NCBI GenBank assembly: GCA_963769935.1
Contig: CAVYNY010000022.1
Coordinates: 128,001-192,000 of the forward strand
Reading direction: 5' to 3'
Length of the DNA: 64,000 bases
From: an uncultured delta proteobacterium
Lineage (GTDB): Bacteria > Desulfobacterota > Desulfobacteria > Desulfobacterales > JAFDCJ01
The notes under the pieces were generated by a model. The model saw nothing but the letters and a program-made list of their open reading frames with translations, had not been told where the DNA came from and made no database searches. Both the position numbers and the translations under genes were made by a program. Within the stretch, counting starts at the first letter, position 1. The number at the start of each line of letters is the position of its first letter. Below are positions 1 through 64,000 of the stretch, piece by piece.

Positions 1-11991: not shown

Positions 11992-13053
11992 ATGTTTAAT
12001 TCGATTATTACCAGAACCGGAAGCTATATCCCGACCGTTAAGGTCCCCAACCGGCAATTCCTCGGCAATGAATTCTATGGCCCGGATGGAACCCGACTTG
12101 CCAAGTCAAATGAGGACATTGTCAACAAACTGCAGGAAATTACCTGTATCCGTGAGCGGCGATACGTCGAAGATGATTTGACTACGTCGGATATTGCTTA
12201 TCTGGCAGCCAGCAATGCGCTGGACGGTGCGGATAAGGAAAGTCTGGATTTCATTATCGTTGCTCAAAATCTGGGTGATCTCAAGGCCGACAACGTTAAA
12301 TCCGACATGATTCCCACTATTGCCGCCAGGGTGAAACACAAGCTGAGAATTAAAAATCCCTACGCCGTCGCCTACGATATTCCCTTCGGCTGCCCGGGAT
12401 GGCTGCATGGAATGATCACGGCCGACTATTATATAAAGTCCGGGGATGCCAAGAAAGTTATGGTTATCGGTGCGGAGACCCTATCGCGGGTATCCGACCC
12501 TCATGATATCGATGGAATGATATATGCCGACGGTGCCGGGGCTACCCTGGTCGAAGCTACGACCAACGATGCCGGAATTCTGTCGCATGTCACCCGGTCG
12601 GATACCTACCATAATGCCTTCCTGATGGGGCTCGGCAAATCATATAATCCGGACCATGCGGGCGCTGAGCTGTTCATAAAAATGCGCGGACACGATATCT
12701 ATAAATATGCCGTCAGGACAGTTCCGGAAGTCGTGAAACAGAGCCTGGATAAGGCCGGATATAGCTTATCCGATGTGAAAAAAATCCTGATCCACCAGGC
12801 CAATCAGAAGATGGATGAGGCCATTTTGGCCAGGCTGTTCAAGCTTTATAAAATTAAGCATATTCCCGAGGATATCATGCCGATGACCATCTCCTGGCTC
12901 GGCAACAGTTCCGTGGCGACCCTGCCGACCATGCTGGACCTCATGCAACGGGGTAGACTCGATAATCACAAACTGCATTCGGGAGAAATCGTTGTATTTG
13001 CATCGGTGGGAGCGGGTATGAACGTCAATTCCATGGTATATAAGATGCAGTGA
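11992..13053 (+). CDS. fabH: 3-oxoacyl-ACP synthase III family protein
   Basis: TGSYIP, FGCPGW (Cys), HQAN (His), GNSSVA (Asn), SVGAGM. Confidence 0.88.
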   Translation: MFNSIITRTGSYIPTVKVPNRQFLGNEFYGPDGTRLAKSNEDIVNKLQEITCIRERRYVEDDLTTSDIAYLAASNALDGADKESLDFIIVAQNLGDLKADNVKSDMIPTIAARVKHKLRIKNPYAVAYDIPFGCPGWLHGMITADYYIKSGDAKKVMVIGAETLSRVSDPHDIDGMIYADGAGATLVEATTNDAGILSHVTRSDTYHNAFLMGLGKSYNPDHAGAELFIKMRGHDIYKYAVRTVPEVVKQSLDKAGYSLSDVKKILIHQANQKMDEAILARLFKLYKIKHIPEDIMPMTISWLGNSSVATLPTMLDLMQRGRLDNHKLHSGEIVVFASVGAGMNVNSMVYKMQ

Positions 13054-13170
13054 TATAAATAAGGTTCGGGGGTTAAGGGTTCAGGCGTTCAGAGGTTCAG
13101 CCCGGCCGCTGGCCGTGGGGCGGCGATGCTCCTACAAAAATTTTCCTGATTTATGGTTATTTGTAGGCTT

Positions 13171-13313
13171 AAGTTAATGTCTGGTGGGAGTGGTTTTTAA
13201 CCACGATTTCAGATGGAGGCCCGACCGAGTTGATCGCGGTTGCCTCCAGCCCGTAGGGCTTACGCCCCGGGGGGAAAACCGCTCCCACAACATCAAAAAC
13301 TGTTCTAAGGTTC
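13171..13313. repeat. REP/REPIN-like element, copy 1
   Basis: gtgggagtggttt...aaaccgctcccac inverted arms; near-identical copy at 43304-43447. Confidence 0.85.
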
Positions 13314-13535
13314 CAAAAAAATTCCATTATAGACCGGATAAATGCCGGAAGCCTGCTAAGATGCTTAAATTTTAGACATTATGTAATTTTTTGAGCATTT
13401 CTTTAATTGGCCTCTGGCATTTTTTACACAAAACTGTCCAAATTTTTTCATAAATTCACAAATTTCGATTCGGCCGTGCATCTATAATTTTCGCTATTAT
13501 ACTGATATTATAACATTTTAAATTTGTTAAATTGT

Positions 13536-13551
13536 TGGCACGAGAGTTGCT
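13536..13551 (+). promoter_or_regulatory. Sigma-54 -24/-12 promoter
   Basis: TGGCAC-GAGAG-TTGCT matches the consensus; AT-rich upstream region. Confidence 0.75.
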
Positions 13552-13737
13552 GCGCCTAGTAGTCGGCACATCCGATTTCGTAATAAATGAAGTTTTTTTC
13601 TTAGTTTATTATTCGGACAACCGCCGCTCCTTTTAATCTCAAAGGGCATAATGGGTTTGATTCCTTACAGCATTCTGCATAATTTTACTGCCAATAACCC
13701 TCAAAACCAGGAGCGTGTTTTTACAGGGGGTAAATAA

Positions 13738-13926
13738 ATGAAAAAGTACGAATATAGATGCAATCGATGTCTGATAATAGAAGAAAAGTGGTATTCCAAA
13801 TCTTATGATCCCTCCATCGACATTCCGTGTCAGAAGTGCGGTGGATTAGCAATAAGAATACCCTGGTCAAAAACTCACGAATTTACGATTGAGAATTCTG
13901 GAAAAAATTTAGATACCTATAATTGA
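13738..13926 (+). CDS. Small FmdB-like zinc-ribbon protein
   Basis: MKKYEYRCNRC...PCQKCGG; purine-rich RBS-like sequence upstream. Confidence 0.65.
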   Translation: MKKYEYRCNRCLIIEEKWYSKSYDPSIDIPCQKCGGLAIRIPWSKTHEFTIENSGKNLDTYN

Positions 13927-14397
13927 TTGAGAGGCCGGGGTTTTTTGGGGTTATGTTCGCAAGGCCCGTTCCAGTAAAGGCGGGGAGCGGACATCCATGC
14001 AACCCGGTGCCGAATTTTCTGGATTCCTGTCTGCGCAGGAATGACGGTCCGTATGGCAATAGTCTCCCCGTCTGCTCAATATTTAGGTCTGTCATACAGA
14101 AAATTGAATTGAGATTTCTTGCACCAATTTAGCGGCCGGCAACGGATGCAATATTGGTGAGGATCCTTTTCCCGCCTTCCGTTCTAATTTGCAGAAAGCT
14201 CCGGCAGTTTCGATGGCTTTCTGATACTTTTCTGCCGTACTTGCATTCACGCCGTTTTTTAATGAAATTGGCCGGCCTGAGAAAATACGTTCAATTCCCT
14301 TTTCGTATTTCCGATGGCTGACTGCTTTCTTCATGGGTATAGATAGTACCTGACTGAGTCTTCTACCGGAAGCCAGGTGATTTGGGCATCATGAACA

Positions 14398-15324
14398 TCA
14401 GGCGGTCGCCCGCTGATCTTTTTTGAGTTTTTCCAGCATGGGTTTCATAATTTTTTCGATTCTGACCTTGGTATTGCGGAATTTAAACCGCTCGGCATCC
14501 GATAGCGGCTGCTTGGGCGGCCCCATGATGAATCCTCGCATTTCCATGGCCAGCTTAAAGCCCAGGGGGAAGGGCAGGGCAAACATGGTCCGCAGGATGA
14601 GCAGGATGGACTCCTGTAAAACTTTGGCTTCCGCATAGCGGCCATTTTGCCAGGCGGTATAAATGTCAACCATGATTTCCGGCAGGATGCCCGAGGTGGC
14701 CGTCATACAGCCTTTGCCGCCGACCATCAAACAGGGAAACAGGGTCTCTTCCCGGCCGGTCAGGACGTTGATATCTTCTCCGGCGATTTTAATCTTATCA
14801 ATAAAATGCATGAAATCGACCATGCTGCCGCTGCTGTCTTTCATGCCGACGACGTTGGGGTGCCGCGCCAGGCGTTTGACGACATCATAGGAAAGCGGCT
14901 GGGTGAAAAGCGGGATGTTGTAGATAATGTTGGGTATATCCACGGCGTCGGCGATGGTTTCGAAATAAGTCTCGATATTTTCCTGGGACAGCGGATAAAA
15001 ATAGGGCGGCGCAACCACCACCCCGTCGCAGCCGAGTTCCCTGGCTTTTTTAGCCAGAATTATGGATTCGGCCGGCAGGCTGCTGCCGACGCCCGGGACG
15101 ATCTTAACGCGGCCGGCGTTCTGGTCGACCATGATTTCCATGATCCGGATCTTTTCCTCCCGGCTCATATGGATGAACTCGCCCACCGAGCTGATGGGAA
15201 ACAGACCGTTCACGCCGCCTTCGATCTGAAAATCAACAATGCGCCGTAATTCCCCCTCATTCACCGACCCATCCTCTTTAAACGGGGTCAGCATTGCGAC
15301 ATAAACACCTTCGGGTTTGAACAT
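14398..15324 (-). CDS. DapA/NAL-family class I aldolase (probably not a true DHDPS)
   Basis: TPF, SSVGEF, YNIP, Schiff-base GMKDSSG. Confidence 0.88.
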   Translation of the reverse strand: MFKPEGVYVAMLTPFKEDGSVNEGELRRIVDFQIEGGVNGLFPISSVGEFIHMSREEKIRIMEIMVDQNAGRVKIVPGVGSSLPAESIILAKKARELGCDGVVVAPPYFYPLSQENIETYFETIADAVDIPNIIYNIPLFTQPLSYDVVKRLARHPNVVGMKDSSGSMVDFMHFIDKIKIAGEDINVLTGREETLFPCLMVGGKGCMTATSGILPEIMVDIYTAWQNGRYAEAKVLQESILLILRTMFALPFPLGFKLAMEMRGFIMGPPKQPLSDAERFKFRNTKVRIEKIMKPMLEKLKKDQRATA

Positions 15325-15402
15325 ATTTAAGTCTCCTATGTATACAGCTCTGCGTAGCGTTTAATTACAACCAACAACATACCACTTACAACTTACAGTA
15401 TT

Positions 15403-17217
15403 TTAAAGTCCAAGCTCTGTCAACTTCTCCGCCATGGGTACACCGTCTTCATCCCAGCCGCGGACAAAGTAGTATTCTGTTCGCATCTGCTCCAGTTCTA
15501 CCACGCGACCCCGGTGGGGGCCCTCCTTGAGGGGTTCTTTGAAGAAGCGTTGGGGCAGTGTATCCAGTTCCTTGGTAAGCCCCTCGCGAATATTGAAAAG
15601 ACGGGCCAGGTTGTTGACCCTTTCCCCGATCTTCATCACCTCATCGGAGGAAGCAAAAACTTCCATGCCGGTGGCGGCATGCAGGAAGGGCGTGATCTGT
15701 TTTAAACTCACGGCAAAGGTTGCAAACAGACACATGCCGCTGCAATTGATCATGCCGAAAAGATCCTGTTGGGTTTTGACCAGCTCGGCTTTGAATTCCC
15801 GGGAATGTAAATCCATGCGGCCTTCGGTCGCCAGCAGTTCGTCGCCGATCGGCCAGGATCGAAGGTGGCAGCCGCCCCGGTCACTGGTGGCATAGGCCAG
15901 GGCCATACCCGCCGAGCCCCGCGGATCATAAGCAGGCAGCTCCAGGCCTTTGACATGCATGGCCAGATCTCGGGCCCCCTCGATTTCTTCGGCCATTCTC
16001 TTCACGCCCAGACCCCACAATTTGCCGGGCCCCTGCTGCCGGCCGATCTGGTGAATGGCGTTGATAATGGATTCGTCATTGCCGAAGGCCATGGGGAATC
16101 CGATGTCGGCCTCGGTCAGTAGGCCTTTTTCGACACACTCCATCAAAAAGCCGATGACATTACCGGTAGTGATGCCGTCCAGGCCGTAGTAGTCACACAG
16201 ATACTCCGCCTGAATAATGGCGCCGATATCGGTGTTTTCGCAGTTGGCACCAAAGGACCAGACGTTCTCATATTCAGGCCCCTCGGTATAGCAGCCTGTA
16301 TATTTGCCGTCTTTGACCTCGGCAATTTTGCTGCAGTAGATCGGACATCCGAAACAGGCTTTGTTTCTGACATAAAATTTTTCGATGTTATTTTCATTGA
16401 CCTGCGAGGCCCCGTCAAATTTGCCCTTCTGAAAATTTCGCACCGGGTGAATGCCGGCTTCATCCATCAACGATAAAATGATATTGGTTCCGTATTTTGG
16501 CCGGCCGCCGCCCGTATCCGGACTGTTGGCCAGCTCATTGTAGGCTTCACGGCAGATTTTCATGAAATTATCCGGATCATGGAGCGAGATGCTGCCGGTG
16601 CCCCTGACGGCGATAGCTTTCAGGTTTTTGGATCCCATGACCGCACCGGCTCCGCCCCTGCCCAGGGCCCGGTACTCGGAGATGATCCCGGCAAAACGCA
16701 CGCCTTTTTCGCCGGCCTCCCCGATGCAGGCGACCTTAAAATCCCGGCCGAATGTCTCTTTAATTTTGCGGTGGGTTGTCAGGGTGTCCGTTCCCCAGAG
16801 ATCGCCGGCGGGTTGCAACTGGAATTTATCATCGTCTATGACAAGCACCACGGGGGATGCGGCCATGCCCCTGATGATCACCATGTCATAACCGGCAAAC
16901 TTTAATTCAGGCCCGAAAAATCCACCGCAATTCGAATCCAGCCACAAGCCGGTTGCCGGGCTTTTGGTGCAGACCTCGAAGCGGCCGCTGGAAGGCGCCA
17001 GGGTGCCTGTCAGCGGTCCGGTCGCAAAAACCAGGATGTTTTCCGGGGAAAGCGGATCACAACCGGCCGGTAGCTGATCGTAAAGAATCCTGGCACCAAA
17101 GCCCTTGCCGCCCATGTAATCCTGCGCCAAGGCCCGATCCAGTTCGGCGGTTGACATGCCGGCCGATGTCAGGTCCACGTCTAGAATTTTTCCGCGGTAT
17201 CCGTACCAATCTTTCAT
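15403..17217 (-). CDS. Aldehyde:ferredoxin oxidoreductase family (W/Mo) protein
   Basis: GRGGAGAVMGSKNLKA, CFGCPIYC, GPEYE, DRGGCH. Confidence 0.93.
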   Translation of the reverse strand: MKDWYGYRGKILDVDLTSAGMSTAELDRALAQDYMGGKGFGARILYDQLPAGCDPLSPENILVFATGPLTGTLAPSSGRFEVCTKSPATGLWLDSNCGGFFGPELKFAGYDMVIIRGMAASPVVLVIDDDKFQLQPAGDLWGTDTLTTHRKIKETFGRDFKVACIGEAGEKGVRFAGIISEYRALGRGGAGAVMGSKNLKAIAVRGTGSISLHDPDNFMKICREAYNELANSPDTGGGRPKYGTNIILSLMDEAGIHPVRNFQKGKFDGASQVNENNIEKFYVRNKACFGCPIYCSKIAEVKDGKYTGCYTEGPEYENVWSFGANCENTDIGAIIQAEYLCDYYGLDGITTGNVIGFLMECVEKGLLTEADIGFPMAFGNDESIINAIHQIGRQQGPGKLWGLGVKRMAEEIEGARDLAMHVKGLELPAYDPRGSAGMALAYATSDRGGCHLRSWPIGDELLATEGRMDLHSREFKAELVKTQQDLFGMINCSGMCLFATFAVSLKQITPFLHAATGMEVFASSDEVMKIGERVNNLARLFNIREGLTKELDTLPQRFFKEPLKEGPHRGRVVELEQMRTEYYFVRGWDEDGVPMAEKLTELGL

Positions 17218-17223
17218 GTGTTT

Positions 17224-17610
17224 TTATTCCTTCTTTTGCACGGCCATAGTGGGACACCATTGAACACATTGAAATTCGCCTTCGCACGTATCGCAGATCA
17301 GCGGCAGGTCGGTTTGTGGATCCATCCGGATGCCGTTAACCGGGCAGGCGTCCACACAGACGGCACAGCCATCACAGCTGCCTTTATCAAGCCGGACCCA
17401 GTTTTCCCAGCTCAGCGCATCGTGGGGGCAGGCTGCGACGCACTCGTGGTCTTTACAAGCCAGGCAAACGCTGATGGTTGGAACTTTGGGCCAATCTGCG
17501 TCGACATAGATTCGTGAACGTTTGGTGGTGCTTTCCCCAAAATGGCTCCAGGAGCAGATGGCCATGCAGATTTGACATTCCGTGCAAAGCGAGCGTTTTA
17601 ATTTCAGCAT
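17224..17610 (-). CDS. 4Fe-4S ferredoxin-like subunit of the AOR
   Basis: Multiple CxxCxxC...CP motifs; start may be 17628. Confidence 0.88.
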   Translation of the reverse strand: MLKLKRSLCTECQICMAICSWSHFGESTTKRSRIYVDADWPKVPTISVCLACKDHECVAACPHDALSWENWVRLDKGSCDGCAVCVDACPVNGIRMDPQTDLPLICDTCEGEFQCVQWCPTMAVQKKE

Positions 17611-17828
17611 TTTTGATCCCTTTTCCAACCGGGTTTTCTACTTTTTCACATTATCAGAATTAAATAAGGTATAGTAATAATTTCACCATCCGTCAAAGCA
17701 AAAATTGAGGCTTGAATATTCGATGGACAAAAGTTATAGCTTCATATATTTCAACCGTAGCCAACAACCAGTTTAGCGGCGGCGCGCATATTATCATTGT
17801 GAATACCACAAATTGAAAGAAGAGACCA

Positions 17829-18799
17829 TGGCGCAATACAAAGTCGTTATTATAAATCCCGGATACGAAACTTACGATATCGAACGGAAGATACTGGAGC
17901 CTGTCGGTGCCGAAGTCATCGTTGCCGAAAAAGATTGCGATACAGAGGATTTAATCATCGACACAGCGCGGGATGCCGACGGCATCCTGGTGCGTGAAGG
18001 CCCTGTAACCGGGCGGGTTATAGGGTCTCTCAAAAAGTTGAAGATTATTGCCCGCTACGGGGTCGGGGTCGACAATGTCGACTTGGAGACCGCGCGCCGC
18101 CGCAACATATATGTCAGCATCGTTCCCAACTACGGCAATGAAGATGTTTCCGACCATGCCATGGCGCTGATGCTGGCCTGTATCCGAACCTTGCCGATCC
18201 GTGACAGAAATGTCCGCTGCGGCATTTTTGAAACCGACATCGTATCCGAAATTCATCGCATCACGGGGCGAAATTTAGGCATCATCGGCTACGGCAAAAT
18301 CGCCCGGGTGTTTCATCGCAAATGGCAGGGGTTTCTGCCGGCCCGCGTTCTGGTCTATGACCCGTTTGTGGATGAGGAAACCATCGCGGAAACCGGCGCT
18401 GAAAAAGTCGACCTTAACCTGCTGCTGGAGGAGGCGGACTATATTTCCATCCACGCGCCGCTCACACCGGATACCCGGCACATCATCAATGAATCGGCGC
18501 TAAAAACCATGAAGTCGACTGCCGTTATCGTCAATACCTCCCGCGGGGCGATAATCGACACGGCGGCCCTGGCCAAGGCCCTTGGAAAAGGTGAAATTTT
18601 TGCCGCCGGCATCGATGTATTCGAAAAAGAGCCGCTGCCGGTGGATCATCCGTTGGCGTCTCTGCCGAATGTGATCCTGACGCCGCACCTGGCATGGTAT
18701 TCAAAGGAATCCACCCGCGACCTGCAGGGCGGGGCGGCCGGGGAAATTCAGCGGGTGTTGTCCGGACAAAGGCCGCACAACTGGGCCAATCCATGGTAA
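17829..18799 (+). CDS. D-2-hydroxyacid dehydrogenase (CtBP/PGDH-like)
   Basis: RYGVGVDNVD, GIIGYGKIA, NTSRG, DVFEKEP, TPHLAWYS. Confidence 0.9.
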
Positions 18800-18941
18800 T
18801 TAATCCGCCCTGAAAAATAGTTCCTGCAGGGTTGTCATTTGATCTTTGACAACTGCAGAAAGTTGTTGAATCCACGGTCCGGCGGATTAATTAATAAATA
18901 TTTGTACCCCCAGAACCTTAAAAATAAGGATCAAATCTAAG

Positions 18942-19961
18942 ATGAAAGCCCTACGCTATTTAAAGCCCCACGTTGTTAAAACCGAAGAAATCGACTCGCC
19001 GGTGTGCGGTGCCGGCGAAGCCCTGGTGCGGGTGCATTCGGCCGGTATCTGCGGCTCCGACATGGGCATTTTTGTCGGCAAACATCCCCGGGCTCGGGCG
19101 CCGCTGGTGATGGGCCATGAATTTGCCGGTGAAATTGTGGAAATTCAGCCGGGAGGCGTGGAGACTCAACTGACCGTGGGGGACAAGGTAACGGCCTATC
19201 CGCTGCTGGTTTGCGGGAACTGCTGGGCCTGCCGCAACGGCTTTGCGCATGTCTGCCGCGATTTAAAGCTCATCGGCATCGATCGGGACGGGGCTTTTGC
19301 CGAGTATGTCAGCGTACCTTTGGATTTGCTGGTTAAATTTCCCGCAGCCTTGCCCTATGATCAGGCCGCCTTGATCGAACCGCTGGCAGTGGGGGTTCAT
19401 GCTCTTGAAATGGCCGGGCCCACGACCTGGCAGACCGCGGTAGTGGTCGGCTGCGGTCCCATCGGCCTGCTGGTGGGGCTGTGCCTGCAGCATGCCGGTA
19501 TCGGAAATATCCTGATGTGCGATATCAACCCCCACCGCGTCAAACGCGCCGGGCGGTTGAATTTTGACGCCATCGACAGCAGCGCCGAAAACCTGTCGGA
19601 TCGGGTCTTTGAGATTACTAAAGGTGAAGGGGCGGACATTGTTTTTGAATGCGCCGGCTCCCCCGCGGCGGCCTTTCAGATGTGCAACCTGGTGCGGCCC
19701 CGCGGAACCGTCCTTATGGTCAGCGTGCACAAGGAGCCGCACCCGGTGGATCTGCAGGCCGTTTCCTTCAAGGAATTGACGATGGTCGGCACCCGGGTTT
19801 ATACCCGCGACAATTATCGCCAAGCGCTGGAAATGATATCGGACCTGCCATATCAGGATCTAATCTCCCACCGGGTCGAGCTGGGACGCGGCGCCGAAGG
19901 CTTCGATATCATGGGGCAGGCCGCAGACGCCTGCAAGGTGATTATCAAAACCGATTACTAA
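18942..19961 (+). CDS. Zinc-dependent MDR alcohol/sugar dehydrogenase
   Basis: GICGSD, GHEFAG, CGNCWAC...C, GCGPIG. Confidence 0.92.
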   Translation: MKALRYLKPHVVKTEEIDSPVCGAGEALVRVHSAGICGSDMGIFVGKHPRARAPLVMGHEFAGEIVEIQPGGVETQLTVGDKVTAYPLLVCGNCWACRNGFAHVCRDLKLIGIDRDGAFAEYVSVPLDLLVKFPAALPYDQAALIEPLAVGVHALEMAGPTTWQTAVVVGCGPIGLLVGLCLQHAGIGNILMCDINPHRVKRAGRLNFDAIDSSAENLSDRVFEITKGEGADIVFECAGSPAAAFQMCNLVRPRGTVLMVSVHKEPHPVDLQAVSFKELTMVGTRVYTRDNYRQALEMISDLPYQDLISHRVELGRGAEGFDIMGQAADACKVIIKTDY

Positions 19962-20048
19962 TGCGGCAATAATTATTTAGAAAATGAATGGATTCGTTTT
20001 TAATTCATATTCTCATGGACAGGATCTTCAGGATTTGTTTACCACAAT

Positions 20049-20085
20049 TGGGACTTGTCGACCGGATCGTGGTCGATAAGTCCCA
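20049..20085. terminator. Hairpin between convergent genes
   Basis: tgggacttgtcgacc...ggtcgataagtccca stem. Confidence 0.5.
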
Positions 20086-20098
20086 TCATGCAAGAGAA

Positions 20099-20731
20099 TT
20101 AATTGACCGCCTGATATAAGGTCGCTGGTGTGTTGCAGACCGGGCAGGCTGCAAAAGAAGGTTTTCCTTCCAAGGTATAGCCGCAGATAGGGCATACATA
20201 AAAATCAGTTTTCGGTGCCTTCCACTTGGCAAGGTCGGTTAGAGCAGTTTTATATAGCTTGGCATGTTCAGCCTCCGCCGCGCGGGCGTAAGTAAAGGTT
20301 CGGACTGCATCCGGAATATGGTCTTTTTCCGCCTGACTGATAAACTCCGGATACATGGTGGATCGTTCATAAGATTCACCTTTTACCGCATCTTCCAGAT
20401 TCTCCTTGGTGGAATTGACGGCGGGAATCTTGATATCTGCCTTGGGGGTTCCGCCCAGGCCTTCAATCACCCGGGCATGGTTGATGAGGTGGATTTTTTC
20501 GGCGCTGGCAGCTGCACGGAACAGACTGGCGACTTTGGCGTAGCCTTCTTCATCGGCTTTTTCGGCATATGCCAGGTATTTGGCGTTCGCATTGCTTTCA
20601 CCGTTGTATGCCGTTAAAAGATTTTCGAGGGTTTTGTTTTGGGCGGAATCCGCCAGGGTCGGAATCGCAATGGACACACTTAACATCACCAATAAAGCTG
20701 AAACGAAACAGACAGGCTTGATGCTTTTCAT
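20099..20731 (-). CDS. Rubrerythrin with an N-terminal signal peptide
   Basis: GESNANAKY, EKIH, GESYE, EAEH di-iron ligands, CPICG...CPVC; AAGGAGGT RBS before ATG 20731. Confidence 0.9.
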   Translation of the reverse strand: MKSIKPVCFVSALLVMLSVSIAIPTLADSAQNKTLENLLTAYNGESNANAKYLAYAEKADEEGYAKVASLFRAAASAEKIHLINHARVIEGLGGTPKADIKIPAVNSTKENLEDAVKGESYERSTMYPEFISQAEKDHIPDAVRTFTYARAAEAEHAKLYKTALTDLAKWKAPKTDFYVCPICGYTLEGKPSFAACPVCNTPATLYQAVN

Positions 20732-20853
20732 TTTGTACCTCCTTGTCTTGGCTGAAAATTTTTGGGTCTTGTTTCCCACGACGTGCTTGACGCGTCAGAT
20801 AGAGTTTGACATCGATAAAAAACTACAACCGGCTTCTGTTGATTTAAAAAAGC

Positions 20854-21288
20854 TCAGGTTCGCTCCTGAAGCCCTTTGAATTGGCCTCTTTCGTGCTGGA
20901 TAATGTCCATTACCTCTGCACTAAAGTAAGTGCCTCCCTCAAGTACACATTCTACCGATTTCAAAATATTCTCACGCCCTTCATCTTTGAGGCAATATCC
21001 TTCAATTCCGGCTTTTGAGGCTACTCTGCAGAATTCTGCTGTATTGTGGATACTCAGAACCAATATTTTCAATTTCGGGAACTCTTTCTTAAGTGTGCCT
21101 ATCACCTGAAAACCGTATGTCTTGGGCATCGAAAGATCGAGAATAAGAAGATCGGGTTTCTTCAATCTGACAAGTTCAATGGCTGCTTCACCGTCTTCAG
21201 CCTCACCTACAATTTCATGATGTGAGAGGGTTGTTTTTAGAGTATCTCTATAGAGTTTATTGTCTTCAGCGATAATAATTCTTTTCAT
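20854..21288 (-). CDS. NarL-type receiver domain protein lacking the HTH
   Basis: IIIAEDN, PDLLILDLSMP, LVLS, GYCLK; ends shortly after GGTYFS. Confidence 0.8.
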   Translation of the reverse strand: MKRIIIAEDNKLYRDTLKTTLSHHEIVGEAEDGEAAIELVRLKKPDLLILDLSMPKTYGFQVIGTLKKEFPKLKILVLSIHNTAEFCRVASKAGIEGYCLKDEGRENILKSVECVLEGGTYFSAEVMDIIQHERGQFKGLQERT

Positions 21289-21789
21289 ATCCTGCCTCCT
21301 CTTGTCTATGTATCAGGGGGGTGTCCGCTGAAGAATCTGTCCAAAAATATTTTCTTGTCAAAACCAAACCATCTTTGGCTATTGATGTGTAAGGCGGTGC
21401 TACCATAAGTCGGGCTATTCCGTTTGCTTCATTCAAAAAGCGAATAATACCTTAACTTTTTAGAGAGAAAGCCTTTGAAAGGATATCTATGTATATGTTC
21501 ATGGGGATAAATTCTTGCTCGAAAGGAACCGCCAATTGGATTTGCCAAGGCCTTTCGAATCTATAACGAATCTGAGGGCAAAAGGTTACAGAATTTTTTC
21601 GATCCTGAGCAGCCCACCCTGAATCTCCTCCGAAAGTCTTTTTAGGACAGGATATTTCCAACATTTTCTATCCCTTTTTTTTGTGCTTTACCAAGCTTCA
21701 CAAAACCTGGTTGAACCGGCATCAATGAGAGGAATAATGAAGAAATGTTATATAACAACGAGATAATTGATGTCTGGATGCAGCGAGGT

Positions 21790-21996
21790 TGCGGCCGATT
21801 CGCATTTCATGCGCTCACCGAGGGATAGTTTGTGCACCTGTTTGGTGAGCAGCGGCTGCAGGTCGAGAAGATCACTGAGCTCCGCCAGATTACTGCGAAA
21901 TTCGCCGACGGGAATGTCGTAGATAGCCTGATTGACATTAAAGCTTTCGATGGCCGGAAGATCCAAGTTGAGATGGTTTTGCTGGCCCACTATCAA
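21790..21996 (-). pseudogene. Internal fragment of an ABC transporter ATP-binding protein
   Basis: DLPAIESF...KLSLGERMKCE signature with no Walker A and no continuation. Confidence 0.7.
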
Positions 21997-22115
21997 GGCG
22001 AACTGTGATGCTTCACTTGAAAATAATTGGAAGCCCGAGTCATTTCCGGCTTGCGGAATTTGATTTTTTGTGTTTGATGTTTGGTATGAACACTGCCGCG
22101 TATGTGAATTCCGCC

Positions 22116-22469
22116 ATGAATTTATGTCGTTGCGGCTTCTTCTGGGCAGTCATCCTCGCGCTTTTTTGGAGCTGTTCCGAAGGGGAACCGCCTGCATCCG
22201 TCAGCGGGGGGCAGGGCAGGAATCTGCGGTTGGTCATCAGATGGCCGGGGGATGACCTGGCATCGAAACAGGATCTTGAATTAAGGGATAAGATCGAACA
22301 GCGCCTTGTGGAGAAAAAAGTCGGTAATATTGTGCGGACCGGCACGGGTATGGGCTGGATGGATATCGTCCTTGAAGTCAAAGACCCGGACCGGGCACGC
22401 ACCGAAATTGAGGCCATCGTGAGAGCAGCCGCGCCGGATGCGAAGTTTGCCATTCAGGCTGAAAAATAA
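22116..22469 (+). CDS. Putative lipoprotein
   Basis: Hydrophobic N-terminus with lipobox-like FWSC; GTGMGWMDI motif. Confidence 0.55.
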   Translation: MNLCRCGFFWAVILALFWSCSEGEPPASVSGGQGRNLRLVIRWPGDDLASKQDLELRDKIEQRLVEKKVGNIVRTGTGMGWMDIVLEVKDPDRARTEIEAIVRAAAPDAKFAIQAEK

Positions 22470-22689
22470 ATTTAATTTAATCTGTGCAATTTCCATGCAC
22501 GGACAGCCAGGCGGGCGTGAAGCCCGGCCCTGCATATGCTGCTTAACCTGTTGAGTAGGGGCGCGGTCTATCCTCGTCCTCGCAGAACGGGTCATTATTC
22601 AAATCTTCGAAATGGAATCGCTCAACTTAGGTATGCTATACATTATAAAAAATATTAAACAATATTTTATAAGACAAACCTTCAAGCGC

Positions 22690-23079
22690 CCAACCGGTAA
22701 AGTATCTCCCCGGCATGATCGACAAACAGGATGCCTTCATCCTCTTTGTTCCGGTATTCCGACAAATCTATTGCAGCCGGATCCATTTAGCCCAGATTGA
22801 TCTTTTCACAGGTAGCACGCGGTATGGCGGTGGCCAGGACCAGCTCCATCCGCGGCTTTTCAATGCCGTCCTGAAAGCTGCCGGTGCCGCGGACATGGGT
22901 TGAATGGGCCAGCACGCCCCGGGGAATATCCTCGAATTTGTCCATCTGCGCCAGAAAATAATCCCGCACATGATAGCCGATTTTTTCGATCCGAAAATCC
23001 AACCACCTCATGCGGAAACACCGGACCCAGAATAAGGATCAGGTCGTATTCGAAAATCTTTTTATTGATCTCAAATGGA
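22690..23079 (-). pseudogene. Lactate racemase (LarA/DUF2088)-like remnant
   Basis: GPVFPHEVVGFS joined out of frame to IGYHVRDYFLAQMDKF...AHSTHVRG...INLG*MDP...HAGEILY; internal stop and large deletion. Confidence 0.7.
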
Positions 23080-23991
23080 TTACAGCCCTTTTTGATGGAG
23101 AAATATCTCCAGCTGATGGAATTCTTCGGCAAGCTTTTCGACCAATTCACAAATTTCTTCTGTTTTTTTGCTTTCAGCTGCTTTTTCCAGGTCGGAGGCA
23201 ACCCGGGATAGCCTGCCGGCCCTGAGATTGGCCGCTCCGCCCTTGAGGCGATGGGCCTCTGATGCAACAAACCCGTAATCGGACCGGCAGCCGGCCCGGC
23301 GGAGGCCATTAATTTGTTGCCCGGCCTGGAGCAAAAATTGACCCAAAACGTCATACAGAATTTTCTTTTTACCCATGAATTCGTCGATCGCCCGGTCGAG
23401 ATCAAGCGGAAGATTCGTCGCATCCGGATTTTTGACCGGAGCGCGAATTTCGTCTATTGGTTCTTTATCCAAAGCAAAGCTTGAACCGCAATCAATCCAC
23501 CTGTCCATCACGGACAGTAGATGATCCCGCTGCAACGGTTTGCTGACGCAGTCATCCATTCCCGGATAACGCTTCGCAGCGAAGCTGGTCATTGAAGCGT
23601 CTCCGGTCATGGCGATAATGGGAACCCTCTTGAAGTCGGAATGCGGATTGCGGATTTCCGAATTTGAACTGGAATTCTTTCCAATTTTATTCTGCATTCC
23701 GTCTTCCCAACTCCGAATTCTTTTCGTTGCTTCGTACCCGTCCATGACAGGCATCTGCATATCCATCAGGATCAAATCATAGTGATTTGTTTCATAAGCC
23801 TCCACGGCCTGCTGCCCGTTTAAGACAGCATCGACCCGGTAGCCGGCTTTTCGAAGAATCAGCTGCGCGATCTTCTGATTGACCTCATAGTCCTCCGCAA
23901 CAAGAATACGGCGACATATCCGGGCACTTGATTCGGTAGTATAATTTTCCATCGGCAAATTGATCCTTTCAATACCAACCCGGTATTCCAT
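23080..23991 (-). CDS. Receiver (REC) + Hpt domain protein
   Basis: ILVAED, DLILMDMQMPVMDGY, PIIAMT, KP; C-terminal AHRLKGGAANL. Confidence 0.88.
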   Translation of the reverse strand: MEYRVGIERINLPMENYTTESSARICRRILVAEDYEVNQKIAQLILRKAGYRVDAVLNGQQAVEAYETNHYDLILMDMQMPVMDGYEATKRIRSWEDGMQNKIGKNSSSNSEIRNPHSDFKRVPIIAMTGDASMTSFAAKRYPGMDDCVSKPLQRDHLLSVMDRWIDCGSSFALDKEPIDEIRAPVKNPDATNLPLDLDRAIDEFMGKKKILYDVLGQFLLQAGQQINGLRRAGCRSDYGFVASEAHRLKGGAANLRAGRLSRVASDLEKAAESKKTEEICELVEKLAEEFHQLEIFLHQKGL

Positions 23992-24430
23992 TTTCCTATG
24001 GGTTCTCTGGCGGCAAATACCACCCCTCTCTCCGAGCTATAGGCTCTACCCTCCGGACTGTAGGCCTACGGGCAGGAAGCTGGGACGGGATTCGTTGCTT
24101 ATTCCAATTGGCGATTATAGGTAATATCGGTCCGTATGTTTAAAAGTTAAGCCGCCGCCTGTCCCCATATCAAAAAATGGATTCTCTTTGGGTGGCGTAA
24201 GACATAATTTGCCGCTGGTGGAGGACATCAACAGGCAAAAGGAATTTTGAATTGCCGGAGGAGTGGCGTTGCTATCCGCGAAATCTTGCCTTGACCCTCG
24301 CTAAAAGACGCATTAGAGTCTGATCAGATTCACGGCAGATTTGCATAAACAAGATGGCAAAGAATAGCTAATGGTCCGCAACGCCTGAGATTGTGAACTT
24401 ATTTTTTCGTGGACCCTAAGGAGCGCGGCA

Positions 24431-25630
24431 ATGCAGGAAATAATCAAACAGCTGGTACAAAAAAACGACAAAAAAATAGTACTGCTGGTAATGGATGGTG
24501 TCGGTGGACTTCCCAAGGAGAAGGGCGGTAAGACCGAGCTTGAAACAGCTCGAACCCCGAATTTGGACCGTCTGGCATCCGAGTCTGAGTGCGGTCTGCA
24601 TCTACCGGTTGACTACGGTATTACTCCCGGTTCAGCGCCCGGTCATTTAGCGTTGTTCGGGTACCGCCCCACGGATTACAACATCGGCCGGGGGGTGGTG
24701 GCCGCCATGGGCATTGGATTTCCTATGCAGGCGGGCGATGTGGCCGCGCGGGTGAACTTTGCCAGCCGGGATGACCGAGGAAATGTTACCGATCGTCGGG
24801 CGGGCAGAATACCGACGGCGCGTTGCACCGAACTCTGCAACCTGCTGGCTTCAATCCAGGTTCCCGGGGTAGAAATTTTTATGAGGCCGGTGATGGATTA
24901 TCGGGCGGTGGTCGTATTTCGGGGGGAAGGCTTAAGCGACCATGTAGCCGACACCGATCCCCAGAAAGTGGGTGTCAAATCCCTCGATCCTCAGCCTACT
25001 TCCGAGAAAGGCCGGAAAACAGCCGGGATTGCAGCCGCGTTCATTAAGCAGGCCCTGGAGCTTTTGAAGGATCAGCATCCGGCCAATTGTTTGCTGACAC
25101 GCGGCTTTGCCGAATTGCCCCATATCCCGAACATGCAGGAACTTTTCGGACTGCACCCGCTGGCCCTGGCGGTGTATCCGGACTACAAAGGGGTTAGCCG
25201 ACTGGTCGGGATGGATGTGGTCGAAGGCTTAAAAGATCTGGACCACCAGCTGCAAGCGCTGAAAGAAAACTGGGATCAATATGATTATTTTTTTATCCAC
25301 CATAAGTACACCGATTCCCGGGGAGAGGACGGAAATTTTGATGCTAAAGTGGCGGAGATTGAGAAAGTCGACGGCTTTTTGCCTCGCCTCATCGAGCATA
25401 AGCCGGACGTGCTGATCGTCACGGGCGACCATTCCACCCCGGCGGTAATGAAATCCCACTCCCACCACCCGATACCGTTTCTGATCAATGCCGCCAACTC
25501 CCGTCCGGATGGCGTGCAGGAATTCGGGGAACGTGCCTGTGCCGCCGGCCTGTGGGGTATTATCCCCGGCCCGGTGCTGACCCGTCTGGCCTTGGCGTAT
25601 GCGGGAAAGCTGGCCAAGTACGGGGCGTGA
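24431..25630 (+). CDS. apgM: 2,3-bisphosphoglycerate-independent phosphoglycerate mutase (ApgM type)
   Basis: DGVGG, ETARTPNLD, TPGSAPGHLALFGY, DRRAGRI, TGDHSTP. Confidence 0.9.
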   Translation: MQEIIKQLVQKNDKKIVLLVMDGVGGLPKEKGGKTELETARTPNLDRLASESECGLHLPVDYGITPGSAPGHLALFGYRPTDYNIGRGVVAAMGIGFPMQAGDVAARVNFASRDDRGNVTDRRAGRIPTARCTELCNLLASIQVPGVEIFMRPVMDYRAVVVFRGEGLSDHVADTDPQKVGVKSLDPQPTSEKGRKTAGIAAAFIKQALELLKDQHPANCLLTRGFAELPHIPNMQELFGLHPLALAVYPDYKGVSRLVGMDVVEGLKDLDHQLQALKENWDQYDYFFIHHKYTDSRGEDGNFDAKVAEIEKVDGFLPRLIEHKPDVLIVTGDHSTPAVMKSHSHHPIPFLINAANSRPDGVQEFGERACAAGLWGIIPGPVLTRLALAYAGKLAKYGA

Positions 25631-25632
25631 TT

Positions 25633-26035
25633 CGATTGCGGAATGCGGATTTCAGATTGCGGATTGACTTGGCATGGAGCAGAGGGCAGAGGATGAAAGG
25701 ATAAGAAGATCAGAAGATTAGAAGATCAGAGGATGGGAAGCGAGGAGAAGTTATTAGTTATTGTTTATTAGAAGAGAGGACAGAAGATAGAAGCTGGGAA
25801 GCATCTTCGTTTTTCAGCCTCAAGCCTCCCAGCTTTTTGCTATCAACCGGCACCTCAACGCCATAGCCTTTAACCTTATACCGTACACCTTAATCCCTAT
25901 ACCCTCTCCCTTCTTCCCTTTCCCTTTTGCCCTGCCCCGTGCGCCTAATGCCTTGCGCCAGTTAATGCATCCAGTATCGAGTATCCAGAATCCAGTATCG
26001 AGCATCCGGCCGCCGGGCTGACACCTGAAACTTTC
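25633..26035. repeat. Mosaic of degenerate 7-nt-periodic tandem repeats
   Basis: ttgcgga, agaagat, ttattag units on the left; ccagtat/cgagtat and pyrimidine-rich units on the right. Confidence 0.7.
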
Positions 26036-26040
26036 ATCTC

Positions 26041-29000
26041 TTATCTTTTATAATAGTCCTGCAAACACTTATAGTGGATGGGTTCACTGTTCTTCGCTTT
26101 CAGGCCCCGCACAATGGCTTCGGCCGCCGACAGGGTGGTAATGAACGGCACCCGGTTTTTAATCGCCGTCCAGCCGATGGTATATTCGTCTACCCGGGAT
26201 CGCAGACCCAGCGGCGTGTTGATAATCAGATGGATATGGCCGTTTTTAATTTCATCCACCACATTCGGCCGGCCCTCCCTGACTTTCAATACCGATTCGA
26301 CCGGAATTCCGCGGGCGGCAATATAGTCGGCCGTACCCTGGGTGGCCACCAGCTTGTAGCCGAATTTTCGCAATCCCTCGGCGATGGGCAGGGCCCGGGC
26401 TTTATCGTTGTCGTTGACGCTGATGAACACGGTTCCCGAGCGCGGTATGGTGACGCCGGCCGCCTGGAATGCCTTGAAAACAGCCTCGCCGAATTTGGGT
26501 GCAATTCCCATGACTTCTCCGGTCGAGCGCATTTCCGGACGCAGGAAAATATCGGTTTTGCTGAACCGGTCAAATGGGAAGACCGATTCTTTAACGGCCA
26601 CATAGGGAAGCTGATCTCTGAACCTGTATCCGATTTCATCGAGTTTCCTGCCGGCCATGACTTCAACCGCGAGTTTGGCAATCGGAATTCCGGTGGCTTT
26701 GCTGACAAACGGCACGGTGCGGGAGGCGCGTGGATTGACCTCCAGCACATACAGGGTATCAAACATGATGGCAAACTGAATGTTGATCAGGCCTTTGACC
26801 TTGAGGGCTCTGGCCAACTGGCCGGTATATTCCCGGATGTCATCATGTTGCTCACGGCTTAACAGAAACGGCGGCAGCACCGCCATGCTGTCGCCTGAAT
26901 GAACGCCGGCCTCTTCAATGTGCTGCATTACCCCGCAGATTTCGGTTCTCTCCCCGTCGCATATCGCGTCCACGTCAAATTCATAGGCGTCTTCCAGAAA
27001 ACGGTCCAGCAGCACCCGGTGTTCTTCGGAGGCCGTGACGGCATTCTGCATGTAGTGTTTCAGCGAATCGATATCATAGACAATTTCCATGGCCCGTCCG
27101 CCTAGAACATAGGAAGGCCTTACAACCAGCGGGAAGCCGATGCGTTTGCCGACCTCCAGCGCCTCATCGATGGAGGTTGCCGTACCGTACTGGGGGTGGG
27201 CGATGTCGAGGGAATCCAGCAGGGCGCCGAAACGATCCCGATCCTCGGCCAGGTCAATTGAATCCGGCGTGGTGCCCCATACCGGCACACCGGCCTTTTC
27301 AAGGGCCAGGGCCAGTTTCAGCGGGGTCTGGCCGCCGAATTGAATAATGACGCCGTCCGGCTTTTCCAGTTCGGTCACGTTCAAAACATCTTCATAGGTC
27401 AACGGTTCGAAATAGAGCTTATCGGCCACATCATAATCGGTGCTGACGGTCTCGGGATTGCAGTTGATCATAATGGCTTCGATACCGAGCGATTTCAAGG
27501 CCAGAATGCCGTGGACACAGCAGTAGTCAAACTCGATGCCCTGACCGATTCGATTGGGGCCCCCGCCCAGAATGACAACCTTCTTTTTGTCAGAAGATGT
27601 TGATTCGTTTTCATGGTCGTAGGTGGAGTAGTAATAGGGGGTAAACGATTCAAATTCGGCCGCGCAGGTGTCGACGATCTTATAGGAAGGCCGCACGCCG
27701 TTGGCCTTCCTGAAACTTCTGATTTCTCCCTCGCTTTTGCCGGTCAGCAGCGCCAGCTGCCGGTCGGAAAATCCCATGCGTTTGGCCCGGATTAGGGTTT
27801 GCTGGGCGAGGGTATTGCGTTTTTTATATTCGGCCGTGATTTCGTTTTCAAATTCAGTGAGTTGATGCAGATTTTCAAGAAACCAGATGTCGATTCCCGA
27901 AACCTGTGATATTTCATCCCGTGCAATACCCGACTTTAACGCCTGCCATATTTTCAGGATTCGATCCGGTGTGCCGTGTCGCAGATCATCCAGCAACGCA
28001 TCCCGGGACAACCCGGCATAGGCATTCGTATCAACGGCGTGAAATCCGGACCAGCCGTTTTCCAGCGATCGCAGGGTTTTGTTCAAAGCCTCCTTGAATG
28101 TCCGGCCGATGCCCATGGCTTCGCCGATGGATTTCATCTGGGAGGTGAGGCGGCGATCTTCATCCGGAAATTTTTCAAAGTCCCAGCGCGGAATTTTAAC
28201 AACGACATAATCAATGGCCGGTTCAAATGAGGCCGGCGTTTTGCGCGTGATATCGTTTGGGATTTCATGCAGGCGGTACCCCACCGCCAGTTTGGCGGCA
28301 ATTTTGGCGATAGGAAAGCCGGTGGCCTTCGACGCCAGGGCGGAGCTGCGGGAAACCCGCGGGTTCATCTCGATGACCACCATCTCACCGGTCTTCGGAT
28401 TCAACGCGAATTGAATGTTGGCCCCGCCGGTTTCGACTCCCACCTTGGCGACGATTTTTTTGGCGGCGTCGCGCATGTTCTGGTATTCAACGTCGGTCAG
28501 GGTCTGGGCGGGGGCGACCGTAATGCTGTCACCGGTGTGAATGCCCATGGGGTCGAAATTTTCAATGGAGCAGACGATCACAAAATTGTCGGCGCCGTCC
28601 CGCATGACTTCAAGCTCGTATTCTTTCCAGCCCAGCACCGACTGTTCGATTAATATCTCGCTGGCCGGGCTGGCCTTCAGACCCCATTGAGCGGCCTCGC
28701 TGAACTCTTCCCTGTTGTAGACGACGCTGCCTCCGATACCGCCCAGGGTAAAGGCGGGCCGGATGATCAGGGGAAAGCCGATCTCGCGGCACAGGGCTTC
28801 GGCCTCTTCCACGGTATGGACGCAGCCGCCTTCGGGCACATTCAAACCGATCTCCCGCATGGCGTTGCGGAAAAGCTCACGGTCTTCGGCCAACCGGATG
28901 GTTTCCAGGCCGGCCCCGATCAATTCAACCCCGTATTCTTCCAGGGTGCCGTTTTGGGCCAGCTCAACCGCCAGGTTCAGACTGGTCTGGCCGCCCAGGG

Positions 29001-29265
29001 TGGGCAGCAGCGCATCCGGACGCTCAATTTCTATGATGCGGGCCACCGCCTCGGCATTGAGCGGCTCGAGGTAGGTACGGTCCGAAAATTCGGGGTCCGT
29101 CATGATGGTTGCCGGATTGCTGTTAATCAGGATAACGATGAAGCCTTCTTCCTTGAGGGCTTTGCAGGCCTGGGTTCCCGAATAATCGAATTCGCAGGCC
29201 TGGCCGATGACAATCGGTCCGGACCCGATCACCAGGATTCTTTTGATGTCTTTTCGTTTAGGCAT
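26041..29265 (-). CDS. carB: Carbamoyl-phosphate synthase large subunit
   Basis: [24 protein letters not shown], two ATP-grasp halves, 1074 aa. Confidence 0.99.
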
Positions 29266-30364
29266 TGAACTCCTTCATGTCATTGACAAAATTTTCAAAA
29301 AGATAGCGGCTGTCGCGGGGACCGGGGGCGGACTCCGGATGATACTGAACCGAAAATGCCGGCAGGTTTTTGTGTCGGAACCCTTCAAGGGTCTGGTCGT
29401 TCAGGTTTATATGGGTGATTTCGACCTCGTTGGCGGGCAGGCTGTCGGCATCGACGATAAAGCCGTGGTTTTGGGAAGTGATTTCCACGGCGCCGGTGGG
29501 CAGGTACTTGACCGGATGATTGGCGCCGTGATGACCGAATTTCAGTTTGGTCGTTTTGGCCCCCAGGGCCAGGCCCAGGATTTGATGTCCCAGGCAGATG
29601 CCGAAGATGGGTTTCTTCCCCAGCAGGTTTCGTACCGTATTGACGGCATATGTCACCGGCTCCGGGTCGCCGGGACCGTTGGAAAGAAAGATGCCGTCGG
29701 GATTCCAGGCCAGTACGTCCGCGGCGGAGGCGTGAGCCGGAAATACCCGCAGCTTACAGCCGTGCTGATACAAGGCGCGCAGAATGGAAAATTTCACACC
29801 GAAATCATAGACCGCGACCCTGAAATTGAGCCGCTGATCACGCCTGGTTTCTTCGTCCATGGGCCACTCATAATTTTCTTCGGTGGTGACTTCCCGGGCG
29901 ATATCGCGCCCCACCAGCTGTTGGCCGGTTTTAAGTCTTTGCAGCAAAACTTCGAACGGCTCATCGGCGGTGGTTATCGTCCCCATCTGGGCCCCATGGT
30001 CGCGCAGATGGCGGGTCAGCTGCCGGGTGTCGATGTCGCTGATTCCGACTATGCCGTAATATTTTAAATATTCATCCAGCGACTTGGTCGCCTGCCAGTG
30101 GCTGACCACCGGGCTGTATTCGCGAATAATCAAGCCGGCCGCATATATGCGCCGGGATTCGAAATCTTTCGGGTTGACCCCATAGTTGCCGATCTGGGGA
30201 TACGTCATGGTCACCAGCTGGAAATGATAGGACGGGTCCGTGATAATTTCCTGGTAGCCCATCATGGCGGTGTTAAACACCACCTCGCCAACGCTGGTGC
30301 CCATAGCGCCCAGGGAAAGCCCTTCAAAGTGCGTGCCGTCGGACAGGATAAATCTTGCTTTCAT
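29258..30364 (-). CDS. carA: Carbamoyl-phosphate synthase small subunit
   Basis: GEVVFNT, SNGPGDP, GICLGHQ, QYHPE. Confidence 0.99.
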
Positions 30365-30391
30365 CTTTTATGTGCCTATAACTGTTTGAAT

Positions 30392-30600
30392 TGAATATTG
30401 AAATTGAAGATTGAATATTTGAGGTATTCTATCTTTTTAAGTATCGCCCTTAACATCTTTTCTCCTGCTCCTTGCGCCTTTAACCTTTTACCTTTATCCT
30501 TCCTTTTACGCTATGCGCTATGCGCTATGCTCCATGCGCTATGCACCTATCGCGCGCAACCCGCAACTCGTACCCGCACCTCGTAACCCGTGCCTCGCAA
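30392..30600. repeat. 7-nt-periodic repeat mosaic between argG and carA
   Basis: (cgctatg)n and cgcaacc/cgtaccc/cgtaacc units. Confidence 0.7.
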
Positions 30601-30606
30601 ACCGAT

Positions 30607-31872
30607 TTAGTCTCTTTTAAACTTGCTGTAATCCGGCTTGCGATAGCGACTTTCGCCGCCGCCGTCAATAGCTAAAAGGGATTCAACCTTCAGCGGCAGG
30701 CCGAACAGCTGGATGAATCCCTGGGCATCCTGCTGGTTGTACACATCTTCTTCGCCGAAGGAGGCATAGTCTTCGCGATACAGGCTGTAGGGGCTTCTGC
30801 GTCCGGCGATAATAATGTTGCCCTTGTAGAGCTTCAGACGCACGGTGCCGCTGACCGTTCGCTGGGTGACTTTGACGAACGCGTCCAGGGCTTCGTGCAA
30901 TTGCATAAACCACATGCCGTTGTAGACCAGTTCCGCGTATTTAACCGCCACAAAATCCTTATAGTGCATGGTGTGCTTGTCCAGGCAAATACTCTCAAGG
31001 GCCTGGTGAGCACGGAAAATTATCGTACCGGCCGGTGTTTCATAAACTCCCCGGCTTTTCATGCCCACCAGTCGGTTTTCAACAATATCCACGCGCCCGA
31101 TACCGTGGGCGCCGGCGATTTTATTTAAGCGGGTGAACATGTCCACCGCCGACAGTGTCTCACCGTTCAAACTGACCGGATTGCCTTTCTCAAAGCCGAT
31201 TTCGACATACTCGGGCTTATCCGGTGCATCTTCGGGGCTGACCGATAGCTTAAACATTGGAGCTTCCGGTTCATTCCAGGGGTCTTCCAGCATCCCGCCT
31301 TCATGGGACATGTGCATGATGTTGCGGTCACGGCTGTAAATATCCTTTTCGGTCTGGGTCAGCGGGATGTTGTATTTGTTGGCATATTTGATGGCATCTT
31401 CCCGGCTGCGGATCTCCCACTCACGCCAGGGAGCAATGACTCTGAGCTTCGGGTTGAGCGCCATCACGGTGAGCTCGAATCGGACCTGATCGTTGCCCTT
31501 TCCGGTGCAGCCATGGGCAACGGCATCCGCCCCTTCCTCTTCCGCGATTTCAACCATTTTTTTGGCGATCAGGGGGCGGGCAATGGAGGTGCCCAACAGG
31601 TATTCCCGTTCATACACCGCCCCGGCCTGCATGGTGGGAAACACATAGTCGGTTAAAAATTCCTCCCGCAGGTCGGCTACGATCAGCTTGGCGGCGCCGG
31701 ATGCCAGGGCCTTGTCCTCCAGGCCTTCCAGTTCTTCCTGCTGGCCCACATCGGCCGTAAAACAGATCACATCACAGTTATCGTAGTTGTTTTTCAGCCA
31801 GGGAACGATCACGGAGGTATCCAACCCGCCGCTGTAAGCCAGCACCACTTTTTTAACCTTGCCTTTGACCAT
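30607..31872 (-). CDS. argG: Argininosuccinate synthase
   Basis: [48 protein letters not shown] before ATG 31872. Confidence 0.98.
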
Positions 31873-31888
31873 CTTTTGCTCCTTTCCC

Positions 31889-31923
31889 AAAAAGAAAAAC
31901 CCCGGCAGGTGCCGGGGTTTTTT
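31889..31923 (-). terminator. Attenuator terminator hairpin in the argG leader
   Basis: mRNA aaaaaccccggc-acct-gccggggttttt followed by ctttttgg, just upstream of the argG RBS. Confidence 0.85.
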
Positions 31924-31948
31924 GTTTTCCATTCTGGTATTAACAGGT

Positions 31949-32038
31949 TCATATCCGATACAAAAAACACCCGGCCCTTGATCGGCTGCGACGGCGGCAA
32001 CGGCGACGGATACGGATGTTATTTGAAGAATGACTCAT
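31949..32038 (-). CDS. Arg-rich leader peptide [29 protein letters not shown] (putative attenuator peptide)
   Basis: Hand-translated, 29 aa, 10 Arg codons (9 within codons 9-21); sits between the promoter and the terminator upstream of argG. Confidence 0.8.
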
Positions 32039-32071
32039 TTTTCTAAGATATCCTGGTTGATGACTTCGGCG

Positions 32072-32100
32072 AATATGACAAAAAAATATCAGGCTGTCAA
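32072..32100 (-). promoter_or_regulatory. Sigma-70 promoter for the leader-argG-carA-carB operon
   Basis: TTGACA-N17-CATATT with an extended -10 TG. Confidence 0.7.
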
Positions 32101-32382
32101 GTTCGAAATTGTTGGTTGCTCAAGATAATCTCAATTGCAGTCATATACCTGAATTTTTAAACACCGGACATCGCTCGAAGTCGATCCCGACAATCAAACT
32201 TCGAACGTTGAAATTGAGATTGACGTGCAAAATTCAGGTATGATTATGGTGCCGAAGGCCGGATTTGCCAGATAGTTAATGATTACATCAAGTTATTTAA
32301 TTATAAATGAGTTTATGCGAGTTTAAGCGAGTTTTTGTACGCTTCTGGCGGCATAATCGCATATTAAACGCATATTGAAGGA

Positions 32383-32601
32383 TCAAGCAGCAATGGTTTG
32401 CTTTTCGGTAGGTAACTTGGTTAAAATTAGCTCTTTTAGATCCATTTTACTGGAGGCATTATCGATGTCGATACCAACCAGGTTATTTTCATCATCATAG
32501 TCGAGCACGACGCCTGGCGACACCTCTCTGCTTTCCGAACTCTCCTTGGCTGATAAATCAATATACATTGAATCTGTTTCTGGATAATATGATATTCTCA
32601 T
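32383..32601 (-). CDS. DUF2283 family protein (putative antitoxin)
   Basis: MRISYYPETDSMYIDL...EVSPGVVLDYDDENNLVGIDIDNAS. Confidence 0.88.
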   Translation of the reverse strand: MRISYYPETDSMYIDLSAKESSESREVSPGVVLDYDDENNLVGIDIDNASSKMDLKELILTKLPTEKQTIAA

Positions 32602-32753
32602 GGTTTAAATCCCCTATCTGGAAATGCATTATGGATGGTGATTTTGTCTTCCAGAGTAACGACACGAAGAAATCGACCATCAAGTTCTTCAATGGCAGCC
32701 CAGAACCTGTATCTATTATGCTCCTGTTTCTCAAACCTTATCGGGTTTTTTAC
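32598..32753 (-). pseudogene. 5'-truncated partner (putative toxin) of DUF2283
   Basis: VKNPIRFEKQEHNRYRFWAAIEELDGRFLRVVTLEDKITIHNAFPDRGFKP*, ATGA-coupled to DUF2283; in-frame stop shortly upstream. Confidence 0.6.
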
Positions 32754-32942
32754 GAATGGTTTCGTATCCAATTTCAATTTGACACTCTATACAAAATATG
32801 CAACATTATCAATGAATTAATCATATTGGCAAAAACCCTTTTGAGTTGGAATCCAACGGAGGGATAATGACCAGAATGAAAACCTCTGCTTGATGTATAT
32901 TATGCAGGGGTTTTTTTGTTTTCTTGATTGAGATAGATCAAA

Positions 32943-33602
32943 ATGAGCAATGGTAAAAGCGATCAGAACAATCATCCAATATTGGAACAACAGTCCTTTG
33001 ATAAGGCTCAAGGTCAGCTACGTCACATTTCCATTGAAGAATTGAAACAGATTCTTAGGGAACATATGAGATGGCTAAAGTCTAAGGGGAAAGAAGGAAA
33101 AAGGGCTGATTTACATTTATCAAATTTGAAAGCACTAAACCTTAAAAAGGCTATACTTGCATATGCCGAACTGACTCAGTCAGACCTTGTTGGAGCTAAC
33201 CTTCAACAGGCCAACCTTATAAGAACAAATCTGAAACAATCTAACCTATGCCAAGCTGATTTAGGAATGGCAAATCTTTCTAGAGCAAATATAGAAAGTG
33301 CCGAAATCATAGGAAGTATCTTCACAAATTCCAATCTTACCGAAACAAATTTAAAAAATAGTAGTTGCAGGGGTTCTGATTTTGATGGTGCCATCCTTGT
33401 TAAAGCCAACCTACAGGGTGCCGATCTTTTGTCAGCATTTTTTGAGGAAGCTGTTCTTAGAGATGCCAATCTTAAAGGAGCAAAAAATATAGCTATCGAA
33501 CAATTACAAGGAGCAAAAACTCTCTACCAAGCCAAATTAGACCCTGAACTTATGGAACAAGTGAAAAAGAGCTGTCCTTTCCTATTAAGAGAGTCGATAT
33601 AG
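32943..33602 (+). CDS. Pentapeptide repeat protein
   Basis: A(N/D)Lxx repeats after HMRWLKSKGKEGKRADL. Confidence 0.9.
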   Translation: MSNGKSDQNNHPILEQQSFDKAQGQLRHISIEELKQILREHMRWLKSKGKEGKRADLHLSNLKALNLKKAILAYAELTQSDLVGANLQQANLIRTNLKQSNLCQADLGMANLSRANIESAEIIGSIFTNSNLTETNLKNSSCRGSDFDGAILVKANLQGADLLSAFFEEAVLRDANLKGAKNIAIEQLQGAKTLYQAKLDPELMEQVKKSCPFLLRESI

Positions 33603-33718
33603 AAAGCAGAAAATACAAAACAAAGCATCCATTACATTGACGGGTGATGAAATTATCAATTATGTATTGGGAATCCTATGTATCCTATATCCCTTTGTTA
33701 CGTGAACAATAGGGGTTT

Positions 33719-33910
33719 TCATAGTTTTGATTTGAGTCGATAAATAGCTTTCGATGTTAGCACATGATTGCCTTCAATGATTTGCTGAATAGCTGGAGTC
33801 ACCCTGCCATACAAATCCATTAACTCTACCAGTAAAACAGTTTCAGAGATATCTTCCCACTTTTCGCTATCGTGACATTTACGCTCATACTGGTGCAGGT
33901 ATAACATCAT
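33719..33910 (-). CDS. Small hypothetical protein
   Basis: MMLYLHQYERK...WEDISE...VTPAIQQIIEG; start uncertain. Confidence 0.45.
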   Translation of the reverse strand: MMLYLHQYERKCHDSEKWEDISETVLLVELMDLYGRVTPAIQQIIEGNHVLTSKAIYRLKSKL

Positions 33911-35026
33911 ATCATTCAATCCGATCTCTGAGGAATTTCTATTATATATGTTGGTATGATTTTGATAATTGAGTGATAACAAATTTTCTTCCTTTTTTTT
34001 ATCTGAATAAATCAATCTTTTTGAATTCAATACCTGCTTTTTATTGGCTTTATAAGGGGAATCTTGAGTACATTATACAGCACGTTTCAGGTATCATAAT
34101 TATTATTGGGAAGATATTAATTGAATGAATAGAGATATAAAGAAATGACGTACCTATGCAGATATAATAATTGGTCTAATTAGAAGACAATTGTTAATCA
34201 CTACAGTACGCATTTAGTTTCTAATAATTTTTCAAAGGTCTTGTCTGGACAGTACTTCTGCCTTGCGGACTTGTTAATTTTGTTGAATTATTACGATGAA
34301 AACTTAAACCTTCATCAGTTATAAGGGTAAAATATTGCGAATTTATTTTTAAGATTTTAATCAAGTGATGATCTTTTAAATTAAGAATGACGTTCTCATC
34401 GGAATTCCTTTCTTTGAGATTCGACATGGGATAGTATGGATTTAATCTCAAAAACGTCAAGATAGCCATTCATATTTTATTTGCACTCATGCCAGTATTT
34501 TATTCAAAAGTTATCGGATAAAATTCTCATTATTCAATATTTTATAAAGTAGCGTATCTTAGCTGTCGTGGCCCACATTAGTTATCGGCAATATATAGGA
34601 TATCTTGAACGTATTTTATAGAGTTCATACGTAGTATCTTTTTAATTGAAATATTAAATGCAAAAAAAATGGGGATGATTGATTACATAATTTGTAACAA
34701 AAAATACACACCGTTTAAAATTCTTCTAATTTACTGGATGCATTTTTCCAAAACAGGAACCCGCTACTTAGATAGACCAAATTATTCCACACGCATATTC
34801 ACTTTTGGTATGGAAAATCACTTTCGGAATTTTTGATGGGTTCCGATATTCAGCAGGAAAAACGGAAATCGGTGTGGAGAATCATTTCAATATCGGGTGG
34901 TTCCACCCGAAGAATTCGATTGATTTAAGGTTTTGATTTAGATATTGGCTTGTGATATATTAGAAAGATCAAAGCCTGTATAATTGCCATCTCATAAATC
35001 AAGTTCCAAAGGATAACTGAATAACT

Positions 35027-35284
35027 ATGAAAAAGGAAATCAATAAACGTGAAGACCTGATTGGCAGGGAAATCATTTATAACAATAAATTAATCCTGAT
35101 CTCTGAAGCATGGGAGCGGACATACAAAAACCCCAATGTTAAAGATTGGCATGGTAAAATAATATATAGCCTTTCAGGTTATCATGATATTCAAAGGGGT
35201 AAAAAGGGTGAGAGCAAGGGGAAATATATCAAATTTGATGTTTTAAAAGAGAAAGTCGAATTTGCCTATAGAGAGACTCCGTAA
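35027..35284 (+). CDS. Hypothetical protein
   Basis: 85-aa ORF in AT-rich DNA. Confidence 0.45.
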   Translation: MKKEINKREDLIGREIIYNNKLILISEAWERTYKNPNVKDWHGKIIYSLSGYHDIQRGKKGESKGKYIKFDVLKEKVEFAYRETP

Positions 35285-35613
35285 AGAAGATCATCTGAAA
35301 AAAAAGACTCCGAAATGAAATCAAAATTAATCTATCATCAAATTTTCCATAGTTCTCATAATGGAATTTTAAATCTGAATTTTTAATAAGTTATTTAACT
35401 TTTGAACCGTCAATTGAGAGAATTCTGATTTTGGAATCAGAATTACAGTACTTCTACCTCATGTCATTGCAGTTCCTCATCCAACAGGTATGCTTCACCG
35501 GTATTTCAGATCAAGAAAACATTCAATTAAAACAGGATGCAGGGGGTGTAGAAAACTGAGATTCAGTTTGGTAATATTAAATATGGGGGTAAGATGAATT
35601 AGGAGTGAGAAAA

Positions 35614-35914
35614 ATGCCTATGGGAAAAGAACGAAGGGAATATGAACGGTTTCCATGCGAAACCCCAATTCTGCACGGAAAACTAGTCCCCCGATGATTT
35701 CTACAAAGGCACCATCTACAACTTCAGCAAAAGGGGATTATATTTCGAATCTGACGGAGATCTTTTAGAAGGGCATGAAGTATCAATATCAATTATTCCA
35801 CCAAAACATCAACTTACAGAGAAGTCCCATCAATATTTTGATGTCGAAATCATATGGTGCCAAAAACTATCAGGTTCATATTACCAAGTTGGCTACGGAG
35901 CAAGGTTAATCTAA
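35614..35914 (+). pseudogene. PilZ domain protein, frameshifted
   Basis: ERREYERF (RxxxR), then in another frame YNFSKRGLYFES (NxSxxG)...EIIWC...GYGARLI*; AGGAG RBS. Confidence 0.7.
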
Positions 35915-36078
35915 AAATACTTTGATATACTTTTCAGAGCAGGGCATATCCAAAATCAAGAAAACAATCACAGGAAACAGGGTAAAATCCAAAGAGCCGA
36001 TAAAGGGGTTTATGTCGGTGTGAAACAAGATTAGATCCAGACACTAACATTCCGGATATTCAATAGCGGGGATTTAAT

Positions 36079-36360
36079 ATGGCTCTGACCAAAATCCAAA
36101 TTGTCAATTCAATTGCCGATCAGATAGGCTATACCAAGAATCAAGCATCAGAAATGGTTGAAACTATCCTTGAGATCATTAAAAAAGCCCTTGAATCCGG
36201 TGAAAATGTCATGATCAGCAGCTTTGGCAAATTCTGTGTCAAGGAAAAGAGGGCAAGAAGGGGGAGGAATCCTGCAACAGGTGAGGAAATGATGCTGAGA
36301 CCAAGGAAGGTTGTCAACTTCAGGTGGTCGGGTATTCGTCGCCTCCGGTCCACCTTCTAA
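36079..36360 (+). CDS. IHF-alpha/HU family DNA-binding protein with aberrant C-terminus
   Basis: MALTK...ISSFGKF...RRGRNPATGE...RKVVNF, then diverges. Confidence 0.8.
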   Translation: MALTKIQIVNSIADQIGYTKNQASEMVETILEIIKKALESGENVMISSFGKFCVKEKRARRGRNPATGEEMMLRPRKVVNFRWSGIRRLRSTF

Positions 36361-36569
36361 GACCCGAAAAGAGAGTGGTGACAGCACAACTTTCCCGCTC
36401 CGAAGCAGGCCGATCATTTCTTTTTGGTTTGGTATTTTCCTATTGTTAGCCATTTTCCGGTTCAAGAAAACAACCCAATTTAGGAAAATATGCAAGCCAA
36501 ATATATTTTCTTAGGCCAAAATGTCACTTTGTCATGCCTTTTATCATTATTTTTTTCAGCGATCATTTA

Positions 36570-36697
36570 GGCCGTGGCAACCGTTTGAATTAAACCGCTT
36601 CCACCGCCGTGTCGAGACCGATTTTGTTGCGGAACTTGAAGCAGTCGGCAAGGGTTTTCTCAGGGCTGTAGATGCGTATATCCACACCGTCGAGCTT
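36570..36697 (-). pseudogene. Fragment of an AbiEi-type (type IV TA) antitoxin
   Basis: KLDGVDIRIYSPEKTLADCFKFRNKIGLDTAVEAV on the minus strand. Confidence 0.65.
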
Positions 36698-36709
36698 ATG
36701 GGTATCCAC

Positions 36710-36952
36710 ACCTGCCGCAATTTAAAGGTCGAGGGTGTGGACCTTTTCGGGGGCACACGCCATAGCACGGCAACAGCCCTGGGCGAGCACTTTTTCCGCC
36801 AGGAGATTATGACTGCCGGCTCAATGCACAAGACGAACAAGGCTGCGCTGCTTTATATAGAGGCGGAAAAAAATAAGAGTATCCTGGTTTATCAAAAAGT
36901 CCGGGAGATGGAGGGGAATGTTGTACAAAGCGGGAAGCAGAAGACAGGATGA
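36710..36952 (+). pseudogene. C-terminal remnant of a tyrosine recombinase
   Basis: CRNLKVEGVDLFGGTRHSTATALGEH...MHKTNKAALLY (RH...H...Y) next to the tRNA-Leu fragment. Confidence 0.65.
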
Positions 36953-37162
36953 GAGTAAAGTTTTGTGCAATTATTTTGTCACACATTTGTCACACATAAA
37001 TAAGGGGTTGCCGATAAAGCAACCCATTTTAATTATTAATGAATTTTGGTTCCGAAGGCCGGATTTAAACCGGCACGGGCGCGTTCCTTTTAAGGATGAA
37101 AAATTTTAATTTCAAGAGTCATTGGCTGCAAGGATTTGATAAGTTGAGATTTACTAGAAAAT

Positions 37163-37399
37163 TCAGGTATGATTTTTATAAATTTCGATGGATCGTTTTT
37201 TATTATGGACCAGATTCAATAAACCTGATTGCCCGCTGCATTTCTCATGGAACTCCTGGGTCTTTTCCTGCCTGACGACCTGCCCGAGTTTTTCGATTTC
37301 CGCTGCAAGCGTGCCGCAGCCTGACCCTTTAATACCTTTGATGGTGGATTGTATGTTCCCGTCGCGATCGATCACAAAATGAATTTCCTTGCGTTGCAT
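37163..37399 (-). CDS. DUF2997 family protein
   Basis: IHFVIDRDGNIQSTIKGIKGSGC...EKTQEFH. Confidence 0.85.
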   Translation of the reverse strand: MQRKEIHFVIDRDGNIQSTIKGIKGSGCGTLAAEIEKLGQVVRQEKTQEFHEKCSGQSGLLNLVHNKKRSIEIYKNHT

Positions 37400-37405
37400 T
37401 TCGGT

Positions 37406-37777
37406 TTACCTCCATGCTCTGGCCACCAGTTTAATGGCGCCGTCTTCAAGCGTTTCAATCGATGCCAGATTGTAGCGCAGCTCGGCCACCTTTTTTTTGA
37501 CCGTTTCAAGGCTGTACTGCTGCCTGAGTCTTTGTTGAAACCCATGGTCTTTGATGATGCGCCAATCGCTGTCGCCCACCATGTTGATTTCACCATTTTT
37601 GTGCCGGACAAATTGAACCCGCTGCGCATGGATATCAGCGAAGGCCAGTACATTGCGTCCTCTCTTTTTGTGCTTGGCATTCGGGCGAATGGATTCAATT
37701 CCCATCTCATGCAACGCGCTCAGTAAAATTTCCAAATCCGTGATGCCTTTCATCGCAATGTGTACGGTCATTGACAT
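37406..37777 (-). CDS. DUF1257 (Ycf35-like) family protein
   Basis: ITDLEILLSALHEMG...MVGDSDW...LRQQYS...EDGAIKLVARAW; GGAGG RBS. Confidence 0.8.
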   Translation of the reverse strand: MSMTVHIAMKGITDLEILLSALHEMGIESIRPNAKHKKRGRNVLAFADIHAQRVQFVRHKNGEINMVGDSDWRIIKDHGFQQRLRQQYSLETVKKKVAELRYNLASIETLEDGAIKLVARAWR

Positions 37778-37789
37778 GAGTATTCCTCC

Positions 37790-38002
37790 TTATCCGCAAT
37801 AAAGTTGTCCCGAAATGACTTTAACCGGAAACGGTTCAGGGTTGATTTCCTCCCATATGGCCAGGATCAATTGGGAAGCCGCCGGTGAAATCCATGGGAT
37901 TTCAACACTTCCATCGGGATGAATTATCAGCTCCTGCGTCACCACGGCCTGTGAATCTGATTCTCTTAAAACAATGTCATTTGAGAGTTTGTTTTGCGAC
38001 AT
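37790..38002 (-). CDS. Small hypothetical protein ending in LYCG
   Basis: MSQNKLSN...ELIIHPDGSVEIPW...LYCG; GAGGAAGGA upstream; fills the gap in the operon. Confidence 0.6.
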   Translation of the reverse strand: MSQNKLSNDIVLRESDSQAVVTQELIIHPDGSVEIPWISPAASQLILAIWEEINPEPFPVKVISGQLYCG

Positions 38003-39201
38003 GTGTGACACATTCCTTCCTCGATGTGACTCAAACAAAAATTGCGGTTGCAGTGAATGCAGTATTCGAGACAGCTATAACAAGTTTTTTGTCCGCAGAA
38101 TGTACATGATTCGGTCTTGCCCACCGGAAAACTCTCATGGCAGCCGATACAAAAAACGGTATGGTTGCGGCAGGAAATATCCCCTTTGGAATTGACCGCG
38201 ACGTGGTTGTTGCACCAGATTATGGTTTCTCCGCATTGATCGCAGTATCTGATGCAATTTGGACAGATGCGGCAGCCTTGTTTGCACTGAACCTGATGGT
38301 CGCGGCACACCAGCTGCCGGCACGACTCGCAATACAGGGCGTGTTCATTGCATACGGTGCGATTGCAGATTGAGCAGATATGGTTGTTTAAAACATGCCG
38401 GTCGACGATCTCGGCGCCGCATATATCACAAAGGGCGTAACAGGTTTCACAAACCAGCATATTTGAATCAGAAATGCCGAAGGACCAGGTTTCGCCGTCG
38501 CAGATATCACACCGCACCGGCGAGATGAGGCTGCCGTCATGGAGGTTGAGCACGGCCGCCACTTCTTTTGAATTACCGTTTCGTTGCAGCAGCCAAGTCA
38601 ATTTTTGAACCGGCGCCGAAATTGTCTCTACCGCAATTAAATCAATCGTTGCTTTTACCTGCGTGTATTGAATCTCCTCCCTAACCCGGCGCCTGTATTC
38701 CGCCTCCATGGCACGGGTCTCGGCCCTGTCAACACCGGCCGCATCCGACCCGAGTTGACGGTAGTATGTACCCAGCCTTTCGAGCGCCGGATACATATTT
38801 TTTAATGTTTTCTGTTGCAAATCCACGGCCTTTTCAACGATCAAATTCTCGGCAAAGCGAAAGCCGGCTTCGATAATCTGCTTGAACCGGTACAGTTTAA
38901 GGGGAGGTTTTTCCACCCACCGGATTTTTTTGTCCGCTGGGGTGATACGCTCTATTCGACGGGGTTGACGATCCGCCGGGATTTCGACGCCTTCGAGGAT
39001 TTCGACCACGTCGTCACCGATTAAGGTGATTTTCAACCAGATGCGTACGATGTCGTTCCATCCACGCCGGCATGAAAATTTTCTTTTCGAATCCCCGAAT
39101 ATCCTATATTTATCTTTTAGCATTTTCCCGGAATTCGCATAACGTGTCGGGAGTATACCATGGCGCGCTGAACCGGCAGGCACTGATTTCCGTGCTTTCA
39201 T
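37966..39201 (-). CDS. YqhG-like protein with a long Cys/His-rich C-terminal tail
   Basis: ERLGTYY...EYRRRVRE helical core, then about 17 CxxC/CxxH motifs; ATGA-coupled to the helicase. Confidence 0.7.
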   Translation of the reverse strand: MKARKSVPAGSARHGILPTRYANSGKMLKDKYRIFGDSKRKFSCRRGWNDIVRIWLKITLIGDDVVEILEGVEIPADRQPRRIERITPADKKIRWVEKPPLKLYRFKQIIEAGFRFAENLIVEKAVDLQQKTLKNMYPALERLGTYYRQLGSDAAGVDRAETRAMEAEYRRRVREEIQYTQVKATIDLIAVETISAPVQKLTWLLQRNGNSKEVAAVLNLHDGSLISPVRCDICDGETWSFGISDSNMLVCETCYALCDICGAEIVDRHVLNNHICSICNRTVCNEHALYCESCRQLVCRDHQVQCKQGCRICPNCIRYCDQCGETIIWCNNHVAVNSKGDISCRNHTVFCIGCHESFPVGKTESCTFCGQKTCYSCLEYCIHCNRNFCLSHIEEGMCHTCRKTNSQMTLF

Positions 39202-41172
39202 GCTTCGGCTCCAATCCGGTTGACGATGGATTTAAAGCGTTGATTGCGATCGTAACAGGATCGCGCATTGATCGCATCAACGGACAGTTTGCCAAAGGCA
39301 ACCTCTAAATTCCGGCGCGACAAATTAGACAGCAAAACATTGGCGATGCGCTGTTCAAACGATCGACCGGACGGCATATGTCCTAGAATTTCATTTACCG
39401 CGCCAATCACCAATTCAAACATTCGCAGCTTTTTGGCCAGAATGTCCACGACGTATTCTTCGATGGTGCCCCGGCAGACCAGGTTGAATATAACCACCTC
39501 ATCCTGGGGCTGGCCGAAACGATCGATTCTGCCGATACGCTGCTCGATTCGTTGCGGGTTCCACGGCAAATCAAAATTGATCATGTGATGGCAGCACTGT
39601 AAGTTTAAGCCGACGCCGCCGGTTTCGGTTGAAATCAGCACGGCGGAATCCGTGCGTCCGAATCCGGCTAAGATTTCCGATCGCTGTGCGGGATTGACAT
39701 GGCCGGTCAGACGGAAGACCGGCAGCCCCAGGCAGGATATAAATTTTGTCAGACAGCCCACGCTGGTCAAAAACTCCGAAAAAATCACAAATTTTTCGCC
39801 CTGGTAGTGGACTCAGAATCTGTTTCAATGTCTGAAATTTGGACGGCAGCGTTATGCTGCCGGCGAGGTCCGCGTAGTTCAACAGGCGCGCAACCGTGGC
39901 TGGCGGATAATTCGGCCGGCGGGCGATTCGAATTAAGGTTTGGCGCACGGCTTGAGGGGTCGACATCAACTCTCTTTGCAGAGTGATCAGGCTGAGCATG
40001 TGCGTGGTCATGCCCGATTCACGCAAAACTTCATTTTTGTATTCTCCATGGACGTATCCGGTCACGGATTCATATAAACGGCTTTCGACGGCAGACGGGG
40101 TGATATGGTAAATCCCAACGCGCCGGCGCGGAAATTTTACCTTGCAGGTATCCCGGCGATTGCGGATCATAACATCCGCCAAAGCCTCTTTTAATTCAGC
40201 TTCTGTTCCGCCCACGATCTCGCGGGGACTGCCGTGCGAAACAAACCTGCGCTTAAATGTCCGAACGGTTCCCAACCGGCCGGGCTGGATAAGGTCGACA
40301 ATGGAATAAAGTTCGTCCAGTGTATTATGAATCGGCGTGGCAGACAGGGCCAGGATGAAGCGCCTTCTTATTTTTTTTACAAATTTATACAGGGTGGTGC
40401 TGCGGTGTTTCAGGCGGTGGGCTTCATCCAATACCAGAATATCCCACCGCCGGTTTAGCAGGCACGGGCGCCTTTTGGCCAGATCATAGGATACAATCAA
40501 TTTCTGCTGATTTTCTCCCAGTTCATCAGCTGAGAATAGTTGAAAATTTTCATTAAACTTATGCTGAAGTTCCGCCTGCCATTGTCGGCACAGCCCTGCC
40601 GGCACTATAACCAGGACATGCTTTGCCAGCCGTCTAATTAACAGTTCCTTGATTAAAATTCCCGCCTCGATGGTTTTGCCCAATCCCACTTCGTCGGCCA
40701 GCAGCGCCCGTCCGTGCATTTTTTTTAAAACGGTAAATGCCGTCTTAATCTGGTGCTCCAATTGTTCGATGTTTGAGGCCGTATCAAGACCAATAAGACG
40801 TTCAAATCCATTTTGGAGGTCAGACTGTTGGGCTCGGAGATGGCGCTCAAACAGATGGGGATCCTTCCCGTTTCTCCGGTAAAACAGCTTTATATCGCCG
40901 CAATTGCTTTCTATGCGAACTTCCGGCAGATTTATGCCAACAGTATTTAGCAAGAGATTGATCTCATGGGATAAATCCCAGCGGATGCCGCAGCGCCAGC
41001 ACTCTCTGACGCCGCATTCACCGGACAGGGTTTCAAAGCGTTCGACACTGTCCAGCCAGCCGCATTCCGGGCACGTCCTGGCGGCGAAGGCCGTTTTGGG
41101 TTTTTGGCCTGCCTGATCAATATCCGTCTGTTGCGGGATCGTTATCCATTCAAACCGACCGGATCTTACCAC
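39198..41172 (-). CDS. SNF2-family helicase (YqhH/RapA-like) with an N-terminal Zn ribbon; one frameshift near 39812
   Basis: LLADEVGLGKT, DEAH, LSATP, then in another frame VIFSEF, STETGGVGLNLQ, WNPQRIEQRIGRIDRFGQ. Confidence 0.88.
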
Positions 41173-42721
41173 TTCGCCATTGCCTCCGTTCTTGTTCCAG
41201 TTTGTCGTTGGATGCCGGTCTGGCCCGGGTCAGCGCCCATGTTCTGAGGGCTTGAACATTTTCCGCCATGGTGATTGAAAGCGGTACGGTGATCTCAATA
41301 CTTTGCAGGATGTCAGCGGTTGACAGGGGACGGTTTTCGTCAAAGGCATTGTAAAGTCCGTCGATGACGGCCTGCTCAATTTCAGCGCCGGAAAATCCGG
41401 TACATTTTTCGGCCAGCAGCGCAAGGTCGAAATCACGCGGACTGCGATTTCGCTTGGTCAAATGGATGCTGATGATGGACTGCCGTTCGCCCAATCCCGG
41501 CAGATCGAGAAAAAAGATTTCATCCCAGCGTCCTTTGCGGATCAGCTCAGGGGGCAGCGATGTAATGGTGTTGCCCGTCGCAAAGACAAAGACCGACGCT
41601 GTTTTTTCCTGCAGCCAGGTTGCCAGGGAGGCAAAAACTCGGGCGGCTGTACCGGCATCGGAGTTGGATGAACTGCCGACTCCGGCCATTGACTTTTCGA
41701 TTTCATCGATCCACAAAATGCAGGGTGCCAAGGCCTCCGCCGTGCGGATGGCCTGCCGGGTATTTTCTTCCGAGCCGCCCACCCGGCTTGAAAACAGCTT
41801 GCCCGTATCCAGGCGCAGCAGGGGGAATTTCCACAAAGCGGCGCAGGCTTTGGCGGTCAGGCTTTTGCCGCAGCCTTGGATGCCGAGCAAAAGAATCCCT
41901 TTGGGATGGGGCAGGCCGTAGGCCCTGGCTTTTTCCGTGAATGCCCGCTGCCTTTTGGATAACCAGGCCTTTAAATTCTCAAGTCCGCCGACTTGCTCCA
42001 TGGTTTCGCGGGCGTCGAAAAATTCAAGGATTCCGGTTTTTTTAATTATCTGTTTTTTGCTCGCCACGATTTCATCGATCAGCTTCGAATCTATGATGCC
42101 GCTGCTTTTCACTACGGCCCTTGCCAGACAGTTTTCGAATTCATCCATGGTCAGGCCCTGACCGGCGTTGATGAGCCGCTCCCGGTCAGCACTGTTCAAC
42201 TCTATTTTGACTCGCCGGCCTTCCAGGGTGCTTATAACAGATGCCAGGGTTGAGGACAGGTCCTCTTTGGCAGGCAGCGCAAAATCCAACAGGTAGATTT
42301 CATGCTCCAGTGCAAGGGGCAGCTCGCGAATCGGGGACAGGATAATAATGCTGTTATGACTCTCCTTGAAATGCCGGGCAACGTCTTTTAAAAGCCGCTG
42401 CACCAGCGGGTCATTGATGACGGCCTGGAAATCCTTCAGCAGGAAAATGCCTTCATCAGGCTTGCTCTGCTTCAGGTGCTCGAGCAGCGCAACCGGGTCC
42501 TTCAACTGATCCCGGATCTCACCGACCTTCCTTTTTTGCCATGGTTCATTCTTCAGGGCCGGGGCAATCCCGTAAAGACCTGAGCTGATCGTGTGGATCC
42601 ATAATTTGCGTCGAATCCTGCTGCATATGCGCTCGAGTTCTTCTACGAAGCGAGTTTCTTCGGGGCTGACCACGTAAATGATCGGATAGTTTGCCAATAT
42701 GCAAAGCTCGATTTCAGTCAT
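41150..42721 (-). CDS. Ycf46-like AAA+ ATPase
   Basis: Degenerate N-terminal AAA domain (YPIIYVVSPEE, LLKDF), VGGLENLK, GIQGCGKS, WIDEIEK, RKGRWDEIFFLDLP. Confidence 0.92.
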   Translation of the reverse strand: MTEIELCILANYPIIYVVSPEETRFVEELERICSRIRRKLWIHTISSGLYGIAPALKNEPWQKRKVGEIRDQLKDPVALLEHLKQSKPDEGIFLLKDFQAVINDPLVQRLLKDVARHFKESHNSIIILSPIRELPLALEHEIYLLDFALPAKEDLSSTLASVISTLEGRRVKIELNSADRERLINAGQGLTMDEFENCLARAVVKSSGIIDSKLIDEIVASKKQIIKKTGILEFFDARETMEQVGGLENLKAWLSKRQRAFTEKARAYGLPHPKGILLLGIQGCGKSLTAKACAALWKFPLLRLDTGKLFSSRVGGSEENTRQAIRTAEALAPCILWIDEIEKSMAGVGSSSNSDAGTAARVFASLATWLQEKTASVFVFATGNTITSLPPELIRKGRWDEIFFLDLPGLGERQSIISIHLTKRNRSPRDFDLALLAEKCTGFSGAEIEQAVIDGLYNAFDENRPLSTADILQSIEITVPLSITMAENVQALRTWALTRARPASNDKLEQERRQWRSGKIRSV

Positions 42722-42729
42722 GTTAGAAT

Positions 42730-43300
42730 TCTTCTATGAAGAGGTTCATTCGTATGGGTTTCAGGTTTCACCTGTAATTCGTTAATTCCTAATTTCTAAA
42801 TGCCGACACCTTATATGAAACTACATCTCACACAGAGCGCTCAGAGGTCACAGAGGTTCGGGTTGGCAGCCGCCTGCGGCAAAAGAAAAATGTTCTCCGC
42901 GGCCTCTGTGAGCTCTAACGGAGTGGGCGTGATAGTAAATCCGACTGAGCCCGAATTTCCAAAAGTTTCTTTCTCGATTAATCTGGCCGTCTTTTGGGCC
43001 AGCGGCCCGGCTCGTGTGAAACTTCAAATAAAGGTATGTGGAATGGATTCGATTTTTATTTTTGTATAGACAGGATTAACAGGATTATCAGGAATTTTTT
43101 CGCCTGCGGCGAGGGGCCTTTCGGCCGAAGGCCGCATTATCCTGACGATCCTGTTGATCCTGTCCAATTATTTTTTTTAAAAGAAGAATCCATTCCTCTT
43201 TTTCTTTCCAATTTTAAAGTTTTTATCTGTTCAGACTGGATGCTTGCGGCCAGAGGCGGTGCTCATATGAAAATTCATCTGATTTAGAGTTATATTTCGG
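42730..43300. repeat. Mosaic of nested short inverted-repeat elements
   Basis: cacagag.../...ctctgtg and gacaggatt.../...atcctgtc 9-mer arms, cgcctgcggc palindromes. Confidence 0.65.
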
Positions 43301-43303
43301 TTG

Positions 43304-43447
43304 AAGTTAATGTCTGGTGGGAGTGGTTTCCAACCTCGATTTTAGATGGCGGTCCGACCGAGTTCATCGCGGTTGCCTCCAGCCCGTAGGGCTTACGCCC
43401 CGGAAGGAAAACCGCTCCCACAAGATCCTTAAACTGTTATCAGGTTC
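43304..43447. repeat. REP/REPIN-like element, copy 2
   Basis: Near-identical to 13171-13313. Confidence 0.85.
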
Positions 43448-43583
43448 TATATAAGTTTCTTTTTTGATCAGTCCGTCCGTTGTCTTGGCCGGCAGTTGGG
43501 CTGACACCTGAAACCTTTTAAAAACCTAGTATATTCAGACATTCCTGTGTATCCTGTCTGAAAAAAAGATAGAATTGAATAGA

Positions 43584-44318
43584 TCATAGATCGGAGCCTA
43601 ATAATTGTTTAATCCACTGCCGATACATCACCTCCGAATTCGGCACAACCGGGGGAAAGCGGCTCAACCAGTGAGTGCGGATTTTATGTTTGGTCGGAAC
43701 CCAAAAGATGTGATTATTCATTGGCCGTAGATTTACAGATGAAGGCAGCTTCTCAATTATCGTCGATGTCTTAGCTGGATATAGGGGACACAGCTTCGAG
43801 GATTCCATGGTCTTTGCCAGAGCATATTTATCCAGGGCGGCCTGCTGGTAACTTCCCTTTTCTGATCTGAAATAGGAAAACCAATAGCGCTCGCCTCTTT
43901 TCAAAGAAGCCAGTGAATAATTCATCAATCCAATGCCGAAGAGGTGGCATCCAAGATATGCCAGGCGGCGGTCCAAACTTTCAGACCGGCAGCCGGCGTA
44001 ATCCACAGCGCATTTTAAAAGTCCGGCAAGTTGATGAACATCGCCGGTTCCGAGGCTGTTTCCCTTCACATGGACCACGGTGCCGGTCCAGCGGTTTGAC
44101 AGCTCCAGCAACTCTGCCAGGTTCTGAAGATCGGTCTTTAAGGTAAATATGCCTCTGGTAACCGTTTTTCCACTTTCCCGAAGCAAATCATAGCGTTCCT
44201 GGGCCCGATCCAGCAGAACAAGTACGCGGTCTTCATCTTTCCTTGCGGCAGGTTTGCGGTCTATCTCCACCGACACCCACCAACCGCGATCTTTCCATTC
44301 TTTTTTGTGTTTCAACAT
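43584..44318 (-). CDS. Hypothetical protein
   Basis: About 245 aa; C..C..LGC..CPLY and YWFSY motifs; no family recognised. Confidence 0.7.
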   Translation of the reverse strand: MLKHKKEWKDRGWWVSVEIDRKPAARKDEDRVLVLLDRAQERYDLLRESGKTVTRGIFTLKTDLQNLAELLELSNRWTGTVVHVKGNSLGTGDVHQLAGLLKCAVDYAGCRSESLDRRLAYLGCHLFGIGLMNYSLASLKRGERYWFSYFRSEKGSYQQAALDKYALAKTMESSKLCPLYPAKTSTIIEKLPSSVNLRPMNNHIFWVPTKHKIRTHWLSRFPPVVPNSEVMYRQWIKQLLGSDL

Positions 44319-44574
44319 TGAGCACACAGCGGTCAAAGATTCGTGGTAATTCGTGTCAATTCGTGGTTAAGTAATTTGCGGTGAATGTTTGTATTGTTCG
44401 ATGATAACGAACAGTTAAGGCAAAAAAATATAACTAAAGGGTCAACCCTAATTGAGCGAAAGTCGAGGGTGCCCCAGCTTCAAGGCGTCCAAGAGTGAAG
44501 CTGTAGTTGCCTACCGCAAACCCTTGGCAACGCAGAAGATGGGGTGCCATCGGCTTTCCCGCGTTGTTTTCAGG

Positions 44575-44716
44575 GTAAACAAAATGGGATTTAAAATGGA
44601 CATTTACATCTGATTTATATTAGAATTAAAATTCACATAAGAAGTAAAATTTATAGAGAAAATATGAACATACATCGTAATATCAAAAAGATAAAAACCC
44701 ATCCCATTTTGTTTAC
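44575..44716. repeat. AT-rich segment bounded by perfect 16-bp inverted repeats (MITE-like)
   Basis: gtaaacaaaatgggat (44575-44590) and atcccattttgtttac (44701-44716). Confidence 0.75.
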
Positions 44717-44718
44717 GA

Positions 44719-45561
44719 TCATTTAGGGTTTAAGCCATCACATATGACGCCTTCCAAGACAATCTTAGCCTGAGTTTCATTTTTCACCAACCCCAGATCC
44801 TGCAGCCGTATAATCATCGCCTGTTTGGACACATTGAAGAAGCCGCCGGCCTCTTTGATCAAACCGGCAATCTGCGGCCAGGTTTCAACACAAGGATCAA
44901 AACACAGGGGCCCGCAAAAGGCGCTTTTGACATTGTATAGGATCAACGGCTTGGCGCCGTAGCATTTATAAAAGGCATCTTTAACCGCTGTTTCCGGCAT
45001 CAGCATGCATGACGCGAAATAATCCGCCTGCCATTCGATGGGTTTTTTGGCATCCCTGATCCGGCAGAAAATAAAGCCACCGATATGATCCTGTAAAGCG
45101 TTCGGCGAAATTGCGCCGCAGCCATCCGCCTTTGAGTTCTGCCCGAGGTCTGACTCGAAATCGTTAAGGTCTGCTGATTCTAATCTATTGCGGCGATGGC
45201 GAATGAAGCCGCCACCGGTTCGGCAGGCCTGGTCGACCAACTTCCGGTGCAAAACCCAGTGGCCGGTCTCGTGGGCAAAGGTGAAACTCAGCCGGCCTTC
45301 ATTTTGATTTTCCGCCAGACTTTGATCGACACAGATCACGCCTTCCCTGACGTAAGTGGCGCCGAGGACATCATCCAATTTCAGCTTTTTTCTAAGATCG
45401 ATGAATCCCAGCCTCAGGCTCAGGCCGCGTTCGATGATTTTTTCAACCGGGATCGGCGGCTGAACACGACGTTTTATTTTTGCTTCATAGTCGGTAAGCA
45501 CACCGGCAGCCGCAGCCGCAATTGATTTTTTAGTCAGCCAGGGAACTTTTAATTGTTGCAT
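44719..45561 (-). CDS. ImmA/IrrE family metallopeptidase
   Basis: PPIPVE, RLSFTFAHETGHWVLH (HExxH), EWQADYFASCMLMP, FNVSKQAMIIRL. Confidence 0.92.
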   Translation of the reverse strand: MQQLKVPWLTKKSIAAAAAGVLTDYEAKIKRRVQPPIPVEKIIERGLSLRLGFIDLRKKLKLDDVLGATYVREGVICVDQSLAENQNEGRLSFTFAHETGHWVLHRKLVDQACRTGGGFIRHRRNRLESADLNDFESDLGQNSKADGCGAISPNALQDHIGGFIFCRIRDAKKPIEWQADYFASCMLMPETAVKDAFYKCYGAKPLILYNVKSAFCGPLCFDPCVETWPQIAGLIKEAGGFFNVSKQAMIIRLQDLGLVKNETQAKIVLEGVICDGLNPK

Positions 45562-45832
45562 GATTTCAGCTCACTTCAAAATATGAAATATAAGATGAAA
45601 AAGTGCACAGCAATAAGTAATTAATCCGCCGGGCCTTGGAATTAGCAATTCTCTTCGGTTTTTAAGGATCAAATTACAACCCTGAATGGGTTATTTTTCA
45701 GGGCGGATTAGTGATTACGGAATGCAGATTGTGAATTATAACAAAATGGGAAATCCGTGAAGATCTGTGAAAATCTGCCTGCCTTGTGAAATTTATATCT
45801 CATTTCACCGGGGTGTCCCATATTAAATAAAG

Positions 45833-46189
45833 TTACTCCTTTTTACCCAATTTTGCAGCTTCCGCCAATTTGGTGAGTGTATCCCAGTCGTCACTGTCGA
45901 ATTTTTTTTCCCGGGCCATTCTTAAAAAGTCGGCTATTTCCGGTTCACGGGCAACGTAGCGGGAAATTTCCGGATCCATTTTTTGAGCTGAGTTTAAAAG
46001 TTCCTTTTTGTCTACATACAACGCCGCCGCAATCTTTAAAAGAACGTCTTCTGAGGGGGGCGGAACATGGTCATGTTCCACATCACTTAAATATCCGGGA
46101 GATTTGTTGATGAGACGGGCCAGTTCCCTGAGCCCGACGTCAGCATGTATTCTGAGATCGCGTAATTTTTTACCAAAGGTGTCGGTCAT
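45833..46189 (-). CDS. XRE-family HTH transcriptional regulator
   Basis: FGKKLRDLR...LRELARLINKSPGYLSDVEH...PPS. Confidence 0.92.
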   Translation of the reverse strand: MTDTFGKKLRDLRIHADVGLRELARLINKSPGYLSDVEHDHVPPPSEDVLLKIAAALYVDKKELLNSAQKMDPEISRYVAREPEIADFLRMAREKKFDSDDWDTLTKLAEAAKLGKKE

Positions 46190-46299
46190 AAATTGTTCAA
46201 GTAAGGCATTTGCGTTCTATCCTATCGAACATTAATATTTTGTCAAGAGGAAAATTCTTTGTTGAATTTTTTTTTAATGTTGCTTATCTTGTGCTCCGA

Positions 46300-46775
46300 A
46301 TGGTTTCAAAGTACAGGGTTCAGAGGTTTGGGGCTGCGCGCTGCGCGCTTCCGACTTCGCTCTTCGAGCTACGACGGGACAAGACGACCCCAGAGGCAGG
46401 GTTCAGAGGACAGACGACAGCTGTCAGGGGTCAGAAGATAAATTACAGAGGACGGACAATCGAATTCGGAAATCGGACCCGCCGTCGTCCGATAAGACGG
46501 GGCTGTGGCGCGGCAAGCACGGGGAAGGCGGGAAAAAAGCCGAAGGTGGGAGAAGGAACGAATCGATTATTGATATCAGATTTCGGATTGTGAATCGGAG
46601 CAGCAAAGGGCGGAGGGCAAAGGCTATGAAAATTGTTTATCCCATCAGGTCTCACTTCTAATTCCCTTAAGTTGAACTCCGCGTCTCCGCTTCCCAGCCT
46701 CCGGACCTCCTGGCTTTCCCGCTTTTCTGCTGTGATCTATCAACCATCAACTCAACAAAAACAACAAACTCGAAA
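46300..46775. repeat. Mosaic of 7-nt-periodic repeats and small hairpin elements
   Basis: ggttcag, gacagac, ttcggat units; cttcgctcttcgagctacg motif; purine-rich left arm and pyrimidine-rich right arm. Confidence 0.6.
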
Positions 46776-46793
46776 AACGCATTTGGAGATGCC

Positions 46794-47946
46794 GTGGACA
46801 ACATCCGTACCGTACAATTAAATTTGCCGCCGGGGAGGATTGATTTCGGGGTCGGCCAGCCGAGCCCGGCGTTGCTGCCCCTGGCGCTGCTGAAAGAAGC
46901 GGCCGCGCAACGATTGAACAGCCGGGATGCTTCTTTGCTGGCGTATGGCGCCGAGGAGGGTGACGGATATTTCCGTCTGGCGCTGGCCCGGTTTCTCAGC
47001 GCGCATTATCAAGTGCCGGTCGATTTTGATAGTCTTTTTATCACCGCCGGAGCGTCCCAGGGACTGGATCTGATTTGCACGCTGCTCAGCCGGCCCGGTG
47101 ACACCATATTCGTGGAAGAGCCAAGCTATTTTCTGGCCCTGCGAATTTTTGCCGATCACGGGCTGAACATTGTCAGCCTGCCGATGGATGCACACGGTTT
47201 AATTGTCGACGCCGTCGAAGAAAAACTAACCCGGCAGACGCCCGCTTTCTTATACACAATCCCGACCTTTCACAATCCCTCCAGTGCGACCCTTGCAGCC
47301 GACCGGCGCGATCGGCTCGTGCAATTGAGCCGGCAGTATAATCTATTGATAATAGCAGATGAAGTATACCACATGCTGTCCTATTCGGATGCCCCGCCCA
47401 AGCCCCTGGCAAGCCATATTGACAACAGCTCCGTGCTTTCTCTGGGATCTTTTTCAAAAATTATGGCCCCCGGGCTGCGTCTGGGGTGGATCCAGGGGGG
47501 TGCCCAATTGCTGCAACGTTTCACGGGCTGCGGACTGCTTGACAGCGGCGGCGGGCTGAATCCCTTTACATCGGGCATCATTCGCAGCGCCGTTGAAAAC
47601 GGTCTGCTGGAAAACCAGCTGCGGAACCTGATAACCGCCTACAACCGGCGCAAAACCGCCCTGGCCGATGCCCTGAGGGATAGCCTGCCGGAGACGAGTG
47701 CATTTTGTCGAACCCGGCGGGGGCTTTTTCATCTGGCTGGAATTCCCGGAAAAAATCGACACCAATCATTTGCTGGCTGCCGCTTTTGAACAAAACGTCG
47801 GTTTTTTACCGGGCATGAAATTTTCCGCACATAAAGGACTGAAAAATTTTGCCCGGTTGAGCTTCTCATATTATGATATACCAGAGTTGGAGGAAGGCGC
47901 CCGGCGACTGGGGAAGGTTATCAAAGAGTATATAAATGATGAATGA
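46794..47946 (+). CDS. PLP-dependent class I aminotransferase (MocR-like fold, no HTH); frameshift near 47695
   Basis: GASQGLD, YTIPTFHNP, ADEVY, SFSKIMAPGLRLGW; C-terminus (PGGGFFIW...RLSFS) in the next frame. Confidence 0.85.
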
Positions 47947-47951
47947 AGAAT

Positions 47952-48012
47952 GATGCTGGATACTGGATGCTGGATACTGGATGCTGGATAAACTGGGTAT
48001 GATACTGGATAG
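47952..48012. repeat. Heptamer tandem repeat (gatgctg/gatactg)
   Basis: gatgctggatactggatgctggatactggatgctggata. Confidence 0.85.
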
Positions 48013-48152
48013 GTGAAAGGTTAATGGTAAAAGGTCAAAGGCGCAGGAGGCACACTTCAGTCTTTTAAAATAGACTTGTCATCCCGCTCCATCGGGAGCG
48101 CAAGGCTCACGGCGGTGGATATAGATCCTATTTGGATTTGGAGATACACCCT

Positions 48153-51108
48153 ATGGTTAGAAAATCCAGCTCTTTTAACAGCGATAGAATTCAAGTGTCC
48201 GATATCGACATAAAATGGGATACGAAGCAGGGGGTGTGCACTTTTGAAGACCTGCCGGTCGCCATGATGTGGATCGATTCAACGCTTGCAGGTTTCATGT
48301 CAGGTGTTCAGGCAATGGTCGGCACCGAGCGTTTCGGCCTGGCCCTTCAGAGTGAAGGGCGAAAAAGTGTCGAGGCTGATTGGCAAATTATCACCCGATT
48401 CGCAGATTTCGCCGCAGGTTTCAGGGCCATTGCCAATATCGCCGCGGTCGCGGGCTGGGGCGACTGGGAATTGATATTACTTGATGAGAAACAAAAGCGA
48501 TGTCAAATCAGGGTCCGGAACAGCTGGGAAGGTCTTTATCAGAAAGCTCTGGGAGTTTGCTGGGGCAGCGGCATGTTGGCGGGTAAAATGGCCGGTTACT
48601 GTACAAAACATTTTGGCACCAACTGCTGGGCTGAGCAGAAAAAATTCATCGCCAATGGGGATGATTTTGATGAATTCCTAATAGTACCTTCGGAGCGCAC
48701 GGTAGAAGAGGAGATTGAAAATCTGCTGGCAACCGATGAGGCCACCCGAGCAGATATGGCGGTGGCTCTGGAAAAGCTAAAAAGGGAAATCTCGGTTCGG
48801 GAGCGGGCCGAAAAAACACTGCGGGAATCTGAAGAAAAATATCGCCGTCTCGTTGATTTATCTTTTGAAGGCATCGGGATTCACTGCGAGGGGAAAATCG
48901 TCTACATTAATAAAACCGGTGCAGAACTTATAGGTGGAGGCTCCCCTGAAGATATTATTGGCAAGCCCGTGCTGGATTTTGTTCATCCGGACTATAGAGA
49001 TTCTGTTATAAAAAGAATGCAGACATTAGAGGCTAAAGGAATTGGGGCGGCTATTGATGAAGAGAAATTTATCGGAATCGATGGACGAGAGCTTACCGTG
49101 GAGGTTGCAGGGGTTCCGATGGTTTACCAGGGAAAACCAGCTATCCAGGTGTTTTTCGTGATATAACCGATCTCAAGCGGAAAGAGAAGCGTTGAGGGAA
49201 AGTGAGGAGCGGTTTCGTACGCTGACGAAAGGACAAGTGATTGGATATGGGAAGTGGACCGAAACGGCATTTACACCTATGCCAGTCCCAAGGTGAAAGA
49301 TTTACTGGGATATGAATCAGATGAGGTTATTGGCAAGACGCCATTTGCATTTATGCCCACTGACGAAGGCAACGAGTTAGTCGACTATTTCAAAATATCA
49401 TCCGGTCCAAAAACCTTTTCAAGGCTAGAGAATACTTGCATTCACAGGGAGGGGAGACAAGTCACGCTTGAGACCAGTGGTGTCCCCATTTTGATACCGA
49501 CGGAAATCTGCTCGGATATAGAGGTGTTGATCGAGATATTACGAAACGTAAACAGGCCGAGGAGGCATTGCGGGAAAGTGAAAGAATATCGGCTCCTTAT
49601 CGAAAACATTCCCTCCGTTGCCTGGGTTACCAGTCAGGATGGCCGAACCGTTTTCATCAGTTCAAATGTGGAAAAAGTATATGGCTACACTGCTGATGAG
49701 ATCCTATCAAAAGGTAAAGAACTTTGGTTGGACAGGGTTCACCTCGATGATCGAGATCAGGTAAAAGAAGCCTTTAGAATGCTGTTTGATCAGAAAGTTC
49801 AATATAACGTAGAGTACAGGATTCAGCGAAAGGATGGACAATGGATTTGGATCCACGACAGGGCCAACATTGTTGAAGAGCAGGCGGGAGAACATTTTGC
49901 CTATCGGGGTGTTCTCGGATATCACCGAGCGCAAGCGCGCGGAGGAGGAAAAGGAGAATTTGCAGTCCCAGTTGCAGCAGGTTCAGAAAATAGAGGCGAT
50001 AGGAACGTTTGCCGGCGGCATTGCCCATGACTTCAACAACCTGTTGATGGGAATACAGGGCCGTGCTTCGCTGATGTCGGTGGAGTTGAATCCCTCCCAT
50101 CCCCACATCGAACATCTTAATGCCATTGAGGAATATATCCAGAGTGCCGCGAATTTGACCAAGCAACTGTTGGGTTTTGCCCGAGGCGGGAAATATGAAG
50201 TAAAAGCCATCGATATGAATGAATTGGTGCGAAACAGCGCGTCGATGTTCGGCCGGACAAAAAAAGAAATCAAGATCCACACCAAATTGCAGTATCATCC
50301 GACTCCCGTGGTGGAAGCCGACCGGAGGCAGATCGAGCAGGTGCTGCTGAATATGTATGTCAACGCATGGCAGGCCATGCCTGCCGGCGGGGAGCTGTAC
50401 CTGGAAACAAAGATCGTACAGTTGGATGATGAATACTGCAAGCCGCATCAGATAGAACCAGGACGGTATGTCAAGGTGTCGGTCACGGATACCGGCATCG
50501 GCATGGACGAAACCACCCGGCAGAGAGTTTTCGACCCGTTTTTCACGACCAAAGAAAAGGGCCGCGGCACCGGTTTAGGGTTGGCCTCAGCTTACGGGAT
50601 TACAAAGAACCACGGCGGCATGATTACAGTCTACAGTGAGATCGGCCGCGGAACCACATTCAACATCTATTTGCCGGTATCTGATAAGGAAGAGTATCGC
50701 GAGAGTCCCGTGGCAGGAAAGCTGATCAAGGGATCGGAGAACATTCTGCTGGTTGATGACGAAGAGATGATCATCGATGTGGGCCGATCAATGCTGGAAA
50801 AGTTGGGCTATCGTGTAGTTGTTGCCAGGGGCGGCCAGGAAGCCTTGGACGCTGTCAGCAACATGGGAGAAGAAATCGATTTAGTGATCCTTGACATGAT
50901 CATGCCCGGGATCGACGGCGGCAAGACCTTCGATCGCATCCGTGAGATTCAGTCGCTGATGCCGGTGTTACTTTCCAGCGGTTATGCCATCAGCGGCCAG
51001 GCAGATGAAATCATGCGCAGGGGATGCAACGGGTTCATTCAAAAGCCGTTCAACATCTTCGAGCTTTCCCAACTGGTTCGAAAACTTCTGGATGAGGGGA
51101 AAACCTAA
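48153..51108 (+). CDS. Hybrid sensor histidine kinase (V4R-like + PAS domains + HisKA/HATPase + REC), broken by several frameshifts
   Basis: ORF pieces 48132-49166, 49254-50030 and 49834-51108; AGGIAHDFNN, DPFFTTK, GTGLGL, LVILDMIMP. Confidence 0.85.
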
Positions 51109-51360
51109 TTTAAAAGTAATTAATCCTCCCTGAAAACAGCACATACAGGGTTGTTGATTAATTTTTGCAAATTGAAGAAAATTGTTAGATCGAAAGACCG
51201 GCGGATTAATTACTCTATGCGGCGCATTTTGTTTTACGCTGATCCACTTTTGCCTGTCTGACTGCATGCAAGCGAGTGATCTTGCGAATATTCGGGGCCG
51301 CGGCCGTCCAAACCACATTGGACGGAAGTTTAAAAATCAACCATATAAAGGCGAACAGAA

Positions 51361-52509
51361 TTAATTATGATGCTGTGTATAACAGGAGGCGATAAGCTCC
51401 TTCAGTACTTCATACACTCTGACAAGACTTTTCAAACTTACCCATTCATCTACCGCGTGAGCCCCGTGGCCGATGGGGCCGTATAAAATAGAGGGTATGC
51501 CCGCCTGCGCGGCCAGCGCCGAATCCGCCCAGAAGGATAGTCCCACCGTTGCGGAGCGGGGTGAAGCCTTTTGTAAACGCTCTAAAATCCAGGCATCATC
51601 TGCTACGCTGAGCGGCCGCCTTACAAAATTCTCCCGCGCCTTTGCCTCATGCCGGCCGGGGTGATTCTTGACGGCTTGAAGGACCCGTTCCATTTCAAGG
51701 TTGAGATCCTGTTGCGATTCTCCCGGAAGGGTGCGCCGCTCCCACAGCAGGCGTGAATGGCTGGCAATAACACTCAGCTCGGTGCCGCCTTCGATGATAC
51801 TGACGTGCAGGCTGGCATAACCCAGCAAAGGATCGGGTTCGCGCGCATTCAGATCATGCTGGATCCTGTCCAGCTCTTCCAACGCAGAACGCAACGGCAA
51901 AATGGCATCGATGCCTTCCTCGGGGCGGCTGCCATGGGCGGCTTTGCCGTTTACTTCCAATTCATACCAATTGAAACCTTTGTGCTTTACCCCGATCTCT
52001 TCCTCGGTCGGTTCCAGAAAGATCGCGCCCAAAGGACGCGGTGAGACTGCCGAAAGCCATTTGTCGACCAGCCACTCCATTCCCGCACTTTTGTCTTCTT
52101 CATCGGCCACGAAGGTCAGATATACATCCAGGGGAGGCCGATGACGGATGAAGAAACCGGCCAGCAACAGCATGACGGCAATGCTGCCCTTCATATCATA
52201 GGTGCCGCGGCCGTAGAGTCTATCCTTTTCCTGCCGCAGCGTGAAGGGATCCGTCATGCCTTCGACACCGACGGTGTCAAGATGGCTGTTGAACAAGAGG
52301 GAGTTTCTTTGATTGGTTCCCGGTATACGGGCGATCACATTGGTTCGGCCGGGGACTATGGTCTGGATGTCGGTTTCGAGGTTCAAGCGCTGCAAATAGT
52401 GGAGGACAAATTTTGCAAGCTCCTCTTCACCGGGACCGCCTGAAAGAGTTGAATTGATGGAATTTATCCGAACCAGCCGGCTTAAAAGTGAGATCAATTG
52501 TTTTTCCAA
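51361..52509 (-). CDS. M20 family (ArgE/DapE-like) deacylase
   Basis: NSHLDTV, GRGTYDMKG, ADEE, GKAAHGS, GAHAVDE. Confidence 0.9.
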   Translation of the reverse strand: MEKQLISLLSRLVRINSINSTLSGGPGEEELAKFVLHYLQRLNLETDIQTIVPGRTNVIARIPGTNQRNSLLFNSHLDTVGVEGMTDPFTLRQEKDRLYGRGTYDMKGSIAVMLLLAGFFIRHRPPLDVYLTFVADEEDKSAGMEWLVDKWLSAVSPRPLGAIFLEPTEEEIGVKHKGFNWYELEVNGKAAHGSRPEEGIDAILPLRSALEELDRIQHDLNAREPDPLLGYASLHVSIIEGGTELSVIASHSRLLWERRTLPGESQQDLNLEMERVLQAVKNHPGRHEAKARENFVRRPLSVADDAWILERLQKASPRSATVGLSFWADSALAAQAGIPSILYGPIGHGAHAVDEWVSLKSLVRVYEVLKELIASCYTQHHN

Positions 52510-52623
52510 TGGATGTCGTCTCCTGGTGCGGATGGATTTTTGAGCTTACTTTTTGCAGAAGGATATTATATAGAGATTGAGACGATGTCAATCATAGGGG
52601 TTCAGAGGACAGAATGACAGATT

Positions 52624-53010
52624 ATGCCGGTAAAGATAGATAGTTTGCAGGTGCACACCGATGCAAGGGGGGTGGTCTTTGAACCGCTGGCGGCCGAAAG
52701 GATCGCAACGCAACGCAACGCCCATGTCGTCATCAGCCGGCCCGGAGTTGTTCGCGGCAACCACTGCCACCTGCAGGGAACTGAAACAATCGCTGTGGCG
52801 GGGCCGGCTCTGGTTCGAATCAGGGAGGACGGGAAATTGCGCGACATCGAGGTTCCCGATCAAAAAGTCTATCGGTTCATCTTTCCACCCCAGGTGTCCC
52901 ATGCAATTAAAAATACCGCTGATCGGCCGAATTTTCTGGTTGCCTTTAACACCTGCGCGCATGATCCGCAACATCCGGATACGATTCCTGATATACTGAT
53001 AAAAAGTTAA
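52624..53010 (+). CDS. Cupin protein (WxcM/CapF C-terminal-like)
   Basis: HTDARG...PGVVRGNHCH...E...HAIKN. Confidence 0.75.
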   Translation: MPVKIDSLQVHTDARGVVFEPLAAERIATQRNAHVVISRPGVVRGNHCHLQGTETIAVAGPALVRIREDGKLRDIEVPDQKVYRFIFPPQVSHAIKNTADRPNFLVAFNTCAHDPQHPDTIPDILIKS

Positions 53011-53505
53011 TCTAAGGCCGGCTGCCGATTGTGGGATCCTGTCTGTATTATTGCATCCAACATCTATGTTTAAAAAAGTGAAACTGGATGACTAACCTAC
53101 AGTTCCGTTTTTGAATAAAAAGCACCAAATAACAAATGACAAACAATATCCAAATTTCAAGCTCCGATGGCCCAAACAGATTGTGCCTTACAGCCAAGTG
53201 GTACCTCCGGTTTGAACACAGGCAGCGTGATGCATATCAGAGACAGTCGAATCGACTTGATTCACGGAAAGCTAATAGTTATTTCGAAATTGTTATTTTT
53301 TTAGATTTCCATGGGGCGCCTGGTACCCACCCGGCTGCAACAGGCACGGAACTGGAGCGGATAAAAATAGAAAAGAATTATTAAGTTTAGATAATTAATA
53401 CCGATAATACAAATTGACGGAAAAAATTGATCACACAAGCGTCGAAAAATGAGAGGCACCGAAAGCCGGTCAGGTAATTTTTTTTAAGGAGACCCATCGG
53501 ATAGC

Positions 53506-56448
53506 ATGCAACTGACACCATTTGACATCACCTATCGTTCTGCTGAGAAATTTTTTCAGGATTACCTCCAGCTCAAGGAGGGCAAGCTGTTTGTGCAGGC
53601 CGAAAATCCCGTGCCGAAAGATTCGCCGGTGGCCCTCAATTTTTTGGTGCCCCGCATCGATTATACCTTTCAACTGAACGGAATCGTATTGAAAACCCGC
53701 GGCCGCAAAATTGCGGAGCAGGTGGATAAACACCCGGGCATGCTGGTTGGTGTAAAAGATGATCTGGAAAAAATATTTGATAAATTAGACTTGAAACTGT
53801 TGGCCGACGAAAAATACCAGTTCCTGCTGGCACTTTGTGATACGTTGAAAGATTCCTGCTCCATCATCGCCTACGACAGCATCGATGAAGAGGCTGGGTC
53901 AAAGGAAGAGACCCCGTCGGACTCGGCATCAGAGCCGAACCCGGAATTGCCCACAACGGATCAAGGCGGGCCGAATTCGCGCACGCCGGCCGCAGTTGAA
54001 GCGCCAGCAGGAGGGCAATTGCAGTCTGAAGGTCTTGGGCAGGAAACTGAAAACAACTTTCCCCCTAAGACGACCGGGGCTGCCGCCGATGAGAAATCAG
54101 CAGCCGCGCTGGAGAAGCCGCCTGAACCCGATTCCGAACAAAAGCGCGCTGCGCTCCAATCGGATGAAACGTCCGGTGAAGAAGCATCCCAACTGAGCTT
54201 TGACTGGCTGCGTGAGGCCATTGCCCAGGAAGAGGCGGTCATTGAGGAAGCACCGCCGCCGGAGATCCAGGCTCCGCCGACCCAGGATAAAAAAAACCTC
54301 AGCCCGGAGGAGCGCGCTAAAGTAAAGCCGGTTGCAGAATTCATTATGGATCTGACAAAAGCCATGCTGCGCTCCGGCTATTATTCGCACGAACATCCCG
54401 GATCCCAGAAAGCCAAAAAGGGACTCTATGCGCAGTTTATAAAGAGCCTGGGGAAATCCTCGGAAATAATGATCACCAACGTGGAAACTCCCCAGAAAAA
54501 AGATATTTTAATCACGGGTATTCTGGATGAGCCGGTCAGCGTACGCACCCTGGTGGGAGCCGGCATGGCGGAGCTGTTTGTTCCCAAATTGACCGAGTTT
54601 TTTAACCGCAAGGGGTTGCTCAGCTTTGCCATCAAGAAGCAAATCACCGCCGCCCATTTCGAAAAGTACATCGACATTATGAGCGATCCCAGGGCGGATC
54701 ACGGCCGAAGCAAGAAAATGGGCGAGCTTTTATCCCGGGCCTTGGCGAAAAATGGAATTACGGAAATTTCCACCATTTTTATGGACGATATCATCGTTCT
54801 GGAGAAAAATCTGCCCTGGCGCGTTGAAATGGCCATCCAGCGACTGACGAAGGACTTAAAAATCCTGCCGATGTTTAAAAGTAAATCGGATGAAGCCATT
54901 CTCAACCTGAAGGTAAAAATCATCCATGACATCATCCGACCTTTGAAATATGGTGCCTACCTCAAAGAACTCCTGGTTAATTGCTATATTATAGCGCAGC
55001 ATGTTGATAATATAGAGTCTGAGGAAATAGAAGGGGTGATCATCGAGGGGATGCCGCCGAATTTGCTGCTGCCTACCGCGCACCACGTATTTGAAGATCT
55101 CAAGGACCTCAATAAATTAAAAGCTAAGGAAAAACCGAGTGCGGTCCTGCAGCGGCGGCATGAGGGGGTCAAACGCATCATTAAAACCTTGTCGCGCAGA
55201 CTGATTCAGCTGAAAGTAAAAGGCGCGCAAAGCTTTCTGGAGGGGCTGCACAACAGCAACGTATTGGCTTTCAACGAGCTGCCGTCCGATGTGCAATACC
55301 TGGTCAATACCATGAAAATAGTGCGCGATGTGAAGGCGCGTCTCAATATTTACATTAATTGGGTATTCCAGCGGTTGACCCCCATAGATGCAATCGTCAT
55401 GTTGAAATGCTTCCGCCGGGTGATACCGATCGTTCTTGAAGAACAGAATTGGATGGTGGCCTTCAAAATCACCCTGGCGGTCAACAAGGTCAAAAACGAA
55501 ACGGATCTGTATTCACCCAAAAATAACCTGCCGGCCAACCCGTTTTATTTTATATTCAAAGATGGGTCCGACATGTTATCCAACGCATACTTGACGGTAT
55601 CGACCACTTCACGCTTGGAGATTGATCAAATCGTTCGCCGGTTGGGCAGCAAGGGTCTGGATATTTTAAATCTGATTCTCATAAAAAGTGAAAATTCCGA
55701 TGTGCGGACCGATGCGATGGAGACCGTTGTGAGTATGGGTGAAAAAGCGCGCCTCTGGAGTTTAAATGTCCTCCATAAAAACGGCCAGGATGTCGGAACT
55801 CTGAAGAACGCGTTGGCGATTATGCGGGAGGTGGGCAAAGCAAATGCGGATACCGGATTGGTCAAAAAATATGCCGACCATGCCGATCCTCAGGTTCAGG
55901 AAGAATCCCTGCACACCCTCATCAGTTTCAATGCCGAGGATCTGGAATCGGTTATCATAAAGGCCTTGACCAATCCGGATGACAAACTGCGCTGGCGTGC
56001 GCTTACCGCTCTCGGTAAATTGAACAGTCTATCCCAGGAGGCGATCGCCCAGATCCTGCAGATCATAACTTCCGATCCCCCGGATGATGACCAGCAGACG
56101 TCAGCCCACTGCCGCAAAATTGCCCAACTGATTCAAGCACTAGGGGCTTTAGATAACTTTCCGGCTCTGGACCACCTCGAGGAAGCGATTCTCAAAGTCG
56201 TTCAGAAATCGGTTGACTCCGGCAAGGGACTGATCACCCGTTTGAAGCTGCAATACCCCACCCCAGATCAAACCACCATTCTGATCGCCGCCTTCGCTAC
56301 GCTCGGTAAAATTGGATCTGCGAAGTCCAACGATCAATTAGCGAAATTGGCCAAGGGCAAATCGGCCATCGCCCTCGAAGCTCAGAAGGCCATTAAACTA
56401 ATCGCGGCGCGCCATACGAGAACTGCAGCGGCTGGGGCTGCGCACTGA
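53506..56448 (+). CDS. Large protein: N-terminal PilZ-like domain, acidic linker, C-terminal HEAT repeats
   Basis: N-terminal GKLFV...PGMLV; low-complexity E/P/A linker; DPQVQEES and DDKLRWRALTALG HEAT-like repeats. Confidence 0.7.
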   Translation: MQLTPFDITYRSAEKFFQDYLQLKEGKLFVQAENPVPKDSPVALNFLVPRIDYTFQLNGIVLKTRGRKIAEQVDKHPGMLVGVKDDLEKIFDKLDLKLLADEKYQFLLALCDTLKDSCSIIAYDSIDEEAGSKEETPSDSASEPNPELPTTDQGGPNSRTPAAVEAPAGGQLQSEGLGQETENNFPPKTTGAAADEKSAAALEKPPEPDSEQKRAALQSDETSGEEASQLSFDWLREAIAQEEAVIEEAPPPEIQAPPTQDKKNLSPEERAKVKPVAEFIMDLTKAMLRSGYYSHEHPGSQKAKKGLYAQFIKSLGKSSEIMITNVETPQKKDILITGILDEPVSVRTLVGAGMAELFVPKLTEFFNRKGLLSFAIKKQITAAHFEKYIDIMSDPRADHGRSKKMGELLSRALAKNGITEISTIFMDDIIVLEKNLPWRVEMAIQRLTKDLKILPMFKSKSDEAILNLKVKIIHDIIRPLKYGAYLKELLVNCYIIAQHVDNIESEEIEGVIIEGMPPNLLLPTAHHVFEDLKDLNKLKAKEKPSAVLQRRHEGVKRIIKTLSRRLIQLKVKGAQSFLEGLHNSNVLAFNELPSDVQYLVNTMKIVRDVKARLNIYINWVFQRLTPIDAIVMLKCFRRVIPIVLEEQNWMVAFKITLAVNKVKNETDLYSPKNNLPANPFYFIFKDGSDMLSNAYLTVSTTSRLEIDQIVRRLGSKGLDILNLILIKSENSDVRTDAMETVVSMGEKARLWSLNVLHKNGQDVGTLKNALAIMREVGKANADTGLVKKYADHADPQVQEESLHTLISFNAEDLESVIIKALTNPDDKLRWRALTALGKLNSLSQEAIAQILQIITSDPPDDDQQTSAHCRKIAQLIQALGALDNFPALDHLEEAILKVVQKSVDSGKGLITRLKLQYPTPDQTTILIAAFATLGKIGSAKSNDQLAKLAKGKSAIALEAQKAIKLIAARHTRTAAAGAAH

Positions 56449-56551
56449 TGTGCTTAGGGCTCACTCAAAAATAATTTCACTATTATAGTATCGTAAAAAA
56501 TTCCCCGGGTATTCTGCAATATTCATCTGCTTTCCGGCCAGGCGGCCGGTG

Positions 56552-56782
56552 TCAATTTTTATTGAAAGCAGCCGCTGACGGACCGCAATTGGTACACATT
56601 CCGGGTCCCGCTGCAGCCGGGAAACCGCCGGCATAGTCGTGAGATGCGCCGACTGAAAAACTTGACATCAGTTTTTTCACTTTGCCCTGACAGAGCGGAC
56701 ATTTTACCTGGGAATTATGGGAAGCGACCAGGAGGTCAAATTTATAGTCGCAGTGTTCACAGTTATATTCGTATAAAGGCAT
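56552..56782 (-). CDS. FmdB family zinc-ribbon protein
   Basis: MPLYEYNCEHC...CPLC...KKLMSSF. Confidence 0.88.
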   Translation of the reverse strand: MPLYEYNCEHCDYKFDLLVASHNSQVKCPLCQGKVKKLMSSFSVGASHDYAGGFPAAAGPGMCTNCGPSAAAFNKN

Positions 56783-56850
56783 GACCTTTTCTCCTATCTC
56801 GTACCAGAAATATTATTTTGGGCTTTTGATTGTGCCGTAATCGGCTGGGA

Positions 56851-57051
56851 TTATAAATTAGAATTTAAGATCTCATGCGTCCGTATGCAAGGGGTGTATT
56901 CGGCTGCATCAAAGGTGGACCCGATCGGATCCGGAAAAGAAAATTTCAGATTTCTCTCGGCCAGAAGCTTGCCCAGTTGGACGGCCGCACCGGCGTAGGC
57001 CGAATTTCGACCCGCCCTGGAACCGCAAAATAAGCAGATGCTTTTTTGCAT
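56851..57051 (-). pseudogene. Truncated LOG family (TIGR00730) gene
   Basis: SICLFCGSRAG...YAGAAVQLGKLLAERN, then loses homology before the YGG motif. Confidence 0.7.
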
Positions 57052-57084
57052 TTTTCAGAATGCCTCAAGCCATTTTATCAGTTT

Positions 57085-57834
57085 TCAGCCCAGTGCCGTA
57101 TCGCCGGCATCCACCAGGATCGTCTGTCCCGTGGTGGATTTCGCATCGGCTGCCAGATAAACGGCCGCGGCCGCTACATCTTCACGGTCTATTGTCTTTC
57201 CAAGGCGGGTGGGTTTTTGCAAATCCTGCAGGACTTCCGGCGCCCAGTTGACGAAGCCGGTGTCAACAAACCCCGGTGCGATGGCATTCACCCTGATTTC
57301 CGGCGCCAGCGCCCGGGCCAGGGCCTTGGTAATGCTGGAGAGCGCTGATTTGGCGGCGACATAAATCAGGGAGCTGCCGCGCGCCGTATATGCGGCAACG
57401 GAAGTGGTATTTATAATCGAGGCATCGCCGGTGGCTTTTAAATGCGGAACTGCGGCCCGGATGCAGTAAATAGGGCCTTTTACAATCACGCGCCAGGTAT
57501 TTTCCAGTACCTCCTCACTCAGAAGCTCCAATTCGTGATGCGGAATGAAACGGGTCCAACCGGCGTTGTTGATCAGCAGGTCAAGCCGACCCATGCGCTC
57601 CACCGACTGGGCGATCAATTGCCGGGCCTGCCGGTCATTGGCAACGTCGGCCCGGAGCGCCCAGGCGCGGCCCCCGGCCTCTTCGATCCGGCTGACAACT
57701 TCGTGAGCCTGCTTCTTTGATTTGCTGTAGTTGACCACCACGGCCGCACCTTCGCGGGCGAAGCGCAAGCACATCGCCCGGCCGATTCCGGTGCCGCCGC
57801 CGGTCACCACCACCGCTTTATCTTTGAATTTCAT
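57085..57834 (-). CDS. SDR family oxidoreductase
   Basis: TGGGTGIG, NNAG, YVAAK, RVNAIAPG. Confidence 0.93.
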   Translation of the reverse strand: MKFKDKAVVVTGGGTGIGRAMCLRFAREGAAVVVNYSKSKKQAHEVVSRIEEAGGRAWALRADVANDRQARQLIAQSVERMGRLDLLINNAGWTRFIPHHELELLSEEVLENTWRVIVKGPIYCIRAAVPHLKATGDASIINTTSVAAYTARGSSLIYVAAKSALSSITKALARALAPEIRVNAIAPGFVDTGFVNWAPEVLQDLQKPTRLGKTIDREDVAAAAVYLAADAKSTTGQTILVDAGDTALG

Positions 57835-57901
57835 TAGACCTCCTATTTACCCAACGCGGCAGCAACTGTTTAACGCTGAATGTGCAATTAATCAGGGCGG
57901 A

Positions 57902-58684
57902 TTAATTAGATTGTATGACGGTTCCGGAGCTGAATCGCCGACCGACCATATTCGACAGCGTATCCGGCCCCTGCCACTGGATGATATGAACCCGCGGTAC
58001 ATTATTGGCCAGCGCTTCGAAAGCGGATTCCATTTTGGCTACCATGCCGCCTTTGATGGTGCCGTCTGCGATCAGGGCCTGCGCCTGCTCAACAGTGAGG
58101 GCCGGCCGGATCTGCTCCCGGACCAAAACACCGGGGACATCCGTTATAAAAACCAGATCGGTGCAACGGGCCGCCGCGGCAAGGGCCGCGGCGGCGCTAT
58201 CGGCATTGACATTGTAGCTGGCCCCGTTTTCATCGGTGGAGATGGGGGAGATGATCGGCACCATTCCTGCTTTTAAAGCTTCCAGTACGATCCCGGGATT
58301 GACCTGCTTGATTTGGCCCACGTATCCCCAATTCAGCCCGCCGCGGGTTAACGGTTCGACAAGAAAAAGGTTTTCAGTTCTGCCCGACATCCTTTGGCAG
58401 GCAATGCCGTTGGCACTAATCCAGGCTGCAATCCGTTGGTTGATGGTTCCGGAGAGGACCTCCTCGACGATTTTTATATCTTCCGCCTGCGTCAGCCGGA
58501 TGCCGTCGATAAATTGGGTTTGCCGTCCGGCATCCTTAAGCGCCTGCGAGATTTCAGCACCGCCGCCATGCACGATGATAAGCTCCAGGTTCCGACTGGA
58601 TTTTACGGCCGTTGCCAGTTCTTTAAACCCCTGTTCTCCTTCAAACGCCCGGCCGCCGATTTTAACTAGGAGTCTTGAAGTCAT
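57902..58684 (-). CDS. argB: Acetylglutamate kinase
   Basis: VKIGG, VHGGG, YNVNAD, TDVPGV, IKGGMVAK. Confidence 0.93.
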   Translation of the reverse strand: MTSRLLVKIGGRAFEGEQGFKELATAVKSSRNLELIIVHGGGAEISQALKDAGRQTQFIDGIRLTQAEDIKIVEEVLSGTINQRIAAWISANGIACQRMSGRTENLFLVEPLTRGGLNWGYVGQIKQVNPGIVLEALKAGMVPIISPISTDENGASYNVNADSAAAALAAAARCTDLVFITDVPGVLVREQIRPALTVEQAQALIADGTIKGGMVAKMESAFEALANNVPRVHIIQWQGPDTLSNMVGRRFSSGTVIQSN

Positions 58685-58903
58685 TATTTATTCACACCAA
58701 TTTATGTTTTCTATAAAATAGACAGCCGTGTATTAACATTTTAGTTGTCTGTTGTTGATTAGGAGCTAGAAAAATCTATTATCCAATACACTAAGGGATG
58801 AAATCGCTGGCCTCTTAGTGAATCCTGCGACTGGCAACCTGCAGCAACCTGCAACTAACCACCTACAACCAACAACACACGCCATTGCACGTAAGCGCAA
58901 TGG

Positions 58904-60670
58904 CTACATGTTTTCCAGGACGTCCACCCCCAGCAGATTCAGCCCGTTTTTCAGCACCACGGCCGTTGCCTTGATCAACGCCAGCCGGGCTGCAATCAGC
59001 TGGTCGCTGCCCGCCTGCAGCACCGGGTGCTTGTTGTAAAACTGGCTAAACGTCTTGGCCGTGTTAAACATGTGCGCGGCAACTTTGGAAGGGTTGAGAT
59101 CCTCGACGGCCCCTTTAACCTCTTCGGGAAACTGGATCAGTTTCTGAAGCAGCTGGACTTCTTCACTGTTGCCCAGCAAGGAGAAATCCGGCTCAATCAG
59201 GGGCGTTTGATTGGGCTTGGCTTTTTCCAGAATACCACAGATCCTGGCATACGCATACTGGCAGTAGGGCCCGGTAAAGCCGTCAAATGAGATGGACTCG
59301 GCCGGATCGAAATTAATGCTCTGGGCGGGACGCACCCGCAGCAGATAGAATTTAATAGCGCCAACCCCTATTTTTTCAGCCCTGTCCCTGACTTCTTCCT
59401 CAGCAAGCCGACCGTCAGGGTCCCGCCGGCGGATTTCATCTGCTGCCAGGTTTATCATCGCGGCAACAAGATCATCGGCGTCGACGATCTTGCCTTCGCG
59501 GGACTTCATTTTGCCTTCCGGCAAATACACCATGCCGTAGGACAGGTGATAGCAGTTTGGCGCCCACGCATAGCCCAGAGCAGCCAGGATCGCAAACAGG
59601 CATTTGAAATGATACTCCTGCTCGCTGCCGACCACATAGATGGAATAGTCCAGGTTGTGATCGGTAATTTTCAAAACAGCGGTGCCGATGTCCTGGGTAA
59701 TGTACAGGGCGGTTTCGTCAGCGCGCAGCACTGTGACTCTCTTGGGCTCTCCATCCTTGTCGCGGCCGAATTCTTCTTCCGGCAGGAAAAACACAGTGTT
59801 GCCGCGCGGGTCCAGGGCGAACACCTTTTTCTCCAGACCCTTTTCGATGATGTCTTTGCCGAGCTTATAGGTGTCGGATTCATAGTAGAAGACATCGAAT
59901 ATCAACCCGAAGCGGCGGTAGGTTTCCGCAAAACCATCATACACCCAGCCGTTCATTGTCCGCCAAAGTTCAATGGTTTGCGGGTCGCCGGCTTCCCACT
60001 TTTGAAGCATTTGCTGGATTTCATTTTCGAGATTCGGATTCTTTTCGGCTTCCTGGGCGTAGCGTACGTAATATTTGCCGACAAAGTGGTCGCCCTTGAG
60101 GCCTTCCGATTCCGGGGTCGTGCCGTTGCCCCACCGCTGCCAGGCCAGCATGCTTTTGCAGATGTGAACCCCCCGGTCGTTGACCAGGTTGGCTTTGACC
60201 ACCCAGTGTCCGGTGGCTTGGTACATGTTGGCAACCGCCATGCCCAGTGCGCCGTTGCGCAGATGCCCCAGGTGCAGCGGCTTGTTGGTGTTGGGCGCCA
60301 GATACTCCACCATCGCGCGTTTGGCTTGACCGATGTCCGATGAACCGTAGGCGGCATCCCGGCTGATGATATGACGGCAAACATCACCAAAAAGCAAATC
60401 TTCCTTAATTTTAAGATTTATGTACGGGCCGGCAGCGCCGGCCTTTGCGATGACGTCATCGGGTTCGATATGCGCCACTATATTGGCAGCGATTTCAGCC
60501 GGCGATCTGTGAAACTGTTTTGCCAGGGGAAAACACCCGACGGCAAAATGCCCCATCTGCGTATCCGGCGGAAACCCGATTTCAAGTTGGTCTGCGGGAT
60601 GATCATAGGCTTTTTGGGCGGCCGCACTGATTTTATTCAGGATTGTTTGCTTGAGTCCGGTAACTGGCAT
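58904..60670 (-). CDS. argS: Arginine--tRNA ligase
   Basis: PNTNKPLHLGHLRN, KMKSREG, GPYCQYAYAR, C-terminal ENM. Confidence 0.97.
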   Translation of the reverse strand: MPVTGLKQTILNKISAAAQKAYDHPADQLEIGFPPDTQMGHFAVGCFPLAKQFHRSPAEIAANIVAHIEPDDVIAKAGAAGPYINLKIKEDLLFGDVCRHIISRDAAYGSSDIGQAKRAMVEYLAPNTNKPLHLGHLRNGALGMAVANMYQATGHWVVKANLVNDRGVHICKSMLAWQRWGNGTTPESEGLKGDHFVGKYYVRYAQEAEKNPNLENEIQQMLQKWEAGDPQTIELWRTMNGWVYDGFAETYRRFGLIFDVFYYESDTYKLGKDIIEKGLEKKVFALDPRGNTVFFLPEEEFGRDKDGEPKRVTVLRADETALYITQDIGTAVLKITDHNLDYSIYVVGSEQEYHFKCLFAILAALGYAWAPNCYHLSYGMVYLPEGKMKSREGKIVDADDLVAAMINLAADEIRRRDPDGRLAEEEVRDRAEKIGVGAIKFYLLRVRPAQSINFDPAESISFDGFTGPYCQYAYARICGILEKAKPNQTPLIEPDFSLLGNSEEVQLLQKLIQFPEEVKGAVEDLNPSKVAAHMFNTAKTFSQFYNKHPVLQAGSDQLIAARLALIKATAVVLKNGLNLLGVDVLENM

Positions 60671-60816
60671 TAAATATTCCTTATAATGATCCTGCTGAGA
60701 TTTAGAAATTTAATTTATGACAGAAAAAAAATCTGCAATCAAGGAGAAACCTTACATGAAGCAGGCCTTGTGATTTAAACTCTCAATAGAATGAATTCGC
60801 AAAAATTGCAGACTAA

Positions 60817-60972
60817 GGGCTCACTCAAAAATAACTTCACATTTTATACGCCGATGCATCTCATGCGGCTGCGTTGCGAAAGCTCGGAATATCCAGATAT
60901 TCCTGCGTTTTCGCGCCTTGCCGCAAGAGCGCCTCAACGCTTAAAACTGTGAATTAATTTTTTCGTGAACCC
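60817..60972. mobile_element. MITE, 156 bp, with imperfect terminal inverted repeats and flanking TAA duplication
   Basis: taa|gggctcactcaaaaataacttcac...gtgaattaattttttcgtgaaccc|taa; solo ends at 56457-56480 and 24392-24416. Confidence 0.75.
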
Positions 60973-60988
60973 TAAGTGAAGGCTATGT

Positions 60989-61205
60989 AAATTCCAAGCA
61001 CCAAAACTCAAATAACAAACAAATTCCAATGACCGAAATTCAAAATTTCAAACAACAGATCTTTCCACCGATTCGCCAAACGGCACTATCACCGGCAGTT
61101 AATGGTTTGTGAAGCGATGCGCTCCACCTACACTGAACGTTTTGTTCATTGAGTATTGGAATTTGCGATTTATTTGTAATTTGGTACTTGAGATTTGGGA
61201 TTTCA
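60989..61205. repeat. Imperfect long inverted repeat built from AT-rich 7-mers
   Basis: aaattccaagcaccaaa...caaataa...tccaat versus attgga...ttatttg...tttggtacttg...ggattt; related tract at about 53118-53310. Confidence 0.6.
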
Positions 61206-61305
61206 TTTATCTATAGAACCTTCTGACGCAACTGGATTCAAAATTACCTTAACGGTACCCCACTTATATACACAAAGAGCACAACATACTGTGGTTATTC
61301 CGTGC

Positions 61306-61334
61306 TTGACACACAAAAATTAATTTGCCATAGT
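61306..61334 (+). promoter_or_regulatory. Sigma-70 promoter for pyrB
   Basis: TTGACA-N17-CATAGT. Confidence 0.55.
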
Positions 61335-61430
61335 CCCCTGTCAACAAAGAAATTCATCTTTTACACCCGATCCGGGCAAGCCGGAATTGAAGATTGAAAA
61401 TGGCGAATTGAATTTTTTCAGGAGAAAAAA

Positions 61431-62513
61431 ATGGAGAAATACGCGGAACAAACGCAACAGGAATTCGAAGGCTGGCAGGAATTTATCAACAAACCCATCG
61501 ATGAAAAAGTGGGTGAATTCAAGAGGAATGATCGCCTATTTGATGTCATATATGCCCAGCAGTTCGACCGGCCGTTTCTGGATTATCTTTGCAATCTGGC
61601 CGATTCGATCAGACTGCTGGCCAAAACGAAAGTGGGCCAGAGCAAATTGCGGCACCTGCTGCCCCACAAACGTGCGATGCTTTACTTTGTTCAGCCTTCG
61701 ACCCGGACGTTTCTATCCTTTCAAAATGCCTGTCACATTCTGGGATTGTCTATTTCCGAAATCCGGGGAACATCGACCAGTTCCGAAGTGAAGGGCGAAT
61801 CACCCGAAGACACCATCCGCACGTTTGCCAGTTACGTCGATCTGATTATTTCGAGGCATCCGGAAGCCGGGTTCGCCGAAAAAACGGCCTGGGTCCTGAA
61901 TCAAACCGAGCGCCCCGTTCCGGTGTTGAACGGCGGTTCAGGTCCCGATCAGCATCCCACCCAGGCGCTGCTGGATATTTACACGCTGGAAAGAGAATTC
62001 AGAACCATCGGCGGTCTGGACGGCAAAAAGATTGCCATGGTCGGCGATTTAATGCGCGGCCGTACCGTACGTTCTTTAAGTTATTTAATGAAAAATTACA
62101 AAGACGTTGAGCTGGTATATGTTGCTCCGGATGTCTTTCGGATGAAAGACGACATTAAAGAATTTTTAAGCAAGCATGCGATTCCCTTCAAAGAAACCGA
62201 TAATTTTGAAAGTATCCTGCCGGAAGTCGATGCCATTTACATGACCCGGATCCAAAATGAGTATGCCGCGGACCCGAGGAGCGAAGCCGAAACCTATCCG
62301 GGTTTTCATCTTAAAATGAAGCATCTGTCCATGATTCAAACCCATTGCGCCATTCTGCACCCGCTGCCCCGGCGTTATGAAATCGATGTCAGAATCGACA
62401 AAGATCCGCGGGCTGCGTACTGGCGTCAGGAGCGCTGCGGCATGTGGATCAGGGCGGCTCTGATTGCCTATATTTTCCGGGTGGACGATGAGATTATGGA
62501 GGAGTTTAATTAA
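61431..62513 (+). CDS. pyrB: Aspartate carbamoyltransferase catalytic subunit
   Basis: PSTRTFLSF, KGES, HPTQALLD, MTRIQ, HPLPR. Confidence 0.95.
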   Translation: MEKYAEQTQQEFEGWQEFINKPIDEKVGEFKRNDRLFDVIYAQQFDRPFLDYLCNLADSIRLLAKTKVGQSKLRHLLPHKRAMLYFVQPSTRTFLSFQNACHILGLSISEIRGTSTSSEVKGESPEDTIRTFASYVDLIISRHPEAGFAEKTAWVLNQTERPVPVLNGGSGPDQHPTQALLDIYTLEREFRTIGGLDGKKIAMVGDLMRGRTVRSLSYLMKNYKDVELVYVAPDVFRMKDDIKEFLSKHAIPFKETDNFESILPEVDAIYMTRIQNEYAADPRSEAETYPGFHLKMKHLSMIQTHCAILHPLPRRYEIDVRIDKDPRAAYWRQERCGMWIRAALIAYIFRVDDEIMEEFN

Positions 62514-62619
62514 TCTGCCCCATAAAATTTCCCATCCATCCAAGTTGTAAATTGCTTTTTGGCAATTGAAGCAAGTTTTTAAAATCCAGGATCAGGCGGA
62601 TTAATTAAGCTTAAATATT

Positions 62620-62935
62620 TGGTATCGATTTTTGACCCCTTGGCAACGAGCTGGTCGACCAGGGGAATCAATAGCTCATTTATATTGGCAATCACGTCAT
62701 CCTTCAATCTGCAGCTTTCGATGCTCGATGTGCTCCAGGACCTCCGTGAGAGAATTGTTTTTTCGCTCGAGTTCGATGATTATTCCTGCGTAGATCCTCC
62801 TCTGAGGTCTTCAAAGTTTCTTCAGTCTTTTTATATTCGGTGATATCTCTTCCTACCGACTGAATTTCCTGCAAATTGCCGGAATCATCAAACAACGCCC
62901 GCCGGCGCCATTCCACCCAGAAAATTTCACCATTA
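62620..62935 (-). pseudogene. Frameshifted fragment of a PAS-domain regulator
   Basis: GEIFWVEW...IQSVGRDITE followed by a coiled coil (ELERKNNSLTEVL) in shifting frames. Confidence 0.55.
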
Positions 62936-63074
62936 ATTAATTATTGCAATGATCTTTGAATTATGCTTTGCAACAAGCTGGCAATTTGCAGCCTGCCTGT
63001 CGGAAAAATCATTCTGTTCGGCCGGATGTGAAAAAATTGCCGATCATTTTTCCAGTATTCCATTATTCCATGGG

Positions 63075-63168
63075 GTTCTATGGCGGCGCTTTGCATTGCG
63101 CCACTACGGATGTTTACCGTGAAGGCACCTGCGAAGATTACTTCCCCAAACAGGGGGAGGGATTTTAA
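63075..63168 (+). pseudogene. C-terminal remnant of an amidinotransferase
   Basis: FYGGALHCATTDVYREGTCEDYFPKQ resembles the GGxxHC catalytic end of glycine/inosamine amidinotransferases. Confidence 0.55.
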
Positions 63169-63309
63169 GTCCTTAGAAGTAAAGTCTATGCTCATGATAT
63201 TAAGGATTAGTTGCGCTGACTGCCAACCTAAAAGCATTGAACAAGTTATTGCAGTCGATTTCAGGCCAGCCGGAGCTGGATTAATAACTACGGATGGATT
63301 ACATGTACC

Positions 63310-64000
63310 ATGGATGCAGCAATAAATTACATAGAAGTAGTGGAAATCAATGACCACCTAATCTATTTTTATTGGGGACGTCACCAGGACCACGCTGAAA
63401 TGGATATGCGTCTGGGCGGCGGCACGTATGCAATCTACAAGGGGGATTCGGCCATCATTGTCGATACCATGGACTTGCCCGGTCAGGGAGCCTGGGTAAA
63501 GAATCACCTGCAGACACAATACGCCATAAGGAATTTTATGGTGGTAAACACTCACTGGCATCTGGATCACATTGCCGGCAATCACGTGTATGCGAATTGC
63601 GCCATCATCGGTCATACCGACACTAGAACCATAATATCAGCCAATAAAGAAGCCATCGAAGCCGGGACGCTATGGGGAGGATTTCCGGCATTTGCGGCGA
63701 TCCCGCCCAATATTACCTTCACGGGCAGAATGGATCTCTGGTTGGACAATCTGAAGGTCGAACTTCATGAGTTTAAAATTCATTGTGCAGGCCACTTAGC
63801 GGTTGTTTTACCCGATGATAAAATTCTGCTGGCCGCCGATATGCTGGAAGATCCGATCTGGATTTTCCAATTTAACTTTGCGTCACCTGAAACTCAGCTG
63901 GCAGAGTTCGACAGAATGAGGACCATGGACATCGACCGCATTTATGCCAATCATTGCAATTTAGATACAGTCAAGACCGGCGGCTATGACAAGCGCTTTA
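63310..64000 (+). CDS. MBL-fold metallo-hydrolase (3' end runs off the window)
   Basis: Hand-translated open frame: AIIVDT...NTHWHLDHIAGN (HxHxDH)...LLAADMLE. Confidence 0.85.
   Translation, partial: MDAAINYIEVVEINDHLIYFYWGRHQDHAEMDMRLGGGTYAIYKGDSAIIVDTMDLPGQGAWVKNHLQTQYAIRNFMVVNTHWHLDHIAGNHVYANCAIIGHTDTRTIISANKEAIEAGTLWGGFPAFAAIPPNITFTGRMDLWLDNLKVELHEFKIHCAGHLAVVLPDDKILLAADMLEDPIWIFQFNFASPETQLAEFDRMRTMDIDRIYANHCNLDTVKTGGYDKRF

Follow-up and report, generated by a model that had tools for sequence, protein, structure and literature searches.

Organization of the argG leader region

The window analyzed here, a 64,000-nucleotide stretch of DNA from an uncultured Desulfobacterales bacterium, carries the genes argG, carA and carB on its minus strand, preceded by a leader with the appearance of an attenuator. 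The features of this region are given below in mRNA order.

32072..32100, minus strand: sigma-70-type promoter, TTGACA-17-CATATT with a TG extension, matching 10/12 consensus positions
32051..32054, minus strand: weak Shine-Dalgarno-like AGGA, 12 nt 5' of the uORF ATG
31949..32038, minus strand: leader uORF (proposed name argL), 29 codons including 10 Arg; ATG, Arg run and stop are in-frame and conserved (alignment A1)
32013..32020, minus strand: segment 1, anti-antiterminator and predicted pause strand; partner 31973-31966 (8 pairs)
31988..32014, minus strand: control codons 9-17, with seven Arg, every one CGU or CGC
31960..31978, minus strand: segment 2, predicted antiterminator arm; partner 31925-31907; nearly duplicates the terminator 3' arm
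31889..31923, minus strand: predicted intrinsic terminator (3:4), comprising an A tract, CCCCGGC, the loop ACCT, GCCGGGG and a U tract
31884-31879, minus strand: argG ribosome-binding site, with the argG ATG at 31872
30607..31872, minus strand: argG, argininosuccinate synthase of Chloroflexota type (NCBIfam and trees)
29258..30364, minus strand: carA, carbamoyl-phosphate synthase small subunit (NCBIfam)
26041..29265, minus strand: carB, carbamoyl-phosphate synthase large subunit (NCBIfam)

A preliminary description of this DNA had placed a promoter, a uORF with 10 Arg codons, a pairing segment (31975-31962) and a terminator before the argG ribosome-binding site. All were found at those minus-strand places, and NCBIfam returned the same names for the downstream genes argG-carA-carB. 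Transcription would start near 32065. The Arg residues of the uORF occupy codons 9, 11, 12, 13, 15, 16, 17, 19, 21 and 28. The terminator stem consists of 12 bp (31922-31895), with the U tract at 31899-31889; the 16 nt between the U tract and argG are too short for a further promoter. A promoter-like site is present within argG (31145-31118). An alternative, longer argG start (ATG 31932) was rejected, given that it would translate the terminator and that relatives begin at the equivalent of 31872.

Single matches to the promoter and terminator consensus were not above those in shuffled sequence (5 versus 2.6 and 3 versus 2.9, respectively), so the case for the element rests on conservation. 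Seven Arg codons in nine were observed in 10 of 33,042 short ATG frames (20-40 aa) genome-wide, and the argG leader was the sole Arg-rich uORF among 207 terminator-like sites preceding genes (sites not de-duplicated). No second copy of the leader element was found in the genome.

Two further features of the surrounding DNA were observed. Upstream of the promoter, 32383-36360 is A+T-rich, contains DUF2283, pentapeptide-repeat and HU/IHF-like genes and is perhaps an inserted island. The intergenic tracts 30365-30606 and 25631-26040 contain short tandem repeats of a 7-base type, and the intergenic DNA of relatives is alike.

Conservation of the leader in Desulfobacterales

ArgG was present in 56 of 61 related genomes, and the best 30 of these 56 were used for comparison of loci. 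Sixteen of the 30 belong to the same genus; upstream DNA is lacking for two of them. In each of the remaining 14 the full leader is present: a promoter, a uORF rich in Arg and 28-29 codons long, the antiterminator arm and the terminator. The full leader was also present at a locus from a different family (L019). It was found in 0/10 loci with the native argG of the order (54-58% identical), a gene often preceded by what we take to be an argF-like gene, and was not found at L020, where argG is 68% identical. Among the best 80 named loci, Desulfobacterales-type metagenome-assembled genomes (82-90%) were followed by Chloroflexota, mostly Anaerolineae (65-80%), and then by other phyla, an order that places the window in Desulfobacterales. 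When identical leaders were counted once, 24 distinct leaders of Desulfobacterales type were obtained. The leader was missing from three distinct loci whose argG is 80% or more identical (L018, L064 and L070) and from all 35 distant-phylum loci (L076-L110).

Of the 24 leaders, 22 have a TTGACA-type promoter ~30 nt 5' of the uORF. Among 23 leaders examined for it, 17 have a weak purine motif within 24 nt of the uORF ATG, usually at 7-14 nt. In alignment A1, the ATG is conserved, and indels in the uORF almost always have a length of 3 or 6 nt. Among Desulfobacterales, the leader peptides repeatedly show the pattern RIRxRRR and a tail of GC/GG-hydrophobic type; beyond Arg the peptide is variable, and it gave no Pfam or NCBIfam match.

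An RNA model (R1) built from the 24 distinct leaders was applied to 150 genomes of the order and gave 17 matches, 13 strong (6 training sequences and 7 new) and 4 weak. The weak matches were bare terminators. All 7 new strong matches have an in-frame Arg-rich uORF; 6 lie directly before argG and 1 at a contig end. In 149 phylum-wide genomes, the single match was to a bare terminator only. Taken across the phylum, the R1 results indicate that the element has a patchy distribution and is linked to this type of argG.

RNA helices and the effect of ribosome position

The terminator helix (3:4) is nearly invariant in A1, where 10 consensus pairs were observed with 98.8% of cells paired and one pair with 7 compensatory changes. 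A helix absent from the preliminary description, 1:2 (32020-32013 with 31973-31966), has 77.6% of cells paired and two-sided changes at 3/8 pairs; it is frequently weaker than 2:3 at equilibrium, and with its predicted pairing the leader would have all three helices of the classical arrangement (1:2, 2:3 and 3:4). Pairing in the 2:3 helix stands at 84%, and covariation of this helix within A1 was not above that of shuffles (79/500) because the helix core is invariant. The preliminary description had looked to Arg-rich uORFs and covarying helices upstream of argG orthologues: the uORFs were found, and compensatory changes were found in 3:4 and 1:2, with 2:3 remaining at the level of shuffles. 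In summary, the promoter, the uORF, its Arg run, the three helices predicted to be mutually exclusive and the terminator are all conserved.

The 24 leaders were folded with the ribosome at successive positions, in one set with all sequence on its 5' side masked and in another with a footprint of -17/+12. Helices 2:3 and 3:4 are mutually exclusive in these folds, and 2:3 is free with a ribosome on the control codons. In the first set, a masked fold of the kind that the preliminary description had suggested, the antiterminator could form while the ribosome stood on the Arg run and was lost directly past the run, in 24/24 leaders. In the second set, the antiterminator of the window gained -15.4 kcal/mol with a ribosome on the Arg run. 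The gain was -1.0 over codons 19-28 and -7.4 with the ribosome at the stop codon, and in a ribosome-free leader it was -9.6; the corresponding medians for the 24 leaders were -8.8, -2.4, -3.6 and -4.3 kcal/mol. The gain over the Arg run was 5 kcal/mol or less in 5/24 leaders. At equilibrium, the terminator outcompetes the antiterminator in 24/24 leaders (+3.3 kcal/mol for the window, median +10), so control must be kinetic, that is, by kinetic trapping.

The preliminary description had further proposed that a ribosome reaching the stop codon would cover the antiterminator segment. This held for the U-rich half of the arm, but not for the GCCGGG core, which lies 24-19 nt before the stop; full cover is predicted with the ribosome at codons 19-28. 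With the -17/+12 footprint, a strict on-at-Arg, off-at-stop pattern was obtained for 4/24 Desulfobacterales and 18/38 Chloroflexota leaders (described below), given that the 2:3 core re-forms behind a stop-bound ribosome in a folding model that represents neither kinetics nor the bulk of the ribosome inside that loop. In one natural variant suited to probing the predicted leak at the stop, the uORF of L074 has an early stop, giving 24 codons and placing the stop over segment 2.

The specificity of segment 2 for its own terminator was also analyzed. Cognate pairing at z ≤ -2 was observed for 10/24 Desulfobacterales and 14/38 Chloroflexota leaders, against 3.7% of 2,844 dissimilar pairs. An initial swap test, in which the target arm was short, gave a weak result: the cognate arm beat every other-phylum arm in 6/24 and 13/38 leaders.

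Control codons, tRNA genes and regulators

Control-zone codons were defined as Arg codons at which a stalled ribosome leaves segment 2 free. The 24 leaders, which are kin and so do not give independent counts, contain 62 CGU, 47 CGC, 9 CGA, 5 CGG, 3 AGG and 0 AGA in this zone. CGU and CGC thus make up 87% of control-zone Arg codons, versus 42% genome-wide (CGU 10.5% and CGC 31.8% of Arg codons) and 40% in ribosomal-protein genes. The equivalent counts for 38 Chloroflexota leaders, subject to the same kinship, are CGU 58, CGC 32, CGA 23, AGG 14, CGG 5 and AGA 4. The genome encodes one tRNA-Arg(ACG) and separate tRNA-Arg genes with anticodons TCG, CCG, CCT and TCT. According to the part of PMC1183508 that treats the selective-charging rule, control codons are those read by the isoacceptor most sensitive to starvation. 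The CGU/CGC bias fits this rule, with the proviso that tRNA gene copy number does not equate to tRNA level. In the same genome, tadA is divergent from, and adjoins, its substrate gene tRNA-Arg(ACG) (G000:C8:14317-14946).

The preliminary description had raised the question of whether the genome encodes ArgR. No ArgR was found in the genome itself (96.7% complete) or in any of 61 relatives (0/61); among 151 Anaerolineae-class genomes, ArgR scored over the cut-off in four, strongly in one. The T-box model (RF00230) gave no match. An Rfam scan gave 47 weak matches, none of which reached the gathering score, and the Leu, Phe, His and Thr leader families scored 16-25 bits against gathering scores of 49-55.

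Related leaders in Chloroflexota

A codon-blind script was applied to 108 Chloroflexota loci, consisting of 18 named loci and 90 from the 131 argG-positive members of a class sample of 151 genomes. Four loci were too short, leaving 104; for L055, L059 and L063 the search windows were placed by hand before an intervening gene. A terminator was found in 57 of the 104, and a promoter and ATG as well in 41. With the uORF taken, irrespective of its codons, as starting at the first ATG past the -10 box, triplets beginning with CG numbered 129 in frame and 55 and 65 in the two other frames, and Arg accounted for 21.5% of 689 residues. The frame bias persists despite variable distances from the ATG to the Arg run. 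Many of these uORFs begin 6-10 nt past the -10 box and, judged by this spacing, are likely leaderless. Their peptides are unrelated to those of Desulfobacterales.

For the codon counts and folding, 6 rows in which the uORF call was wrong or absent were dropped and 3 rows were added, giving a set of 38. Helix sequences differ among Chloroflexota subfamilies and from the Desulfobacterales leaders. Approximately one-third of the Chloroflexota rows had no preference of segment 2 for their own terminator, and these may use other structures. When R1 was applied to 66 other loci, Chloroflexota leaders were matched weakly (best L044, E 7e-5), which implies that they constitute separate RNA subfamilies.

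Origin of argG and linkage to carAB

In quick phylogenetic trees with a midpoint root, the ArgG proteins of leader-bearing Desulfobacterales nest within Chloroflexota ArgG with SH-aLRT values of 98-99, apart from the native Desulfobacterales clade. Forced grouping of the two Desulfobacterales ArgG sets was rejected by an AU test on 31 rows (p = 3.6e-5, the group having been chosen after the first tree). L044, the best Chloroflexota match to R1, belongs to the sister group of the leader-bearing Desulfobacterales ArgG. Given this nesting, transfer would have been from Anaerolineae, and it is likely from these sequences that argG and its leader arrived together by horizontal transfer. The remaining arg genes are scattered in the genome. 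argH lies in a cluster (G000:C3:93714-100235) that we take to be of hslVU-argD-argH-dapF-like composition, without argF-argG, and this arrangement is consistent with loss of the native argG. Within the window, 51385-62513 contains argE-like, argB, argS and carbamoyltransferase genes, at a distance of 20-30 kb from argG; several of these lie within 8 kb upstream of the leader in relatives.

One tblastn match each was obtained for carA and carB in the genome. The only copy therefore lies behind the leader, so that carAB is not an arginine-specific isoenzyme. Of the 24 leaders, 23 have carA at most 1.7 kb after argG, and for the remaining one the contig stops short; some of the gaps are of ~5-15 nt. 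carA was not seen in the fetched Chloroflexota loci, many of which have short flanks, and the argG-carAB link was seen only in Desulfobacterales loci. argG is probably co-transcribed with carAB. Contigs from four metatranscriptome runs (one study, from a strain differing by a few percent) cover argG and carA, and one spans 31772-31982; such contigs reveal neither transcript ends nor strand nor level, DNA may have contributed to them, and the thin cover of the leader carries no meaning.

Proposed mechanism and alternatives

We consider it probable, at roughly four in five, that the leader is a trp/his-type ribosome-mediated transcription attenuator that would read the supply of charged Arg-tRNA and thereby set transcription of argG and, probably, of carA-carB. 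The suggestion of Arg-tRNA-sensing attenuation in the preliminary description gains support from the conserved in-frame Arg run, the CGU/CGC bias, the predicted switch boundary directly after the run and the lack of a detectable ArgR. When Arg-tRNA(ICG) is scarce, a ribosome would wait on the CGU/CGC run at codons 9-17 and cover segment 1. Segment 2 would be left free to form the 18-bp 2:3 helix ahead of the synthesis of strand 4, and RNA polymerase would continue. When arginine is plentiful, the ribosome would be over segment 2 (codons 19-28) during synthesis of strands 3 and 4, and termination would take place at the U tract. On a leader free of ribosomes, 1:2 and 3:4 would form. Arrival at, or release from, the stop codon would allow some read-through; such basal read-through is predicted because the core of segment 2 lies shortly before the stop codon. 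A basal read-through of 10-15% results from release at the stop in the trp attenuator, as stated in the relevant part of PMC1183508, and by analogy the leak at this leader is presumably similar. A basal leak would suit an operon with the only carbamoyl-phosphate synthase of the cell.

It is improbable that the uORF and terminator instead form a unit with a fixed or growth-rate-dependent leak, sensing general translation speed through slow Arg codons rather than arginine. The terminator is dominant at equilibrium, the sole carAB needs steady expression, and the part of PMC4046918 that deals with the Salmonella his leader reports CGU and CGA to be slow depending on context, all of which would suit such a unit. 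However, CGU-CGU is fast in the same account, the codons chosen are the abundant CGU and CGC with the rare or slow AGA, AGG and CGG avoided, and argG lies downstream in every case with flanking sequence.

Less probable again is a nascent-peptide stall of the SpeFL or fungal arginine attenuator peptide kind, in which a small molecule (ornithine, citrulline or arginine) would drive the same RNA switch. Leader peptides that contain Arg and are affected by a ligand are known from the portions of PMC6386406 and PMC11550727 concerned with them, and a peptide signal might be read into the recurrent RIRxRRR motif and tail of the Desulfobacterales leaders. Against this, the variability of the peptide outside Arg and its lack of relationship in Chloroflexota leave no conserved arrest sequence to be found, the codons conserved in the tail make up the antiterminator arm of the RNA, and the synonymous bias indicates tRNA supply. 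Least probable, and very unlikely indeed, is that the CGY repeats bind an arginine-responsive RNA-binding protein or RNA by TRAP-like logic with an incidental reading frame: triplet repeats beside an antiterminator do recall the protein-controlled attenuators described in part of PMC6524683, and the uORF Shine-Dalgarno is weak, but the in-frame conservation of the ATG, the indels of 3 or 6 nt and the codon-blind frame bias despite variable spacing argue against it.

Relation to known systems

The classical attenuators trpL, hisL, thrL, leuL, ilvL/ivbL and pheL, as covered in part of PMC1183508, share with the proposed Arg-tRNA attenuator a uORF with clustered, codon-biased cognate codons, the 2:3 and 3:4 helices together with a candidate 1:2 helix, an intrinsic terminator and biosynthetic genes thereafter; the basal read-through predicted from release at the stop codon is shared with trp. 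Unlike in those systems, the cognate amino acid here is arginine, the hosts are Desulfobacterales and Anaerolineae, and the only carAB lies behind the leader.

Four other systems share individual features, as far as the sections of the cited sources that treat them extend. The Salmonella speF leader, orf34/SpeFL, has a uORF containing Arg codons, and the speed at which it is translated affects expression downstream (PMC6386406), but there are two such codons, ornithine decarboxylase is controlled via Rho, access to the ribosome-binding site and RNase G, and an intrinsic-terminator switch for arginine synthesis is not part of that account. The rbfL leader peptide of Staphylococcus aureus senses arginine limitation by its Arg codons (PMC13009471); these are the rare AGA and AGG, and starvation represses a biofilm regulator by occlusion of the ribosome-binding site, so that both sign and mechanism are opposite. 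In the fungal arginine attenuator peptide (CPA1/arg-2), an arginine-dependent uORF controls the carbamoyl-phosphate synthase small subunit (PMC11550727), but high arginine stalls the ribosome through the nascent peptide and blocks scanning, with no RNA switch. The Pseudomonas carAB leader (PMC4997734) and the beta-proteobacterial carA motif (PMC8632094) involve attenuation before carAB, with a leader peptide in P. aeruginosa; they differ in being pyrimidine-responsive, with arginine control by ArgR, and the sections concerned describe no Arg-codon run.

No description of a leader-peptide attenuator for arginine biosynthesis was found in the literature covered; the supplement of PMC11109978 and subscription attenuator surveys lie outside this scope and may matter. 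Three further articles (PMC2965389, PMC11109978 and PMC6429828) mention neither arginine nor argG in their main text, and one supplement of PMC8632094 gave no match for the terms searched. From its sequence and modeled folding, the leader is likely a classical leader-peptide attenuator on all testable features, new in its amino acid and belonging to no Rfam leader family. With only slightly better than even confidence, we propose a fuller account: that this is an undescribed, cross-phylum arginine attenuation in ArgR-less lineages, that a self-regulating cassette of leader and argG from Anaerolineae displaced the native argG and captured the only carAB, and that the position of the stop leaves a leak for pyrimidine synthesis.

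Arginine synthesis is the textbook case of repressor control, not attenuation. A classical Arg attenuator would extend the list of attenuator amino acids, explain control of the pathway in phyla without ArgR and offer a natural test of selective isoacceptor charging (CGU/CGC versus CGG/AGR). The leader would also be an example of a cis-regulator moving between phyla together with its gene, and its 230 nt would supply an arginine biosensor testable in E. coli. How pyrimidine supply is maintained with the sole carAB behind an arginine switch is a puzzle.

Other observations in the genome

ARAGORN calls both tRNA-Pyl(CTA) and tRNA-SeC in the genome; dual code expansion is reported for marine Deltaproteobacteria (PMC8318568). 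Two further candidate leaders were observed. One, at L236:1976-2141 (G000:C7, minus strand), is an Ile/Leu/Val-rich leader of 33 codons with a terminator, in the classical ilv attenuator layout; the gene after it resembles what we take to be acetolactate synthase. The other, at L237:1616-1990 (G000:C8), is Phe-rich and has two GC hairpins with U tracts; it precedes a gene that is presumably for a DAHP synthase, with a second DAHP-synthase-like gene divergent.

What the first reader, a model, noticed from the sequence alone, without database searches (positions are those of the whole stretch)
37163..46189. Candidate undescribed system: XRE + ImmA/IrrE, hypothetical, Ycf46-like AAA+, SNF2 helicase, Cys-rich YqhG-like protein, small protein, DUF1257, DUF2997
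Seen: nine co-oriented genes; the six from 42721 to 37163 overlap or are separated by 12 nt or less. Established: Ycf46-type AAA+, DUF1257 (Ycf35) and DUF2997 commonly occur as a trio of unclear function; YqhH-like SNF2 helicases pair with YqhG-like genes; HTH + IrrE-type peptidase pairs act as DNA-damage switches (ImmR/ImmA, CapH/CapP). Here the helicase pair is inserted inside the trio, so two normally separate modules form one operon, beside an island edge. Inference: a damage- or phage-inducible machine coupling a DNA translocase to an AAA+ remodeller, possibly anti-phage. No nuclease or other effector is recognisable, so the output is unknown.
Basis: partly seen in the sequence, partly recalled or inferred. 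Interest (0 to 1): 0.8.

Follow-up and report, generated by a model that had tools for sequence, protein, structure and literature searches.

The report
Damage-switched, clamp-tethered split RapA operon
Nine linked genes, kept in the same order in related sediment bacteria and sharing one repeated palindrome at two promoter regions, encode a likely DNA-damage switch and a two-piece DNA motor whose zinc-rod subunit ends in a sliding-clamp docking motif, so the motor is predicted to work at stalled replication forks beside the long-unexplained Ycf46 ATPase genes.

Summary
All nine genes are real and co-oriented. The nine-gene order recurs in three other genomes and one metagenome contig, and eight of nine in a fourth genome. 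Two further genomes hold only HTH-IrrE-AAA-small-DUF1257-DUF2997, which points to a real insertion of the SNF2 pair.

New here:
(1) A TGTTC-N9-GAACA palindrome sits over the HTH promoter and again before the downstream genes. These are the top two matches in the 8-Mb genome.
(2) The YqhG-like protein resembles the C-terminal third of RapA, so SNF2 plus partner is a split RapA.
(3) It ends in QMTLF, a beta-clamp-type motif kept in 23 of 26 full-length relatives and in none of 68 distant ones.

Best reading: a damage-induced, clamp-tethered translocase that clears stalled forks. Defence is the main rival. No binding was tested, and about half of the closest homologues have lost the rod and motif. 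The scan noted the trio and the split-RapA pair separately on other DNA; my look-ups found no note of this union, operator or motif. No paper on it was found.

The parts
46213..46246 (-). sigma-70-type promoter of the HTH gene (TTGACA at 46246, TAGGAT ending 46219) overlapped by palindrome 1, TGTTC-N9-GAAC (46213-46231)
   Evidence: TTGACA and palindrome arms invariant in 5 of 5 loci; PWM score 21.7, rank 2 in genome
45833..46189 (-). XRE-family HTH protein, 118 aa, predicted repressor (ImmR/CapH/DdrO-like)
   Evidence: HTH_31 E 3.5e-9; capH E 4.3e-9
44719..45561 (-). IrrE/ImmA-type M78 metallopeptidase, 280 aa, HETGH motif intact
   Evidence: PF06114 E 8.5e-10; capP E 2.9e-18, partial; HExxH in 6 of 6 relatives
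44395..44413 (.). palindrome 2, TGTTCG-N7-CGAACA, about 60 nt before the orphan gene
   Evidence: PWM score 25.7, rank 1 in the 8-Mb genome
43584..44336 (-). orphan protein (250 aa from first start, about 240 aa likely): N-terminal ferredoxin/ACT-like fold plus a domain with conserved Cys109, 116, 130, 183
   Evidence: 48 homologues; pTM 0.79; best Z 7.1, residues 18-92 only
41150..42721 (-). Ycf46-type AAA+ ATPase, 523 aa; one intact ATPase module (GIQGCGKS, WIDEIEK, N384, RKGR); pore loop SSRVGG lacks an aromatic residue
39198..41172 (-). minimal SNF2 ATPase (YqhH/RapA-core-like) with N-terminal CxxC..CxxC; frameshifted near 39811-39814 in this assembly
   Evidence: DEVGLGKT, DEAH, SATP, GVGLNLQ, QRIGRIDR present; runs X1 and X4 lack one base
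37966..39201 (-). YqhG-like protein, 411 aa: RapA-C-terminal-like alpha+beta/coiled-coil domain (about 1-227), rod of 18 Cys/His pairs (231-401, about 9 predicted Zn sites), flexible tail
37969..37983 (-). C-terminal QMTLF, beta-sliding-clamp-type motif (QxxLF)
   Evidence: consensus from PMC12309361
37790..38002 (-). 70-aa protein ending YCG, belongs to the core AAA-small-DUF1257-DUF2997 unit
   Evidence: 48 of 48 homologues end in CG
37406..37777 (-). DUF1257 (Ycf35-like), 123 aa
   Evidence: E 8.8e-7, over cut-off
37163..37399 (-). DUF2997, 78 aa
   Evidence: E 5.8e-12
37005..37025 (-). terminator-like hairpin after the operon
   Evidence: consensus match only; 8 found against 12.6 expected in shuffles
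37047..37078 (-). degenerate tRNA-Leu(GAG) 3' end (att-like remnant) just past the operon
   Evidence: 30 of 33 identical to tRNA-Leu at C22:552468-552554

Best explanation
The nine genes form one operon, likely switched on by DNA damage, whose SNF2 ATPase and YqhG-like partner are predicted to assemble a two-piece RapA-like DNA motor that would dock on the replication sliding clamp through the partner's C-terminal QMTLF and clear stalled protein-DNA complexes, most likely RNA polymerase, near stalled forks. Steps. (1) Shown: one palindrome covers the HTH promoter and recurs before the downstream genes. Inferred: the XRE protein binds both sites. (2) Shown: intact HExxH peptidase next to the XRE gene. 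Inferred from CapP/CapH and IrrE/DdrO: single-stranded DNA activates it to cleave the repressor, without LexA. (3) Shown: the SNF2 stops where RapA's C-terminal third begins, and the next gene resembles that third. Inferred: they form one motor. (4) Shown: conserved terminal QxxLF on a flexible tail after a zinc rod. Inferred: it binds DnaN, with the rod as spacer or binding surface. (5) Weakest step, inferred: the Ycf46-type AAA+ with its three small partners remodels or releases what the motor engages.
For: Order of all nine genes kept in G015, G022, L009 and L015, and of eight in G032; 10 of 10 metagenome loci keep the order as far as the contig reaches. Palindrome at both positions in L007, L008, L009, L015, L107 and L108, and before IrrE and the orphan gene in L006; a matrix built from 17 sites of relatives ranks the two window sites first and second in 8 Mb (25.7, 21.7, next 18.2), while 8 comparison loci without the regulators reach 8.1-14.6. 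RapA likeness: top four Foldseek rows are E. coli RapA (E 2e-3 to 7e-3), VIA-align 4s20 Z 7.1 over 155 residues, HHalign 235 colinear columns, probability 56%, E 1.1e-4. Motif: Q..[LM]F in the last 30 residues of 23 of 26 full-length members; Q 23/26, L 23/26, F 24/26 against at most 10/26 for the four residues before; 0 of 40 distant hits and 0 of 28 short YqhG-like proteins; in this genome the strict motif ends 2 of 4402 ORFs, the other being a UvrD-type helicase beside dnaN. Literature: QxxLF consensus (PMC12309361, passages); CapP activated by ssDNA (10.1101/2022.04.27.489752, passages); B. thuringiensis yqhH deletion lowers UV survival (PMC10054049, abstract); E. coli rapA is damage-induced independently of SOS (PMC12871841, abstract).
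Against: 11 of the 25 closest homologues (P0015-P0025) and 2 of the 4 relative genomes (G015, G022) have lost the zinc rod and the motif, so the tether is dispensable in part of the lineage. RapA's N-terminal Tudor domains, which contact RNA polymerase (PMC8666675, passages), are absent from the SNF2, so RNA polymerase as target is not secured. The RapA-type tail is also shared by the BREX helicase BrxHII (PMC12839542, passages). Each RapA match alone is weak (Foldseek E above 0.001, Z under 8, HHalign 56%; with A5 only 0.8-1.8%). The operon is patchy: 3 of 100 relatives gave a strong match to the Cys-rich protein (2 of 22 in the genus) and 0 of 400 in a phylum sample, unusual for a repair gene. 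The AAA pore loop lacks the aromatic residue of unfoldases. The core operon exists without the motor, and SNF2-YqhG pairs exist without the core. The strict motif pattern was chosen after seeing the sequence.
Confidence: 0.42

Rival explanations
1. A damage-induced defence system against phages or other mobile DNA: the same switch and split motor, but the clamp motif directs the motor to replicating foreign DNA or blocks replication, and the AAA module or the orphan Cys protein is the effector.
For: CapH/CapP-like pairs regulate CBASS, DISARM and other immune operons (10.1101/2022.04.27.489752, passages). The SNF2 halves score best with DrmD, DpdE, HmaA and BrxH models. Patchy distribution. 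att-like tRNA remnant at the operon's end. The minimal operon of G550 lies about 2 kb from an array of CRISPR-like repeats. Earlier scan notes report SNF2-YqhG pairs with Mrr nucleases or in defence islands (unchecked).
Against: All NCBIfam defence scores are far below cut-off (e.g. DrmD 122-125 bits against 610-950). No methylase, nuclease or known effector in any locus read. 1 of 42 flanking proteins has a plausible PADLOC hit (PDC-S01 in L108; the second hit is a sigma-54 regulator). The operon sits beside the same aminotransferase gene in the window, G022 and L015, and near argG in the window and L015.
Confidence: 0.3
2. Co-regulated lodgers: the SNF2-YqhG pair and the orphan gene moved into a damage-inducible Ycf46 operon and use its promoter; the two modules do separate jobs and do not touch.
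For: The core operon with both operators exists without them in G550 and G578, and AAA directly precedes the small gene in G251. YqhG-like genes occur in 90 of 351 class genomes and DUF2997 in 20 of 351, but on one contig only in G000 and G032. The trio also occurs with radical-SAM and PilT-type genes (L109).
Against: The nested order with overlapping reading frames is kept down to about 33-40% identity of the partner and 50-60% of the ATPases. The rod-and-motif clade is distinct (99 SH-aLRT, quick tree) and every locus of it that could be read lies in this operon.
Confidence: 0.22
3. The copy in this genome is a decaying remnant with a dead helicase.
For: Frameshift in the SNF2 gene; the partner lacks 68 N-terminal residues found in most divergent relatives; repeats fill the spacers; truncations are common in the clade.
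Against: Contigs of runs X1 and X4, from two studies, lack one base at 39814 and 39811 (depth 5.6 and 2.7). The assembly has other indels, including the essential tyrS in three frames and the neighbouring aminotransferase in two. The 411-aa form recurs in P0001-P0003 and P0005.
Confidence: 0.06

Closest known systems
E. coli RapA (HepA), Swi2/Snf2 RNA polymerase recycling ATPase (PDB 8SO8, 6BOG, 4S20, 8T0L)
   Same: SNF2 core with all motifs; the partner resembles the C-terminal alpha+beta/coiled-coil region; damage-inducible outside SOS (PMC12871841, abstract).
   Different: Two genes, not one; no Tudor domains; added zinc rod and terminal QxxLF; embedded in an XRE/IrrE and AAA operon.
Bacillus yqhH (hepA) / yqhG (PF11079) gene pair
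   Same: Minimal SNF2 with an adjacent YqhG-fold partner (TM 0.53-0.66 to YqhG clusters); yqhH affects UV survival (PMC10054049, abstract) and is treated as a RapA-like factor (PMC7385302, passages).
   Different: Below the Pfam YqhG cut-off; long zinc rod, clamp motif, dedicated regulators and the AAA trio.
Cyanobacterial/plastid Ycf46 AAA+ with Ycf35 (DUF1257) and DUF2997
   Same: Same three families adjacent; stress-induced operon in cyanobacteria (PMC13683863, PMC7283877, passages; DUF2997-DUF1257 cluster in PMC4284462, passage).
   Different: Non-photosynthetic host; XRE/IrrE control with a defined palindrome; extra YCG-ending protein; SNF2 pair inserted.
CapH/CapP, DdrO/IrrE and ImmR/ImmA damage switches
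   Same: XRE protein plus HExxH M78 peptidase heading an operon.
   Different: No GAF domain detected; the controlled genes are no catalogued immune system; regulon appears local.
BREX type-3 BrxHII and DISARM DrmD helicases
   Same: RapA-like architecture (PMC12839542, passages); best family hits of the SNF2 halves.
   Different: Far below cut-offs; split; no methylase, PglZ or other system genes.
Human ZRANB3 (analogy only)
   Same: SNF2 translocase recruited to the sliding clamp by a short motif and a zinc finger, acting at stalled forks (PMC13728640, passages).
   Different: No homology outside the SNF2 core was tested; ZRANB3 has an HNH nuclease and reads ubiquitinated PCNA.

Membership tests
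RapA | SNF2 core with Walker A, DEAH, SAT, motif V and QRIGR | tested here: met
   split by a frameshift in this assembly, intact in relatives
RapA | N-terminal tandem Tudor domains | tested here: not met
   Tudor models hit E. coli RapA, not L009 or L015 SNF2; a CxxC..CxxC segment stands there
RapA | C-terminal RapA_C region on the same chain | tested here: not met
   (PF12137 does not match G000); the likeness is on the next gene
RapA | RapA_C-like fold supplied by the partner gene | tested here: inconclusive
   three weak but concordant matches; weaker
RapA | Binds and removes RNA polymerase | not testable with these tools
   needs biochemistry
YqhG (PF11079) | Pfam model at cut-off | tested here: not met
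   2 of 48 aligned relatives hit weakly, best E 1.2e-4
YqhG (PF11079) | Same fold and position directly after a minimal SNF2 | tested here: met
   (TM 0.53-0.66, on P0006 residues 1-300)
Beta-clamp clients | QL[S/D]LF or QxxLF pentapeptide, conserved, on a flexible terminus | tested here: met
   pLDDT falls to 68 and 46 over the last 11 residues; consensus in PMC12309361
Beta-clamp clients | Binding to DnaN | not tested
Ycf46/DUF1257/DUF2997 module | About 500-aa AAA+ adjacent to DUF1257 and DUF2997 | tested here: met
   no Ycf46-specific model was run
Cdc48/p97-type unfoldases | Aromatic pore loop 1 and two active AAA modules | tested here: not met
   loop reads S[SED][RQE]VG in 6 of 6; one Pfam AAA module; TIGR01243 92 bits against 803
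CapH/CapP (IrrE/DdrO, ImmA/ImmR) | XRE HTH gene next to an HExxH M78 peptidase | tested here: met
CapH/CapP (IrrE/DdrO, ImmA/ImmR) | C-terminal GAF domain of CapP/IrrE | tested here: inconclusive
   no Pfam GAF hit; relatives are about 230-330 aa; no structure predicted
CapH/CapP (IrrE/DdrO, ImmA/ImmR) | ssDNA-stimulated cleavage of the repressor | not testable with these tools
   needs biochemistry
DISARM / BREX / Dpd / Zorya | Family cut-off and companion genes | tested here: not met

The most novel reading that the evidence does not exclude
A bacterial SNF2 motor tethered to the beta sliding clamp through a zinc-rod subunit, a prokaryotic counterpart of PCNA-recruited fork remodellers such as ZRANB3, switched on by its own LexA-independent ssDNA sensor and working as one machine with the Ycf46/Ycf35/DUF2997 ATPase module. 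It would give YqhG proteins, and the orphan plastid genes ycf46 and ycf35, a first link to replication stress.
Probability: 0.27. Interest if true: 0.86.

Novelty: new variant of a known kind. Interest (0 to 1): 0.7.

Why it matters
It turns three long-orphaned gene sets (YqhH/YqhG, Ycf46/DUF1257/DUF2997, a 70-aa YCG protein) into direct experiments: a named operator, a named inducer class and a five-residue docking motif. A clamp-docked SNF2 translocase was not found described for bacteria in the searches run. The minimal six-gene operon is itself the first hint, in what I could search, that Ycf46-type ATPases outside cyanobacteria are under DNA-damage-type control.

Tried and rejected
Orphan 250-aa protein: no Pfam, NCBIfam, PADLOC or PHROG family; Atlas hits 0.78-0.79, leads only; fold searches cover only residues about 15-95, so the Cys domain is untested rather than new. 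Viral contigs: none for the orphan or the small protein; plasmids: none for the small protein. Small protein as a DUF2997 paralogue: 12 columns, probability 27%, not accepted. PDB sequence search with the YqhG-like profile gave only weak zinc-finger and designed-helix rows. Wider regulon: no clearly separated operator beyond the two sites. RecA and LexA regular expressions found nothing in the genome; the patterns were recalled and the assembly has indels, so nothing is concluded. RNA run X20 has a small share and contigs only, so co-transcription is not shown. Relaxed ARAGORN on related loci gave chance calls, ignored; the tRNA remnant was not found in 12 related loci. MAFFT alignment of the second operator region aligned poorly; the motif scan was used instead. 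The tree is the quick one, midpoint-rooted, with every second short-form locus and 20 of the distant hits.


Full report
Observation. All nine genes exist on the minus strand. Pfam confirms an XRE HTH, an M78 peptidase, an AAA+, an SNF2, DUF1257 and DUF2997; three genes have no family. The last six overlap or lie within 12 nt. The SNF2 gene is in two frames, broken near 39811-39814. Contigs of runs X1 and X4, from two studies, each lack one base there (depth 5.6 and 2.7; X2 and X5 do not span the site), relatives are intact, and this assembly also splits tyrS and the neighbouring aminotransferase. An assembly error is the likeliest cause. The 271- and 862-nt spacers are largely multicopy repeats; a contig in run X2 skips 866 nt of the second.

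Conservation. The Cys-rich protein found strong matches in 3 of 100 relatives (G015, G022, G032) and one chance-level match, none in 400 phylum genomes, and three loci in the genome collection, two of them apparently the G015 and G022 contigs and one new, L009 (titles name Desulfobacterales, Desulfosarcina and Thermodesulfobacteriota). G015, G022 and L009 hold all nine genes in order; G032 holds eight, with a different HTH gene further upstream. All 10 metagenome loci keep the order as far as they reach, L015 for all nine; some are near-copies (L015/L017, L018 like G015, L020 like G022). The window, G022 and L015 share the upstream aminotransferase gene. A tRNA-Leu 3'-end remnant follows the operon and another lies at 32247-32266, so an island edge is real, but only 1 of 42 flanking proteins had a plausible PADLOC hit.

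Insertion. In 351 class genomes a broad YqhG-like profile matched 90 (a few only weakly) and DUF2997 matched 20; both lay on one contig only in G000 and G032. The 28 best other YqhG-like proteins were all short (340-409 aa, 2-4 Cys pairs) and next to an SNF2; six read over 16-18 kb had none of the other genes. G550 and G578 carry HTH-IrrE-AAA-small-DUF1257-DUF2997 with no orphan gene, SNF2 or partner, and a short G251 contig shows AAA-small-DUF1257-DUF2997. The simplest reading is that the SNF2 pair was inserted between the AAA and small genes; direction was not tested on a rooted tree.

Regulation. TTGACA and a TGTTC-N9-GAAC palindrome over the -10 box are invariant upstream of the HTH gene in 5 of 5 loci. 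A second copy lies at 44395-44413 before the orphan gene. Both positions carry it in L007, L008, L009, L015, L107 and L108; L006 has it before IrrE and twice before the orphan gene. Background is 5 exact and 50 one-mismatch sites per 2 Mb. A matrix from 17 sites of relatives ranks the two window sites first and second in the genome; 8 loci without the regulators score at most 14.6. Close kin were in the training set, so the ranks are not independent of ancestry. This is direct sequence evidence that the regulators and the downstream genes are one unit. That the peptidase senses ssDNA and cleaves the repressor is inferred from CapP/CapH (10.1101/2022.04.27.489752, passages; 10.64898/2026.05.16.725639, abstract) and IrrE/DdrO (PMC12828697, search listing).

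The motor. The SNF2 aligns with RapA's ATPase lobes and ends where RapA's C-terminal third begins; it lacks the Tudor pair. The partner's model (pLDDT 85.8) has RapA as its top four Foldseek rows and 4s20 at Z 7.1 over 155 residues. A 36-sequence profile aligns colinearly with two RapA C-termini over 235 columns at probability 56%; the first profile gave only 0.8-1.8%. Atlas models link the domain to YqhG clusters. Each line is weak; together they favour a split RapA-type motor. PMC12839542 (passages) calls this C-terminal domain unique to RapA and BrxHII and does not mention YqhG. Earlier scan notes reached the split-RapA reading on other DNA; my fold result came before I saw them.

The clamp motif. 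After 18 Cys/His pairs the partner ends in QMTLF on a low-confidence tail. The bacterial clamp-binding consensus is QL[S/D]LF or QxxLF (PMC12309361, passages). Of 26 full-length members, chosen by length (left out: partial P0004, internally deleted P0010, and 13 short forms), 23 have Q..[LM]F within 30 residues of the end, one is QLSLF, and the motif columns are far more conserved than the linker. It is absent from 40 distant hits and 28 short YqhG-like proteins. A tree of N-terminal domains alone puts the motif bearers in one clade of 16 (99 SH-aLRT, quick method). In this genome the strict motif ends 2 of 4402 ORFs and the loose one 8; the other strict case is a UvrD-type helicase next to dnaN. 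Against: 11 of the 25 closest homologues, including G015 and G022, have lost rod and motif; P0076 lost the rod and kept QMPLF. Binding was not tested because the complex predictor was not available.

The AAA module. One intact ATPase module, with no aromatic pore-loop residue in 6 of 6 sequences, so a Cdc48-type threading unfoldase is doubtful. The small protein ends in CG in 48 of 48 homologues, and many DUF2997 proteins of other class loci end in L[CG]-type LCG tails; this shared tail is unexplained. The orphan protein has an ACT/ferredoxin-like front and four conserved Cys. In cyanobacteria the ycf46 operon is stress- and ppGpp-linked (PMC13683863, passages; PMC7283877, passages).

Mechanism and odds. 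One regulatory unit, about 0.85. Damage/ssDNA induction, about 0.7. Split RapA-type motor, about 0.8. Clamp binding, about 0.7. Fork-clearing rather than defence, slightly favoured because B. thuringiensis yqhH aids UV survival (PMC10054049, abstract), B. subtilis yqhH is handled as a RapA-like factor (PMC7385302, passages) and E. coli rapA is damage-induced (PMC12871841, abstract); patchy distribution and CapH/CapP precedent favour defence. Physical coupling to the AAA module, about 0.35-0.4. These are my judgements, not computed values.

Print. Full-text searches: DUF1257 or DUF2997, 5 papers, none by title or abstract on this arrangement (one read in passage); YqhG or YqhH; ycf46 or ycf35; clamp-binding motif with SNF2/DnaN; slr0374/slr0376; Ycf46 with helicase and defence terms, none of the 15 listed containing Ycf46; YqhG/SNF2/PF11079/RapA, none of the 25 listed containing YqhG. 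Subscription papers are not held and no supplements were read; neighbourhood tables in supplements of comparative-genomics papers could list this operon. The ZRANB3 comparison rests on passages of PMC13728640 and is an analogy.

Verdict. A real, conserved, undescribed operon built from known families of unknown function, with a defined operator and a clamp-type docking motif that make it testable. New variant of a known kind; interest 0.70.

Noticed in passing
G000:C18:308470-311902 (L124:69-3503): 1144-aa protein with a UvrD helicase in its C-terminal part, ending QLKLF, encoded about 1.6 kb from dnaN on the opposite strand: a second likely clamp client.
   Followed up: partly
L084, L085, L089, L090, L092-L095, L097-L101, L103, L104, L106: DUF2997 proteins in many other class loci end in an LCG tail (LPLCG, LNLCG and similar); the DUF2997 here lacks it while the adjacent 70-aa protein ends YCG, as if the tail were supplied by a separate gene.
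   Followed up: partly
L107:9248-13119 (G550) and L108:4239-7850 (G578): Minimal HTH-IrrE-AAA-small-DUF1257-DUF2997 operon with the same operators; in G550 about 2 kb from an array of CRISPR-like repeats, in G578 after toxin-antitoxin-like pairs and a PDC-S01 hit.
   Followed up: partly
window 32247-37078: Low-GC stretch bracketed by two tRNA-Leu 3'-end remnants, holding a DUF2283 gene with a small upstream ORF, a pentapeptide-repeat gene and an IHF/HU-type gene.
   Followed up: partly
window 42800-43520, 45575-45720, 46325-46390: Intergenic repeats with up to about 75 copies in the genome, also abundant in sequencing runs; REP- or MITE-like, not characterised.
   Followed up: no
window 46794-47946; G000:C11 about 558974-559824; window 48132-51108: Frameshifts in the aminotransferase and in tyrS, and an apparently split PAS histidine kinase, point to indel errors in this assembly.
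   Followed up: partly
L055-L082: A short YqhG-like protein beside an SNF2 is common in this class (28 of 28 examined), with 2-4 Cys pairs, no clamp motif and, in six tested, no Pfam YqhG hit.
   Followed up: partly
L109:8051-14542 and L110:1039-5038: Another DUF2997 context: radical SAM gene, AAA+, DUF1257-like and DUF2997, followed in L109 by a T2SSE/PilT-type ATPase.
   Followed up: no
L015:1407-3008 and 12773-14392: Two similar AAA_35-type genes flank the operon on both sides in this contig.
   Followed up: no
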